A stretch of 63,527 nucleotides of DNA, the filler included, from Klebsormidium nitens (lineage: Eukaryota; Plantae; Klebsormidiophyceae), in NCBI GenBank assembly GCA_000708835.1. It is 4 parts of 4 records of this genome, joined end to end, with 100 filler letters (N's around TTAATTAATTAA, not from the genome) between each part and the next. Parts side by side here need not be neighbours in the genome. Positions count along the whole stretch, not along the records: positions 25,199 to 54,259 come from DF237160.1; 3 more parts are not named here. One strand, given 5' to 3'. The notes under the pieces are model-generated. The model worked only from the letters and a program-made list of their open reading frames with translations, had not been told where the DNA came from and did not search any database. Each line of letters begins with the position of its first letter. The first letter of the stretch is position 1. This document shows, piece by piece, positions 1 to 63,527 of this stretch. The position numbers and the translations under genes were made by a program.

Positions 1-102
1 TGCAATAGGCGTTTTGGATGGTCCAAATGACCGAGCAACCTCGACTATGAATGTTGAGTTGAACAAATTGTTTGTCGACAAGGACGTTAAAGAAGTTCTG
101 AT

Positions 103-1741
103 TCAGGTCCGCCGCACTACACGATCCTTCTGCACTACCGTTTCCCAAATTTCCTCTACGTAAAGTTTGAAGGCGCTCAAAGACTTGTGCCTCGTCTTTT
201 CCATCAGCTCGCAAATACTATAATTGAAATTCAGAGCCTCGTGCTGGATAGAGGAACGCCGAAAGCTATGTAACGTCTCCCCTTCGAATAGGCCTGCAGT
301 TCGCAGATGCTTTTGCAATCTCTTGCGCAGAGTGCTCGAACTTATAGGACCTGGTGCATAACCTTTCCTGTCGCGAGTGTCACGCCAGATTGGCTCCTTG
401 CCATAGCGTGTCCTGAGCGCGCGCGTGCGCGCATCGCGCCGCCGCCACAGGCTCATAGCCTATGCACGGCCATAGCCTATTCATGTTNNNNNNNNNNNNN
501 NNNNNNNNNNNNNNNNNNNNNNNNNNNNNNNNNNNNNNNNNNNNNNNNNNNNNNNNNNNNNNNNNNNNNNNNNNNNNNNNNNNNNNNNNNNNNNNNNNNN
601 NNNNNNNNNNNNNNNNNNNNNNNNNNNNNNNNNNNNNNNNNNNNNNNNNNNNNNNNNNNNNNNNNNNNNNNNNNNNNNNNNNNNNNNNNNNNNNNNNNNN
701 NNNNNNNNNNNNNNNNNNNNNNNNNNNNNNNNNNNNNNNNNNNNNNNNNNNNNNNNNNNNNNNNNNNNNNNNNNNNNNNNNNNNNNNNNNNNNNNNNNNN
801 NNNNNNNNNNNNNNNNNNNNNNNNNNNNNNNNNNNNNNNNNNNNAGTCATGCACCGGAATAAGCAGCCATTCTCCTCTAAGTCGTAACCTAACTGCTTGA
901 GGGCGACAATCAGCTGAGCACTCGCCTCCAGGAAGGACAAACGGACGGAACTCTCAGGGGCGCTGAGCGGAATCCGTGCTGACGGCTCTTGTCGCACGGT
1001 CTTCGACCAACCAGGAAGAGCCACCCCCTCGCCCCTCTCAACCTGCCTGTGCAGCAGCTCTCTGCATTCCTTGCCGCGCGCGCGGGACTCCCAAAGATAC
1101 AAGAACGCTGCGCGATCCATTAAGAGATTGCACTGTTCGAGCCCAGAGCTGCGTGCCACACCCTCGCTAAGAAACGCCAGCAAACGGTCTAGCTTCTGTT
1201 CAGAGAACACCTTCGCTCGTTTCTCTCTTACCCCCGCATCGTGCAGCAAGACAGTGTAACCGTCCCGATACGACTTAACGAGTTCTGATCGGCCGGGATT
1301 GGCTGCCCCATCGAAGCCCATCAGAGTGTAACTACGCGAGATGTGACTGATGGCGTTCTTGACGGCGCTCGCTGAGAGAACGTGCTCCCCGCTGTTTGGG
1401 ATCACAGTACGACTCTCCCCCTTATGTTTGGGGATGTACTCCGAGTGAATGAACGTCGCAATATCAGCAGGACTGGCGGTTTCGACGGAGACCCCGTAAG
1501 CATTCTTGGTCAGAAAGTTGCTCAACTCGTCGAACACCCGTTTTCTACCTGAGACGTTTTCTGCGGTAGTGGCTCGATCCGCTATCGCCACGATTTCGGA
1601 CAGAGAACGCTCATAATGGACCAAGGTCTCAGTCTCGGACCACCTCGCCTGATTTGACGGTGCAGAACCGGATAAAAGCCCGCGAGCTTCCAGGATGTGA
1701 TTGTGGCAGACGGTTTGGAAAGCAGCCCTGCAGAAACACAA
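103..1741 (-). mobile_element. Tyrosine recombinase of DIRS/Crypton type, interrupted by an insertion and an N gap
   Basis: Two ORF pieces (380-1741 and 103-456) together give the catalytic set: R (WESRARGKEC), K (WSKTVR), HxxR (TLHSFRR), H (RHKS) and Y (FKLYV). The N-terminal helical part (ETASPADIATFI...NPGRSELVKSY) resembles the N-terminal domain of DIRS-type recombinases. Confidence 0.85.
379..844. mobile_element. Short insertion (MITE-like, mostly unsequenced) in the recombinase gene
   Basis: The coding sequence CLFRCMT (845 and above) resumes as TRDRKG (378 and below). AGT occurs at both 376-378 and 845-847. The sequenced part has a repeated CATAGCCTAT motif; 488-844 is N. Confidence 0.55.
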
Positions 1742-2271
1742 AAACGGATGAGTTATTTGTCAATAAAGTTTGTCTTGGTGACAATTGTATTTTTGGGCGA
1801 GAAGTGCGGCCTCAGGGGAGCGAATCCTGACCGTCTTTGCCCCAAACCATCCATCCATCTAACGTTGGACATTTCACAGAACCGTGTGCCTGCCAGACCA
1901 TTCCTTCGGGAATAGCCTAAGGAATGCGGGCCTGCCACACGATCTGAGGGCGACCGTCTGCTCTTGTCGAAGTTTAAAGGCACCAAATTGCCCTGCAGAC
2001 TAAACCCCTAACCCCGGCCGACTGCCGCGGCCGCCTAAACCTCGCTGCCGGGATTTAGCGCGTTCGAATTCAAAGCAAACTTGCTGACGAGGCCTCGCCG
2101 CGTCTGAACTGCTGAGCAGAATCAGCTTGAAGTGCTGAACAAACCCCGAGTGTGATTCTTTCAAGTCTTCATTCCCAAATTACCTAAGCGCCAGCAGCGG
2201 CGCGTCTTGGCGCTGCTGATCAGGCGCCATTTCTTTCTTCCCGCCCACCTCCCTTGTCACACTCCAAGAAA

Positions 2272-2871
2272 NNNNNNNNNNNNNNNNNNNNNNNNNNNNN
2301 NNNNNNNNNNNNNNNNNNNNNNNNNNNNNNNNNNNNNNNNNNNNNNNNNNNNNNNNNNNNNNNNNNNNNNNNNNNNNNNNNNNNNNNNNNNNNNNNNNNN
2401 NNNNNNNNNNNNNNNNNNNNNNNNNNNNNNNNNNNNNNNNNNNNNNNNNNNNNNNNNNNNNNNNNNNNNNNNNNNNNNNNNNNNNNNNNNNNNNNNNNNN
2501 NNNNNNNNNNNNNNNNNNNNNNNNNNNNNNNNNNNNNNNNNNNNNNNNNNNNNNNNNNNNNNNNNNNNNNNNNNNNNNNNNNNNNNNNNNNNNNNNNNNN
2601 NNNNNNNNNNNNNNNNNNNNNNNNNNNNNNNNNNNNNNNNNNNNNNNNNNNNNNNNNNNNNNNNNNNNNNNNNNNNNNNNNNNNNNNNNNNNNNNNNNNN
2701 NNNNNNNNNNNNNNNNNNNNNNNNNNNNNNNNNNNNNNNNNNNNNNNNNNNNNNNNNNNNNNNNNNNNNNNNNNNNNNNNNNNNNNNNNNNNNNNNNNNN
2801 NNNNNNNNNNNNNNNNNNNNNNNNNNNNNNNNNNNNNNNNNNNNNNNNNNNNNNNNNNNNNNNNNNNNNNN
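2272..2871. other. Assembly gap (N run)
   Basis: Run of N. Confidence 0.99.
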
Positions 2872-3222
2872 AATAATTATTTATTTATTCGGAATCATAC
2901 CTTGGTAGTACGGTATACCGCCGCGCACGAAAAGTGACGGCCGCGCCCGGGCTGGTACCATCCGCTGCCATTCTGCGCCCGGTACCGTCCAAACAAAACT
3001 CTTCGCTGATACTGACAGCCCGGCCCAGGTGATCCAGGGCCCAGGCCGGCTGAGCCAATCCACAACAGAATTTTGCGCATGGTTTCCCTCAACATGCAAT
3101 CTTTAAAATTGTGGTGGAGAGATTGTTCATTGAGCTTGGTGGAGCTCGAAGCCTTGCAGCTTGGTTCGGAATGCACAGGACAACGTTATTTTGCCTGAAG
3201 AGTTTGTGGCAGACTTGGCAAC

Positions 3223-6200
3223 ATGGCGCTGATGACATCTTCGCTGGATATGTTTGTGGTGTGTGTTTTGTTTGGAGTGCGGGTCGAGTCCCGTCTGCTT
3301 AACGCAAATGGGACGGTGGATGCTGAGGAGATCTACACTGTTTGCACCGCCAACTTCCCTCCCTACGTGGCATGCATTGAGGGGGACTCGAGCCCCACAA
3401 ATTTTTCTGGTGAGCAACATGAGCCTGGACAGCCTGTCTTCGAGAGTCTTCGAAAAGAATAGCGAGTGGCTGTGTACACATCGTCAGCCATCAATTTGAG
3501 CAGCTGTAATCTGCATGCTGACTGGCAGCCAGACGTTAAGCGGAGACGGAGGGGCAATGCTGTGGAAAACAGTACGCTTTTGGGGTTAAATTCAAATGCT
3601 TCTGGGTTAGACCAATATTAGCAGATTCCTCACTGCGTCGTGGATGGCTATAAGCTCCACGATCTTAGCCCTTAGGTGTTCGTGCATTCAGTCGCTTAGG
3701 ATCGGCTGACCCTTCAATAATGGATCGACTGCCTGTGCGCGCAGTGTTATGAAGGTTCCACTAACAAATCATCATTTTGAGTCTGTTTACGACGACGCTT
3801 TTCCAATCAAGATCAAACCTGTGTCCAATGCTGCCCATTAGAATCACAGTAATATAACTACATGGCCATGATTGGTCAAATGCTGATCCGAAGCAGAGCC
3901 CACAAAGCTTGCAACTCAAATCGGTACCGGACAGTGCAAGCAGGGAGGAACGAGTCCAGCATTCACCTGAAAAAGGGGATTTGATCAAATCGCTACGTAT
4001 CTTATCGATGTTAAAAATCTTCAGAGCACCCATCTTCTTATAGAAAAAACTTCTGATATGGAAACAGTATCAAAGCAATTTGAGATAGGGCTTGAAACCT
4101 GCTTCTGATCTTCAATCTTGGCCACCACTGTAGTTTTGCAGCAATCATACTTGTCGTCCACCTCAGATATTCTATTGTCTCTACTATTTTCTAGGAATCT
4201 GCGCAAGTAAATCAATGCAACACTAACCAGCCACATTTGACCTGCTTATCATTGGCACCGCACGTGACTACAGGGAGCAAGAAGCTTACCCAAAGCTCTC
4301 ACATACCGGCATCTTGAAACACTAAAGAGAACTCTTGCAGTAAGTTTGAACCATGTTGTGCAGGCTATTCCACGGAAATGTTTAAGCGTGCGGCGAGCAA
4401 GCTAGGTTGGAAGGCCAAGAACTATCGGCTTCTTTGTCTTCCCTTCAATGACTTGGTCAATGACTTGACGGACCCCGATGGCACATGCGACATGGCGACA
4501 GCTGCCATGACGGTAGGCTATGGCTGTCAACATAGCTTATATCCCTTTGCAGCCTTGCATCCCCTTCTGTTCCTTCACGCCAATCTTGCAAACAAAGCCC
4601 TAGTCCCACAATAGAGTCTGCGTGGCTTTCTGAATCAAGACACTCAAAACAGCCCCTGCTTAATGTAACGTTTGAACAAGCAGTGGTTTGCTTGCAAGCA
4701 ATAATATAGTGGACCATCAAGGATGCATAAACATGGTTCTGCAACTTGACTATATGGCCGGCTGCAGAGAAAAGAGGGGAGGAGCAAAGACAGCTGTGAT
4801 GTAGAAAGGCTCTGGTATGCTACATCATGCTAGGCCTGCATTTGATAAGACTTTGCTAAATGTTGACTGCCTTCCTTATCCATTTCAAAATGCTCTGTGA
4901 TGTCCAGGTCCAACTTGAAAGTATTGAAAAAGGGATCCAGTTTGCATACCCAGACTACCACACAGGTCAGGGGCTGATGGTAAGGGGCTCTGGCTGTTTG
5001 GTGCAGATGTTTACTGGCTTATTGTGATTCTTGTCAAAAGGAAAGGTTTCCCTGATTTTCTGCTGCAAAACAGGAGAAATCTGCAACTTTACGAATTTGT
5101 GTCCCAGCACCCGCTCCTACGCAAAAGAATCGCCTTGAGAAAGATGCGATACAATTGGTCTGCGTAGCGCACGGCAGCTGAGTGTTGCCACCATGTTTCT
5201 GGCGCTGCCACAGGTTTATACCAGTGGGGTCAAGACCAACAGGTGGCTGTTCCTGAAACCTTTCAGCTGGGTAGTCTGGTTGTTCCTATTTCTCGCTGGT
5301 AAGCCCACAACCCAGACCTTGAGCTGCTGGGTTGTGGAACCTGAGGCAACTGGGAGACTGGCATTCTATGTATATATGCAATCTCTCTGCAAGACCAAGA
5401 AAACCATCCTGCTGCGGGGCATTCTGTTCGCTGGACAATCTCTCCAAAAAACGTGCGCGTCTCTACTGCGGCAGCGCTTGCGGTGGGGGTATCGGCACGT
5501 GTGGTGGAGATAATAGCAAAACCGAAGGCAGCAGAGCCATCAGAGGGCAAAGAAGACGAGAAAGCGGGCGTTGGAGAGCTTGTCTGGTCTGGTGAGTCTG
5601 ACTCTTCTTACCCAAACGATCCCAGCAGCGGAGTTGGTTAAACAAGCAGCCCAATACGATCTGAGTCAGATTCCTGGTAGACTCGTTACTGGACTCGCCC
5701 AGCCACGGTTTAGGCATAGGTGAAAAGCTGCCAGCTGATAAGCGGCCAGAGCACATGCCCCAGGACGACAAACACTTGGGTTCAGAACCATTCGTTTCCC
5801 AATTGACGTTCAAAAACATATGGCATGGGGGCATCCAGTAATGAGCCAATTCGGTGCGACATGGTATTGAGACGCTTCCAAGCTATTCTGACGTTGTCGA
5901 AAAAGTCGCTTCAATGCTCCTGCCACATGAGCAGTGCTAATTGCCAGTACTACGACAATATATACTGTTTGTGAGATGCCCTTTCTGCCGCTGCCTGCAG
6001 CGGGCGCGCAGATCGTGAATGCGGCCGAACCAATGCAAGCCTTCTCTATTCCGTCCCGGATCATCATCTTCGTTTGGGCGTTTCTCATCCTCCTATTAGT
6101 GGCGATGTACACCGGAAACGCCGCGGCAATCCTGACGGCTTCAGCGGTCGACGTCAGCATCCAGTGTGAGCATAAGAACCCGTTTGATGCTTTCAGAAGA

Positions 6201-9200
6201 GATGACTGCAAATTTGAAAAGGCTCGGTGGAGACTACTTGAGAACCAGTTGCTACGCCCAAGGAGTCGGGCTGATCTAGATGACAGATCCAGCGCTTTGC
6301 TGATCTTGACTCAGAGGGCAGCCTCAAGAGCGTCGGGAAGGGACAATTTAGATTTCAAGGTACGAAATGAATTGAGTACGATCTCAAGACCGGTCTTGAA
6401 ACGATCGAGGAATCAACTCGTAAGTAGGTAGGAGTGATGCGTCGAGGGCTTGGAACGCTATGGCATGACTCGGTAGGACGAAAAGCTCTGAAAATAGACC
6501 GTAGGTTGACGTTCCTCTTTTCAGCGTTTTAAAAACCCTGAACTTATTCTGTCGGTTTTGGTCCTCGAAAGCCTTGTTTCCACTGTAAGTCGTCCACGGA
6601 ATCCCTCTGATGGTGCTTCTTTGGACCGGAACAATGCGCTGATGCAGCGGCCGAATTTGCACCGCAAACGCTTGGCACTGTTTGGACATCCTCTTGTTAT
6701 CAAGGGAGAATTGCGCTAGCTGGTTAGCGGGTGTTTACATCGTTGTTCGACCAGCCTTTCTCGCGGTGAAAGGGCCTCTCAACGTGCCAGATCAGGCTTG
6801 GTTAGGTGGGAATCTTGGCGTGGTTCAGAAAAGATAGCCTGCTGGATCTATCTGAGATTGACGGGCGCTGGGGCTCTGATTGTCACTTGTGGATGCTGTC
6901 CTTGCTGTGCAGCTATTGACGATCTCCAGGGGAAGAACTGGGGAGCCTACCAATTCACGATTGAAATCATGCACCTTAACGGGTGGAACCCCACAGTTTT
7001 ATATGACCCGTGAGTGTGGGCGCGCTCCAACGATCGTCCGAGTCTTTGTCACGGAAAAAACCCTAGGTGACGTCACTTGATGCTAACATGCAGAGTGCAT
7101 GTGACGTTACCGCTTGTCGCAGCTAGAGCGCCTTCAATCCAGGAATCTGAATAGTGCTGTGACTCGTTTGATCGCATTTCCGTGAGTGGAGAGTCGGCAG
7201 AGCTCATCTTCTGAGTGTCATCTTCTAAGTGCTCTTGGTGGCACAACTTTACGTTATGTCCGTCGCTTCTGCCTTGACGAAAACCTCTGCTTTGCAATCC
7301 AAAAGAGTCACGGCTCTGGATGTGTCGGACATAGGGCTGTAAACGACCGCTTCTCAACGCCTCTTCTGGTGCAAAATGGTTTCTCTGTCAATTCAAGCCG
7401 CCGCTGGACAAGTACTTCGCTCGAGAGTTCCGCGCGTCGTCATGCCTGAACGCCACGTGTCACATCTGCAATCTGTGCAACAGGCAAACCGTGGCCGAGA
7501 CGGACCACATGCTCGACCAGCTGGAGAGCGGGGTCATTGAGGGGCTCGTCTGGGACTGTGGATTCGTGGATTACATAACGGCCACCCGGTGCAACTTTTA
7601 CAAGGTACGGTACACAGCACACTATGTCCCGTTCAAGCTTGCTTGGTTAACGGGCAATCAACCAGCAGTTACCACGTACTTTTGGTGAAACAATGGAACC
7701 AGCCACTTAAAGCAGATTTGCTCAACGGGGTGGTTTCGGATTCCGGCCTCCACCGAGTCTGAGCAAGTTTGGTAACATGCAGAACGTCCCCGTGAAATTG
7801 CAGCCTGACATTTGGGGCTGTGGTTCAGTGATAAGCGTGATGGGAGGTCTTGTGATTGGTCGGAATGGTGACGCCCCTATGCATCGGGGACTCTTCGATC
7901 CTTTCTTGCTCAATGATTACGTAGCTTTAACGTGCTCGATCCACAATTATCGTCGTACCAGAACATCTGCTTCTCGACGATTCCGGCCCGCTTCGGAATC
8001 TTTGCATTATTTGTACTGTTCGTCAATTCCAAGACAAGATGATTGACGTTGCATAAGGATAAGCGGTCCTCTGTAACTACTGGCGCAGCGTACTGTGACG
8101 GCCAACAAAAGCCTTCGACGAATCCCTAATGCTTTTTGAACTCAACAGATTTGGTCCTTACCGAGTGTTGGATAACAGACATTCGACGAGACATCAGCCA
8201 CCGTTCTTCAGAAGGGCGGCGCCACTAAGCGGTTTGCTAACTCGACACTTTCGCTCTCTCTTCTCCGCAGGTCGGAGACTGCATCACGGAGGACAACCGC
8301 GCGATGGCGTTCTGGCAGAACGCCACAGCGTCCTTGGTCAACGCGTTCTCCACTGCGGTCCTGCAGCTCGAAGCGAGCTCGGAGCTGTCGCACATCCACG
8401 AGGTGTTCATCAAGCCGACGTCGACGATCTGCGAAAGCGAGGCGGCCGGCGATCAGCAGCAGGTCACGTTCAACCAGGTGAGGATTAATGGTCGCAAAAG
8501 CGTGTCAAACAGGCGGACCGCAGAACCACGGAATGGCTGGGGGACGACCACGAATCGCAGCGCTGCGTTCACATTTTGACGTGAAATGATCGCTCTAGAT
8601 CTTTCGTTTGCATTTGGTTAGGCAAGGTTTGTCTGAACCCCAGTATCGGAACCAGTCCTGCCAAAGTGTGCGACCCCCTGGATAAACTTCGCAGACTGGA
8701 GTCCTTAGGGTGAATCGGACGGTGGCGCTGCGGTTTTGACCATCGCACAGTTCTGCGGTCCGCCTGTCAGAGACCGAGTTCACAACGTTTCCATTTTAGG
8801 GAAGGGCTCGAAAGGTAAAGAATCCAAGAGATAGCATTGGAGAGAAGTGCTCAACGTCGCGCATGAGAGATGATCAGCAGCTGACTGCAGGTGTCAATCG
8901 ACCAGCGTAAAAGCTTCGAAGTGTTGCGGTCGAGAAGTGACACACAAGGGTTTGTTATGGGCTTGCTTTCATGCGGAGATTAAAACCTCTAAACATAATG
9001 TGATAAGCGGTGCAAGCGAACGGCAGCCCACAGCCGGCACTTTGTACGTACAAAAAAAGAAGCGCTATGCTTACGAAATTTTCATTGAGAGATGGTTGCG
9101 AGCTTGCTGTGCGCAGAATTGAGAAGTCTGTGCAATCCTGCGTGATCCGGCCCAGTTCATTCCAAACGATGGCTTGCAATCCTGGACCATCCTGACGTAC

Positions 9201-9661
9201 GAAAAACGTCGAGTTGTTTCGTTTAGGGCATTGAGCCCATAGCGCCTTCGCCTAGTGTCATTGTCAGTGGATGCAATAGCGGTGTCAAACCTCTACTTGA
9301 AGAAAGCCTACCTTCACCTGATTCTCGGTTTGTATGTTATTCCTTGAGGATGCACCAAATGAGCGGTCGAAAAGGTGCGGCAGAACAACGACAGTTTACG
9401 GCGCACATTGCCCCAAAGCTGGTGAATAGCAGTCTTATCGTCGTGTAACCTTCTGTGCAGGTTTCCGGCCTTTGGATTGTTCTCACGGCCACGATTGCTT
9501 GGTCGATGCTGATGGCCTTCGTAGCTCGCCACGTAAAGCTGACGCATCTGCACCGGCTGTACAAGAAAACTCTGTCCAGGGAAGTGGGCAAGGAGCTAGG
9601 AGAGATTGACTTGAAGCAAGCCACAGTGATTGACAACCCGGTCGCCTTCCACGGTCCCTGA
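3223..9661 (+). CDS. GLR: Glutamate receptor-like cation channel without amino-terminal domain, about 466 aa, 10 exons
   Basis: Exons 3223-3409, 4364-4512, 4908-4979, 5214-5298, 5475-5591, 6001-6165, 6913-7009, 7484-7604, 8271-8477 and 9461-9661. All introns are GT-AG, phases are consistent, total 1401 nt. Motifs: hydrophobic leader, S1 (GYSTEMF...), pre-M1 FLKPFSWVVW, M3 MYTGNAAAILT, S2 (SIDDLQGK...IEGLVWD), M4 VSGLWIVL. Confidence 0.92.
8509..8767. repeat. Inverted repeat pair in GLR intron 9
   Basis: ACAGGCGGACCGCAGAAC at 8509-8526 and its exact reverse complement at 8750-8767, with weaker flanking similarity. Confidence 0.75.
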
Positions 9662-11269
9662 AACTATCATGGCTTAACAGGGGCTCTGAGAACTGCGTAA
9701 CGTAAGGTATTGTAAAATATATCGGTGAATTTCAATTGTAATAACAAGTATGTTTGTGCGAGAAGATAAAATGACACTCAACATGAGGGACGGGATCGAC
9801 GCCTTCTTGGAGAGCGCTAGGTGGGCTCGGTCAATACAGTCAAACGAGAGTACTTCCAGCTGGTTCTTGTCGCGAAAAAAGTTCCCTGGTGTGGGTTGTC
9901 TTCGATTAGAAGGCAATCGACTGAGTTAAGTTAGGCACACGAGACAGAGCAGTCGACCGCATATTGTAAGAATTATTGAAGATATGTTGAAGCTTGAAGT
10001 CCTAACCTAATCAAAACGTCAGTTTTGAGGACGTCAGGACATGCTACAATACTAGAGCGGACTTGTGATACGACATACTGTTATTCACAGAATTGAGTAC
10101 CAGGACAACTATATGCGTGTCTGTAATGCATCTGTCCCTCGGCCCGGTAGCACTGTGGGAGGTGACAGTCATTCTGCTTGCATAAGCTTATAAAACTTGA
10201 CAGCTGCTTATTTGAGGACCAAGCTGCAGGCCGCACGGCCGCCCAGACCAAAATTGTCTTGGCGTGTTCAGATCAAGTGCATTGATGAATCTATTCTGCG
10301 AACGTGTTGGTTACGTCAAGAAACTGGCATTTATCCACCTCGAGTTGTCCATGTTGTGGTATAGAAAGCGCGCGGTCTTCGACGATTCTGAACTGTTGCG
10401 GCTCGATCTCGCAATGGTAAAAGCTATCTGAACCCCTCGTGAATCTTTCATTAGGCGCAGCCCGGCCACGGGCATTAATGAACACGTGCTGGCAGGTTTT
10501 GTCAGAGGAGCTGTTGCTGAATTCCGTGCTAGCTGCGCCTGCGTCGATCTCTCGGAGTCTGCATTTCGATTAGCGTTCGGAAGCTTTCATGCATTGATGT
10601 GCATGGTGTACGGTATTATACTTGCGTGGTCAGCCCAGTGCTCGTCGGACTCATCCGGAGTCCGACCAGTTCATGGCTTGACCATGCGAGTAACCGTCTG
10701 AGTTGCACATGCCATAGGTCGTCAATTGGGTTGCCAGCTGGTCCCTCTAAAAGACATACGCACGATGCGCAGGGTGAGGGTCCAGGGCGCGCGCCTGCGC
10801 GCGCATACATGCATCATGCATATGAAGACTAGCGCCGCGCTTGGTAGCTCTTGCCTGTCGGACTAAACCTGGTAATGGCCCATGGCCCACTATATGGTCG
10901 GTGGGAAAATCTACAGTATTTTGAAGGCCCACGTCGGTGGGCCCGGCCGCCAACGACTCAGAACTAGACGTATTTGCTGCATATTGCATGAAACTTGAAA
11001 GAGCACGCGGCAGCGCATGAGCTATAAGGCAGCGCGCCTGCTTCATGCGTGCAGGCCGCCCTGCTGAGGCCGCCGCGCGCGGGCCAGCCAAGCTAGTGGC
11101 GCCCTGATTATAGATCAAATATAATCAAATCATATATAAGGCATGTCGGATAGGCACGTGCACGTGCACGTGCATGCTGGTATGTACTAATTACTTTGTT
11201 GAGGTACGTGCCGGACCATCTCATAAGTTGCAATGTCGGATCTATGAAAGTTTGAATCTTTGGCCGCGC

Positions 11270-11490
11270 CCGAGCTACCACCAATTGTCCGGTTGGGCAG
11301 ATTTGCGCCCAATAATGAAATTCGTATCTCATGGATTTTGGGCAGCTTCATTTATCCATTTATTTTGTTTTTTCACGCGGGGCAAAATAATCTGCAAATC
11401 TGTATTTCGAATTTATTTTCAATTCAGATTTTTGGGCAATTGTCAACGAATATTTTATTGTTGCCCAACCGGACAATTGCGGTAGTTCCG
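11270..11490. mobile_element. MITE-like element with 18-bp perfect inverted repeats and AT-rich interior
   Basis: CAATTGTCCGGTTGGGCA at 11282-11299 and its reverse complement at 11462-11479. Imperfect extension (CTACC/GGTAG) outwards. Confidence 0.6.
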
Positions 11491-12210
11491 AGTCAGAGCC
11501 TGCTGTAGCTGACGCTTAATTGTCAACCTCTCCGTACAGTCTGAAATGACGTGCCAGATTGATCTCAACTTGGCAGTGGCAAGCCGATCGGGCAGCTAGT
11601 TCAATTCTTAGTTCAAGGCGGCCTCCCGGCCATCATTGTTGGCCGCGGAAGCGCGGCCATTTTCAACTTCCGAATCATTAAAACTTCCAGATGCATGGTA
11701 TTTAATAATTTTAGTGGGATTTCGCTGTATAAACCGTCGCCGGGTCGCGGAGTCCATTATACGGACTTTCACTGATATGCAATTACGATCTACGCTAACA
11801 AGTAGCTAGAAGCTGGTACGGGTCAGGCAAGCACTGGGGCTATGTAACACGAAGTTGTGTCGGTCCAGTGCAGGTCCGTAGGGCATGGCTGCCTGTGTAA
11901 TGTGGGCACTCCTGGCTGGGCCTTCGCAAACCATCCGGTACTTGACATCGAGAACATGCACAATAGCAAAAGAATAAATAGCCAGCTCGTGGGAGTATAC
12001 GTCCAAAGTCCCGAAAGTCAACAGGGGACATAGTACCTTACCAGACTGCGTGCACCTCTTTCTACCCTAACATTCATTTCCTCTCTGAAGCCGCCGCTTT
12101 TATAAAGCACCTAGCAGCAGCTTATTCTTGCAAAGTGTTTGACTCTATGCTGCACCTCGCGATACACCCCAGCGCACTGGAGTTGGTCTTACCTAGAACT
12201 CTGAGGAACG

Positions 12211-15200
12211 CTACATCTCTTCGGAAATTACCACCAGAGCGTCTCCAGGCTTGAAGGCGATGGGGCTCGTTTTTGGGACAGGGTTGATAATCTGCAGGCG
12301 AGGGGGAAAGTGTTACAAAACAAGCAGCTCGCGAAACCTATCTGTGTGCGCCGACCATAACATGCCTCCTGTTGGCGAGCGACAACTGTTTTGATTCTGC
12401 TGAGGACACTCAGCGGTTGGCGCCGAACAAACCTAAACGGTCATGGTGCAGCCCAACCAGCCAAAATCGCAGAAGATGCTCACGTCATCATACACGTACA
12501 CCATGGACTAGGGCAGCGAACGCCACGACGTTTTTGTTCTTTGTGTGTCTACCTGGGCTCCATTTTACTCTCTGAATCCTCATCCAACTTGGTCAAAGTT
12601 GGAAGAAAGCAGGGCGTAGAACCAAGCATGTCAGGCTCGATGGGAATCGCCAAAAAGCAGAGCAAAGCTCACATCTTTTGAAATACACGCCAAGTCGATC
12701 TGCTTGCAAGCGGCCAGACGTCGACAAAATCTCCCACTTCAAAAGGAGAGAATCGACCTCTGAACGGTTTTTCGGGTGGCCCTCACCACTTCGGGTCCGA
12801 GCCGGTACCCGATGGCCACCTCTTTCCTGGACGCTGCCCGCTCGGCAAGGTCCTGGAAGGTGGGGGCCTCGTCGGCGCCGGCGTAGATGCTGCTGTCCTT
12901 CACGTATACTGCACTCGCAAGAGAACACCTGTCAGCACGAGGCGCGCGACCCGTCACATCGAAAACGTGTCGATGGTCTGAGTAACAGTTCCGGGAAGAA
13001 GGTTCTCGACAAGGCAGTCTGCTAAAGCCAGCAGAAAACATTCATAGGATCTGGGGGAACCGTTGCTGCTCAACCTAAGATGATAGGCCGACGAGATTCA
13101 GTCATGTTCCTTATAATCAAAGCGGATGGAGACTTCAGCTTGGAACGAGGCGTTGATCCACGTATGTAACTTATCGATATACCGGGCCTTGGCTTCAGAG
13201 TTCTAAAGGGACGTGCAGACAATCCTCAAAGAAGAGACTACAAGAAAGGTGCTTGGATGCTGCACTGAATCTCAGTGCACATAGTATCTGTACACCACTA
13301 ACTTCTGACCGCGCTTCCTACCTACTGGATTGCACTCGAGCGCCTCTTCCGTAGTCTTAGGAGACTTCAACCCCGGAAACTAACAACACAAGGCGGGCGT
13401 GGAGCGTTCACCTTCTGAGCCCCAGGAATTGAGGAGCTCCGTCCACACCGCGTTCAGCTCCCGATGCTCTGCAACTGCCAGGAGAAGATGAAGAGCAGCT
13501 TCAGCGTCACATGCGGAATTTCTTGGAAATGAATGATCAGGAACCGTCGACTCTTGAAGATCAGTTTTTTAAGCCCGCTTTGCGCATCAACCATGATTTA
13601 GAAGACGAGATTTGACTCAGAAGGAGAAGGGTCTTGCTCGAGAAGTGCAACAGGCGAACTTCGGAGGGGTCTGCCAATTGTGTTTCACATAGAATTTCCA
13701 CGGAGTCTCCGAGGCTCCTTATTGCACCCTGTCAGCACCGCAAGTGCCGACAGCGTCAACAAGCGATTTGAAATGATTTTAAGAGGAGTTGGCCTCTGCT
13801 TGAACTTTATGCGCCACAAAGGTTCTGCCCGAGTTGACATCAGCAACAGCGTGTGTGACGTGGGATGCTTGCCTTGTGACGTGAACAGCCCCATCAATTC
13901 GCTCGTGCCAATGTAACTCGCGGAGGGGTGCGCTCTAACAACCTGCAAGGACGACGTCATTGGACGGGGTCAGATATTCCTGAAAAGATGACCACGCAAG
14001 AGCTCCAGTACTCTTTTGCGCGGCTGAAATGAAGAACGAAGACGAAGACAACTCCGGACCCGGCTTGAAAGAGGCTTCAAAAGGCTGAAGGCCAAAGCGA
14101 GCAACCAGAGCAGGAGGCGAAAAGCGTCAGAAAGACAATCGTCTACCAGATGCACTTTGTCAGCCCTTGCCGCTTGCCACAGAAACATTTGCTGTCTGTC
14201 TCAAGCAAGAGAGCGGGAGGTTAGGCCTGCAATCGTCAAGCGACGGTTGAAAGCCCAGCCCCACTTTGAAAGGCAGCATGACTGAGGATTGCGTAGAGAC
14301 TCTGTGGGCGGCTAATTAGGCGGAACTTAGGGGGGCATCCCCCTCCACCAGGAGATGTTTTCGGATCCAGCACTTGCCATCGACGTCCCAATGGTTCAGG
14401 CATTTTCTGACGAGTCTGAGGCCCTAGGATAAGAGCTGTGGGGCCGCCGTACCTGATCTCCTAAACTTGAGTCCACCAGTTCGGCCGTCAAACCGACCAA
14501 CTGCAAAAGACAGCAAGGATGTTCACGGTTGTCCAAAGACGCTTGCCTGCCAAGCACAGCAATTGCGTCAGTCCGCCCTATGGCAAGCACAGAACAATCG
14601 CAACCAATATCTCTAAGGATCGACCTCGCATGAAGCAATTGAGATTGGATAGGAGTTGCGGGTGGAAAGAACTGATGTAGCTGAGGGAGCGAGCGCACTG
14701 CTTCTTGATTGCGGCAAAGGTTGTGTGTCCGAAGCTCAGGCCGACTCCGCAACCTTTTTAGATAGGTCTAGTCACGGGCCCAGTCAGTAGGGCAGACCTC
14801 ACGCAGAAATTTAAGTGGCAATATGCTGCACCGAAAACTCCTGAAGATGACGCACACAACGCCGATGGCTCGCTGTGGCTTTGACCTCGTCTATTGCCGT
14901 CTTATGTTGCACTCACCGGGAGGTTGTTCTGCCGGCAAATAGCTTCCGCCTGCAGCAACGCGAAGATGGACCGCTTGTCCGCCCGACTACCTGGAGCAGC
15001 GAAAGCAGGAATAGCAAACGCAGCAAATCCTTCCGCAAGATGCACCTTCTATCTCGAACCGATGGGCCAACGAGGTAGTCCTGCTAGTGTGCCACAAGAC
15101 GTCCAACCTAGGGTTTTCCTGGAAAAACCCTGGATCTAGAAAGTCAGAGGTCCTGCGGGTTTCTTGAGGCATCTCCTAAAGCAGCGCATAAGCCACTGGG

Positions 15201-18200
15201 TCTCTTAAGGCGAGTGTGAAAGCGACTTTTGTGCGACTCTATGGGCGTGTCAAACTCAGTACGAATCTCCTGAAAGGATGTTCTTGGTACCTTCTTGGTC
15301 CCAGGAGCTGTCGGAGATGACGGCGACGGACAACGGAAGGTTGTCCTTTTGGATCTCCTTCTGGCTTGCGGCGTCCCACCCCAGGATAGCCGCTGCTAAC
15401 TCGGGATTGGAGAGCGGGTTACCTACCTGGAAGCAAGGAAATCTGGTTAGCCTGACAGCTTAGCGATTCAGGTTGTCAATCTGACAACAAACCCCATCAT
15501 TGAAGCTGGAATTAAGGCAGAGAGAGTTTAATAGCAGTTCCGGACTGCTGCAATCATTGACAATAAAAGGAATCAGAAGCCTCTTCAGGGGCTGAACTGC
15601 CAAAAGATTTCCCATCTTTGTATTTGAGGTGCCAGTTGGCTGCAAAGCAGCCGAGGGAGTCGGTTTCGGAGGCTCACTCTATGCGTGACCTTGATGTTCC
15701 GGAGGTTTTTGATCTCTTGCATGACGAGCATGCGTTTCTCCAGGGGGGTATCGGACAGTATCACCTGCACAGGTGCCGGCTTGTCGGTCAGATTGAGCAT
15801 GCTAAGTCATATTTGCAAGGGCGACTTTACACTCTCAAAACGGCTCCAGAGTAGTCTTGCTTGTGGGCCCCCGCGAATTCAGAAGAACAGACAATGAAAC
15901 ACCAACTGTAGAGCAAGTTCAGTAAACAAAGTGCGGATCTTAGAAGCAATCAGCAGAGGCCATCCCTTTTCCCCCTGGTCATCTGCATGTCAATATGGTA
16001 AAGCAACTTGCGGACCAATATAACCAAGCTAGTAAATCTATGTGGCCACGCTTGCTAAGTTGCTAGCAACATGCCACAGGCTGTTTAACGAGCCTGCAAC
16101 AGAGCAGAAAGCTTCCTCATTCCGGTCTCAAAAACTTCACTAGTATAAGTCAGAAGAAAATTCATCTTCAACGAGGAAATTGCCAAAAAGCAGATCCTTC
16201 TCCCTTTGCCATCCCTACAAACACGCCTCTCTCACCCGCTCTTTAGTATCGCTCCAGATACGAATTGCAAGCTTACAAGGTCGACCCCGCCAAAGCTGCT
16301 GCTGTTCTGGTGCTTTTGCAAAGCACTCTCCCTGTCCTCACCAGTTCGCTGCCCGCTCCCAGGTAATCGTCGTACTCTTGTGCCATCTCCGCAACGCCCG
16401 GCCTCCAGCCACACAGCAACACGCGCTCACGAGGGGGGCCAATACCAGAGACCGCCTGCACCCAAAAAGTCCGACAGTAAATACGGTGAACCGCACCGTG
16501 TCCATCTTCCGGGAATATTTTCTGACGCTCACAAATGCACTGAACTCCCCCCACAAATGTGTCTACCGAGCGGACCGGTGCGAAAAGGCAGCTCTTGAAG
16601 GGAGGTTTTCCCCTGCTCCGTTATCATCACAAGAACGGGGTGGGGGAATATCAGCTAAGAACCCCGTCGCATCCACCTTCATTTCACCCATTGATTTCGC
16701 GTCGGCCCTTATCTGCGGCCATTTTCCAAAGTGAAGGATGCCTCGTGCTACAAAATCTCTTTCTCACAACCAGCCAGTTTCATCGCGCAAGACCCACCTT
16801 GGAGCCCTTGAGCTGGTGCCGGCGGGGCAGCGTCTCCGCCGCGTTCTGCAGCACGGCGTCTGTCTCTGTGTCCTGAGAGCACGCCTTGAGAGCGTCCAGC
16901 CGCGCCGCCAACGCATCGGGGACATGTCGATGCGTATGCTTGGGGGCAATCACCATCAACTGAAAAAAATACCACAGGGAAGCTCAGCTCAAGGAATTGT
17001 GACGGGGCTCTCGGGTGTTGTCAAACGATGGATGTCTGGACAAGAGCAACTGAATCCGCTGCCCAGCCGAGTGAGAAGAGGAAAAGAGACGCACTTCAGA
17101 GCGGAAACAGGTTTTCTCCTTTCGAACGCAGGGCAGTCAATGAGGTGAAGAGATGACAGTAAGGGACTGATCTGAGACATCTCGGAAATCTTTACCGGAG
17201 GTTCGCTATCGAACCCATCTGTCAGAATTGACATGCTGGCGCAGAAGCAAGCTTCTCAACGAGGCTAAGAAGTAGTGGGCTCAGCAGATGCACACTGACA
17301 TAAAGTCTCGTTGTAGAAATCGAAAAGCACACTGGCGAGCACACAGGTCTCCTTCAAAGACGCGCCGCGTGGCTCACCTTGTCCATTCCTTCGAGCTTCA
17401 CGTTGTCCTTTGGGTGGAAGTGCACATGCCCGTCCCGGATAATGCCGCAGATGACGGCCTGAACGCAGATAGATGACGTCAGCCTTTGCCGCGTGACTTG
17501 ACAATGAAAAACACGACACCGGGACGAGGACGACAACAAAGCGAACTCTCACCAGATTGCCGCTCATGGGTTCACGATGGACGATAGGAAAACCTAGACG
17601 AGTACAATTCCAAGAAAAAGTCTTACCACCCTGATCGATTCTATAAGGTTCAACGTGAGCCTTCTTCATGGAAGGGCAGCGTGCTTGTCGAACATCTCGC
17701 AATCGTGAGGGTCAAAGCTTCACCTCCGTGAAGCCCCTTCTGACATCTCGGTACTTGACACGGGCGAGCTGGGGGTAGTTGCGGATGTTGATGACCTCGT
17801 CTGCAGTACACGAAATGACCAAATCTCAACCCAGCCCAAAAGACCCCTCACCTCGCATCAGTCGCCGCTGATGATAGTTTGGTAACATGGTAATCATTGG
17901 GTGACAAAACCCGCGAGTCGAAGCCAAGAACCGCACGCAGCACCTCAGGAGCAACACAATGACGGCATGCTACTTACACCGCGCAAAGCGAGAATCTCAC
18001 GCACTAGCTCAGAGCAACACGATAAGAGCATGTTATTCCCACCATAAATATCCACAACGAGCTAATATGTGTGGCTACGGTGGTCACCTTCGTGGTCCAT
18101 GAGCTTGCGGTAGACGTCGATGAGCTTGCCCTGGCGCGTGCACTGCACAAACAGCTTGGCCGCCAGGTTCTGGACGGGGTGCACGTCCATGCTGCCCAAA

Positions 18201-21200
18201 CTCTTCACCAGGTCGATCGTGCTCGGCTTGGTTACCTGCGAGTCGCAGCGGATTAAGGACGGGTTACGAAGGGGTTTGTTTGGTAGGGAAGACTCTGCGT
18301 GGGTGATTGTGTTACCAGAGCTTCACGAATCGAACGTACTCGACTTCGTCAGTTGCAAACGAGGTGGGGTTAAGCCGGGCTTTACCTGGAGGATGAGAGG
18401 ATCGGTTTGCGGAAGCTGCCGGTTTTAACGACCATTTTCCACCAAGTTGCGTCAACCTGAACCTGGTAAGATTCAAACAGCAGCTTGAAGGACCGGGTAT
18501 CAGAATCCTTATTAAGCATCTGGCATGGCTCCCTTCTTTTAAAGAGGGATGGCTAAGTCGGTACACACAGAGGCATAGTGGGCCGCTATTTTCGAGAGCG
18601 ACGCCTTGCCTCGACAATGATTTTGGACTCCTCCACCTCGTCCAGGACAGGGCGCAGCGCGAGGATGCTCATGACGGCCGACGCATCGGCTTCAAACCTG
18701 CACAAGACGCACGACTTATCAGAAAATGGCGAAACAAGGTGTTTTGAGTGGCGGGGAACGCCGAAAAGCTGCGGCACCACATTGAGACATTGAGCTGGAA
18801 TGATGGACCTTGAGTGTCCCTTGCCATCCTACTATACATGTTTTTCCTGAACCTGCTTCGCATGGCCTTGCGCTCTTTTAATTGCGCACGTTGCCAAGTC
18901 TAGTTGCTCCCTCGCCAGGGATAGCTCCACGACAAAGTGAAAACGATTGCTCAGGGGGAGGACAGCTTTGGAAGGAGGGCCGGCTCTCAAGCGGCGACGG
19001 TTTGCTTTTGAAGAGCACATGGTGCCTAGAGTCCGGCGGCCTTCGTCTCATTGGCCATAGATCAACCCATCCTGCACCCGTCAACGACCTGCAGGCTGCT
19101 TCTCATGTGGATCACACAGCCGACGACGACGAACGAAACGTCAGCGTCGTTTAGAAATGACGAGGCCTGTCGACGAAGGCTGCGTCGCTCACTGGTCGCT
19201 GCAGGTCTGCAGGAGGATAACCGCGGACGCCTTGTCCGCAGCAACGCGTCCGAAGGAGTGGGAGTTGCTCAAGCTGCCGCTGCAGGATGACAGGACGGTG
19301 ACGTCAGCTTCTACAGACACGTGTACGAGCCCGGGCCACAGTTGATGGGGTGTGAAACTCAAAAGCAAAAGACCTTCCGACGCAACTATCCTAATTTTGA
19401 ACGCATATCGAATCTTACATATTTTTGGAGAATGAAGACGCATTCTGAAGACGGACTGTCAAGGAAGACAGAGGCTTGAGCACCAACAGGCGGTCGGCTA
19501 CCAGTCAGATTTGCACTCCTCCAAATTTTGACTATCAGAAAAGATCTTGAAGGCCTGTGTCTGGACCACGCTTCCAAGAAGGGGGGATGTACGCTACCAC
19601 TTATCAATGGGGTTCGAGAATCATTTCCTCATCATCGTGGCAGGGGTTGAACAAGGCACCCGCACCTTCGTGTTAGAATGTCCAGCTGTGGGCACTCAGC
19701 CGCATACGACTGGACCAGCTTGTCGGCCCTGGCACGGTTGTGCTCCGACAACAGAAGCACCGTCTGGCGCCTGCATCCAATCACCAGTTAGTGGCTGCAA
19801 AAAACGTACTCCACTTTCCGGCGCAAACTACTTGAAGGTGCTCCGCTCCGGGGTCCAGCCATTTGGTCCGCCCACAGTAAACGTGCGACGCTCGGCATGC
19901 AAGACGTCAGAAGGACATGCATGCCGCCGCAGAGAGTGCCGACGTTTCAGATCGAGCCTACGGATGCCAGAACGACAGTCGGAAGTGCCACAAGCACGAC
20001 TGACCTCTCAGCACAACTGGTGTTGTGTGGCAGAGGAAGATAAAGTTTGTCCAAAAAGAAATTCCAGCTCCAAACGGGCCACCCACTCAACACCGGAACT
20101 CCAGGTTCACTACAGACCCCCAACTTAAGATGAAATGTTCCACAGATCCCCACAGAAAAACCCTTAAGCAGCGCAAAGATTCAGAAGCAGAAAGGCTCTT
20201 CACCTGGTCTTAGCGGCACCGTCCCTGATCTTGAATTCGTGCGACTTGCTGAGCTGGCGCAGCAACGGGAGAAGGTGATCGTTGGTACCGGCCACCACGA
20301 TGTGATCCCGCTCCATCACCTTTGTATGCGCGCCCTCCCGCAGCCACTCCATGCGGCTCTGCAACCAGGCGCGTTTTTGCTGAGAGTTCGGCTTTTAACC
20401 TTATTTTTGCGCCTCTGTTCTCACAAGCGCAGTCTTGAGTCTTTTGACTTTCTGTGACGTCAAATTCGCGGATCACACAAGTGAACACAACCACACATTC
20501 CAAGTCTACGTTTAACTCGTTTGAGTGACCACGCAGGGTTTGTTCGTGGAACGAATTACAAGAGAAGTAAGGGGGAGTTGTCTCACAGTTCCAGGGCTCT
20601 CTGAAACCTCTAAGCGACGAAGGGCACAGGGTCGACTCACTTTGAACGATGCGGTCATAGTACTGGTGAGCAACGAGTAGCAGAAAAGCCCCCCCAGGGC
20701 GAGCATCAAACCGACCGCCCGACCACTGAAGCTCTTCTCCTGCACCGAAGAAACACATACGGTTCAAAAGCAAGCGCTGGTCTACATGATTCTACGAGCT
20801 CTGCTTGACATAGCAGCCAGGAGGGAGATATGTCTAATACCATCAGTGCTCAGACTCTCTGACAATGGCGTAGAGATTCGCAATCTGGGCAAAAGTGCAC
20901 CCTTTCCAGGTTCTAAGACCGGAGATGAGGTGAAACAGGCTATATAGAAGTCTCGTTCATTAGATTCGTACGTGGATGTTTACGAGCCCGGGCGATTCAG
21001 GGGCCACCTTGTGTTTCAAATAACGACAACTTTGAGCAGTTTTGAATCGCAGCAGCGGGACTCTGGCCAGTATATTCAAGGTCACAGCACTGACCTTTAC
21101 GTGGCTACTAGACGCGCACAGGCAGCTCCAGGCGTCCCACACGCTATCGCCAAGGCTCTTGCGACGGTGATCCCTGCGAGCGGCAAATAAAAAACCAATC

Positions 21201-22211
21201 TAACCAGGCGCCAGATTTGAATCTGGAAGGGACTCGTCAGGAGACAAGATTCACTGAGCTCGCGTGCAGACGGAAGACTGCAGTCGCAAATCCATACCCG
21301 TTGGTGGCTGTGTCCCCGTCCCGACGCGACGTTTGGCACAACGGTATGAGCGCTTCTCACCTGAAGTGGTTGAACATGACGCCTCCTGCGAACACGAGGG
21401 ACATGCAGATGGCAAACAGCAGCAGCGTGTACCTGCACATCAGAAAACGACGCTGAGTCTCGCCGAGTCAAGATGCCTGGAATTTGCTCCGTTTTCCTTG
21501 CCCGATCAGTCACCACTCGCTGATGGCAGATAAAGGGCTAATGTGCATTTCTTCGGCAGACCGGTAGGGAGCCGTGCGTCTTGGGTTGTTTGGCCACCGT
21601 TGGCTGGTCTTATCCCTCGTTCTGGCCCCCACCAAGCTGATTTTCCCATGTGCATAGCAACATGTGAGAAACTTCGGTATTTCCAATATCCCCAATAGCG
21701 TCACCAAGCGCCTCCAGATTCTCGACTCTTCTGGGTGAGGCATACCAGCTCGTGACCAGCTCTTTCCGCCTTTCCTGTTAGAAAAGACTACTGATTGTCC
21801 CAGCCAAAAGAAAGTCCAACTGATAAGAGATGGTAGTCGTGAATTGATGGCAACAACTGGGAAGAAAGCCCGTTCAAAGAAAAAGGCGACAAAACCTGCC
21901 CGAGAATCTTACGTGAAGGGGTGCTTCTCCAGCAGCACATCTGCCAGGTACGACACCCTTCCCAGGTACCACTCTGCTGAGGGCCAGCTGAGCGCAGCCG
22001 CAAAGGCTGCCGCAAAAGAATGGATCGGCAGCCGCTCGCCCGGGGGGTTTGGATACACGGTCTGGAGGGAGGGGGGCTGGCTGGCAAAGACCGCAGCGGC
22101 TGCTGAGGCAAAGATGGAAGCGGCTGCTAGGCGGCGGGTCAGGACAACTAGGGTGGGGAGGGCGACAAGGATGGTGAAGGCCAGGAACGAGAAAAGAGCG
22201 AAGTTGGGGCC
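12211..22211 (-). CDS. PEC1: POLLUX-like / plastid envelope ion channel (PEC, CASTOR/POLLUX superfamily); multi-exon, 5' end not resolved
   Basis: Ordered exons give [31 protein letters not shown] (pore), [142 protein letters not shown]...EVAIGY and a last exon 12211-12291 IINPVPK...LVVISEEM*. These match recalled Arabidopsis POLLUX-like/PEC motifs. Confidence 0.9.
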
Positions 22212-24772
22212 CTGCAAGACAGTGGAGCACGAACATCAGCGCTTGACATACATTTCGCAGCAGTTTGGCCGGTGGTCCTTGAAGAGGGCGTCACAGGACC
22301 GGTCCTACATGACGTCAGCCGCGTACGGCGAATTTCGATCGCGCCACGATTCTGCCCGTGTGACGTTGAAATTCAAAACTGTTGTGAGCCCGATCTGCGC
22401 GGCGTGCGGAAAAAGAGAAAAAGTTGCTCCGGCCAAGTTTCAATCGCTTGATTTCTCGGCGAAGGTTGAGCGCGCTTGCCAGTTGTGCTAGAAATCTGTG
22501 TGCGCCCGAGTTGGAGCGGAAAGTCACCGCTCGGGCCGGTACATGAACTCTGACGCCCTCTTTAACGAAGGATGCGACAGGGCGATATCGCCTTTTGGCT
22601 TCAAGATTTGGTTTTCAAGCAAACTTTGGGAGGGGGTCTTATGAAGGGGCCACCAAAAAGTCCAAACGATCCAGCCAAAAAAGGGAGCCAGCCTCATCAA
22701 CTGAGAAGAGGCAAGATTCTGCATGGAGGGCCCAAGTGATCTGGTGGCTGGAACATGGAGAAACAACATTACTTCCAAGTCATGGTGTGTGTGGGCTCCA
22801 CACCGATTGCTTTACGCTTTTGGATCTTCGTAACTTTCAGATTCTGAAAAATTTTGGGGGGATCTAAACTTGGACACCGCTTGGGACATGCACCTGGCTC
22901 TCCTGAACTTCGAAGCATTTGCTAGGGCCCTTCTAGCGACGGGGAAAAAGAACAGGAAAAAAGGTTGGCTGTGACAGAGCAAAGTATCACTTACCAGGGA
23001 CCTCGGATCTCTTGCCCCATGAACGTCTGGGTCACTGGGCTGTGCTCCATCCGGTGTCAACTCCTCCTCTGGCGTTGGATTCGGTTCAGACGCAAACTTG
23101 CCGTCAGCGGCAGCGCACTTTGTTTGCGCACGTCTGCCGAATCCTGCTCTGCGTTGATTGGACGCAGGACCGATGGACGGGTGGTGCGATCTTTGGAAGT
23201 TTGCTCTCCTGCTACAGTCTGCAGAGAAGTCAACGGAAAACTTAAGGAATCCTGGGTAGATATTGAAAAGTGTTGCGCTGATTGGTCAATAACAACTGTC
23301 CATACTCCAGAAACAAGGGGCTCAGAAATGATAGGGGCTGCCTTGCAATCGGTGGTGGTCAAAAGCTTACAAGATCTCAACGTCCTATGGAGTACGGGGG
23401 AACAAGGTTTTGTTGGCCCAACTTTATTCTCACCAGAAGGCCGGGCGGTGCGCGACCTTGCATTTCTGTGGTCGCTGCAGCAGAAGGGAACAACAATCAG
23501 GCGATCTCTGCATGACTACGAACGACAATCCCTCTAGGATCGCCCAGTGATATTTTCCTCGGCCAGATCCTGAACAGTTCAAAACTACATGCGTATGCGC
23601 AACAGACATTTCGTTTTAGGACCATCAAATGAGTGTCAGAACGATTGGAGACGGAGGAGACTCCAATACAGCAAGTTGCACCAAAAGACCACCTCTTGAG
23701 GGTACACTAGTTGCAGGAGAGCAAAATTGAAACAGACATGCCCGGCCATCGATCACCGCCATCCTCAAAAGAGCCAGCTCCGTAAGACTTTGTCAAGAAT
23801 ATGGCCATAATTCTGAGCCAGGACAGCAGCAGCATTCAGAAGAGATATCGCGAAGCACAGAAAGTGAACACATTGCTCACGAGATATTGCTTTTCCTCCT
23901 CAGTTCACAGAATTGGAGCAACTGTCCCCGCACTGCAAGACTGCCCCCGAACCCTGGGCATGAGCCGTTTCGTGGCTGCCTTGCGTACACCACCTGCTTC
24001 CCAAGGCCTCTGGTGACTTGCCAATATGCTCGGGGGCATGCAAGAGTCGCCATGACAAGTGTCGACTTATGATTGTCCGAGTGCTACCCGGCAAAACTGA
24101 ATCCCATGTTTTAGGAAGAGCTTGGTGAGCAATCATGCGCACTTTGCACTTTGAGATCCGTCAGATGTTGGGGACTCTACTCCCCTGCCTCTGCATCCAA
24201 CAGTTGCAAATTCCGCTTCAAACAGCGTGCTTGTGTCAAAGGCGAAATATTGACAAGAAGCGCGCAGGAGGTTGACAATGATATGCTAACTGCACGGCGT
24301 ATGGACATTGTAACTCCGGCGCTGCTGCCACCAGAGGGCTGCTGCCCCACAAATCATGCAGATTGGTCAAAACAGAACGTCTCCAGCCGCTGCTCATCCT
24401 GCCGCCTGGGCTCAAGCAATGCGGCCGACTCATTCTTCTGACTGAAGTTCTGTCTTGGTGGCATGCAGCTGGCGCGAGGATGGCGCGCTATTGCGACGCG
24501 CGGCCGCAGCTGACTCTGCCATGCTTCCCGCGCGGCGCCGGCCGGGCCGCCGCGGCGCCGAGCTGAGCCCGGTGACGGTATTAGTACGTACCATCGGTCC
24601 GAATTACCGTTACGTCGCACACGGGGCTTCATCAAAAAGGAGAATGGTCAATCTTTCGGTCACTATCTAACACATCAGAAGTTGATTTCTAATGGTGGAC
24701 CTTTTTTCATTTCAGATATCGTCAGGAAGTTTGAGTACGGCGGCAGTATAAAATTGACTTTTCTGGAGGAAC

Positions 24773-25098
24773 GTGAACTGCGGGCGAAGTACGATGCCAA
24801 TATTGCAAAACTTGAAAGTATTGGTCTCACTCATTGAATGCATTCCGCTCGGCTGGCGCGCCATTATTTCTACCAAGGTGAGACAGCCTTTTGCACAGCA
24901 TGATTGGATCGTTGAAAGGAGATATGTGCAGCATCCTACTACTCGCTATCCGGCATTTGTATACCGTGTAGCACAATGTCTGTCTGGGAAGGTCATTGCT
25001 CTCAAATTTACAATCGACCCTGCAAATGCAATGATTCGCCGAATCTCGCCCGAAACGCATGCTACACTATCTAAAGCTCATATAGTCAAAGCTTCGAA
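24773..25098 (+). other. Open frame truncated by a contig end; possibly a retroelement fragment
   Basis: ORF ...IPLGWRAII...PAFVYRV... runs into the gap. No diagnostic motif seen. Confidence 0.2.
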
Positions 25099-25198
25099 NN
25101 NNNNNNNNNNNNNNNNNNNNNNNNNNNNNNNNNNNNNNNNNNTTAATTAATTAANNNNNNNNNNNNNNNNNNNNNNNNNNNNNNNNNNNNNNNNNNNN
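25099..25198. other. Artificial contig linker (N-TTAATTAATTAA-N)
   Basis: TTAATTAATTAA at 25143-25154 embedded in a 100-nt N block. It gives stops in all six frames and is identical to the two other linkers. Confidence 0.95.
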
Positions 25199-26406
25199 CA
25201 ATGCGCTCGGCCATGGCTGGCAACGACACGTCCACTGAATGCTGGAGCACACACAATGCTAGGTCTTCCTGAGCTGATGGATTCAAGTACTAACTTAGCG
25301 GGTATTGACCACCCACAGACATTGAAGTGCCCGCCTTGCAATCGAGCTCATATCCGTTCTGCACCAACTCCTTCCCAAAGCTCTGCTTGATTTCTGCTTC
25401 CAGCTTCTGCGGTGTGCTGCCGGCCCACAGAGCGGCGCCCCTGCCCTCAAGTTTTATCGGCCAAAATAGCGGGCTTGGCACACTTTGCATGTTAACGGCC
25501 GCCGCCATTTCAGCGCATGAAAACACCACAGCCCATACCACGTTGAGCTGTGGAGAAGCTTTGAACGGGCCTGCAAAAATCATTTAGCGCACTGCTACAG
25601 CCTTTTCGCCTGCTTTTCGTCCGTTTACTTTTGCTCGGGACCGCTCTATCCTCCTGTTTTAGAGCGTACCATTCAATGGCCGCCCTTTCCTTCTTGAAGC
25701 TAGCTTCCTCTTTTCTTCAAGTGACCGGTCCTAGACCTAGAGGTCCCGCTACCTTGAATCGTTACCGTCACCGTTTCCGGTCTCAGACTAGGAAATAGGC
25801 CCGCTTTTTATTTGGCAAAAATCGAAAGCGGCAGTTAACGGCACAAAAAACGTCGCAGAAACCGTCACAGATTTGGCCGGCCGGGGGCCTGCAATTCGTG
25901 TTTTGGCCCACCATTTACACCCACGCTAGTTACTTGAACTGTTAGGTGGCAATTTTGGGCGTGCCTTGGCCCTCGACAAAGAATCGCAACCGCATATCGC
26001 TAGCTGCATGAGAAAACGAAAGTAGCCCCTTTTATTAAAGCTCTTTACGTTCCATCATGTGGAAGAAGCTAGGGCCGAAGTTCGTGAAAGCGTGCCGCAG
26101 ACGCGGCCCGCAACACGCGCATATAACTGGTTGAGCGGTTAATAACCATGCAACCGTATGAACATACGTACCTGTAAGCTCATAAACAGTGTATGTTGAA
26201 GGCGCCCATTCAAACGGATGAACAATCAAGTTCAAACATCTAGTCATACGTGTGGCAAACGAGCCACTTCTATTAAGCTCCTTATAAATTCAACTCGTCA
26301 TGCGTAATGCCCGTTCATGTGTGCGTGTCAAACACGCGGGGCACACGCATACGTTTGTTGAGCAATAACCATGCAACTTCATGCACGTAGCTAAGCTCAC
26401 ATAAAG

Positions 26407-28039
26407 TCATGTGGCAACTTGAGATGGACCGGGACATGCAACCCTTCTTTGGTCAGCTTTTTCAATGCACTTCCTCCCAAAATTGGTCATTGAATTATGC
26501 AAGGCTTGTTTACATTTGCCAATTGTGTCTGCTTTCTCTCTTCTCGCCGCGCTTTCTCTTCCCTCTAGAATCCAACAAAGAGTGGCCGCTTGAAGAAGGC
26601 TTCTCCTCCGACTCACCGGAGGGGACGTCGACCACCGCCTCCGAATCCGCATGGGCAACACAGTGAACGGTGGCCTTTCCCGCAAAGTGAGAGTCCATTG
26701 TGTCATAGAACTTGGACCGGTCGCCCCTATCGTGACCGGACTTAGCATTCTGAGCTTTGTCGAGTTGATAGTCCTTGAGCTCCTTGGCAAACCTCTTCCT
26801 GCAGGACTCGGCATTCTTGTTGAAGTCTGGACAGTTAGCTAGAACCTCGGTGGCCACCCTAGTCCACAAGTCAACGCCCTGCTTGGGCGCATCAAATTGA
26901 GCTTGCATCAAGGCTCGTTGCTCGATGAGCTGATGAATCCACTCGTCCTTCCAAAGGCGGCTTTGAGCTTCCTGCAGAAGCTCCGGATCAATGGCTGGTG
27001 CTTTGTCTGTCTTCTTCTTGGTCGCTGGGGTCTTTGTGCTCTTGCTGCCCGCAGGGCGGCCACGCTTCTTTGTGGTTGGTGCATCCACAGCTTCTGCACA
27101 TGGAAGGCAAAGGATATAAAGCTTGGGGCGTGCAGCTTGCTATGGAGGCCCCATGATTTACGAGTGCCCAAGTCTGGACTTAACCTGAAAAAGGGCAGCC
27201 CGTCCAATAACCTCCTTGGACACCCATTGCATGGAAGTTATTGAAGCTGGCCAAGACCGAGTGCTTGTAAGCAGAACCACTTCGAACGGAGACCCTTCTG
27301 AACAACAGCAATCCTTTCAGGCTTTCTGCACATCCCACATCAGAAGCCTGACACGTGCCTAAGATTGGATTTCTTTGAAGGAGAAACACATCCAGAAAGG
27401 ATCCCCAATGGAATAAAGCGCTCATTTACAACCAGGGGAATCCTTTTGAGCCTGTTTGGACGTCCAACATTAAAAGCCTGATAGCTGCCTCTGGGCATTA
27501 TTGAACACACAACATAGGTACATTCCGAGCTGCTCGTAACATGTCTCCTTTAGGAGACAAGTGATGGAAGACCATTGACCAGGTTGGTCAACAGGACTTG
27601 AATGATGCAGGAAGAAGAAGCGTGCAAATCAGCGAGCACACCCGCCCAAGAACAATGCTTGCTGGCAGCTATACATACCTGGTGTAGCCGTCATCGGTGG
27701 TTGTCCCCCAGGCATTGATGAGGCTTGCACGTGAGGAAGGCCTCCCTGCTCGTACCGCGGAGCATCCGGCCCTGGATTAGCAAATGCAGCGTTTGGAGGA
27801 CCCTGTGGCTGATGCTGGATATTGTGAATGGGACGTTCCCAGTAGCCGTCGCCTTGGTTAGTGGGGTCATACTGCTGTGTTTCAAGGGAATCATATCCAG
27901 GCGCATTCTGCTGCTGCTGAGATATGGTGCTGCCTGGAGCTGGGTGCTGCGTTGGCATACTGTCTGTTGGCAGCGCAAGGTTGCCAAGAAAGCCCCGGTC
28001 AGGCCGGAAGGTGCTTGCTTCGCCCTGGCGCCCCTCCAT
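26407..28039 (-). CDS. AT-hook + Myb/SANT-like (trihelix-type) DNA-binding protein, multi-exon
   Basis: Exon about 26510-27097 encodes KKRGRP (AT-hook) then W-spaced helices LWKDEWIHQLI...LWTRVA...SCRKRFAKELKDY...SKFYDTMDSHF. An upstream Q/P-rich exon lies at 27629-28039. Exact 3' end uncertain. Confidence 0.7.
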
Positions 28040-29099
28040 GGTGACCTAGTTTCTACCTCTACTAAAAGTATCCCCTTCCGGTGAGCCTGAAGGCTGACGA
28101 GCTTCTGCTTTCACCACAGATGTGTCAAGAGCAGTTGTGCTGCCAGTGCAGACTCTGCGGAGTGCACCGTAGCTGGCGCGAAATGTGCCCGCCAACTTGA
28201 GGACCTGGCGCTATGTGAGTGGTCCATCGGACCACATGGGAGGCCGGCACAAAAACAATTTAGTTCGACCCAAGGTGGCACTAGGGTCGAACTTAATTAG
28301 TTGTTGTGCCGCTTACGTCATCAAATTTTATTCGAGTTCCGCCGGCACAACCGCTAGTGGAAGCGCGGTAGAGATGTTCCGATGTAGCCGGAGCCAATCA
28401 GCGAATTTGAAAAAGAAAACCTTGTGCCGTCCGCCGCTAGTGAAACTAGAGCCTTACATAAACGGGCCGCACTTAATTATATCGTTGTGCGCGCAGGCTG
28501 CTCCCTGAACGAGACGTTGTGACTGCGATCCTCGGCGGTTGGGAGGACATTGTCGCATGCTCAGTGGTTCGGGGGCCTGCGGTGAATGTGGGCGAGAGCG
28601 TCAGAATCACAGTTGGTCATTAGTAGGTTTCTACTGGAGGAGCTGTGAACATGCTTGGACGGACGCTTGGACGTATAGCTTGTCCCACTGGTTGGAGAGG
28701 TGAGCGAGAGTATGTTTGTTCTGAATGTTCTCTATGCATCTATAGATAGTGACTATGTATGTACTCTATATGCATTGGACCTAGCCTGCAGAACGATTCA
28801 GCCGAAAGCACTTGGGATATGTATGAGCTCGCATCTCGCTCAAAGATGCCCAGAACTGCCTTAACTGCGGCACTTGATTCGTTGACGTCATCCAAGCTTC
28901 TTGTAAGGCTTGAAGCAAAGCTTCATTTTGGTTCACAAATTTACCCTGACTATCAAACCAAAGCCACCAAGATAAGCAGACTGAGCGCGCTAGAAAGGCA
29001 ACGCTCCGATTGGAAGGCCCAGAATCTCACGTGCGTGCCCTGCGAACTCTTCCAAGACGAGGCGACGGGAATAGCTGATATATCACAAAAAGATTCGGG

Positions 29100-30439
29100 C
29101 TTGCCGGCCCCCATTCCTACTCGCCTCGACCTTTCGCTGCATTGAATTCTCAACTTTGAAAGCGAGGACCCGCAGGGTTTATGAAAGCAGACATGGCAGA
29201 TCAACTGAAGCCCGCAGGTTACCCTGTTCGACACTCAATCTTTCCTCCAGAATCTCGATGCTGGACGAGAGTCCAGCGAATGAACAGGACAGGCTTTCAG
29301 ACGTCAGCTCAGGTCCGCAACCAGGAAACTCGGATACCTAGTCATTTCACAATCAATCGAGCTGACCGCGAGAGCATCATTTGGTTGCGGGGTTCCGTCA
29401 CCTTGGCCCGAGTCTCCTTGGCGCGGTCCGTCCAATGGAGCGTTTCCTGGGTGTCCGCTCAGGTGCTGGTGCGTGGTGGTGCGTGGGGCTGATATTTGCC
29501 ATCATTGCGGTCTGACGCGCCGCCGGCCAGCCAGTTCTGGAAAGACCGTCCTGTTTGTAAACCAGTAGCTTCGATGTTGTATAAAACAAAATTCGTTACA
29601 CGAGTTGTACAACCTCGTCCAAGATCGAGGCAACGTTTTCCACTTCGAACCTAAATGCATTGAAGGCACTGCCGTGGTTTGACCCTTTCAATGGACACTG
29701 GCAGCAATGTGAAGAACGGTCAGGAAATGGACTGGACCTTTCGTCAAATTCCTTCAGGTTTGTTTTGGAACCCATTGACAAAGTCCTGGGTCTAAAAGAA
29801 TCGAAGTTCGCCAGGGGCCGCGGTTCCAACGGACCAAGAAAAGTGAATGCTCAATTGAGATGACAGAGCAAGGGACAAACACAAATCTATGCATAGTGCA
29901 CGGTGTGGAAATCACAGAACAGGAAAACCAAACCTCTGATTGAGGACAGGGCCCGAGCGGGGGCGTTCGAACGGGTATGAACGCTTGGCACGGAAACACA
30001 TCAATAGCCGACCACTAGCAAAACGTTTGGTTTCCAAACGGTCCGGAGAACGAGCACCGAGCAAGCCAGAAAACTTCAGCCCACAGAAATTCTTCATTAG
30101 AAATAAAGGTGCAGCTTCTGTGAGCAGCTTCCGGCGAAATCCTTCCGCCAAACGGTTCAGGCCCCACCTTGAGTCAAGCTCTGACGATGAGCGTGCTGTT
30201 GCCGAAAGGCAGGTGGCCCTTCCCATCGACAAGCGTTGCTTGCAGCTGCGGAGCGCGAGCAGGCTTTCCTTCATGTCCGCGCCCCTCAAGGATGCGCACC
30301 GGGAGCGCGTACGCCGCGGGCGCGCACTTGAGTCCCGGTCAGGTCGATCAGCGACAGCTTGCCAGCGGGGCGCGCGGCCGCCGGTCGGTGGGTGCATTTT
30401 GCGGGCTGCGGTTTTGGCAATAACCTGAGAAAAGGACAC
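29100..30439 (-). CDS. Hypothetical multi-exon gene, unidentified
   Basis: A 175-aa basic ORF (29912-30439) and downstream short splice-flanked segments. No family recognised. Confidence 0.25.
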
Positions 30440-32184
30440 GTGTCAATGTCAAGTGGAGGGAAGGGAAGTTGGCGCGCGGCGGCAGGTCGTGGCGTCGTAC
30501 GTGGTGCACTCGCGACAACAGGCTTGAGTGAAAGGAACGAGTTGCTGGGTAACAAAACCAGCACGTATGCCTTTGACATAAGGGTGTTGCAAAGCACGTG
30601 GATTCGCACTCTTATCAACCTGGAAGGGGAGACGTTTCAAGCTCCTGGTGGAGAAGCGCTCCGTTTATTGCCCTCAATCCTCTGATTATTCAAAGACGTT
30701 TCGATTTGTATACGCAATTGTACATTGACGTTTAGTTTGATTTGGTCCCACCTGCTTTCAGCCCCGCAGCACAAGCGGCCGCCTTGCGCCAGCGCATTCT
30801 TGACAGTTTCGTTGTCACCTCCGCGGAACCTTCATGGATCGCTCCTTGCCTGTCAACGTCTTCTGCTCCAACCTCTCAACGGCTAATGCAAAAACGTCTC
30901 CTCCCTTCCCCTCTGCAGATGGTAAAGCGTTACACTGGAAATTACCGAAAGACGACCGTAATTGAACGTAGATTATGACGCCTTCAGAAAGCCTAAACTT
31001 CTTCAACTCGATCGTGAATGACGCAGTGCCCGCAAGCACTGGGGCCTTTCTTGAATGGACATACGCGAAGACAAGCTCGGATGAGGCCGGACCTTCAGAA
31101 GCGAAAGATTGATTGACTTCCATCATTATCAGAGGGGTCATCCGGTGAAGCGGAACCAGTGGTGGCGGAACAAGCAGGGCAAAACAAATCCGCAATGACA
31201 TTTGCGAGACAGGAAAAGCAAGGAAAAGAAAGACCAAAGCGAAGTGCTTTGAATGGTCGACGAGCGTGACAAGGAAACGAGAGCTGAACAAAAGGATAGG
31301 AACAGCAGCTCCTGAAACAAAAGGATCGTCTGGCCATTACCTGAGCAACAGAGTGTCGTCAGCCTGGGGCGTGTCCCGGCACTCCGCGACCAGCTCGGCC
31401 AACACGTCACCCAGGGTTGCCACGTGGAGGACGCACGCGGCGGCCGCGTGGACGGTTGACGTCAGCGGAGAAAGGCGCGTTCAGGGCGAAGTGACCGTAG
31501 AAGGCGTCGGCCGGAAAGGGAGCCGCCGAGAGGAGCCCGTCGAATAGGAGCTTGTAGCCACATGAGCAGCAACCTGCAAGAAGATAAAGGTTGCGTCACG
31601 CTTTCGAGGTTGGCTCCTTAATTCTGCCGTGTTCTGAGATTTTTGTATCAATTACTGCTGCCTTTGCTTGGTCACTTGCTCGCTCCTCAGTTCCTATTCT
31701 GCGACCTGCGATAGATTGCTTCGTATATCGTGTGCGGGGCAAGGAGATATACCAAGACCGAATGTGTCTTTTAGCAGCTTGTAAATGGATGCGACACAAA
31801 TAAAGAAAAGAGAGAGACCGCCATCGCGCTGGCTACCAAGAAGGCTGCCTATTCCGCAGCCTGCTGAGAAGCGTGTACACCAAAAAAGAGAAGCCGAGAG
31901 CTCCACTGAAAGTTGTGTCCTATTGCCATACGTCCTCACATGTCCAAATTTTAAGCGTCCGCTTTTGGGCGTACGGTGGCGATTTCAGCGTCCGGCAAGT
32001 TTCTCTGTGTTGCATCGGGTCTTGAAGTGTCTTGCAGCGCTTGCAGAGGCCTCTACGCTCGTATTGAAAACCTACTCTAAAGACATCAGATACGAGCCTA
32101 GCAAGCCCACAGAAGCGGATGTGACTGAAGAGGGGCCACCGCGCACTTACGTGCCCGTCCGTTATTCGGGCGTCGGACGGGCCG

Positions 32185-32241
32185 CTTGAGCGTCCGACGG
32201 CGGCCGCCTTGAGCGTCCGACGGCGGCCGCCTTGAGCGTCC
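32185..32241. repeat. 23-bp tandem repeat, about 2.5 copies
   Basis: CTTGAGCGTCCGACGGCGGCCGC units start at 32185, 32208 and 32231 (last partial). Confidence 0.9.
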
Positions 32242-32249
32242 GGCGCGTC

Positions 32250-33040
32250 TTCGTGCCGCACAGCAGCGTCCGCGGGCCCCCATCTCGCTTGACCAGCCGC
32301 AGCTCGTCGATGAAACCCACCATACAAGAGCCTTCGAGGCGGCCCACTCTGTGAAAGAAAGGAGGGGAGCTCAGAGGAAATCAGGGAAACCGCGATTGAG
32401 TGTGAAGGAGCGGAAATCTCTAGAGGTGATGGCGAGATTCAGTGTCCGCAGCGCTCCGCCCGGATTGACCAGCCGCAACAATGATACCCAAGATCATTCA
32501 AGGAGGCCCATAATGTAAGGGGAAAAAAGAGGGAAGCTTAAAGGAAGTCAGAGGAAGTGGAAGTAGGTGCAGAAGCGCGGGACTCTCCAAAGGTTCATGC
32601 GGACTTCAGCGTTTGAGGTGTGCCATCCCGCTCAACCACTTGCAATTCGTCAATAACACCCACGATCGAATGGCCATCGACGCGGCCCATTCTGTAACGA
32701 AAAGGAGGGAAGCTTTGAGAAAGTCGAGGAAACAAGAGTAGGTAAATGAACTTTGCAAGAGGGATGATTTCTAGAAAGTGAGGAATCTCTGGTAAAGAGG
32801 GATTCAGCGTCTGCGGCACGCCACCCTGCTCGTCCAGCCGCAGCTTGTCAACGATACCCACAATTCAATGGCCTTCGAGGGGGCCCTTAGCGTGAGGGAA
32901 GCTTAGAGAAGCTCAGGGGAACAGCAAGCAGGTGCAGAAGCGCGGGACTCTCTAGAGGTTCGAGCGCCCTTCAGCATTCGTGGCGGGCCATCCCGCTCAA
33001 CTAGCCGCAGCATGTCGACAATGCCCACGATCCAACGACC
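32250..33040 (-). repeat. Five degenerate tandem copies of the VGxIDEL-encoding segment
   Basis: Copies at about 32960-33040, 32800-32886, 32600-32690, 32440-32495 (internally deleted) and 32250-32347. Confidence 0.8.
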
Positions 33041-36000
33041 CGGCAAACGGCCAAGGCGACCGGAAGCAGGAAAGCTCAGATAAATTCAGGGCAAGTGCGA
33101 GTAGGTGCCAAAGAGCCCGAAACTTTCAGGCCAAAGCTGCGGGCCAATGATGGCGTTATAAGTTGAGCAACGGGATCGAGCAACTCAACAATTACAAGGA
33201 TGCGTTGCTGCATTTTTATTTTTGTGCTCCACAAGGATCACGTTCCTTATTTTTGAGGAAATGACAGTCGCCTTTCAGATTCCGCTGACGCGCTTGATAC
33301 TTCACTGGGCATTCAATCGAAACGTCGAAACAGTCGATGCACACCGAGTGCTTAACGGGTCATCACCCCCGCCGCCGGTTGCTACAGCTCGGCAGTTACT
33401 AAAATCCAACGAAAGCAATCGTCGACATCTGTCAGGGTGTAGAACCTTTAGAAAAGGGCAAGACTGATGTTTTCTAAACAATCTCGCAGACGAAACATCA
33501 GCAAGAGAACCTTTGAGATGACGCATCAGGATGACGAGTGGGACAATGATGAATACGCTGTAATACAGTCCGCTGGTTCTTGCAAGAAGGCTGCTAAGGG
33601 TAACCCAACTGAATCAGAGCCTTATTTTGAAAGATGATCATCCAAAAAGTCGACCGTATAGGGTCTTCGAGGTCGTCAGTCGCCCCAGCCTACTCGGACA
33701 ATCCACGACTCTTGAGGAAGATTTGAATCGGACAGCAGTCGTGATTTTCAGTCTGCTCACATGCACAGTTCCCGGGTCATCCCCTTGGTCGCCAGCTGGC
33801 GCAGCCCGATGATCACGTTCAGCAGCTTCGGCGCCCAGGCGTCCTCCCCGGTTGTGACCGGAAGTTCCACCCGACTGATCACGTCTCGCTCTAGTTGCTC
33901 GTGTTGGGCGGTCCTGGCCTGCATCATTGGGGTCGCGGCGAGCTTCGCCACCTGTATCAAAACAAGATGAGAATTTGTTGGTTTGGACGCCGTTCTGTTT
34001 CCGTTACAGAAAAGGTGCCACCAGCTAGATCCTGTAAACAGAGCCCAAGAAGCAGCGATCAAAGCTAGGAAATGCATGTGACCCTGAAGGTTAAGAGAAG
34101 AGGCAGCGTCTGTGGAACTCTTCGAAAGTGATGCACTGAGAGGGCACAGGTTCAAGATCCAAACGAGCGTCATGGGGCTCCTTCAATTGTGCCTTGAGTC
34201 TGCCACATTGAAGTTGCTGATACATTGAAGTCCAGCACGCAGGGTGGATCAAGTGGACACGGGGCCATGAAGCTGGATACCCAGCCAATTCTGAAGTGGT
34301 CAGGGGCCCTCTTCTATACAATGTCCTTGGCATCAGACTACCGCGGACACGTCGCAACAGACAACCGCTTAGCAAAAGGGGTCCGACACCAATCGGCCAG
34401 AATGGATGGACTTTCAGCCAACCTTGCAAGACCAGCCTTGCCTGTGAGCACATGAGATAAGAGATGATGTCGAGGAGACAACCCTTTTCTGGACCGTCAC
34501 ATTGGGTTCTGACTGATGTAGGTCCTCGAACGCTTATCAGGAGTACACGTTCCCTTACCAATCTCAGCATCTCAATGCCGGTCCAGCGAAGCTTCCTCAA
34601 AAGTATCTTAGTTTTTGTTGAAGGCACAGTCAACAGCTTACTTTGAGCGCAAGGACTATGACCCCCAGATCCTGGTTGCTCCCCAACATAGTGTGCGTTA
34701 TCCCCGCCCCTGTGGCCCCCATGAGTAAAGACGTAGGCATGGCGTCCCTCCACGGCCACCTCGACCAGGGAGCAGAACTGCGGCGGATGAATTGGAAACG
34801 CAGTATGTACGCTTTCAGGGCCCTGGCTTCAGAAGAATTGTGCATGGCAACGACAAGTACCATTCTTCCCCGAATGGGACTTCTACTTTGGCCACCAATC
34901 TGATGCACCAAACACAATCTTCTCCCGACAGAGCCCCGACAAAGCCCCGATAGAGCCCCAAATGAAAGCTCTCGCCAGGCGTAGCTTGTAGATTCCACTG
35001 TGAGTATCTTCTGAATTGTTGGAAAGAAAGACTTGCATTCATGGTAAGAATGCAAAAAAGTATTTTCAGAGACACAATGCTGTATATCCTGCAGGCTTGA
35101 ACACAATGGGATCCAACCCCTGGGACAAAACAATAAAGTACTAGTGGTGAATATCTTATCAAGAGTCTGATTTGCAATAGCAATCAGCATGTTCATCTTA
35201 TTTGCTTGAGGAATGACGAGCCATTAGCGGCAAGGAGATAAAGAAAGATGCATAAAACTCTGTGCAAGCTCCTTTTAAAGACGACAAGTTTCCGTGAGCT
35301 GTTCTGCACTCACCTGCATCATGAAGAACAGGATTGCCTTCGCATATTTCCCCTGTCTTGTACCTTGCATTCCAGGCAATTTCACTTTGGTTGTAGACCT
35401 GAATAATCCACTAGGTTGATTGGCGCCTTGTGAGTCCTACAGGTGGATCTGCTCTTCTCCCAGGAAAAGCAGGCTTTGCAATCTTGCATGTTCCTCTACC
35501 ACCATTTTGGCACTCTTCCCCTCTTGAGGAAACCTTGGCTTTTGCTGCTGCCGCTTAACAGCAATAACAGATCAAGGACGAGAAGAAAATGCATTCCTAT
35601 GGCACTGCCCCGCACCGCCTATCATCAGCCTAGAAAGGTTTGCGGAAAGCATATGCTAGTTGTGAATATCATATGCTAGCTGGGAAGCTTTGCAACCCTG
35701 GCAAACTTTGCTCTGCTCTGGACTCTCTGGAGCCTGGACAGGCTGGAGGTTGCAGAGCTGAGACAGCAGCGACGCTTGCGGCTTGGCTTTGATGTGCAAG
35801 CTTTGCAGCCAAACCCTAAAATTCAGGGCCTCCATGAAACCCCCAGCGTTGAGCAGGACAGGAGGAGCGTTACGTGCTGCGACGTGAAAGGTCGACCGTG
35901 ACGTCGCTAAGGGGTTTTCAAAACGGGTTGTAACCCTGTGGTTTAGGTGGGTTTAGGTACCTGGTTAGGTAAGGCACTGATACCCGTGACCTGGCTCGAT

Positions 36001-39000
36001 TACCTAGTCTGACCCCAAACCCTGCATGCAAACCCGTGGTGCGCAGTGGCGGCCGCCGCCCACCTGCGCGTGGCGCGGCCGCGCTGCCCGACACCCGGAG
36101 ACCAGGGTCAGCTCCTATTCCGTTAAAGGATGAGCGCTGTGTCCGGATGGGGTCCGAAGCCCCATCCCGACAGATTTGTCGGAGATCGAAGCCGATCCAA
36201 ATAACCTGCGGATGAACGAGTCTGCGTGTGGTGGTGATTGGGCCGCCGTCCAATTGAAAAGCGAGCCACCCGGCACCCCTGAATTCCGGATCCGCTGGAG
36301 CCCGTCGACGTGTGGTCCCTAGCTTTTGACGAGGATCCGGCGGGACGGCGAGCGCTTTTCATGCTAAACTAGCAGCGATGCCGATACGACGCGCAACTCG
36401 CTTGAACCGGTGAGGACAAGGTGAAAATGTATAGACTGCAGAGAGCCCGCGCTGACACTGACGCTGGTGTGGCGCAGGCAAGATTGAAACGAAGTGGCAA
36501 GCGGCGCAGCGTTTCCGCACCAAGCTCTGGAATGGAAGGCCTGAGGACATAGGGAACGCGAAGGGTCAGGATTGGGCTGACCGAAACCAACGAACACTTC
36601 GAGCATAACCGAAGTCAGCTTCGGCGCCGCAGTACTGCCGCCTGCTGGCGCGCCAAAGACAGCGTGGAAGCTGAGCGCCGTGCCGCGAGCAGGCCGAGGG
36701 CGGAGCTCAGAAGATGACGAAGTCAACGATGGGGACGAGAAACGGTGCGGAGCGCTGGCGTGCTCTTGCTACGTTTAACCCCGACCAGGTTCTGGGATCT
36801 ACCCGTCCGTTGAAACGGGGAAGAGAGGGTTTTCACCTTTTGCTTAGGGTGAGGGAGACAAGTTCTCCCCGGCCTGCTCAGGTGGCGGGAGTTTCTCCCC
36901 CGTCCGGCTCCGAGGCAAACTTCGTTCGCTTCGTTCCCACTGCATTGTCGATCCGGGGTAGAATTCCTCCGGCTTACAAGAGAAGATCGCTCCCACAAGA
37001 TTCGCAGAGAGGGAAAAAGTGGTCACTATGCCCAAATGCAAGGGGAAAAAACTTTCAACCCGTCGTCCAACTCCTGTCTTCCCGCTTTAGGGGGGGAGAC
37101 CTGGAAGGCGTGGGGGAAAGTCACTTCCGAGTCCCCCCGTGCGCGAGTTCTCGAGCGCAAGGAGCCCGGAGAAGACAGCTCCCACAGCCTCCCTCGCTGT
37201 CCCCGGGATTGCCTGCGCAAACGGAAAACCTCTAGTTTCTTTTCCAGCCCCTCTGGATCACTGATTTGCCTCAGCCTATCGAGCTCCTCGACCGGTTCCG
37301 AATCCCAAAAGTATCTGAAAGAATGCGTCAGGTAGAGATTTGAGAGCGTGAAAGATTCTGGAGCCTTGGAGTTGCCCGCGTACGGAATTGTGGCAATCGC
37401 ATGTGCGTTCGCGCGAACAAGCAGGAAGGATTTTCCGAAACACTTCAGTGGCGCGGGTTGGTTGGCTGCAAAGGAGTTGTAATACTGTCTCAATCAAAGC
37501 GGGCCGTTTAAGGCTAGGATACCCAGTGCTTGGCGACAACAATTGAATGACAAATCTGAGAAGGCCAGGCCAAACATACAGGAAGCAGATTGGCCTCAAG
37601 CCCTAGTGAACCTGCGGTCCCCCGATCGAAACCCGACATGCACACTGAACAGAACGGCTTACAAAAAGTTCATATGTCAGGACGAGCTTTGGAGAGGGGC
37701 GAGAACAGGCTGGAGATGCGAGACCCTCAATTCGCGAATTGAACGCTTCAACAGGAGGTCCGACAGAAAATTTGCTCAAGGAGAGTGGCGTCGGAGTGAA
37801 TGCAGTCAAGTGCATCCATGTTTTCTATAGCCCGGCGAGTGCAGTATGCTCAGCAGAGAACTAGGTTGTGGCCCCGCCATATCTTGTGGCAGACAAAAGG
37901 GGTCGGAGAGACATGTGGGGCAACCAGATTCTCTCGGCAGGCACAGAACCAGGGGCACGGATGGATCTGGACAGGTCTGCATTTCGAAGAAGGGAATGGC
38001 GGCCGATACGGAAGGAAAGGGCCTGTGTGGGATACGGAACGGAAACGCCTGGTTGGGTTGGAGACAAAAGTTTCTTGCAACATTACGGGACGTGCGAAGC
38101 CCAAACAGACAGCTGAAACTAGAGTTTCGAGTGCAGAATCGGCGACTGGCGGAATTGGGGTCAGGGCCAGGCTGGCGGTCCGGAGGGAAGGGGAGGAGCA
38201 GATTCAGACGTTCCCAACTTCAACGGAAACAAAACCAGAGCAAGCGCCCCGGCAGGCTGATTCAGCCAAGCGGTGAGCGGCTTGCGAGCGGAACCGAAAG
38301 CAAACAAAACGGAAGTGCGCGTATTGCCGCAGGTCATAAAATGTTATTATTCAGCAGAGCATGCACTGCAGTCATTCTGCCCATTTCATGGAGCTTACTG
38401 CCGGAACCGTGCCCCTTCCGGGATTGCTTCCGAGGATCTATTCCGTGGCCAAGTTTCTCGAAAGGTCGCGCCTTGCAGTGCCCCCAATTTTCCGTTCTGA
38501 TCCGCCGGTTCCGTCGGTCTAAGATGACAGCCGGACTTTGTCTTCTCAAACTCCGAAGCGGAAATGTCTGGGAAGAAGGCGGCGAAACGACAGCTGGCAG
38601 CCGCAGCCTGTCTGGTCGACTCTCTTGGCGGCCGGCCCGACAAGGCGGTGCCTGAATAGATATGAAGGCGCTCTTTCCGCCGGCTTCCGGAGGCTTGAGG
38701 CGAATTGGAGCCGTTTGCCGTGCGAACGGCAAGATTCAGGTCCTCTTTACCTCGAAGAGTCGAAGTGTTCGCTGGAGCAACTCTGCCAGGGACCTTTACC
38801 TTTACGCAACCCCCGCGCGCTGCTCGTTAACGTCTTTTAAGTCGTAGCCGCGCATTTTCCTCTAAGCTAGGGAGGGCTGAAGATAAGGTCGAAACGTCTG
38901 CCATCGAGTTGGATGATATGAGTCTTGCGACGACTTCGAGAACTTCGACTTAGAATGCTACTTCATCTTCTATGATACCCGACTCCGTGAACTGCCTGCT

Positions 39001-42000
39001 AACAGATCCTTACTCGGTTGATTCAAGGTGATCTTCGACAACAAAGGGGTAGTGTCCTGCCATCCCCTGACTCACTTTCCACGGCTAACCGATATCTGCG
39101 CTCATCCAATCTCAGATTAGTAGGCTGCCTCTTCCCCAAACCCAGCTGCACGTCGCACGCCCTGCCGCTCTGCTCCTGGCTCGGCTCCCTTTACCCTCGA
39201 CATGAAAAACACGCACAAGCGCTCCCCTCGCCGCCTTCAGATCTTGAAATAAAACCACCCCGTGAAACTTGGCGAACATCAGCAGGAAGCACGTTCCGTT
39301 CTATGCCACTTGAGCCGATATTCTCGACGCATCCGGTCCCGCTACGGAATCCGGAACACCCAGGGGACTATTTGGACGCTCGTCGTACCCCCGTTCGATG
39401 GCTGAGGAGCTACTTGGAAAGAGGCCCGGGATGCTACCAAACATATCGATCAACTCCAGAAGCTAGTGGCCCTACGTACCCGCGGGGCCACCCAATGAGT
39501 TTGCAGGCGAAAGGCGCCCCCTCCTCGCGCGGCAACCTGGCAGTACGCGCCGGCCTTGCAACGGCCGTCGGCAGCTTGGGAGACTGGAGGTTTTCGGGGG
39601 TTCCTACTTGTCCCCCACGTGTCCGGGGTCCCCCACCTGTCGGACAGTTGGCGCGCAAAGTCGAGGCAAAGCCGCAGTACGTCACGTGCAGCGCAGTACT
39701 TCTTGGGACCATGGGGGGAGCGGAATGAACCCGAGACTAGCGGTGCTGCTTAGTGAACTTTGTTGTGGGCCGTGACATTCGAGCTTTATGGTCACGGACT
39801 GTGCTGGCGCCTTTCCTCAACCGAGTACGCGCTTGCGCAGTGACGCAGTCACACGTTTCAAGCGCCCCTGCGAACCCCCGCAAGCCTCAGGGCCTTCCAG
39901 GGACTGACCGACGTCACCGTTGTGCTGGGCTCCGCGGCCGCGCCGGGCCCGCGGATTTGGCCGCAAGCAAACGAGCCGCTTTTGTCTCTGACCTTTACTG
40001 ATTCAAGAGCATACCAGCCTCGACAAGGGTGCGGGGCGGCGGCAACAAAGCGGCAAGTTTGAAAGCGGGCGGCTGGCGGAAGGGGAATCGAGTGACGCAT
40101 TTCTTTACTACAACGAGTATACCGTCTGCTACTGCGACGTAATAAGAAGGGTTAGCCGGAAGGGAAACGGGTACGCGCGCTTGGGCGCGGCCGCCCTTCC
40201 TCTTAAACGGTCCCTCAAACCCTCGGTAGGCCTTCACGTGTATAACCGTAACCTCCGGATAAGGCTGACGGGCAGCCCCGTCCATCGAGCGGACCTGACA
40301 TAATGAACTGGGACATGACTGAACGCTAGTTCCAATTGACCTAAGGAAGCTAGATATGGAGAAGTAAGGCGCCTTGGTATGGCATCTTCTGTTCATGACC
40401 ACTCACCAAGTATGTTAAAGCATGAGCATGATGATGCATGAGGGGCTCTGCAAAGTGCCGGTGAATACCACTGATGTGCATAGTCCACTGCCGGCGACGG
40501 CGGCCGCAGTATTCTGTTCTATAGCGGAGAGCCCTGTTTATTAAGTTCGTCACTTGTGGTGCTGTCACTTAGTCAACCAGTTGCTATGCGGACACCTGCC
40601 AAGCGTCGACTGCGGACCCAGATCGAGATGTCATGCACGTCCAACAACAGGACAACGCACCAGGTTGCCACATGTGTAGCGTGAGTGGCAAGATATTGAA
40701 AGCGACGGTGTAAAGGTGTAAGTTTCCATGACAGCTGATGAACTATCATTAGCAAAGTCTCTCCATTTACAGCTCATACATTTGCATGATCCGTAATGGT
40801 ATTGAACGTGCCAGTACTATCTCAAGGTAAACCCCGTTTGAATGCACCTCACTCTAATTAAGGCTCTTCGTTTGCACTTAGCAAGCAGTACCATGCATTT
40901 GATATACCACATGATGTCTGGTTGCCACACAAACCGCTTTGCCAGGCAGCCGATAAATTGTTCGAGACACGGCCGACTCATATAATGATATAATGACGAT
41001 CTTCCAAGCACTAGCTTCAAGCACTAGTACGTGTGCGACCCCGACATCGATCGAAGCATCTCATTATATTGAACCGTGGCCGGCTGCATTCAGAGGTTTT
41101 TGCCCATTGATCCAATCTAAGTACGTCCAATGTGGTACGTCTCAAAATATACTCGTATGCAACTTTGCCAGATAATGTGGGTCACTCAGGGTGTGCGTCA
41201 CTCAGGGCTCGGGCGTGCGCCGCTGCAAGTACACATCAACATTCAAAAATACACTTCATGTATCATTGATTTTCACCATCACGACAATCTTATGAACCAC
41301 GTTATGCATCAAGACCCGGGAAGTTATGGTCTGTCGTGCAAACTTCGGAGAAACTTAAGTAAGCTTGAGTGGATAAAATGTATATCTACAGGCTACGGTA
41401 ATCAACGACCACGTGCCAATGTTGTTCGTGAAGGCTAACTACCAACGTGATGCTAATCTCATGCATCCAATCAACATGATGCTAGCAAGTCACGGTATTT
41501 ACTAGAAAAGGAATCAAACTATGAAACTAGAAATAGCTCACGCTAATATAAGTTAGTTTAGACATTCCAGCAAACAAATCTGCTACTACTGATCGACTCC
41601 TGCCGGTCAAAATACCTGTTGACATTACTGAACTGAGTCCTGGCTAGCATTATTACGTTTCAAGAAGAAGACAAGCTAACGGCATGGTTGTCATATACGA
41701 ATTTTCCATTTTTACTTACACACAAATAGATAGTAGCTATGCAACCTAAAAATGGAAGCACCGGGAGTGCATCAAAGAGTTGCGTCTCCTCCAAACTACT
41801 AGAGTTCATCAAGGGAAACACACGTTCCGAGGTCCGTTTCGGACCCCAATAATGTGGTAGTAATGATGTGGTAGCAATATATATAGATACAAACACGTTC
41901 GACTCGGTCGCCATTTACTGAAGTCAATCAAGCCGGTCCTCTGAGTGCCCCTTCGCTGCAGAAGAAAACAATACGCTTCAGTACGTAGCAGCTTACCAAG

Positions 42001-42871
42001 ATCATTACGGTATCTGGAAGGTACAAATTTTGCCCGGCCCTTGGCGAGCTGCGTCCTGGTCTTGATCTAGACAGGGAAGATTGTGTCAAAGCCGTTATAA
42101 ATCCAACAAGAGGCAATCTTCGTCGTCTGCTGACACCGAGTCGGCCAGGCCTCAGAACAGAACAACTTTTGCGCTCGGAGGAGGTCAGTGATCTGACGCT
42201 GACGTCCGTGCAATCAGGAGATCCGGGTGGTGTTCGGCCAGACCCTTAGAAAATTATCAAAGACAGTGAGTTTTGTTTACGGCCAAGGTTGTTTAGCCGG
42301 TGCTTGAAACCAGACCCTAATCAGCTTCCGGTGGGGTGATCGATGCTGACACCTAAGGGACACCTAAGCTCAGCCTAGACCAGCCTGGTAAATGGTGGTC
42401 TCCCTCTTCGGGGATCTGGTTGTAGACTGGTCGGATCGTAAACGGCACGAGTAAAATTCCAACACGACACGAGGATAAAGTCAACAAAACTTGGCGCTTT
42501 CCGTCAAGCAGACCCTCGCCTCAAGTCACGCTGTCAGCAACAATGAATCAAAACTCTATGAATCTGAACCTAAGATCATACTGGTAGAAGCTGGAAAGTG
42601 TAAGTTGCCGCTCTGACTTGTTCACTGCCAGTGGGGGTGCCGCTACTAGCTTCCGAAGCCTCCCTTCCAGCTTCCACTCTTGCAACCTGAGTAATACCGT
42701 TCCGGCGGAACAGACAGTGATTGCGCACGCGCGCGCGCTTCCGGGCATGCTCCACTGTCACTGCTTGAAACCTACAACCGTCACTCAACTCAAAAGCATT
42801 GCAATAAGCAGACCTTCGCTCGTTGCGACCGGCTCTCACCTCTGGAGTAATCGAAGCGCGTGAGGGCGGCG

Positions 42872-45800
42872 CTAACTGCACGCGGACCCAAACTTGCACA
42901 GTCCGCTGCAACACAGGTTCCGACTGGCCGGGCATATCGCGCCATTGAAGTCGTCGCAGTTGGGGCACACCTGCTTCCCGGTACTGTCGATCGGCCTGTT
43001 CGTGCACTTCCCTGCATTATGCACCGTTGAAGTCGGCTTAAAGTCAGGGCAAACAACCTCGCTTTTAGGTGACCGTTCCGACCAGGGCGACGATCCCCGG
43101 CCCGATTTGGCGCCTTCTTTCATCGAGGTGAGGACAGTTTGCAATACAAACAGATTGATGCCCCGTTAGGTGTGATGCCGGCAAGTTTCTGTGCGAAGCC
43201 AACGTCACTTTACAACAGGGCCATTGACTCACCAAGGTTGCCGCTAAACTCCTCGGTGCAGCAATAAGCAGTTGGGCAGTCCCCGGCATAGCTACAGTCA
43301 CAGCCGCTTTTGGTTGCCGCGCAGTTTCCGTGCGGGCAGCACACGCTCTTGTCAGCGGGGCAGCTCGCACCGTTGAAGTCGCCACAGTACGGGCACACTT
43401 GGGTGCCGTTGGCGAGGACGGGCGTGTTCGTGCAGACGCCTGCATTAACCCGCGGCTGGGCTCGTCAATCTTTGCAAGTTAGTGACTTGAGAAAGCTCGG
43501 GCTACTATATGTCAGAAGCAACTTCGGCACGAAAGACATTTGCTAGGGCCTGGTGCAAATTTCCCATGTGCCCAAGAACGAGGCAGTGATCTTCCTTACG
43601 TCTGGCAATGGGCTCCGATCTGTTTGTTGAGACGCAAATCAAGTCGTCCGAAGAACGCTTTGCTCACAAAGTCTGGCCTACTTCAACTTGGTAAACTCAT
43701 AAGTCTATCCTCAAACGGGCATCCAACCATGCATGCCCTCTGGAGGCTTCATTTGATTCACTCGAAGCTTACTACGTCCTGGACAAAACAGGCAGTAATT
43801 CCATGGCCGCACGCTGGCGAGACTGTTCGACGAGGCAACCACGCCCCGGTCTACATTCTTCAAAACTTTGGCGAGCCATTGAAGTAGCCCAACATATGTG
43901 GCCGGAGTAAGACGTAACAAAAGACCATTCGACTTACCGAGCTTGCCGCTGTAGTACTCCGTGCAGCAAAAACCACTCGGGCAGTCACCGCTATAACGAC
44001 AGGTACACCCGGTATTGCTGGCTGCGCAGGTTCCGAGCGGGCAGCAGACGCTCTTGTCGGCGGGGCAGCTCGCGCCGTTGAATGTGTTGCAGTTGGCGCA
44101 CACTTGCGTCCCGTTTGTCACGACGGGTGTGTTGGTGCAGAGGCCTGCATCAGCGGGTGAGCTCGTGAATCTCTTGAGGAACACAAGTCCTAGGTGCGGG
44201 TTGAAGGTGCGTAGGCAACCAAGTGACCTTCTATGGGCCCTGAAAACATCTAGTTTCCAAGAATTTCGCTCTTTGGCAATCAGAAAATGAGGTCAACTCT
44301 GAGTTGATAACTCCTGGAGAGGCTACTTGACTATACTTGAGAAGGATTAACTGAACAGCCTGACTATATAGTGACACTCAGTTCAGGGAGAGCTGTTGTT
44401 GTCATCAGAATGCGCGCCAGCCTCATCAGTGGTGAAGGGCGCTTCTAAACCTCTTAATTTTTGAGTCAACTGTCAGCAAGCAGCCATAAACCTGCTTACT
44501 CAACATTATGGGCCCAAGAGTCCCTAAACTTCGCTATGCGAAAATCGGAATGAACGGAGCGCAAGAGTTTGGCTGCCTACCCTGGTTGCCGGTGTATTCC
44601 TCCGTGCAGCAATAGCCGGTGGAGCAGTGTCCGGCCGCCTCACACTTACAAGCGCTCTCACTCGCGGCGCATTCCCCGTAACCGCGGTTGCAACAGAATG
44701 GTTTGTTGCTGGGGCAACTCGCGCCATTGAAAGAAGAGCAGTACGGACAGACTTGGTTGCCAGTTGCAGGATCGATCGGCGACTGTACGCATTTGCCTGT
44801 ACGGAGAAATGGGCAAAGGTCTTTTGTCAAGATGCTTTGGACCACTCAGGTTTGAGTTGGCTTCCGTTGCTTAAGATGGTTTGCAAAGAAACAATTACTT
44901 TGTAACGGCATCGAGAGTCGTCCGGACACGGAATTCGATCAGCGGGTGTACCAGATGGACTCTTGTGTGCAGCTTCCAAGAGTAAAAGGCCCGCAAACTC
45001 TTCGCATCAATCTCCCTTGCTGTGATCTGTTTGAACAATAGCCTGCACTATTCCACACATTTGGCAGGGCTCGCACGGTCCGTCAGTTCCTGTCGGGGAT
45101 TTGACGAGCCGAGGAGGTCAGAGTTTGATTCGGGAGATGTTCAAGGGAGGTGTACTTCTATTTGTCTATTCTTCCGTCAAGGTAAACATTCCCGTGAACA
45201 CAAAAAATCCGGTTGTTTGGGGGGCTCAGATGGACAACCCTACTGGCCACCGTAAGTTCAACAATCCAGTCTTTCAAACCTACAAGCTTCCGACGAATAC
45301 CTCACACTTCAATGTTTGTTGTGGCGTCAACTTAGTTGCACAGTGGTGACCCGATTGCTGAACACCTTAACCCCCCCCCCCACTCCTTGTTCCTTGACGC
45401 ATACAGGCATGATGGGACTTTGATAAAGATGTGAGCAATTCGAAACAAGCTCTTTAGGCACGCCAGGGGCTCACCCAACTCGCCATTCTCCTTGGTGCAG
45501 CAATATCCAGACGGGCAGTTGGATGCGGTCCTGCACGAGCAGTCTGCGCCACTTGCAACGCAATTTCCTAACTGGCAGCACACTGGTTTAGAAGCAGGGC
45601 AGCTGAGACCGTTTAGGTCGTTGCAGTCTGGGCAGATTTGCGTGCCGTTTGCGAGGACTGGCGTGTTGTAACACGTACCTACGAGCGGCAAAAAAGACGA
45701 TTCTGATTAGACACATTCCCGGGTTTGTCAATGTTTGAAGGGTGTGAAAGCGAACGAGCTAGCTTCGAAAAGCATGAGCCACAAAAAGCAATCGAGAGCA

Positions 45801-48800
45801 CGTAGTCGCCGGAAAGAAACGCTGTCGGATGGAGTGATGGTTGAAGAATTGACGTCGATCCGGGGTTGGAGAGGGTGCAGCAATTCAGGTGGCGCCTCAA
45901 AACTTTAGACACGAGAGAATCGAACATTCAAACCGAAACTCTTGCAGCATATCTGGAAATACCATGGACACAAAATTCGACGCAACTCCTAGAGGATCAA
46001 GGTTTGAAAAGACTACTTTTGCATTGACAGCCCATTTAAGAGTTCGAAACAATATGTGTGTGACGAGATTGAAGCAGCTTGCAACTTCGGATTGATGAGA
46101 AAAGAAGCAATTATACAAGCAGCAGAATGCGAGCACGGGACCCTCGACTTGTGCCTGGCTTTGCCCGGACTGGACCACCATCAGTACACGATTCCCCTTC
46201 GAGGTCACCCGCACAACAAAGCAGGGCTTCAGCGGAGGCACCCTACCAGCAGATTGTGAGACTGGGAGCTCACACTAGTAAAAACGCGAATACGTCTAGA
46301 CTGATCGAAGTTACACACCAAAGTTACGCTAACCCATCATTTTATCGTACTCGTGACTGCCGCTTCAAATGGGGTTATACTCACCCTGCAAGTAATTCGG
46401 GTACACCGTATACTCGTACTCGCGGCTGCAGCAGTTGTTGGGCGGGCAATAACCGGCGCTGATGCATGTGCAGGAGCTTTCGGACGCGGCGCATTGCCCC
46501 GTTGGGCAGCACGTTCCTTTGCCGGCGGGGCAGCTTAACCCACTCCAACGAGTGCAGTCTGGACACACCTGCTTGCCGCTACTATTGATGGGGGCGTTCG
46601 TGCATTTACCTGTAAGTACACGCTTTTGTGATCGATGTGGCTTGGGAGAAGAAGGTTACATGGTGATAAATAGACGAGAGGAGCCAATAATCAGACTGTC
46701 GAAAATTGAGAGATGAAGCACTACAACGACGTAGAACCGACAGGTTTGAATACATAACCAAACGACTGCTGTACCTTCAAGGTGGCAATGCAATTTGGAC
46801 AGGAAGCTTGCAGGACTTGTGTGGCTGCCCGTAATCGTTGGCGATCGAGCTGATTCTCTGGGTATTAGGCACGGGGTAACGCATTCACAGCAACCAGTCG
46901 CATCGTCTTAATTTAGTGGAAGCTTGGCCCTCGACGTCTCGAATCGTTAGCATGCAAGTTGGTTGTTAGCAACCAAGTTGGTCCAGATTGACGGTCGAAG
47001 CTCTAAGAGGAGGAGTGGCAAGGAGAACCCGCCGGAGTTCCGTCGTCGTAACGTGCTCCAAGATCCTGATAGACGGCGCTGGGATTGCAATCGTACACAC
47101 CAAAGGTGTTAAGGACGTTTCAAAAAATAACAGATCGCGTCCTAGCGGCCTGCACTGATCATCAACGCTTATGGAATAACAGGCGAGGAGCCGACCTTCC
47201 TTATGACATCCTGATCAAACGGAGCCCGCCAACACAACGCACCTGTTTTGCCAGAGCTTTCTTCAGTACAGCAGTAACCGGTGGGGCACTCGCTGGAATA
47301 CTGGCAGGTGCAGGCAGCACCGCTCGCCGCGCACTGCCCGTTTGGACAGCACACCTTCTTAGTCGCAGGGCAAGCAGCGCCGTTGAAGTCGTTGCATTGT
47401 GGACAGATTTGCGTACCGTTGCTGCTGACGGGGGTGTTTGTGCAAAAACCTGCATGAGCGGTTGGGCTTAGACTTCAATCGAGGAAACCAGGGAAAAATT
47501 CTTGGTGCATTTTGAACGCCCACACTCAACCGAGCGTGATTCCCAACGTCCAAGGATGGAACCAGACACACGATAGGGCCACCCATACGAGTTGTGCTCC
47601 TACAAAAAAATCAATCCCAGATAATCTTGTGTGTTAAAATTGTCTAAAGGCAAATCTGGCAAAGCATGCTGCCATGCTCAAGAGGGCTTCGATTCTTGAG
47701 GCGCTGGTGCAGAAACAAACTTGATTGCAAAGTCAGAATATGCATCCACCCATGCGCCAGCCCCATCAGTGGTCGATCAACCCAATCAGCCTGTGAGATC
47801 AGCAAGCTCATGTTCGAAGTTTGCATCAAATCTGAGGCCCGAAAGTCTCACAAATTCTCAAAAGGATCGAACCAGGAAAAAGGAGTGAAAGAGGACCGGC
47901 TGCCCACCAGGATTGCCGGAGTACTCCTCCGAGCAGCAATAGCCGGTTGGACAGTATCCGGCCGCTTGGCATCCGCAAAAACCCTCACTCTCAGCGCAAT
48001 TCCCTCGAGGGCAGCAGAACGACTTGTCGGCAGGACAACTTGCGCCGTTGAAGCTATAGCAGTAGGGACAAACTTGGTCTCCGGTTGCAGGGTCAACCGG
48101 CGACTGGACGCATTTGCCTGTGAGAATAAGCACTCACTTTACTATCAGTTTCAGCTTCTTTCAGACGGTCTGAATCGAATCTGCAGGATTTGGAGGATTT
48201 CTTGTATGATGGGTCGCTCCGTCTCGGTTCGTCCGTTCCGTAGAAAACTCTGCCTAGCCAAGGAGTTTAACGTTGCTATAGACGATAGAAGAAGGGAATC
48301 TTTCTTTCGATTGTCAAAGTAGCAACTTTTGTTGAGCTGGGAACCGGTTCTTGAAGCCGACTCAGACGAAGAAAGACACCGGCCATCATAAGTCGGGTCC
48401 AGCTCGATTTTGCAACCCTACAAGCTTCTAGCCATGTCCATCACTTTTGCCATAAGGTAGGGTGTCCAACAGGTGTGAAGTGGTGACGGAAATACGAACG
48501 GACACCTCCTTTCCCTCGTTTTGAGCCGCAACGATCCTGATAGTGGTAGGGCTCTATTGACGGGTCTGAACATCTGTGCAACAAGCTATGTGGGCACGCC
48601 AGGGGCTCACCGAACTCGCCATTCTCCTTGGTGCAGCAGTACCCATACGGGCATTGAGAGGCGTATTGGCACGAGCAGTCTGCCTCGCTCGCGGCGCAGT
48701 CTCCCAATGGACAGCACACTGGCTTGGAAGCCGGGCAGCTGGCCCCGTTCAGGTTGTTGCAGTTCTTGCAAATCTGTGTGCCATTTGACAGGATTGGCGT

Positions 48801-51800
48801 GTTGGTACAACTACCTGCGAGCGGCAAAGACCAAGGTATCAATCAAACATGTTTTCCGCTCTGGTTACTTTGCCCTTTGTACAGGCTATGGAAGTGACCG
48901 CAGGAGGCTACCAAGCATCGAAGTCAAAAAAGGATAGAGACCGAACGGTCATCTGGCAAGAAAATGTGTGAATGACAAACGACATCGATGGGTCAGGGGA
49001 ACGTTCAAATCTAGTCGTGGTTCAACAATTTCAAAATATAATGAGAAGATCAGTTGAGGTGCAATGTTGGTTCATTCCACAGATATCTAGGGGGCTACGA
49101 GTCCTAGAGAAATGCCTCGCAATAGCGGTTCAAACAAAGACAAACCGTGTGATGTCCAAAAAGTGACTCCTGCCAACAACTTTGGAGGGATCCGGAAAGA
49201 AAGGCCGTTTAGGAAAGCGGCAGTGAGAATCGGACTCCTCAAATTATGACTTCAGCACGACTAAACCACCAAACACATTCAATCCCCTGTCCAAGGTTGA
49301 ACGGCAAACATGGCATGTCTTACAGTGGAGGCGCCCAGATAGAAGGTTGCCAGACTCGGAAGTATCCCTACTTAGCAGAAATCAAAGCGGAGTACATTTG
49401 GAGGTTCATGGCTTTGCTGAAGCCTTTGAATCCAATCTGAAATGAGCGGAAGAGCATCGGTTGCCTACCGAGGTTGCCGGAATATTCCTCCGAGCAGCAA
49501 AAACCGGACGGGCAATATCCGGCCGCTTCACACTTGCAACCGCTCTCACTCGCGGCACATTCTCCGTGGTTGGGGCAGCAGAACGACTTGGAAGCCGGGC
49601 AGCTGAGACCGTTGAAGCTATTGCATTGCGGGCACACCTGTGTGCCATTTGCAAGGACGGGCGTGTCGTAACAGGTGCCTACGAATGGCAAAGAACGGAA
49701 GATCAGTAAGGGGCACTGCCCATCCTCGTCGAATCCAATTTTTTTGTCCACTTGAGGGTATGAAGGCAATAGCGAGCCAGAGCAAGAAAGCATGAGCGAC
49801 AAAACGTGGTGAAGAGCACGTGGTTACAAGCCAGAGTGGTTGTTGAGCAAAGATTGCAGGGAACAACGTCAACGGGTAGTCAGAAGGTGCAAGTTTGGTG
49901 GCAGCTCAAAATCCAGACTCACTTAGAAGTGAGATCTGAATGGACAGAGTAAAACTCGAAGGACTCTCTGGGAAATAGGTAAGATTGCAATTTGCTCGTC
50001 CGAAGAAGATCACGGTCGGTCGGAAATGACCCGTTTGCATAAAAGGCTTCCTGGTTATGTGGCAGTTCGGAAGGTCTAGTTGCGAAGAACAATGTTTTGG
50101 CCAAACATTTCGCAAAGTCTGAAGGTAAGAATCTGCCGTAGAAGCAGCAGGGAAAGAGAACGGAACCTTCGACTCGTGGCTTGCACGATTGGCTCAACAA
50201 CGTACAGCTCCCTGCTCAAACTTAACGGCAAGGATGGCAGGTCTTCATCGTGGAGGCGCTCCAGTAGCATTCTGCAGAAAGTAGAGCTTGTCCCTGCTTA
50301 GATTGTGGAGTACGACTGGCGTTCATCGGGTTTATGCTTTGGGGTTATACTCACCCTGCTTGTAAGTCCCGGTGTTGGAGTCGTAGTCGTACTCGCGGCT
50401 GCAGCAAGTGTTGTACGGGCAATAACCGGCGCTGATGCATGGGCAGGAGGTTGGAGATGCAACGCACTGCCCCGATGCGCAGCAAGTTCCTTTGCTGGCG
50501 GGGCAGCTCAGCCCGTTCAAATTGTTGCAGTTTGGACAGACCTGCTTGCCGCTGCTGTTGAAGGGCGCGTTGACGCATCTTCCTGCAAGGACAAGCGTCT
50601 CTTTAGACCATGTTGGCTTGGGGCAATAAGCTGAAAGCGGATGACGAAGTAAGAACATTGAACCGGGAAATAAAATCGTTGGGCATCACAGGATCTGGAT
50701 AAGCGATGAAGAACTACCCCAACGCGATGTCTACAGATCCAAACGACGACCTTTCAGACGTTCTCAACTAGGAAGCTTGGATATTGGTGGCTGCCTGTGA
50801 ACGTTGAGATTCAAATCGATACTCTAGTAGGTATCACAAAACTCATCCGCATCTTCGTTCCCTCAGAAGCCTGGGGGTAAACGTTTCGGAAGTTTTGAGC
50901 AACTTGAAGTTGGTTTCAAGAATGATTTAAACACTTCAAGGATTAAGGGAGTCCGTCAACCAACCGTCAACCACTATTATCCTTGTACGGTGCCCCAATC
51001 CAGACAGGCGGCAGTGAAATGGCCATGCGATAGACCCAAGATCCTCTGCGGAGGAACATCCACCAACGGCGATTCACTCCGTCCCAGCCGCCACATTAGC
51101 AAGCTCATGAATCGACCATTTAATAGCCGACCTTTTCTTGAACGTTCTAATGAGACGGAGCCCAGGGAAACGACGCACCTGTTTTGCCGGATGACTCTTC
51201 GGTACAGCAGTAATTGCTGGGGCATTGGCCGGAGTAAGTGCAAGTGCAGCCGGCGTTGGTTGCCGCGCACTGCCCATTCGGGCAGCACACCTTCTTGTTG
51301 GTCGGACAGGATAACCCATTGAAATCGTTGCAGTTTGCGCACTCCTGGGTGCCGTTGCTGAAGAAGGCCGTGCTCGAGCAGTGTCCTGGAGAAGGAAGTT
51401 GACTCTTGAGTCTCAGAGCGGTGTGAGCAAGCAAATAATGGTGAGCATCGTTGGAGCGCTGGTCGGATTCTCGTGCCAAGTCCAGCTTGAAGCTCGCTAA
51501 TCTCAGGCCAAGAAACGAGAAGCAGATCAACTGGAGATCGATCTACATATGAACGGGGTGCCAAAAGTGTCGAAACAATGAGAAAGAAGGGTCGACGAGC
51601 CTGCTCACTCGCACTACACGCTTTGAGCGGATTCTCGTCAGAAGCGTAAAAGTTTTAAAGGAATCTCGCCGCCATTCGATCGAGCAGTACTGCACACGGT
51701 TACTATGAAGCTGGGGCACGAAGCTGCACCACGTCCGTGAAGCGTTGTGCCACTAAGTTGAGGTCATCAAGTTTTCGGATTTAGTCAAAAAAAACAAAAA

Positions 51801-54259
51801 CTCATAAGTTGGGGCACTATAGTCCATGTGGCTCACCATCGACGTAATAGCCCGTGCAACAAGAATCCTGCGGGCAGTAGTAGGAGCTATAAGGACAAGG
51901 GCAGGCCTCCACGTCACTGACGCATTCTCCGGACTGTCTACAACATACTCCCTTGTTGGCGGGGCAGGAGACTCCGTTGTATTCCTGGCACTGTGGACAG
52001 ACCTGCGCGCCACTGCTGTCGAAGGGTGCGTTTGTGCAATGACCTGCAGGAGGAGAAGACGGCTCTCCCTGTGTTATTTTCAAATCAAGACCACTCCAGG
52101 TACAGAAGTTCGCGTCTCCCTTTTCATACGAATAACAGATTCGTATTTAAAGAGCAATCCGACTCCACTTAGAAACTTGCGTTAAATGGCGGAAGAGTGC
52201 CTGGGGGAGTCAAAACGGGCCTGCTGACGCAGTTTGCTCTTACGAGAAAAACGCAAGGACGGATACCCAGCGTCAATGAGCAACTGTCTGCAAACTGGAA
52301 GGGAAAGCTGCAAATAGTACGGTCTGGCAAAAGGTTTCGTCCGAGATGAGGGAACCAGACAGCAAGATCAGCGATCTCGAACATCAATTTTAAATTTTGC
52401 ACCTCGAGCATACGTGCATGCTAGGCCGATCTCAGACATTTTGATGGCCACGATCAGTCGCCAGGGATTGACCATAGATGCCATCTTCTACAACCCAATC
52501 ATGCCAACGCTTACCAGTTGTACCGTTTCGGTAATCTCCAGTACAGCAATACCCTGATGGACATTGACCATTGGACTCGCAGGTGCATGCGCTCTCGTCT
52601 GCGGCGCATCCTCCAGTGGGGCAGCAGAAAGGCTTGTTGTCGGGGCAGGCGAGGCCGTTGGCGTTGAAATCGTTACAGTTAGGACAAGCCTGGGTGCCAT
52701 TTGAAAGGATAAGCGTATCGGTGCAGGTGCCTGCCCAAGAACGAGAGAGAAGTTGAAGGCAAGTACTGAGACAAAGAGCGTTTGCCTAGAATCTGATCCG
52801 GTCTTGTACCCAGCTGCAAGCTCATCAAGGCTCTGCACAACATACCTAGCGCCATTGCTGACGTATGCGATCTATGTACGGAGCAACGTATGTCGATCCT
52901 ACACTTTTCAAGTGTAAGTACACTAAAAGAGACTAAGAACCTGGTGAAATATCTCTTGAAGACGAGTCAGTGACCCGAGCAAAGAAGCCTGTGCGGATTC
53001 AGCCTGTCACGTTTGTGAACATGTAACATGTGTTATGATACTGCTAGCAAGTGAAGTTCTTGCTCCTCCCAGTGAACTTGAGTGCCTCACCTTCGTTGCC
53101 CGAATAGTATTCTCTGCAACAAAAGCCTGTTGGACAATAATATTGGGAGTAGTAACAAGGACACTCATTGGCCGATGCTTTGCACTCTCCGGTGGCGCAG
53201 CACACTCCCTTTTCGGGAGGGCAGGTCGGTCCGTTGAACACGTTGCAATTGGAGCAGACCTGGGTTCCGTTGGACAACACTGGCACGTTTGTGCAAACAC
53301 CTGAAAAGGAGCGGAAACGATTGTGAGGGTCGGAGATACAAGACGTTCAGTGGAGGACGCGCTGAAAGAGAAAGAAGCTTGGGAAAACTTCGATGCTCTT
53401 CATTCGGGCTCTTATGAAGCAACGGAGGGTAAGAGGAGTCAAAGAGACCATAAGAGCGAGTCTACTTCCAAAGGTTCAAGAGGTCTAATGTGAGTACGCA
53501 GCAGTGATTGAAAGAGAACCAAGAAAAGAGGGCCATTCTTTGATAGTTGCATATTGGAGGTCTGGTGAAGTGTCCGTTTAATTCGCATTGGGTCAGGATG
53601 TCTCGAATCTAGGCCAGGGTAGTAGTGCTTTTCGTCTCAAAGTCAGCGAGTTGCACGTGCAACTCAAATACTAAAGCAACTTCGTTTCCAATAGGGGCAG
53701 CCGGAAGCGACAAATAACGCCTTTGCAAACGCTACGGATGGAAGAGCTAGCAAATGTGAAAATCACACACTTCTTTCAACATCTCTTAGAATAACCAGCT
53801 TGTCCACAACACGCACAGTTTTTCAACTCTGATGAATTTTATCGACTATGTCAAGTTCAGGTCAACAAGTCTTCCAAAGATATAAAGAGTACCCTTGCGA
53901 GACACTTACCAACTTTGCCCGTATACTGTTCGGTGCAGCAGCCTTTATTCAGGGCGCAATCAGAGGTCGATCTGCACCTCCTCACGGGGGGTGGAGGTGG
54001 AGCCCGGCGCGGCGGGGGGGGATTTGGCCCAGGGAGAACCAAGGGTGGAGGATTCAATGGAGGCGGTGGTGGGGGGTTTTTCGTAGAGACTGGCGGCGGA
54101 GGCATGGGACTTTGTGGTGGCGGAGGTTGCTTTGGAGGAGGCGGGTTTTTCTTGGGGGGCGGAGGTGGTGGAAGAACGGCTTTGGGAGGGGGAGGGGCAC
54201 CGCGTGGGGGAGGGTTGAGTGGCGGCGGCGGGCTTTTGGTTTGAGGAGGTGGGTTTGCG
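42872..54259 (-). CDS. Large Pro-rich / Cys-rich repeat protein (probably extracellular); 5' end lost in gap
   Basis: A Pro-rich exon ending about 53909, then repeat exons 53091-53300, 52515-52730, 51837-52043, 51179-51385, 50355-50582, 49469-49678, 48611-48814, 47908-48117, 47243-47449, 46385-46609, 45475-45678, 44581-44796, 43938-44144, 43233-43439 and terminal exon 42872-43011. All introns are phase-1 GT-AG, and every internal exon is a multiple of 3 and stop-free. Confidence 0.9.
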
Positions 54260-54359
54260 NNNNNNNNNNNNNNNNNNNNNNNNNNNNNNNNNNNNNNNNN
54301 NNNTTAATTAATTAANNNNNNNNNNNNNNNNNNNNNNNNNNNNNNNNNNNNNNNNNNNN
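54260..54359. other. Artificial contig linker (N-TTAATTAATTAA-N)
   Basis: TTAATTAATTAA at 54304-54315 within a 100-nt N block. Confidence 0.95.
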
Positions 54360-54363
54360 CCTC

Positions 54364-54419
54364 GACCCACCAAGCCTGACCCACCAAGCCTGACCCACCA
54401 AGCCTGACCCACCGAGCCT
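54364..54419 (+). repeat. 14-bp tandem repeat x4
   Basis: GACCCACCAAGCCT at 54364, 54378, 54392 and 54406 (last copy has one mismatch). Confidence 0.95.
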
Positions 54420-54485
54420 AAAATCCTAAAACCCTAAATTCTGAAAACCCTATAATCCTATTACCCTAAAACCCTACCCTAAAAA
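54417..54485 (+). repeat. Degenerate telomere-like tract (CCCTAAAA / CCCTAAA variants)
   Basis: cctaaaatcctaaaaccctaaattctgaaaaccctataatcctattaccctaaaaccctaccctaaaaa, the C-rich strand of TTTTAGGG/TTTAGGG-type repeats. Confidence 0.65.
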
Positions 54486-54778
54486 GTGGATTGGCGCCAC
54501 GTGAGCAGAATAAAGCGTCTTGTCGTGAAGATCGATAATTATTTTCTTAGTGGATTCCCTGGTGATTAGTATCACGAGACAGTAAGACAGTAAGACGCAT
54601 TTTTTGGAAAGTTTTTGAGATTCGGGACGGGAATCGAGGGATTTCAGGATCCTGGGGCCGTCCCCAGAAATGCGTCTTTGTGTCTTGCGTCTTATAGGGT
54701 GGTATGGGCGGGCCGGCGGATCTGCCGAGCTACGGGGGATCAAGAACGAGAAGAGAAAATTTCTGTCTCGGTGATAGG

Positions 54779-55309
54779 ATGAATAGAGAACAGGCAACCG
54801 AGTTGCTCTCGAAGTTCGATTCCACTACGAAACTCTTCTCTCTCGCAGGGCTAAAGACATATTGCCGACCGGTGTCTTTACATGATTTGGTCACTATTTC
54901 GGTAGTGTTTCCATTCCAAGGCCGGGATGTCCATAAGATAAATTGTAGGGTCCTAGGCCTGGATAGCGCGGAATCGACGTCCAAAAACCCGATCGTGAAG
55001 GCTTGGGCCGTGAAGGCGCGCAACCGCATGCTCTCGCTCATCGCTCCCGGCGTCTTCGAGGTCGACGGTAGTTACTCGAAGAAGGACATCGAGAGGTTGC
55101 TCGCGGAGAACGTCAGCATGCTCTACATACACGCTTACGAGTACGAGAAGTTCGGGCGTCTGCTGGTCGACCTATTTCTCGACGACTCTGCGTCCGACAG
55201 GGGTGAGACCTTGCAGGCGATCTGTATCCGGGAGAATTACGCGAAACCGTATCACGGGAAGATGAAGAGCCAGTGGGTACCGGAAGACTGCCGTCTCAAC
55301 GTTTCCTAA
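54779..55309 (+). CDS. Thermonuclease (staphylococcal nuclease-like) copy A, 176 aa
   Basis: Motifs HDLVT (DxDT with D to V), RVLGLDSAE, EKFGRLL and YAKPYHG. The true start is probably ATG 54779. Confidence 0.85.
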   Translation: MNREQATELLSKFDSTTKLFSLAGLKTYCRPVSLHDLVTISVVFPFQGRDVHKINCRVLGLDSAESTSKNPIVKAWAVKARNRMLSLIAPGVFEVDGSYSKKDIERLLAENVSMLYIHAYEYEKFGRLLVDLFLDDSASDRGETLQAICIRENYAKPYHGKMKSQWVPEDCRLNVS

Positions 55310-55557
55310 GGAGACTGCAGACCGAATCGGATGGTCGGGGGAGGGATCGAGGAGTCCAGCGGGATGGGTACGATCGTAGAGAACCTCTGGGGAGGATCGG
55401 GGGCGGTGCAGAGGGGCTTCCTCGATGTGGCGCCCTGAGAGGAACTGGGCGTGCAAATGAGGTCGAAATGTCGGCGGGAGCACGCGTAGCCCCGCTCAGC
55501 CCCGAACCCGTCGGTCACGTAGAGCATGATGCTCTCATTCGCGGGGAGTCCGTACGA
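55306..55557 (-). pseudogene. 3' fragment of the expansin-like gene (duplicate of 59750-60000)
   Basis: Near-identical to 59750-60000 (SYGLPANESIMLYVTDGFG...FGLQSP*). Ends at a 20-N gap. Confidence 0.75.
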
Positions 55558-55583
55558 NNNNNNNNNNNNNNNNNNNNGATAGG

Positions 55584-56100
55584 ATGAATAGAGAAGAGGC
55601 AACCGAGTTGCTCTCGAAGTTCGATTTTACTACGAAACTCTTCTCTCTCGCAGGGCTAAAGACATATTGCCGACTGGTGTCTTTACATGATCTGGACACT
55701 ATTTCGGTAGTGTTTCCATTCCAAGGCCGGGATGTCCATAAGATCAATTGTAGGGTCCTAGGCCTGGATAGCGCGGAATTGACGTCCAAAAACCCGATCG
55801 TGAAGGCTTGGGCCGTGAAGGCGCGCAACCGCATGCTCTCGCTCATCGCTCCAGGCGTCTTCGATTTCGACGGGAATTACGCGAAGAAGGACATCGAGAG
55901 ATTGCTCGCGGAGAACGTCAGCATGCTCTACATACACGCTTACGAGTACGAGAAGTTCGGGCGTCTGCTGGTCGACCTATTTCTCGACGACTCTGCGTCC
56001 GACAGGGGTGAGACCTTGCAGGCGATCTGTATCCGGGAGGGTTACGCCAAACCCGTATGACGGGAAGACGAAGAGCCATTGGGTACCGGAAGACTGCCGT
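55584..56100 (+). pseudogene. Thermonuclease copy B with a +1 frameshift near the C-terminus
   Basis: Near-identical to copy A, HDLDT intact. An extra C in AAACCCGTATGA gives an early stop at 56058-56060. Confidence 0.8.
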
Positions 56101-56126
56101 NNNNNNNNNNNNNNNNNNNNGATAGG

Positions 56127-56600
56127 ATGAATAGAGAACAGGCCACCGAGTTACTCTCGAAGTTCGATTCCACTACGAAACTCTTTTCTCTCGAAGGGCT
56201 GAAGACATATTGCAGACTGGTGTCTTTACATGATCTGGACACTATTTCGGTAGTGTTTCCATTCTAAGGCCGGGATGTCCATAAGATCAATTGTAGGGTC
56301 CTAGGCCTGGATAGCGCGGAACTGACGTCCAAAAACCCGATCGTGAAGGCTTGGGCCGTGAAGGCGCGTAACCGCATGCTCTCGCTCATCGCTCCAGGCG
56401 TCTTCGAGGTCGACGGTAGTTACGCAAAGAAGGACATCGAGAGGTTGCTCGCGGAGAACGTCAGCATGCTCTACATACACGCCTACGAGTACGAGAAGTT
56501 CGGGCGTCTGCTGGTCGACCTATTTCTCGACGATCCTGCGTCCGACAGGGGTGAGACCTTGCAGGCGATCTGTATCCGGGAGGGTTACGCCAAACCATGA
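56127..56600 (+). pseudogene. Thermonuclease copy C: premature stop and 3' truncation
   Basis: CAA to TAA at 56265-56267. Similarity ends at YAKP (about 56596-56600), and the missing tail reappears at 59695-59753. Confidence 0.8.
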
Positions 56601-56874
56601 TAAATAGCGGAGATATGGAGACCGTGGAAGCGGCGATGCGATTGCGAGCCCTCGTTGAGCAGAACGGGGCGGGCAAGGAAGCGCCGGCACCCTGACGACC
56701 TTTTCAAAAACTAATACCAAAGATGGGCGAACGAATAGCTACTCACGCCAACCTGGACCCTTGCGCGAGACGGGCCATATGGAATCGTTTGAATGCATTT
56801 GTGTGATCGGCCGGGCGATTGTATGCATCAGAGTCTATGCGGTTCACTTTATTTTCTCGAGCACTGGACACGAC

Positions 56875-57393
56875 ATGGATAAGGAGCAAGCTGCACAGCT
56901 TCTCTCCAAATACGATGACTCGACAAAGCTGTTCTCTTTGGATGGATTGAAGACTTACGCGCGGGTTGTCGCTATGCATGACCTTGATACTTGTACGGTC
57001 GTATTTCCGTTTCAAAACAACGACGTTCACAAGATCATCGTGCGGCTACTCGGTATCGACTCGCCGGAAATGAATGCGAAACACCCCACGGTAAAAGATT
57101 GGGCCGTGAAAGCGCGCAACCGTATGCTTTCTCTCGTGGCACCAGGGGTATTTGAGATAGATGGAAACTATACGAGGAAAGATATCAACAAGCTTTTCAG
57201 AGAGAATGTGGCGTTGATCTGGATGGATGCGAAGGGTTGGGATAAGTACGGGAGGTGTCTTGGAGATATCTACCTCTCCCCTGACGATACAAAGTCTCTG
57301 CAAACCATCTGCATCGAACAAGGCTATGCAAAAGTCTACGATGGGGGCACTAAGAATCAGTGGGTGCCAGAAGACTGCGTCCTGAGATCGTAA
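56875..57393 (+). CDS. Thermonuclease copy D, diverged and intact, 172 aa
   Basis: Motifs HDLDT, VRLLGIDSPE, DKYGRCL and YAKVYDGGTK. Intact SNase catalytic motifs, clearly diverged from copies A-C. Confidence 0.88.
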   Translation: MDKEQAAQLLSKYDDSTKLFSLDGLKTYARVVAMHDLDTCTVVFPFQNNDVHKIIVRLLGIDSPEMNAKHPTVKDWAVKARNRMLSLVAPGVFEIDGNYTRKDINKLFRENVALIWMDAKGWDKYGRCLGDIYLSPDDTKSLQTICIEQGYAKVYDGGTKNQWVPEDCVLRS

Positions 57394-57434
57394 ACTGCTC
57401 TACCGCCGAGCCTGCCCCCCATTTCTGACCGCAA

Positions 57435-57921
57435 TTATACGACATGCTTGTGCATTCGACGCAATTCTACCCTCCTCAAATGAGCTTTCGAGACATTGTA
57501 CTTCACGGCTCGCTGAGCATGCGTAAGCCCGTCTTTTCCAAACGTAGCTCGAATCTTCCGGACCTGATCCTCCGTCAGCTTTGCAAAACCACATCTCCCA
57601 TGACGTAACATATCAATTGCATTCTCGCTGCACGTCCCTATCTCTAGATGCTCTGGTGCACAGCAGGCGCGATTCCCACAGAGATGCCGGACAACCTTCC
57701 CGATCTTCTGACCGACCTCGACTGGTCCCCCCTGCTTGATCTCGTAAGAGAGAATGTGCGTCAAGCGGCTCCTTCCGAAGACGCTTATCGTACCGTATCC
57801 ATCATTGATCTTTGTTCCCATCCAAATTCGGCATGAGGTACCCCCGTAGGAGCTAGTCCCGTCGACTCTCATCTTGCTCTCCAACCGCTGCCGAGCCTGC
57901 TTGTACATGTCGCCCGTCCAG
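57435..57921 (-). CDS. HNH / His-Cys box homing endonuclease module + HTH (C-terminal part of a split gene)
   Basis: CRIWMG...GYGTI...THILSY...VRHLCGNRACCAPEHLEIGTCSEN followed by AKLTEDQVRKIR (HTH). The ORF track extends this frame to 58490. Confidence 0.85.
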
Positions 57922-58209
57922 TCCATCATTTGATCGGAACGGCGGTCGCATCCGGCAGCAACGACCACAAACAATGGAGCCATATCTGGATATTCATCTG
58001 TGCGCCGATTGTAGGGGGTATACTCGCGGGCCTCAACCCGCTCTGGATCGATCGGACGCCCGAGCCTGATCACGTTCCCGCGCCGGCGCCGGCACTGACC
58101 GCCTGAGTGATTGCCTCGCCATCGCGCCTGCAGGGTAGCACAAGTAATCATCAGTCCAATGCGTCCTATCATTCTTGCATTTTTCCAGCTGTATACAGTA
58201 TTGTTGCCT

Positions 58210-58482
58210 ATGGACGAGCGACGATTCTTCATCGACTTGTGCGCATTCATAATCCGATACATGCATACGAACGACTTGTCTGGAAACCTTGATGACTTCA
58301 TGATTAGACTATCCAGATTGAGGGACTGGTATGTTTCGTTGGCGCCTGAACTCGCAGAAAGCATCGCATCAGACGAGAATCTACAGAGAAGTTGTATGGG
58401 GTATGAATTTTTTTTGAAAGAGATCTGTGTGCACGATATCTCACCTTCCCCTTCATTGGCTTTCAAGAGTAGCGACCACTGA
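58210..58482 (+). CDS. Small hypothetical protein, 90 aa
   Basis: MDERRFFIDLCAF...; amphipathic-helix composition. Antisense to the upstream half of the 57435-58490 frame, so one of the two is likely a shadow. Confidence 0.35.
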   Translation: MDERRFFIDLCAFIIRYMHTNDLSGNLDDFMIRLSRLRDWYVSLAPELAESIASDENLQRSCMGYEFFLKEICVHDISPSPSLAFKSSDH

Positions 58483-58662
58483 AATTGCATGTACAGATGT
58501 GTCCTTTATCAGTTGCTGAAGCTTGGATGACTTCACACCTTGCAAGCGTTCCCCTGGAGTATTAACGATTTTGTATTCGAAAGGCAGTTCGTTCCACTGT
58601 TGCAAGGCACGCTCATCGGATGCAGAAACTAAGAAAGTCGAGCTGCCAGACGTGATATTCAT
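58453..58662 (-). CDS. Small hypothetical protein, 69 aa
   Basis: ATG in AAAATG context after an AT-rich stretch; intronless. Confidence 0.4.
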   Translation of the reverse strand: MNITSGSSTFLVSASDERALQQWNELPFEYKIVNTPGERLQGVKSSKLQQLIKDTSVHAISVVATLESQ

Positions 58663-58784
58663 TTTGTAAGTACGTTAGAGAAAAAAAGTATTACACACCG
58701 CAAGGAGAGATGTTCAGCAGGGTTTTTGGGGGGTTGCCTGGTTTGGGCATCATTATGATCAGGGGCATGACGCGGTGTCAATGA

Positions 58785-59594
58785 TCCAGACCCGGGCCTT
58801 CGCGCGAGCCAGCCGCGCTCTTGTCTTGTCTAGACTCAGCATTCCCCACTATCGATTTTGTAAACGATCTTCACATGTACTCCAAAACGCTTCGCGCGCT
58901 CAATTGCAGTCTCGTGGCCCGCTTGACCCCTCCTCGTCGTGGGCTTCGAGTCCTTGATTCGACGGGCGAGTTCTTCCGATATACTGGCATTGTGATTCTT
59001 CGGACCCCTCGGCAGTGTCCCGTTAGCGATCTTGTCGTCATAATTGTTCTCCCGCAGAGTACCGTATGCTAGATGAGTCGGTTCGAAACAGCGCGAGTCG
59101 TTGCACAGGTGTCGCAATACGAGCGGCACTCCGTTCTCGTCTTGCTCCGTGGGACTTTCCACCAGGCTCTTGTGAAGCATATAGGACGCTTTGTGGATCC
59201 CCATCATCACACCACGGAGACTGACTTTTTCATACGCTTTCTCGGCGACCAGGCACCCGTTGCCGAGCCGCACCCCACGCTTCTCCAGTCTCGCCCAGAT
59301 GATCGCGGACGACTTCTCCTCTTTCAGAGGCATTCTCCGGAGATGCTCGACTTTGACGCACTTGTTGTTCTCACAGATCACCTTGCATTTATGAAACTTG
59401 TCTAGGGGCTCATCCGGATGATTGAAGCCCCAGAGAAAGCGCCGCACGTTGGTCTGCTGCATTTTTTTATTCACACTCTTCCTCAAGGTGCGGTAACCAT
59501 TCACATCCAACCGTCCCAACCATGGAAGACACCCGTTCGCATCGGCAGACCCTGTCTTCGCCCTGATTGCTTCCACGACCTCATGCTCATCCAT
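58785..59594 (-). CDS. Double HNH-type module + HTH (N-terminal part of a split homing endonuclease gene)
   Basis: GCLPWLG...GY...CENNKCVKVEHL (degenerate first module), then RHLCNDSRCFEPTHLAYGTLREN and an HTH (ASISEELARRIK...RAKRFGV). Main frame stops at 58836; a shifted frame continues DKTRARLARAKARVW. Confidence 0.85.
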
Positions 59595-59749
59595 GTTGGC
59601 TGCTCTACATGCAAAATCGCCTCTCCCTAAATGGGGTCTCGAACCTGGGTCCTGCTTCTGAGATAGAAGCTAAACAGCAGTGTGTAACGCAGAAATCACG
59701 GGAAGACGAAGAGCCAGTGGGTACCGGAAGACTGCCTTCTCAACGTTTC

Positions 59750-60307
59750 CTAAGGAGACTGCAGACCGAATCGGATGGTCGGGGGAGGGATCGAGGAGTC
59801 CAGCGGGATGGGTACGATCGTAGAGAACCTCTGGGGAGGATCGGGGGCGGTGCAGAGGGGCTTCCTCGATGTGGCGCCCTGAGAGGAACTGGGCGTGCAA
59901 ATGAGGTCGAAATCTCGGCGGGAGCACGCGTAGCCCCGCTCAGCCCCGAACCCGTCGGTCACGTAGAGCACGATGCTCTCATTCGCGGGGAGTCCGTACG
60001 ACTGAAACATTCCGGCGTAGGTGTGCTCCAAATGCATCCAGCCCTGGTCGGAGGCGACCTTCACCCCCATGACGTTGCCCGCTTCGCCTCCTAGCGGCGC
60101 GAAGTCTATGATGGAGAAGAGCCCTTGATCGATTAGGTCCAGAGAAGCGTCTCCGCCGCCGGTCGTCGGGCACCGGGTCCTCGTGAGGCTCCCTTCGGAC
60201 GTCGACGGGGCGCTCGAGTATCGCTCCGCCAGAGCGATGGAGCCTTTGGGGCAATCCTCGCAGCTGCCGGCGACGTATGCGAGCCGCGGTCCCGCGCCCT
60301 TGCTGCT
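59750..60307 (-). CDS. Expansin-like (EXLX-type) protein, 5'-truncated by gap, with P-rich tail
   Basis: The frame is open from the gap: ...LAYVAGSCEDCPKGSIALAE...RCPTTGGG...NVMGVKVASDQGWMHLEHTYAGMFQSYG...IVLYVTDGFG. This resembles the DPBB end plus CBM63 domain of expansin-like proteins. Its stop overlaps the SNase stop. Confidence 0.55.
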   Translation of the reverse strand, partial: SSKGAGPRLAYVAGSCEDCPKGSIALAERYSSAPSTSEGSLTRTRCPTTGGGDASLDLIDQGLFSIIDFAPLGGEAGNVMGVKVASDQGWMHLEHTYAGMFQSYGLPANESIVLYVTDGFGAERGYACSRRDFDLICTPSSSQGATSRKPLCTAPDPPQRFSTIVPIPLDSSIPPPTIRFGLQSP

Positions 60308-60407
60308 NNNNNNNNNNNNNNNNNNNNNNNNNNNNNNNNNNNNNNNNNNNNTTAATTAATTAANNNNNNNNNNNNNNNNNNNNNNNNNNNNNNNNNNNNN
60401 NNNNNNN
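60308..60407. other. Artificial contig linker (N-TTAATTAATTAA-N)
   Basis: TTAATTAATTAA at 60352-60363 within a 100-nt N block. Confidence 0.95.
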
Positions 60408-60570
60408 TGATGTAAGTATTCTCTATAGACACTTCACTCATCACCCTGGTACAGCTGTGAACCCCGGCGCGAGCCGGACACTTCAACCATTCTAAGCTTG
60501 TACCAGGATGGTGTAAGTTTTGTCTATAGAAGGAACCTACATCATCATGGTACAAGCTTGGAATGCTGAA
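60408..60570. repeat. About 101-bp degenerate tandem repeat with internal inverted repeats
   Basis: TGTAAGT..T.TCTATAGA at 60411 and 60512. AAGCTTGTACCA at 60494-60505 is inverted at 60548-60559. Confidence 0.65.
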
Positions 60571-60652
60571 AGGGCCAGCTGGCGCACTGTTCATGCGCTT
60601 TGCCCACGTTGGTACGGACTCTGTTGCCTGTGGATTCTATCCGATGACTCAC

Positions 60653-63527
60653 CAGTCCCGCCCCCATCCACGGTCGCTTGGGCACCCGCTCGCAAGCCCG
60701 GCAAGCCCGCGCTGTGCACGGGGCGCTCTCCGTCACCAAGTCGACCAGAGCCTATACGTTCTTTGGGAGGCCCGCCCGCATTGCCAGGAACTCGTCTGGA
60801 GTGAGGGGTGCATTGCTACAGCCCTTCGGTGCCTTTCTAAAGTTGCACCACCGCATGGCGGCCGCACGCACCGCCGGCGTGATGTCCGATAGGCCGTTGC
60901 GGTACTTCCACTCGCAGTCGATGAGCTCCCTTGGAGCATCAGATGGCCACAGCCCTCCAACGCTCAGCGGTGTAAAGCCACCCCCCACGGTGGGGGCCCC
61001 CGGCCCTGGCTCTGTTATGCTGTGGAGCCCACTCTCCTTGGCGTCTCGCATGGCGCTCGCGTTGGGGAAGAAGGTTCCATCGAACGTGATCACCTTGTCC
61101 GGGCCAAAAGCATAGGTCTCCAGCTGGTCCGCATCCCCCTCCGTCCGCTCCCGTGCGAGAGGCGTGCCTCCTTCTCGAGCAGCCGCCTCGGCTGCTAGCA
61201 CCTCCGAAGTGTACAAGTGCGAACAATCCGGCCGCTTGCACGCATGCTGAATGGGCCTGGCCGCCAGGTCGTTGAAGGCCCTCATGGCGGAGTCAAAGAC
61301 CCTATCATCCAGGCGGGGCGCTCCGGGCCCGTCCAAGCTGGCCGCAGCCATATCGTTTGCGTCGAAGCCCAGGGTGTGCGAGGCGCCCAGGGCGGCCGCA
61401 AAGTGATTTCGCAACAGCAGGCCGTGGGAGATCAGGTTGGTGCCAGAGAAGTTGAAGATCCCATCCTCCTGAATGAGCGGCGCGTACGAGCGTCAGCAAA
61501 GTTTCCGCATTAGAATGCACACGAGATGAGCAAAGCCCATGAGGAAGAACGTGAGCAAAATGACCACTTCGCCCAGGTGCTAGCCATTGTCAGCTCAAAG
61601 AGACTGCTCAACATTCAAGACACCGCCTCCGCTATCGCAACATGCACCGACGCGAGAGACCGTGTGCAGCCTCTGCTGGTAGACTCGCCAATCTCGTTGA
61701 CCCCCGGACCATTGCAGATGCTATGCGACGCCCCATCCCAGCTGTGCTCCGTCTGTTCCAGGAAAGAAACGCGACTGCGTTGCCCGCTACAGCCACACGC
61801 GGGCAGAGCGGTATGCGAACGCTGCTGGGAACATGATCATTGGAAAGAACTCGAATTTCTCTCGTGGAGAGAGGCACGCGATATTTATAAAGTGACCAAT
61901 GAAGGTTTGAAGACGCTGCAATGGGCCCAGTCGCCTCATCGCTGGAATCAACGCTACTTCAGAGAGCTTGACGTCAGGTCGCTGGCAATCCAAGAGGCGG
62001 GCGGCGTGGCAGCATTTCAAGTCAGACGAGACAAGGTTCGATCGAATGCCCGCGCGCGAAGGCTCGCAAATCTGGTGCGGCGCTACGATGACCTGTCAGC
62101 CCTCGGAATGGATATCGAAAGACAAGTCTACCTCGCGGGCCTGCTCATCAGGGACTGCATCAATCTACAGGTCCCGAATGGGAGCCGTCTGCTTGACGAA
62201 GTGATACATGCTGCAGCGAGCACTCAGAATCAATCGGACGACGGAAATCTTTCCAGTCATCTGGACTGGATAGCCCCCCTCCATTCCCTAAAGCGCTACA
62301 CAGACTTCAAAAAGGGCACCACGCAGCCTTGAAGTTTTCCCCTTATTTGTGCCCGCAGCTGATGGCGAGCCGTCGGATGTCCTCGCCTTCCAGTTCACCC
62401 CTCTTTTTTGCCGACACAATCATGGCCTTGAGCTCAGCCTTAAGCACTCGAGTAGCTTTTGCCTTTGTCTTCATGTTGGCCTTGCGCTCCTCCATCGCTG
62501 CGTTGGCCCTGCCTATGTAGGGCCTTTCCTCCGCCAGGATGGCAAATTGCGCCTCGACATGGCGACGGTCTGTCCTTATAGGCGGGCGCCGCGCGCCCCT
62601 CTTTGCAAATGCTATTGCTGCAGCGTCCTTTTCAGCTCTGGTCACTCTCGCAGCAGCAATGGCGCAGTTGACATGCATGTTTTTGCGCGCTTGCCCGCCA
62701 CCGGACCTAGCCTCTTCAATGGACTCCGTCATCAATGTACGTTCATCGACGGAAATCATAAACTGGCCTGAACGCGCCCTCACCTGCCCATCGTATGCCA
62801 GGCTGCAGCATGCAGCCACTCTACCCGGCTGCATCGCACACACCCTCCGATGTACGGTCACCGGATAGCGAGCCCCCGCCATGGTCAGCATACCCTTGCG
62901 ACTCTCCATCACCCACCGCCTCCCGCATGGCGCTGCATCCTGCAACGGCCTCGGCCCGCAGAAATGCTTGGCAGCATCGCGCTGTGCCACGCCGCTGTCC
63001 CCCCACCGTTCGCAGGAGTCGACCACCGCCCGTCCCCCGCGGCTCATGACTGTGTCAATTGCCTTGTGCGAGTGGCCCATGTCCAACGCTGCTGCCGGCG
63101 GACAGAGCCACTCCTCGCGAACGTGCGCGCAAGGGCCCGCAAAATCCAAAGAGCGGCAGGTCGGATCGTTGCACACCGTCAGCCGCTCTCCTGACTCCCG
63201 GAGCGCCTCCAACACTTCGAGTTTATCTCTGCGCTGGGAGGCTCCTCGAGCCGGCGGGGGCACAGCACCTCGCCTCACAGAGACACTCCCAGCTTCGACT
63301 ACCAGCTGCAGATGCGAGCAGAGGCTCTGCTCATGGCTAGCCACCTTGCACCGGTCGCAGTGAGGCCGCCCGCCCATTCCCAAGCTGCACACCGCGTCGC
63401 CGTCTGGCTCTGTCCCAACGACTGCAAAGACTCTGAGCCGAGCCCCCCGCCATGCCTGGGCATTGAGCCCCTTCAACCTCGGCCCGAGCATGCCATTCCG
63501 ATCGATCGGAATGATGCCCGCGCCATC
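60653..63527 (-). mobile_element. KDZ (Kyakuja-Dileera-Zisupton)-type transposase with CxC cysteine cluster; in-frame stop; extends beyond window
   Basis: SWIM-like CxxC...CxH motifs, then APCGRRW...VTVHRRVC...CCSLAYDGQ, an intron (61469-62783), then EDGIFNFSGTNLISHGLLL and VITFDGT. A TAG at 60752-60754 is followed by in-frame ALVDLV up to a donor at 60652. Confidence 0.72.
61526..62332 (+). CDS. F-box-like / XPA C-terminal-like Zn-binding protein, 268 aa, nested antisense in the transposase intron
   Basis: CSVC...CERC zinc pair then LSWREARDIYKV...LKTL...PH...YFRELDVRSLAIQEAGG, like the XPA C-terminal domain. N-terminal LLNIQDTASAIATC is weakly F-box-like. Confidence 0.6.
   Translation: MSKAHEEEREQNDHFAQVLAIVSSKRLLNIQDTASAIATCTDARDRVQPLLVDSPISLTPGPLQMLCDAPSQLCSVCSRKETRLRCPLQPHAGRAVCERCWEHDHWKELEFLSWREARDIYKVTNEGLKTLQWAQSPHRWNQRYFRELDVRSLAIQEAGGVAAFQVRRDKVRSNARARRLANLVRRYDDLSALGMDIERQVYLAGLLIRDCINLQVPNGSRLLDEVIHAAASTQNQSDDGNLSSHLDWIAPLHSLKRYTDFKKGTTQP

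Follow-up and report, generated by a model that had tools for sequence, protein, structure and literature searches.

The Klebsormidium nitens sequence analysed here (the window; 63,527 nucleotides in four joined parts) contains a minus-strand array of 15 cysteine-rich repeat units at positions 42872-53300, belonging to a small protein family that is absent from curated libraries. Together with an upstream proline-rich exon, the array probably makes up at least the 3' two-thirds of a genuine streptophyte green-algal gene rich in introns, with its nearest relatives in Klebsormidium. The gene product would be a wall protein with a proline-rich region and a long chain of small disulfide-bonded modules. 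Units were located by regular expression and frame scan and delimited by splice-site mapping; no further units were found by these scans elsewhere in the whole 29-kb piece that holds the array (positions 25,199 to 54,259, from DF237160.1). An earlier note on this DNA had counted 15 copies of a 12-cysteine domain, which holds for the 14 complete units (68-76 aa, exactly 12 cysteines apiece) but not for unit 15, which is truncated to 46 aa and 8 cysteines and ends at a TAG stop.

Each unit occupies one exon (Table 1). Exons encoding complete units are 204-228 nt long, all divisible by three, and 14 of 14 are phase 1 on both sides, confirming the arrangement of one symmetric exon per copy put forward in the note. 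All 15 introns of the mapped part of the gene (221-706 nt) are in phase 1. Junctions always fall at a homologous glycine preceding the first cysteine of the unit (C1), with acceptors of the form (Y)nNAG/G and donors of the form G/GTRNG. For unit 2 we prefer a GTAAGC donor 9 nt downstream of the site originally chosen, which keeps phase 1 and gives a tail length agreeing with the K. nitens relative P0006; the alternative donor at 52524 is weaker and would give a 207 nt exon, likewise phase 1-1. The gene does not start at 53300, as the upstream exon reaches the edge of the piece, and the true copy number is therefore possibly greater than 15; the 5' end of the gene, with any signal peptide, lies beyond that edge. 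The junction KVG/VCTNVP between the upstream exon and unit exon 1 agrees with the annotated K. nitens protein GAQ87590 (P0001).

Table 1. Mapped exons of the repeat gene and its first mapped intron (window coordinates).
Feature	Position	Strand	Details
Upstream coding exon, cut by piece edge	53910..54259	-	Polyproline region then 4-Cys half unit (C-x5-C-x5-CC...TGKV); frame translation
Upstream exon donor	53910 end of 53910..54259	-	G/GTAAGT, phase 1
Intron, Pro-rich exon to unit exon 1	53301..53909	-	609 nt; GT...CAG boundaries
Unit exon 1	53091..53300	-	210 nt, phase 1-1, 12 Cys, NGT sequon
Unit exon 2	52515..52730	-	216 nt with GTAAGC donor, phase 1-1
Unit exon 3	51837..52043	-	207 nt, phase 1-1, 12 Cys
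Unit exon 4	51179..51385	-	207 nt, phase 1-1; paralogue of unit 9
Unit exon 5	50355..50582	-	228 nt, phase 1-1, long tail; paralogue of unit 10
Unit exon 6	49469..49678	-	210 nt, phase 1-1
Unit exon 7	48611..48814	-	204 nt, phase 1-1; paralogue of unit 11
Unit exon 8	47908..48117	-	210 nt, phase 1-1; paralogue of unit 12
Unit exon 9	47243..47449	-	207 nt, phase 1-1
Unit exon 10	46385..46609	-	225 nt, phase 1-1
Unit exon 11	45475..45678	-	204 nt, phase 1-1
Unit exon 12	44581..44796	-	216 nt, phase 1-1
Unit exon 13	43938..44144	-	207 nt, phase 1-1
Unit exon 14	43233..43439	-	207 nt, phase 1-1
Last coding exon, truncated unit 15	42872..43011	-	8 Cys, ends CC-x3-C-x6-C-S; TAG stop 42872-42874

The cysteine spacing of each period is C-x12-C-x2-C-x7-C-x6-CC-x4-C-x6-C-x-C-x5-C-x4-CC, with two CC doublets, and the consensus derived from the unit alignment agrees nearly letter for letter with the one proposed earlier. 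The frequent NGT glycosylation sequons that had been remarked on are likewise present: an N-x-S/T sequon occurs at one homologous position in 11 of the 15 units (NGT in nine, NSS in two). The unit had been described as unrecognised, and searches of the window units and their relatives against Pfam models returned no family for it, nor was there a PDB sequence match. An exhaustive profile search of 1.84 billion (1.84e9) representative proteins produced 37 matches, the top ones, all labelled ‘hypothetical’, being K. nitens GAQ87590, GAQ77715 and GAQ87586, Edaphochlamys KAG2481915, Mesotaenium models and Raphidocelis proteins. Every named true member is an uncharacterised protein from a green alga (Klebsormidium nitens, Mesotaenium, Edaphochlamys or Raphidocelis). 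The window-unit profile matched the family proteins with E values of 4e-261 to 1e-10 over 1 to 20 stretches apiece, and the window units conform to the family consensus C-x5-CP-x3-CC-x~10-G-x-C-x8-G-x-Q-x-C-x2-C-x7-9-CP-x5-CC-x2-G-x-C-x6-C.

The K. nitens relatives GAQ87590.1 (KFL_003630080), GAQ77715.1 (KFL_000020760) and GAQ87586.1 (KFL_003630020), annotated only as hypothetical proteins, share with the window protein the 12-cysteine unit (55-75% identity per unit), a proline-rich region before the chain, a starting half unit (…PPPPPVR-C-RSTSDC…) and a truncated C-terminal unit. They are not identical to it and differ by a mosaic unit order, in that the first window exons resemble GAQ87590, units 3-4 are nearest GAQ87586, and units 6-8 and 12-15 resemble GAQ77715. 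The upstream exon is 83% identical over 42 aa to residues 475-516 of GAQ87590, and this identity stops at the predicted donor. A truncated C-terminus of the form CCxxxCxxxC-end is also found in K. nitens P0002 and in Mesotaenium P0008, P0009 and P0010; judging from these proteins, the truncation of unit 15 is the natural C-terminus of the family. A Mesotaenium member has a Peptidase_C1 domain after a proline-rich linker, and a weak Root_cap-like domain is a further fusion partner among the relatives. Hydrophobic N-terminal leaders resembling signal peptides were recognised by eye in relatives P0004, P0008, P0012, P0014, P0036 and L001.

The protein termini of the relatives lie between C8/C9 and C2/C3 and not at the exon junction, indicating that the exon is not a structural domain. 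The window protein and most relatives begin the chain at C9, following either a putative signal peptide or a proline-rich region, and end it at C8 with CC-x3-4-C-x3-6-C; L001 starts at C3, and one Raphidocelis model, starting at C2, is a poor fit to this register. Judged only from cysteine spacing and these termini, we infer that structural modules and exons are out of register and that the chain consists of alternating six-cysteine C-C-CC-C-C modules. An alpha module would comprise C3-C8 (spacing 7-9/6/0/4/6) and a beta module C9-C12 plus C1-C2 of the next exon (5/4/0/9-10/11-12), joined by linkers of 1-2 residues (C8-x-C9 and C2-xx-C3). Both halves have the knottin six-cysteine framework. 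An hhalign comparison of alpha with beta, which counts against the two-module reading, was not significant (P = 0.12). AF2 modelling of a four-unit K. nitens fragment (pLDDT 78) places a confidently predicted beta-strand right at the exon junction (G-x-C1), and the model shows short hairpins; a single window exon alone gave a pLDDT of 58, a contrast that is only suggestive because the runs were built on different alignments. Structure searches with Foldseek, as the earlier note had proposed, and with VIA returned no significant match to a solved fold. The only local Foldseek matches were knottin toxins and inhibitors (28-30 residues, rmsd 3.1 A, E > 4), and the best VIA Z scores, 2.2 for colipase and 2.1 for evasin-3, are far from significant. 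We regard it as a minor possibility that the repeat is a previously undescribed disulfide-rich fold, built as an unbroken rod of six-cysteine modules that alternate without linkers, maybe an ancient sister of granulin and confined to green algae (chlorophytes and streptophyte algae, no land plants). With its exons out of register, any exon gained, lost or skipped would still leave complete chimeric modules. In the plant lineage, such a fold would correspond to the ‘CN-exon’ design of progranulin and to 1-1 exon shuffling in metazoans.

Pairwise dN/dS between paralogous exons is 0.10-0.39 at saturated dS (0.5-2.2), indicating that the array is old and under selection. Units 4-8 and 9-12 represent a block duplication, and the introns have diverged apart from short remnants shared by introns 7 and 11, 5 and 10, and 8 and 12, in agreement with that duplication. 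The array would have grown through tandem duplication, both of individual exons and of a 4-5-exon block, a process that accounts for the uniform phase 1 because only symmetric exons survive it. Genomic ORF P0016 and the intronless contig L001 are 96% identical over exactly one unit and diverge at both predicted junctions, which points to the same intron positions in another organism, whose units are contiguous. The earlier note had taken the exon symmetry as allowing combinatorial isoforms. In such a reading the exons would serve as cassettes whose regulated skipping would vary repeat number and composition. The 15 phase 1 introns and 14 length-symmetric complete exons would permit this, and with junctions at the homologous glycine before C1 any skip would remake a complete chimeric module. 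However, the splice sites all appear constitutive, units are contiguous in the transcript-like L001, and tandem exon duplication, directly visible in the array, explains the symmetry more simply, leaving regulated skipping distinctly improbable. Metazoan extracellular mosaic proteins are built from phase 1-1 exon modules such as EGF and Ig. The algal array resembles them in having one repeat per symmetric phase 1 exon and in its tandem exon duplication; its host, however, is a green alga, and the exon boundary would cut into a structural module ahead of a core beta-strand instead of separating domains.

The protein could be an algal progranulin-like chain of strongly diverged granulins in which loop insertions split two of four CC doublets, acting as a protease-associated regulatory domain or as a precursor of released peptides. 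Granulin and the repeat both have 12 cysteines per period in tandem chains with CP…CC motifs, and in the natural register the ends are granulin-like (C-x5-CP-x3-CC at the start, CCP-x-G-x-C-x6-C at the end). An hhalign comparison of 69 natural-register domains with 90 granulin modules scored 18.6 (P = 1.3e-3), a likeness that is weak yet above controls (column shuffles 10.4 +/- 2.3, with 0 of 150 reaching 18.6; reversed profile 9.3). Member P0036 bears the UniRef label ‘Granulins domain-containing’, and the papain-type protease and proline-rich linker of the Mesotaenium member are the same components as in plant RD21 proteases. Progranulin genes also have differing exon and module registers, and progranulin begins with a half module (PMC4527844), as here. 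Against this, the repeat has two CC doublets per period and not the four of the granulin framework (C-C-CC-CC-CC-CC-C-C), its central spacing differs, and linkers of 1-2 residues leave no space for peptide release. The Pfam Granulin model (PF00396) did not match ten window units and six relatives at E <= 10, nor seven full-length relatives at E <= 0.01, in the same tool in which true granulins score 30-42 bits. The HH probability was 18-21%, compared with 99.3% for a plant versus animal granulin control, and granulin structures were absent from the Foldseek and VIA results. A bona fide granulin in the same species as one member (Raphidocelis P0090) makes the repeat at least a separate family, and we consider granulin membership unlikely.

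The chain may instead be a multivalent hevein- or knottin-type lectin binding wall polysaccharide or microbial glycan such as chitin, with a role in defence or adhesion. The alpha half (C-x7-9-CP-x5-CC-x4-C-x6-C) is near the hevein and knottin peptide frameworks, aromatics are conserved in the unit alignment (F/W in NxFNG, Y/F in CPxGYCC), and knottins provided the sole local structural matches. Solanaceae lectins combine an extensin-like region with hevein domains, an architecture paralleled here by a hydroxyproline-type proline-rich region and small disulfide-rich modules in a putatively secreted plant-lineage protein. The hevein/knottin spacing mentioned in the earlier note is partly borne out, in that each unit can be read as two C-C-CC-C-C halves, but the Chitin_bind_1 model (PF00187, CBM18) was never detected at E <= 10, sharing only a partial C-x6-CC-x4-C-x6-C spacing. 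The Ser/Trp/Trp/Tyr signature of hevein is missing, structural matches are far below significance, and the algal modules, unlike hevein and knottin peptides, are joined end to end in one chain, so that a lectin of this type seems doubtful. The many tandem disulfide-rich modules and their weak Foldseek resemblance to toxin and inhibitor knottins would also suit a polyprotein cut into small antimicrobial or protease-inhibitor peptides. This is very improbable given the 1-2-residue linkers and the absence of dibasic or other processing sites from the unit alignment, and the proline-rich region and large extracellular fusions of the relatives point to an intact multidomain protein.

The most likely function, from architecture alone, is that of a secreted extensin-like, cysteine-rich cell-wall glycoprotein. 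The upstream exon has 11 runs of at least three prolines, most of them N/K/Q-PPPP and one SPPPP, suggesting an extensin-like rather than a canonical extensin region; in the K. nitens homologues, S/P-rich sequence extends over several hundred residues (about 400-500). The note had proposed a surface protein, but the C-terminus (...CCSGLCKFGSACS-stop) lacks a hydrophobic tail and thus gives no sign of a membrane or GPI anchor; a protein secreted into the wall or matrix is the likelier reading. The presumably secreted product would be N- and O-glycosylated and structural or adhesive in the cell wall or extracellular matrix, its proline-rich part serving as a rod or cross-linking segment and the unbroken cysteine-rich chain as a rigid, protease-resistant and possibly glycan-binding spacer.

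Streptophyte algae such as Klebsormidium are a reference point for the origin of the land-plant cell wall, and most of their wall proteins are unknown. The gene reveals a previously undescribed cysteine-rich module family, here joined to an extensin-like region; relatives combine the module with a papain-type protease and a Root_cap-like domain. As a clear non-animal case of repeat expansion via symmetric phase 1 exons, the gene is unusual in that exon ends and module boundaries would not coincide. The family is well suited to a new Pfam/InterPro entry and to structural and glycan-binding study.

The gene carries a single array of 15 cysteine-rich units, with none elsewhere in a scan of the 29-kb piece in which it lies. 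Fourteen units are full-length, at 68 to 76 amino acids with exactly 12 cysteines in each; the earlier note was right in counting 15, but not in treating all as full copies, as unit 15 is a naturally truncated end of 46 amino acids and 8 cysteines, followed by the stop codon. The consensus drawn in that note was reproduced by that of our alignment of the window units, and its one symmetric phase-1 exon per copy was confirmed by mapping of the splice flanks. Acceptors of the unit exons consist of a tract rich in pyrimidines with NAG^G at its end (caret, splice site), donors read G^GT(G/A)(A/G/C)G, exon lengths (204 to 228 nt) are all divisible by three, and each intron interrupts a glycine codon after the first base, giving phase 1 on both sides. 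Introns within the array are 221 to 706 nt long, and 11 of the 15 units share an N-x-S/T sequon at a homologous position. Two details of the gene model have changed. In unit 2 the better donor is a GTAAGC that lies 9 nt downstream of the site proposed earlier; the resulting tail length matches that of the K. nitens homologue. The array edge at 53300 is not the limit of the gene, which extends through an upstream exon with a phase-1 GTAAGT donor.

Features of the 29-kb piece (positions along the window) and, in the last row, of the related metagenome contig L001 (positions along that contig)
Feature	Position	Strand	Description
Upstream exon	53910-54259	minus	Polyproline stretch, then 4-Cys half unit; runs off the edge of the piece
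Unit array	42872-53300	minus	15 Cys-rich unit exons
Stop codon of unit 15	42872-42874	minus	TAG
Tandem repeat	46946-46982		19 bp, 1.9 copies, in the intron that separates unit exons 9 and 10
GC-rich region	36000-40200		Up to 0.60 GC; long overlapping stop-free frames on both strands
Kinesin-motor match	34630-35196	minus	Weak (E = 0.007, below cutoff)
Myb/SANT-like ORF	26510-27088	minus	192 aa; DNA-binding domain PF13837 (E = 3e-8, 34 bits, above cutoff)
L001 frame (Ga0315919_1001553)	299-2224	plus	Uninterrupted intronless reading frame

The domain, unrecognised in the earlier note, stands as such against Pfam, PDB and fold libraries. A Pfam match had been named as evidence to the contrary, and we found none for ten window units at E <= 10, none for six small relatives at the same threshold, and nothing for seven full-length relatives at E <= 0.01 except a Peptidase_C1 domain C-terminal to the repeats in one Mesotaenium model. 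Neither a single unit nor the unit profile had a meaningful match among PDB sequences. Window exons were searched and folded singly, and P0006, an annotated four-unit K. nitens fragment, served as proxy for the multi-unit product. AlphaFold2 modelled this fragment with a mean pLDDT of 78 and a pTM of 0.56 (alignment A2); the model of a single window exon was of low confidence (pLDDT 57.8) and was left out of the fold search, and as the two runs used different alignments the contrast in pLDDT is suggestive only. Structure prediction followed by Foldseek yielded no PDB match to the P0006 model at E <= 0.001, the sole local echoes being knottin toxins over 28 to 30 residues. VIA-align of the same model against 48,161 chains reached at best Z 2.2 (colipase) and 2.1 (evasin-3), a second look with VIA produced no match, and the ESM Atlas returned no feature match and structural TM values of at most 0.32 (Dickkopf, Kazal, WAP). 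Literature searches did not find the repeat described. Within reach of the databases and tools searched, the unit is undescribed.

Searching 1.84 billion representative proteins with a profile built from the 15 units gave only 37 matches at E <= 1e-3, of which 19 were at E <= 1e-10 and none was a land-plant protein. The strong matches are uncharacterised green-algal proteins. The family includes three K. nitens members among these strong matches (GAQ87590, GAQ77715 and GAQ87586), one from Edaphochlamys debaryana, several models from Mesotaenium endlicherianum and four from Raphidocelis subcapitata (one a weak match), the remaining relatives being metagenome or Logan fragments. The weakest matches are unrelated or alike at motif level only, some being bacterial HYR/DUF proteins and others carrying 4-Cys CPxxKPxxCxDGxCxxxxxxC repeats. 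Window and K. nitens units share 55-75% identity, and the upstream exon is 83% identical to residues 475-516 of GAQ87590, with similarity stopping at the predicted donor; these identities make the source a streptophyte alga of Klebsormidium type, and the window gene is not the sequenced K. nitens copy of any of these three genes. Two family members, KFL_003630020 and KFL_003630080, are found on one 98.7-kb K. nitens contig, and GAQ87590 has irregular shortened units, for which misannotation at cryptic splice sites may be responsible. The Mesotaenium protein P0004 (ME000168S01796) has eight units, a PPPPPSPPPS linker and a papain-type protease without I29 prodomain, the same components as in plant RD21 granulin proteases but in reversed order; this architecture could be a gene-model fusion. 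Four proteins from Raphidocelis and Logan (P0007, P0011, P0017 and P0019) have units joined to a common region of several hundred residues (…GKDV.KYQAFH…LDFATAP…AADAAAQFW.EEC…); Pfam gave nothing for this region in P0007 or P0017, nor did the PDB for P0017.

The splice pattern may extend to a second organism. P0016, a genomic read-through ORF on a 46.9-kb metagenome contig, is 96% identical to the continuous ORF of L001 over exactly one unit (SG^HC … EPG^G), and the two diverge on both sides of it. In the L001 frame, a signal-like leader and roughly four and a half units are followed by a region of 308 aa that matches Root_cap below threshold (E = 0.0033, 18 bits vs cutoff 27), the nearest Atlas cluster to this region being partly Root_cap. 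The simplest reading is that these are the genomic and spliced sequences of one gene, in which case introns would lie at the same positions in this organism and a family member would be transcribed with its units contiguous. As L001 has no poly(A) tail, we only infer that it represents a transcript.

Chains in this family mostly begin at C9 (C3 in L001) and, where the C-terminus is the chain end, stop after C8, which puts the exon-defined unit out of step with the boundaries of the protein itself. The C9 start, seen in the window protein and most relatives, follows a proline-rich region in the window protein, P0001 (GAQ87590) and the K. nitens protein P0002; in P0004, P0008, P0012 and P0014 a signal-like leader immediately precedes it. 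C-termini at chain ends (window, P0002, P0008, P0009 and P0010) stop after C8 as CC-x3-4-C-x3-6-C. The cysteine spacing suggests a period of two 6-Cys modules with a C-C-CC-C-C framework, alpha (C3-C8, spacing 7-9/6/0/4/6) and beta (C9-C12 together with C1-C2 from the following exon, spacing 5/4/0/9-10/11-12), which have the common pattern C…CP…CC…G-x-C…C, with only 1-2 residues between them. Their similarity is not significant (hhalign, P = 0.12), and internal duplication within the unit is therefore hypothetical. In the AlphaFold2 model of P0006, the exon junction falls immediately before a confident four-residue beta-strand (G-x-C1-x), and confidence is lowest in the C3-C4 loop. Four weak profile matches (P0024, P0029, P0035 and P0037) have tandem 4-Cys repeats (CPxxKPxxCxDGxC-x6-C) and no Pfam family apart from a faint Ldl_recept_a; these repeats may represent a broader group of motifs that is related to the alpha half.

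As UniRef names one family member 'Granulins domain-containing' and the ends of the natural-register domain, counted from C9 to C8, resemble granulin motifs, the unit was compared with bona fide granulin modules taken from proteins found by word search. For 69 natural-register domains against 90 granulin modules, hhalign gave a score of 18.6 (P = 1.3e-3, probability 18%), compared with 10.4 +/- 2.3 for column-shuffled controls, 0 of 150 of which attained the real score, and 9.3 for a reversed profile; plant vs animal granulins gave a probability of 99.3%. The resemblance is above background and far from proof. The unit does not conform to the granulin CC-doublet framework or to the Pfam Granulin model, and since true granulins are present in Raphidocelis beside family members, it constitutes a separate family at the least. 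In progranulin genes, too, exons and modules are out of step, and progranulin opens with a half module (PMC4527844), which is a parallel to the algal family and not evidence of homology. Chance Cys-rich ORFs are rejected given 15 in-register copies on one strand with none elsewhere, and a pseudogene given intact frames, intact splice sites and dN/dS below 1.

Between paralogous exons, dN is 0.16-0.41, dS ranges from 0.5 to above 2 and dN/dS is 0.10-0.39, and all cysteines, frames and splice sites of the array are intact. The identity matrix indicates a block duplication (u4, u5, u7, u8 vs u9, u10, u11, u12) and a further pair, u13/u14. Intron similarity between the duplicated blocks is limited to short remnants (i5~i10, i7~i11 and i8~i12), and Tandem Repeats Finder detected no DNA-level tandem array of units because the copies are too diverged. 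The block duplication is old, and the dN/dS values, intact features, eroded introns and lack of a DNA-level repeat point to an old array under purifying selection, with no homogenisation of its copies. The best explanation for the uniform phase-1 symmetry is that tandem duplication of exons is tolerated under this condition, such duplication being visible in the array. Exon skipping is permitted by the phases and, every junction being homologous, would regenerate complete modules; the combinatorial isoforms envisaged in the earlier note are unsupported.

Scans of the 29-kb piece for tRNA and Rfam families found nothing. The Myb/SANT-like ORF may code for a regulator of the trihelix type or derive from a transposon. 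The kinesin-motor match sits on a P-loop-like GATGAGITHTM with Ile where kinesins have Lys, and no further kinesin motifs were found within the piece. Frames of the GC-rich region have no Pfam match, and the region may be repeat or transposon sequence.

In sum, the locus is a gene of many exons, under purifying selection, that codes for a polyproline region and then a linker-less chain of disulfide-rich modules. Its family is small and green-algal, and signal-like leaders and extracellular fusion partners occur among the members. We classify it as an extracellular, disulfide-rich tandem repeat made up of symmetric exons. The C-terminus of the window protein is without a hydrophobic tail, so surface anchoring is not indicated and the surface protein proposed earlier is unsupported. 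The protein is probably secreted and glycosylated, with putative N-glycans at the recurrent sequon and O-glycans on hydroxyproline, and may be a structural or adhesive component of the wall or matrix in which the Cys chain would form a rigid, possibly glycan-binding rod.

Follow-up and report, generated by a model that had tools for sequence, protein, structure and literature searches.

Giant-virus insertions in Klebsormidium have been described previously, one kind carrying plant-like expansins (PMC5294986), and mCHG-marked GEVEs have been reported in K. nitens (10.1101/2025.04.15.648976). In the searched text of these sources the Klebsormidium flaccidum/nitens insertions are small contigs with viral-type genes, present in several diverged and rearranged copies and methylated (PMC5294986; 10.1101/2025.04.15.648976), and an expansin gene in a viral context is proposed to aid wall crossing (PMC5294986). 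A second well-described case is Acanthamoeba, whose viral remnants are subtelomeric, duplicated, chimeric and methylated; according to the searched text the insertions in Acanthamoeba Neff lie near canonical and degenerate telomeric repeats, in partial copies 85–95% alike and with no terminal inverted repeats (PMC12210455). As of 2017, the same text of PMC5294986 reports no giant virus for the streptophyte algae, which are related to land plants, and viral fossils therefore record the gene content of such viruses.

Here we describe a contig of 5.9 kb in a 63,527-nucleotide stretch of K. nitens DNA (GCA_000708835.1; four parts of four records joined end to end with filler, hereafter the window), the features of which are listed in Table 1. 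We consider it probable that this is a decaying Nucleocytoviricota fragment, duplicated and apparently methylated, that adjoins telomere-like repeats of the host and likely lies near a chromosome end of this streptophyte alga. It resembles the published Klebsormidium insertions in being a small contig with viral-type genes in several diverged and rearranged copies, with an expansin-like gene and apparent methylation, but whereas the contigs in the searched text have capsid, PolB, ATPase and VLTF3 genes, this one has no hallmark gene; and whereas the expansins there are closest to plant homologs and flanked by VLTF3 (PMC5294986), the expansin-like protein here is paired with a SNase and has no detectable plant homolog, and a junction with telomere-like repeats is visible. 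The likeness to Acanthamoeba Neff extends to repeats, partial copies, chimerism, apparent methylation and the lack of terminal inverted repeats, although host supergroup and gene content differ and the subtelomeric position, established there from chromosome-scale assemblies (PMC12210455), is here inferred. What is new is the telomere-repeat junction, a SNase clade with no close IMG/VR member, and a linked and far more divergent expansin-like family. The literature listings and the text of the cited papers that were searched contain no account of the SNase/expansin-like pair and give no telomeric position for Klebsormidium viral DNA.

Table 1. Features of the contig and its edges; positions are counted from the first letter of the window.
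Feature	Position	Strand	Basis or remark
Assembly linker N44-TTAATTAATTAA-N44	54260..54359	none	Left contig edge
14-bp tandem repeat, 4 copies	54364..54419	+	Part of high-copy host repeat; summed depth ~4,150–5,200 in X1, X2, X7
Degenerate telomere-like array, period 8, consensus CCTAAAAC	54417..54478	+	
High-copy unit, ~220 bp	54496..54722	none	Depth 1,762–4,496 in X1, X2, X7
SNase copy 1, 176 aa, open frame	54779..55309	+	Val at conserved metal-ligand Asp column
Expansin-like copy A, 3′ part	55306..55557	-	Stop overlaps SNase stop; cut by 20-N gap
SNase copy 2, frameshifted near 3′ end	55584..56100	+	Starts directly after 20-N gap
SNase copy 3, 5′ part, premature stop	56127..56598	+	Split by 3.1-kb block
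3.1-kb block flanked by consecutive parts of SNase copy 3	56597..59694	none	SNase copy 4 and two HNH genes
SNase copy 4, intact, 172 aa	56875..57393	+	59% identical to copy 1
HNH (His-Me finger) endonuclease 1, C-terminal HTH-like tail	57435..57929	-	Pfam HNH_3, 32.5 bits (cut-off 24.8); PHROG matches
Small ORF, 91–123 aa depending on start	58111..58482	+	No family in Pfam, NCBIfam or PHROGs
HNH (His-Me finger) endonuclease 2, 252 aa	58836..59594	-	Pfam zf-His_Me_endon, 27.2 bits (cut-off 27)
SNase copy 3, 3′ stub	59695..59753	+	59 bp
Expansin-like copy B, 185 aa	59750..60307	-	5′ end cut by contig edge
Assembly linker N44-TTAATTAATTAA-N44	60308..60407	none	Right contig edge

Several structural claims of the first-pass annotation of this DNA are borne out, and others require revision. 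The segment is bounded by linkers as had been stated, and two 20-N gaps lie inside it; what was read as an 'abrupt switch' is the position of a scaffold linker, so that there is no biological boundary there, the true one lying within the contig near 54720. The first ~400 bp are high-copy repeat that includes degenerate 8-bp telomere-like units, and viral genes at 54360 to ~54720 were rejected because this stretch is repeat. Beyond it the ORFs are intronless and tightly packed, as described, with ~82% coding over 54773-60307 by the analyst's choice of ORFs. CpG observed/expected is 1.13 in the contig and 0.80–1.04 in host scaffolds, and the corresponding TpG values are 0.96 and 1.06–1.28 (92 overlapping 5.5-kb windows); the contig is in these respects intron-poor, densely coding and unlike the host in composition, as is looked for in a GEVE. 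Profile scanning agrees that no hallmark core gene (capsid, PolB, A32 ATPase, VLTF3, D5) is present among the contig's scanned ORFs, and the contig is therefore filed as a virus-derived fragment only and not as a full GEVE; it is a small, duplicated, decaying fragment beside telomere-like repeats, and no recognisable provirus. Exact look-up of 10 window ORFs in the sequence collection found none of them. The two convergent TAA/TAG stop overlaps on CTAA, at 55306-55309 and 59750-59753, both exist, but they are copies of one 307-bp stretch (98.7% identical), the SNase side of the second being merely the 3′ stub of the split copy 3; since both represent one duplicated junction, the overlap argument counts once.

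The nuclease families that had been noticed are indeed present. The ORF of SNase copy 4 (56761-57393) matches Pfam PF00565 at 43 bits against a cut-off of 21, with copy 2 below the cut-off and copy 1, which is 59% identical to copy 4, giving no match. Copy 4 keeps the whole catalytic Asp/Arg/Asp/Glu/Arg set, the roles of which we take to be those of S. aureus nuclease; R56, D61, E64 and R126 are unchanged in all 24 SNase rows, and the D37 column, at which copy 1 departs, is Asp in 22 of them. Fold family and catalytic columns are those of the giant-virus SNase (thermonuclease) family PF00565, whose members on giant-virus contigs, 28–39% identical, are the nearest relatives with readable context, but the window copies belong to a distinct clade matched to no IMG/VR contig.

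As judged by sequence comparison, the viral origin of the contig rests on this one gene family. The three best ESM-Atlas clusters for the SNase (0.95–0.96) are 99–100% viral, Nucleocytoviricota being the commonest. In a tree of 35 rows chosen by the analyst from 120, with four phage or bacterial rows as outgroup and eukaryotic Tudor-SN left out, the window SNase clade (100/97) falls within a 17-row clade (98/97) together with L001, whose gene neighbours include an EF-Tu-type GTPase and PolX, L002, L003, L007 (eIF4E, PCNA, RPB1) and L009 (TFIIS, ThyX, helicase, DUF5767, DUF5901), and three cyanophage rows and one bacterial-plasmid row branch apart from it (98/99). In IMG/VR the one match, 34% identical, lies on a contig from a giant-virus MAG (1 of 65 stretches), a single-sequence scan of IMG/VR gave none (0/14), and a pattern scan of 185,579 prokaryote genomes gave 11 matches of which none was confirmed. 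The best phage SNases are 31–34% identical (E 2e-5), the single plasmid record is 31% identical, and a PDB sequence search returned nothing at E up to 0.01. A metagenome scan (at least 601 stretches and at least 118 relatives, 80 kept) yielded, among the matches listed, distant SNases and none in the close clade, which comprises 22 database proteins and the window copies at 45–89% identity, has a conserved insertion around ARNRMLSL, includes long environmental contigs (49–122 kb) among its carriers, and has no member found in IMG/VR. A giant-virus origin is supported for the SNase by these comparisons, and this part of the first-pass annotation's viral assignment stands, the gene grouping with giant-virus-type contigs and apart from the phage and bacterial rows; the HNH genes are uninformative on this point, since the relatives that could be detected are 31–42% identical and mostly on phage-like contigs.

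Both HNH ORFs score above their profile cut-offs and contain the motif RHxC...C...HL..G...N, and the second has two HNH-like stretches by PHROG matches; scanning IMG/VR with it gave no match (0/5). The first likely starts at 57929, within a frame that stays open as far as 58490; a 351-aa version was rejected, since the first half of that version matches no family and is overlapped by a plus-strand ORF. The small ORF belongs to no family in Pfam, NCBIfam or PHROGs. The left junction of the 3.1-kb block with SNase copy 3 is bridged by a contig of run X5 (record 18), and the right junction by X1 record 6, X5 record 23 and X7 record 32. No terminal repeats were found at its ends; interpretation of the block as a DNA transposon of TIR or Helitron type was rejected, there being no terminal repeats or ends of that kind and no transposase or helicase.

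The junction between repeat and gene is at the left of the contig. The consensus of the telomere-like array is the complement of TTTTAGGG, its C-rich strand points leftward, in the orientation of a left chromosome end, and this type of telomere repeat occurs in Klebsormidiophyceae and some Chlamydomonadales (PMC3622300). The ~220-bp unit has back-joints from 54707-54722 to 54496-54499 in four runs and loose ends at 54721-54722; it is apparently tandem elsewhere in the genome and is likely a subtelomeric satellite. Repeat passes into the SNase leader near 54720, with no N between the array and SNase copy 1, and two short contigs, X2 record 9 (54686-55248) and X1 record 1 (joint 54736-55578), contain ~37–40 letters of repeat plus the gene. 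The leader of two JGI proteins, P0014 and P0046, matches 54670-54750 at 70–74% over 27 codons. The physical linkage to host DNA that is seen here is to a high-copy telomere-like repeat. The contig may lie at a true chromosome end, although the array is degenerate and has the 14-bp repeat on its left.

SNase copies 1–3 are 95–96% identical and stacked across the 20-N gaps. Copies 2 and 3 start at one and the same base directly after these gaps, so their tandem order is not demonstrated as real, and we have rejected it as a biological arrangement in favor of assembly stacking. In source-run contigs copy 2 is followed by the same junction with the expansin-like gene (X1 and X2, joint 56099-59738, with a short side of 30 letters), and further paralogs are present (X1 record 7, X2 record 15). 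Coverage of copy 1 is thin in both X1 and X2. Synonymous changes are enriched among the differences between copies 1–3 (16 of 31; p 0.0005–0.015 depending on transition weighting) and are mostly on copy 3 (9 of 13), an excess that is not predicted by neutral decay following one duplication.

The expansin-like gene converges on SNase copies 1 and 3. Its full-length relatives are ~270 aa with a hydrophobic N-terminus, as in plant and microbial expansins (DPBB_1 plus Expansin_C), and the first-pass designation as expansin-like finds agreement in language-model features (Atlas features 0.89, 189 of 256 shared) and predicted fold (TM 0.56, on a model of pTM 0.43), but not in sequence matches. The DPBB_1 and Expansin_C Pfam profiles do not match the window fragment, P0053 or P0054, PDB sequences include no expansin at E up to 1, the AlphaFold models are unusable (mean pLDDT 37 and 35), and, unlike expansins, the family has a C-terminal Pro-rich tail and lacks in six of six aligned rows the HFD motif, which we take to be that of expansin domain 1. 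Its alignment matched nothing in IMG/VR (0/83), and reference expansins sought in one plasmid and 14 control genomes were not found. We regard it as a probable cell-wall-loosening gene, wall loosening being its predicted activity. Relatives of SNase and expansin-like protein come from the same source with the same longest-contig size in five records (13,524; 25,687; 78,655; 49,089; and 10,895 bp), with SNase/expansin-like identities in parallel (94/99, 93/98, 89/89, 89/91 and 63/60%), and these shared sizes suggest that the pair is conserved elsewhere.

Run X7, from a different sample and study with the same species label, reaches 28 of 30 bins; of the 327 differences listed for it, 318 are C>T or G>A changes, the pattern of bisulfite data. 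In the scored contig stretches 16 of 23 CG and 4 of 32 CHH cytosines are unconverted, figures for the contig only, the host baseline being outside the comparison; all four CHG sites scored on the plus strand, all CCG, are converted, and the difference counts alone suggest CHG methylation of the contig. The contig is apparently methylated. A 110-bp stretch at 56860-56969 has no listed conversion on the plus strand.

These structures could have arisen in five steps. An unsampled virus lineage would have carried the convergent SNase and expansin-like pair, which is seen here and whose viral origin is suggested by the SNase tree. Viral DNA would then have been joined to telomere-associated repeat of the host a little upstream of where the SNase begins, at the junction seen in short contigs, perhaps by non-targeted repair at an unstable chromosome end. 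The repeat-SNase-expansin unit, present in at least three copies that are 95–96% alike, was likely spread through exchanges among chromosome ends, its copies presumably being stacked by the assembler across the 20-N gaps. A second related viral piece, with SNase copy 4 and two HNH genes, would have landed inside copy 3, where the junctions are seen, possibly by HNH-initiated recombination. Finally, the region was likely kept methylated by the host, perhaps as silencing, while decaying, as seen in a stop, a frameshift and an active-site change. In the parent virus the SNase is predicted to degrade nucleic acid, the HNH proteins to be selfish homing-type endonucleases, and the expansin-like protein to help loosen the host wall.

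The excess of synonymous differences admits other readings. It seems unlikely, although the excess would follow, that an unsampled giant-virus lineage has telomere-associated repeats of the host as its repeated and preferred site of insertion, with the SNase at the junction, encodes a second expansin-fold protein, highly divergent, for wall crossing, and left copies that diverged as replicating viruses and not as dead duplicates. The same excess could reflect a subtelomeric mobile element other than a giant virus (transposon-, polinton- or plasmid-like) that carries SNase, HNH and expansin-like genes and took its SNase from a giant virus long ago; several copies per genome with extra paralogs, the lack of a hallmark gene, HNH genes that are typical selfish elements, and the failure to find the close SNase clade in IMG/VR would all suit it. 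We think this distinctly unlikely, as neither the contig nor the ends of the 3.1-kb block yielded a transposase, integrase, capsid or terminal repeat, convergent overlapping stops and host-unlike composition suit a compact viral genome, and the SNase clusters with giant-virus contigs. Very unlikely is a domesticated host cluster, in which the alga retained virus-derived SNase and expansin-like genes to defend itself or remodel its wall and they were amplified at chromosome ends: this too would fit the synonymous excess, as well as the intact catalytic columns of copy 4 and the repeat junction shared by P0014 and P0046, but copies 1–3 variously lack the conserved Asp or are frameshifted, stopped and split, no introns have been gained, and CG cytosines are retained in the bisulfite-type run (read without host baseline).

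The first-pass annotation had allowed for contamination or misplacement, and free virus or other contaminant DNA, co-assembled and mis-joined to host repeat, would be compatible with the linkers, the two 20-N gaps, the shortness of the bridges to repeat and the thin coverage of copy 1. We consider this highly improbable, since the contig recurs in another sample from a separate study, where the conversion pattern leaves CG cytosines in place, its reading frames are broken, two JGI records have the same repeat-to-SNase leader, and a pattern search of IMG/VR with the 14-bp repeat gave no match; integration is better supported, through the short contigs bridging repeat and gene and the CG-retaining run. 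Horizontal transfer from a bacterium or phage, to which the frequency of SNase and HNH families in phages and the mostly phage-like HNH relatives in IMG/VR might point, has very little to commend it and is disfavoured for the SNase, given that phage and plasmid SNases are at best 31–34% identical and branch apart, and that no prokaryote match was confirmed.

A decayed fragment of 5.5 kb is by itself a modest addition to a published phenomenon. As the remnant of a giant virus, which we take to be its probable nature, it nonetheless offers in the SNase clade a specific marker by which its parent virus could be sought in soil or freshwater datasets. The linked expansin-like gene, if its predicted function is correct, would give viruses a second and independent means of loosening the wall, and with the telomere-repeat junction the subtelomeric bias seen in Acanthamoeba would reach the algal relatives of plants as well.

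The segment occupies 54360-60307 (5,948 bp, with two 20-N gaps inside) and is one of the eukaryotic scaffolds separated by N44-TTAATTAATTAA-N44 linkers at 25099-25198, 54260-54359 and 60308-60407. The first two scaffolds have a GC content of ~52% and short exon-like ORFs, and carry a piece of a ligand-gated channel and a Myb/SANT (trihelix-type) domain. The first-pass annotation described an abrupt switch to compact genes; its change point coincides with a scaffold linker, and because of that position it is uninformative on biology.

Coordinates of features in the segment and its flanking scaffolds (SNase, staphylococcal nuclease)
Feature	Position	Strand	Remarks
ORF	845-1759	-	
Glutamate-receptor-like channel gene	~5139-8480	+	intron-split; Lig_chan 32.7 bits
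Myb/SANT-like (trihelix-type) domain	26510-27139	-	34 bits
Tandem repeat	54364-54419		14-bp unit
Degenerate array	54417-54476		period 8; consensus CCTAAAAC
SNase copy 1	54779 (start)		95-96% mutual identity, copies 1-3
SNase copy 2	55584 (start)		as above
SNase copy 3	56127 (start)		as above
Imperfect palindrome	60488-60565		78 bp
Long ORF	60752-61414	-	
Long ORF	61526-62332	+	
Long ORF	62343-end	-	

The ORF near the start of the first scaffold resembles a DIRS-type tyrosine recombinase gene and has no Pfam match at E 0.01. An array at ~42500-54259 consists of ten or more exon-like units that are Cys-rich and similar to one another, several of them sharing 76-81% nucleotide identity; it terminates in a Pro-rich stretch (53857-54259) and probably represents a secreted or wall protein family; three of its ORFs were checked and none has a Pfam match. 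The scaffold to the right of the segment (60408-63527) has a GC content of 60% and long uninterrupted ORFs rich in Cys/His motifs, yields no above-cut-off match in Pfam or NCBIfam, and resembles the end of a SWIM/CxC-type transposon.

The consensus of the degenerate array at the left end of the segment complements TTTTAGGG, and the array's C-rich strand faces left. Telomeres of the TTTTAGGG type have been reported in Klebsormidiophyceae and in some Chlamydomonadales (PMC3622300). Taken together with GC content and gene types, this makes a Klebsormidium-type streptophyte alga the very probable host. We matched short contigs from sequencing runs X1 and X2 (the source runs), X5 and X7 to the sequence. 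The first 400 bp have a summed depth of 1,762-5,213 in X1, X2 and X7 contigs, compared with 14 for a 2,479-bp contig spanning 57289-59767 (X1 and X2); summed depth is not copy number, and the contrast marks these 400 bp as a high-copy repeat. Some run contigs show back-joints that link 54707-54722 with 54496-54499, which suggests tandemly arranged units of ~220 bp. The segment may lie in a subtelomeric position.

SNase copy 1 retains an open frame, with Val where 22 of 24 aligned rows have Asp; copy 2 has a frameshift close to the gene end, and copy 3 a premature stop. Copies 2 and 3 both start six bases ahead of the ATG, immediately after a 20-N gap, and the tandem order of copies 1-3 is therefore likely to reflect assembler stacking. 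Because the match of copy 3 to copy 1 breaks at 56596 and resumes at 59695, a 3.1-kb block sits within copy 3. X5 record 18 runs across the left junction of this block, records of X1, X5 and X7 run across the right one, and a search for terminal repeats found none. Within the block, SNase copy 4 is intact (Pfam 43 bits) but divergent, sharing 59% identity with copy 1; next to it lie two genes for HNH/His-Me endonucleases and one small orphan ORF. The CTAA overlaps of convergent stops reported at 55306-55309 and 59750-59753 are both real, though they are a single junction duplicated (307 bp, 98.7%). Two contigs of the source runs (3,752 and 1,621 bp) match 57289-57382 and 57934-57998 at ~86-88% and then diverge; they represent additional paralogs of the SNase and HNH genes at other sites of the genome. 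One X5 contig skips 868 bases (57916-58785) and a second connects 57216 with 57865 across opposite strands, possibly rearranged versions in another sample.

Relatives of the SNase point to a viral parentage. A protein search gave 42 hits from 55 candidates; 22 of these hits are 45-89% identical and belong to Logan, JGI and ENA records that offer no context. The best three Atlas clusters (0.95-0.96) are 99-100% viral, Nucleocytoviricota being commonest. None of 11 candidates in prokaryote genomes was confirmed, the best phage matches reach 31-34%, and plasmid matches amount to one record (31%). A metagenome scan kept 80 loci among the matches listed, with best segments at 25-39%, one short 50% match excepted; of 65 IMG/VR stretches a single one matched, on a giant-virus MAG contig, and the scan recovered none from the close SNase clade. 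The clade that holds the window copies is recovered in both a quick 120-row tree (5 duplicates dropped from 125 collected rows; of 85 loci, 4 were excluded for their short ORFs) and a careful tree of 35 hand-chosen rows. In the latter it joins five loci (L001, L002, L003, L007, L009) at 98/97 support; three cyanophage sequences and one from a plasmid branch apart, a thin outgroup that lacks eukaryotic Tudor-SN. A Pfam scan of 43 neighbouring ORFs, mainly chosen from 82 listed, identified eIF4E, PCNA and RPB1 at L007, an EF-Tu-type GTPase and PolX at L001, and TFIIS, ThyX, a helicase, DUF5767 and DUF5901 at L009, the two DUFs being giant-virus families. At L007:12576-19450 a giant-virus RPB1 lies in two ORFs, the first holding an intein with a LAGLIDADG domain.

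The HNH genes have three database relatives at 34-43%, and 12 of 37 IMG/VR stretches are HNH relatives, mostly at 31-42%; most of the 10 such contigs inspected have phage-like ORFs, as judged by eye. These genes speak neither for nor against a giant-virus source.

The expansin-like gene has no match in Pfam, PDB, NCBIfam or PHROG, and a profile search across 1.84 billion representatives returned only three proteins, two within or identical to the query set. Atlas features indicate expansins (0.89, 189/256 shared, best family hits 10/10 in one family or clan), and a low-confidence Atlas model aligns with expansins at TM 0.56; the predicted protein probably has an expansin-type fold. In its full-length relatives (~270 aa) the N-terminus is hydrophobic and the HFD motif expected in expansins is missing; we do not file the gene with expansins proper. 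In five records the SNase and expansin-like relatives match in source and longest-contig size, with parallel identities (94/99, 93/98, 89/89, 89/91 and 63/60%), suggesting a conserved pair.

The sequence is N-free from the telomere-like array through to SNase copy 1, and X2 record 9 and X1 record 1 each contain ~37-40 letters of repeat together with the SNase gene, barely above the matching threshold. Two database relatives of the SNase (P0014 and P0046) open with a leader resembling 54670-54750 (70-74%). Counting against integration, copy 1 has thin cover in X1 and X2 and the covering contig differs at 13 letters. Run X7 carries the same species label and stems from a different sample and study; its contigs reach 28 of 30 bins, and 318 of its 327 differences are C>T or G>A. 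Scored at 56970-57142 (+) and 56917-56964 (-), stretches of this segment alone, unconverted sites are 16/23 for CG, 1/6 for CHG (five CCG) and 4/32 for CHH. In five of the eight longer X7 contigs counted, the differences approximate the CHH count (e.g. 34 versus 34-35, 33 versus 34), which would imply that CHG sites are retained; the segment may be silenced. Against integration and methylation, 56860-56969 shows no listed plus-strand C>T conversion in this bisulfite-type run despite 15 CHH sites.

Across 156 codons copies 1-3 differ by 31 substitutions, 16 of them synonymous where 23-31% is expected (p 0.0005-0.015); the synonymous share is 9/13 in copy 3 and 7/18 in copies 1 and 2 combined. 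From this excess, selection seems to have acted on the gene during the divergence of copy 3, in virus or host. The excess is the main support for an alternative in which an unsampled giant-virus lineage inserted repeatedly at telomere-associated repeats, its copies diverging as replicating viruses; the counts could be skewed if near-identical copies were assembled chimerically, and we regard this alternative as improbable.

We think it quite likely instead that viral DNA with the SNase/expansin-like pair became attached to a telomere-associated repeat, that the joined unit multiplied to a few copies, and that a second, related viral piece then entered; the segment would at present be methylated and decaying. 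Its junctions, copies and lesions are direct observations; the viral parentage, the subtelomeric position, the silencing and what the proteins do are inferred. In this it works like published viral remnants: K. flaccidum is reported to have several diverged phycodnavirus-like contigs, two with plant-like expansins next to VLTF3 (PMC5294986), giant endogenous viral elements (GEVEs) of K. nitens are marked by mCHG (10.1101/2025.04.15.648976), endogenization in Klebsormidium is noted (PMC11244446), and Acanthamoeba remnants are subtelomeric, duplicated, chimeric and methylated (PMC12210455). It differs from the GEVE class in having no hallmark core gene among its scanned ORFs, and for this reason we file it as a virus-derived fragment. 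The segment is a real, modest addition to a known type of viral remnant, and three parts of it merit following: the junction with the telomere repeat, the SNase clade, so far unsampled, and the divergent partner gene of expansin-like type.

Follow-up and report, generated by a model that had tools for sequence, protein, structure and literature searches.

A divergent family with a predicted expansin fold in a likely virus-derived island of the Klebsormidium nitens genome

The expansin-like gene and its neighborhood

The window, by which we mean the whole 63,527-nucleotide stretch of Klebsormidium nitens DNA that was analyzed, carries between about 54490 and 60307 an island that holds four thermonuclease (SNase) frames along with two of HNH type and two incomplete expansin-like copies. 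Its features are the following:

54417..54476 (+): repeat of CCCTAAAA type, degenerate (7.5 copies, 71% matches), bordering the island on the left
54779..57393 (+): four genes of SNase type, one an intact paralogue and the other three about 95% alike
55306..55557 (-): second copy of the expansin-like 3' end, cut by a 20-N gap and lying tail-to-tail with a whole SNase frame
56875-57393 (+): the intact SNase paralogue (PF00565, E 1e-10)
57435-58505 and 58836-59669 (-): HNH / His-Me homing-endonuclease-type frames (PF13392, PF05551)
59695..59753 (+): final codons of an SNase (thermonuclease) gene, the stop overlapping the expansin-like stop by 2 bases
59750..60307 (-): 3' two-thirds of the expansin-like gene, 185 codons and a TAG stop
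59753..59932 (-): extension peculiar to the family (residues 126-185), with a hairpin, predicted to have two strands, followed by a Pro-rich tail
59933..60172 (-): linker Cys46 and predicted domain 2 (CBM63 / Expansin_C-like), residues 46-125
60173..60307 (-): C-terminal half of predicted domain 1 (DPBB), residues 1-45, with the CxxC retained
60308..60407: 100-base gap (N 60308-60351, a 12-base linker, N 60364-60407) hiding the 5' part of the expansin-like gene

Because the expansin-like frame enters the gap at 60307, its missing start is an artefact of that gap. In this frame an ATG first occurs at residue 80 (position 60070), and translation of 59750-60307 (-) bears out the statement of an earlier note on this DNA that 79 open codons precede it; measured against the relative P0003, about 87 N-terminal codons are absent. 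Every motif on which the same note had based its reading of a DPBB end followed by a CBM63-like domain is located in the protein, namely YVAGSCEDCPKGSIAL (residues 11-26), CPTTGG (46-51), VKVASDQGWMHL (82-93) and YVTDGFG (115-121). Toward the 5' end, whose recovery the note had proposed, contigs of the runs X1, X2, X3 and X5 extend beyond the gap edge at 60308; the runs X7 and X8 contributed nothing. In the X1, X2 and X3 contigs the first letters past the gap, read by eye, give the residues that precede the stretch in the relative P0002, these three runs being one sample, possibly the source of the window, and thus not independent of it. Run X5, dated 2025 and labelled with a different organism, contains an ungapped copy at 92% identity that reaches about 265 bases further.

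The comparison with the X5 copy reveals 36 differences, and 15 of the 31 that are listed are synonymous (dN/dS 0.33, P 0.004); under the conservative assumption that the five unlisted differences are all replacements, the ratio is 0.44 (P 0.02). When all six frames are compared, the expansin-like frame is the richest in synonymous changes and the sole one in which no stop is involved, and its GC3 is 0.80, the two remaining codon positions having 0.58 and 0.57. The gene is real and under purifying selection. An opposite-strand frame at 59567-60094 (175 codons) was rejected, with five synonymous versus 21 replaced codons.

The second expansin-like copy, which the earlier note had missed, is 98.7% identical to the first over 55251-55557. 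Each of the three similar SNase copies is altered: one has a changed conserved Asp, one ends early and one has an internal stop, the last two as would be expected of a decaying insert. These near-identical copies (54779-56603) are separated by 20-N gaps and could be decaying tandem copies or several loci assembled as one. At 59750 the SNase partner is reduced to its last codons with an HNH gene before them, and the X5 contig bridges the same arrangement. Each HNH frame apparently consists of two HNH-like units that are 28% alike. The second of these frames adjoins the shortened thermonuclease, as though inserted there, and has no relative that we could find in the viral contigs.

A family with a predicted expansin fold

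Nine other records of the family were found. The near relatives are P0002 and P0004 (199 residues, 98-99.5% identical, P0002 at 99.5%), P0005 (106 residues) and P0006 (91%); farther removed are P0003 (270 residues, 58%), P0009-P0011 (272, 53%) and P0007 (270, 43%). The 231 extra N-terminal residues of P0006 are taken to be an over-long call, all other full-length members beginning after them, and a repeat protein (P0008) with 38 matching residues was dropped as a chance match among 1.84 billion representatives. Full-length relatives have 270-272 residues and start about 87 residues ahead of the window's first codon. In them a 19-residue hydrophobic stretch lies within residues 4-30 (mean hydropathy 1.55-1.77, predicted helix), and only in them is the N-terminal half of domain 1 visible. 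Six cysteines have aligned counterparts in the myxobacterial and viral comparators, three in the window's part and three in the gap, and the CxDC loop of the family includes a conserved Asp. Domain 2 retains Phe64, Phe69, Tyr97, Phe101 and Trp90 (Arg in P0007 for the last). The hairpin of the extension has a conserved Cys pair (128, 137) with a pLDDT of about 80, and residues 126-185 have no match to the expansin comparators in profile comparison.

Standard searches do not bring this family together with the expansins. None of the ten family proteins scanned reaches the curated cut-off of Pfam PF03330 or PF01357, the best being P0007 to Expansin_C at E 0.093; searches of the PDB with phmmer and with the profile give no expansin match; and the 1.84 billion representatives return three family members and P0008 with no expansin; a plasmid search likewise gives no expansin. 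Two other readings were discarded: the CxxCH in CGTCH as a c-type cytochrome site (Cytochrome_C7, E 0.17), this column being that of the expansin CGxC, and Xp10_P7 (E 0.19), the match to which spans only 26 residues.

The relationship emerges when profiles are compared. Expansins were gathered from genomes by a motif and a profile search (122 loci, 20 motif-bearing frames), and ten diverse ones were aligned (A5) after exclusion of near-duplicates and of one short non-expansin frame. Nine of these ten match DPBB_1 and six Expansin_C, and the A5 profile retrieves EXLX1, EXPB1 and other expansins from the PDB. Against A5 the family profile scores a probability of 92.2 (E 5.9e-7) over 151 columns spanning both domains, compared with 0.1 for an unrelated control profile. 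The match beats column shuffles in 60 of 60 cases for the whole protein (48.0 versus a maximum of 28.6), for domain 1 (33.8 versus 19.0) and for domain 2 (28.2 versus 24.9); with 27 expansins the same test yields 45.0 versus a maximum of 22.7, and reversed controls score 26.9 and 31.3 against 45-48 for the real match. The window's part alone matches the expansins weakly (probability 26 and 11). Identity to the comparators, a set that is without plant expansin sequences, is 11-17%.

The ESM Atlas points in the same direction. For P0003, six of the seven rows listed are expansin/DPBB clusters (top 0.91, 201 of 256 features), and for the window protein such a cluster ranks first at 0.89, a lead on the tool's scale. 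Among the structure rows of the window protein nine of ten are expansin/DPBB clusters, with TM 0.44-0.58 by query and, where a lone Expansin_C domain matches residues 47-140, 0.72; all rows are below the bar for naming a family.

Structure prediction, one of the checks that the earlier note had suggested, divides according to the alignment supplied. From the 8-row family alignment AlphaFold gives a poor and uninformative model (pLDDT 41) with no Foldseek match at E 0.001 and a best VIA Z of 4.1. With 25 expansins and six family rows the pLDDT is 66, 12 matches are obtained at E 0.001 or better, and all 11 of those listed are expansins; this agreement is partly circular, since 25 of the 31 alignment rows are expansins, and it counts as consistency only. 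In a viral structure library the assisted model has no match at E 0.001, with weak RlpA-like rows only. The plant proteins EXPB1 (2hcz), Phl p 1 (1n10) and GhEXLA1 (7xc8) are among its fold neighbors (E 7e-7, 1e-5 and 3e-4), whereas searches of the PDB recover no sequence-level match between plant expansins and the family. GhEXLA1 ranks below the other expansins, and to our knowledge plant EXLA and EXLB proteins are without the HFD motif. On the profile comparison with its shuffles, the ESM Atlas and the partly circular assisted model, the expansin-like fold claimed in the earlier note is supported, and we predict with high confidence that the family adopts the two-domain expansin fold, DPBB followed by CBM63.

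The loosening residues

Like EXLX1 (Bacillus subtilis YoaJ, 2bh0/3d30; Clavibacter, 4jcw), the family has a DPBB domain followed by CBM63 in a collinear alignment, and it shares with the myxobacterial expansins the cysteine pattern C...CGxC...CxxC...linker C. It differs from both in the replacement of Asp82, Asp71 and Thr12, in having Trp125/Trp126 out of register, in an extra 60-residue C-terminal part and in an identity of just 11-17%. Residue numbers here are those of BsEXLX1, read off the alignment. All 25 comparators carry Asp in the Asp82 column, where the six family rows carry Ala or Thr; the window has Ala25, opposite the LDLS Asp as the earlier note had stated, and P0006, which lies outside that alignment, also has Ala at this position. 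At Asp71, 21 of 25 comparators have Asp and all six family rows Gly (Gly14 in the window), and in the Thr12 column, where the alignment is less sure, the three full-length rows all have Arg. In the W125 and W126 columns the family has Thr/Ile and Ile/Val, with a conserved Phe two columns either side, and a conserved Tyr lies one column off Tyr157 while Phe160 is retained, the register in both regions being uncertain at 15% identity.

As presented in the relevant part of one review, Asp82 is required for expansin activity: D82A and D82N abolish that of BsEXLX1, the D82A mutant is inactive in two bacterial expansins, and Thr14, Asp71 and Tyr73 also matter (PMC5072189). The aromatic triad of domain 2 is described as W125, W126 and Y157 in passages of two reviews (PMC5072189, PMC10095946). 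Since the residues needed for loosening according to reviews (Asp82 and Asp71) are replaced family-wide, the earlier note's claim of a wall-loosening gene is not supported. Nor is the loss of the acids a decay of the window copy, since it extends through the family to members as distant as 43%. With non-aromatic W125/W126 columns and the Tyr one column off, tight binding of crystalline cellulose is not predicted. The family likely resembles the binding scaffold of the expansins, yet by its residues would fall outside the active ones. One bacterial expansin carries Leu at position 82 according to the same review, so that activity may not depend on the Asp (PMC5072189).

Our literature search, which did not extend to subscription journals, found no paper on an acid-less viral expansin, and viruses go unmentioned in the available portions of two expansin surveys (10.1101/637728, PMC11547041). 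The novelty of a viral expansin with an entry role, as suggested in the earlier note, is overstated: section 3.4 of a 2017 study of Klebsormidium flaccidum describes two expansin genes in NCLDV-like contigs and proposes a wall-crossing role for them (Gallot-Lavallee and Blanc 2017, PMC5294986). As in that account, the gene studied here is of expansin type and lies within a stretch, here a likely virus-derived one, of an algal genome. The published genes are described there as plant-like, with VLTF3 and a phycodnavirus hypothetical gene as neighbors, whereas the gene in the window is flanked by a thermonuclease and has no recognizable plant match among the 1.84 billion representatives. Because of this description it probably differs from the published genes. 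The new element here is a divergent variant without the acid; that algal inserts carry viral expansins was already known from that section (PMC5294986).

Other viral proteins carry related domains. A 259 kb AT-rich viral contig (L122; IMGVR_UViG_3300022752_003151) encodes a canonical two-domain expansin (2589-3287, -) adjoining a putative glycoside hydrolase frame (3685-4590, +). This expansin resembles the family in being on a viral contig and in its two domains, CGxC and linker Cys; it differs in retaining the TxY, VTD and LDL acids and in its AT-rich genome, and is 14% identical to P0003. On a 412 kb viral contig (L154), a secreted His-first LPMO-like domain is fused to a DPBB-like domain (1875-3227, +) 8 kb from a thermonuclease. 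This lone domain apart, the 80 viral loci around SNase relatives have no expansin-family match. Bacterial expansin patterns gave no match in the viral contigs, and the family itself is absent from the metagenome contigs scanned, scans of this kind requiring exact short patterns. The second feature neighbor of P0003 in the ESM Atlas (0.91) is a cluster of 53 members, all from viruses, whose 279-residue proteins match no Pfam family and which may be a wider group of unrecognized viral expansin-like proteins.

Origin and possible role

The earlier note had called the island virus-like, and its thermonuclease genes make this likely. The intact SNase is 41-44% identical to viral-contig proteins and 31-34% to those of phages and plasmids, in a comparison confined to viral contigs, phages and plasmids, and 44 of its best 80 viral matches bear GVMAG names, which we take to denote giant-virus bins. 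The island genes are intron-free and close-packed with overlapping stops, and the best SNase relatives found outside the family are on giant-virus contigs. The pair of expansin-like gene and SNase apparently recurs in at least five of the nine other records (10895, 13524, 25687, 49089 and 78655 bases), as judged from equal source and record size rather than from the DNA, with members listed for ten of 27 SNase clusters. No capsid, packaging ATPase, polymerase or VLTF3 is found among the Pfam-scanned frames of the island, which is only 6 kb long and cut by gaps; the 100-base gaps at 54260-54359 and 60308-60407 bound it, and no host-DNA junction lies inside one contig. A viral origin of the expansin-like gene is likely, while neither this origin nor integration is proven, given the lack of a hallmark gene and the gaps on both sides.

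Further features of the window bear on its setting. The CCCTAAAA repeat is the reverse complement of the TTTTAGGG telomere unit, and the insert may accordingly lie where a chromosome ends or once ended, given this adjoining telomere-type repeat. Beside the repeat, at 54364-54419, there is a tandem repeat of 14 bases. The telomere unit is reported, in the relevant part of the source, from Klebsormidiophyceae and from some of the Chlamydomonadales (PMC3622300); a green-algal host would suit this occurrence. Host-type genes elsewhere in the window include a ligand-gated ion channel exon (5931-6428, +) and a Myb/SANT-like domain (26513-27139, -). The region 60752-63527 (-) holds frames that are rich in GC, free of introns and marked by clusters of Cys; they match no Pfam family and may resemble CxC/KDZ transposons.

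The reading that we tentatively favor is that of a likely giant-virus gene in a likely decaying algal insert, whose product, with a predicted expansin fold devoid of Asp82, likely binds the wall and does not loosen it. The most likely role, as far as the conserved residues allow a prediction, is that of a surface glycan-contact protein, its binding being predicted just as its absence of loosening is. The hydrophobic N-terminal stretch, seen only in the relatives, would export or anchor the protein; the conserved cysteines would hold the fold outside the cell; and the conserved aromatics of domain 2 would contact a wall glycan. The virus might then use this predicted wall binder for attachment, or as a coat of the virion or infected cell, rather than for creep.

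That the protein is instead, in line with the earlier note, a viral expansin still able to loosen the wall of the alga during entry or exit, with some other residue in place of Asp82, seems rather unlikely. Both domains are retained under purifying selection, the Asp of the CxDC loop is conserved, the same idea was put forward for other viral expansins in the section cited above (PMC5294986), and the review leaves room in its discussion for expansins without Asp82 (PMC5072189); against this stand the replacement of Asp82 and Asp71 in all family rows, the Arg in the Thr12 column of the three full-length ones and the inactivity of D82A in the two bacterial expansins of that review (PMC5072189), while the retention of both Asp residues by the expansin of L122 indicates that viruses keep them elsewhere. 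We likewise regard as unlikely a loss of glycan contact with reuse of the fold as a protein-binding scaffold, a decoy or inhibitor comparable to kiwellin and the Streptomyces papain inhibitor. Such a reuse would accommodate the changes on domain 1 (its polar surface) and domain 2 (its Trp pair), as well as the family-specific Cys-paired hairpin and tail, and DPBB proteins of the kiwellin/papain-inhibitor type do appear as weak fold neighbors of the assisted model (ranks 13, 14 and 25); but aromatics of exposed type are conserved in domain 2 (Phe64, Phe69, Tyr97, Phe101), the two domains in expansin order better suit a glycan surface, and no binding partner is suggested by the analyses.

It is improbable, too, that the gene is the alga's own, or part of a non-viral mobile element made up of a nuclease and homing endonucleases, and merely lies near virus-like DNA. 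In its favor, the window is without a hallmark virus gene, the family is absent from the viral contigs scanned (these scans requiring exact short patterns), and the Atlas neighbors of the window protein are mainly streptophyte clusters. However, the frame is intron-free, its stop overlaps that of a giant-virus-like SNase, it apparently shares its contig with such an SNase in at least five of nine other records, and the taxa of Atlas clusters do not show origin, as the tool itself warns.

The finding of a conserved, virus-linked expansin without the loosening acid bears on how large DNA viruses reach the cells of cellulose-walled streptophyte algae, and offers a candidate attachment protein along with a natural test of what the fold does when Asp82 is missing. 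The case further indicates that Pfam and BLAST overlook part of the viral expansin range. We put forward as a more doubtful, wider proposal that a giant-virus lineage of terrestrial or freshwater green algae might have reshaped an expansin for wall attachment without loosening, in a constant pairing with a thermonuclease, and furnished it with its own Cys-paired hairpin and tail; if true, the protein would be a candidate for receptor binding in viruses known solely from their inserts.
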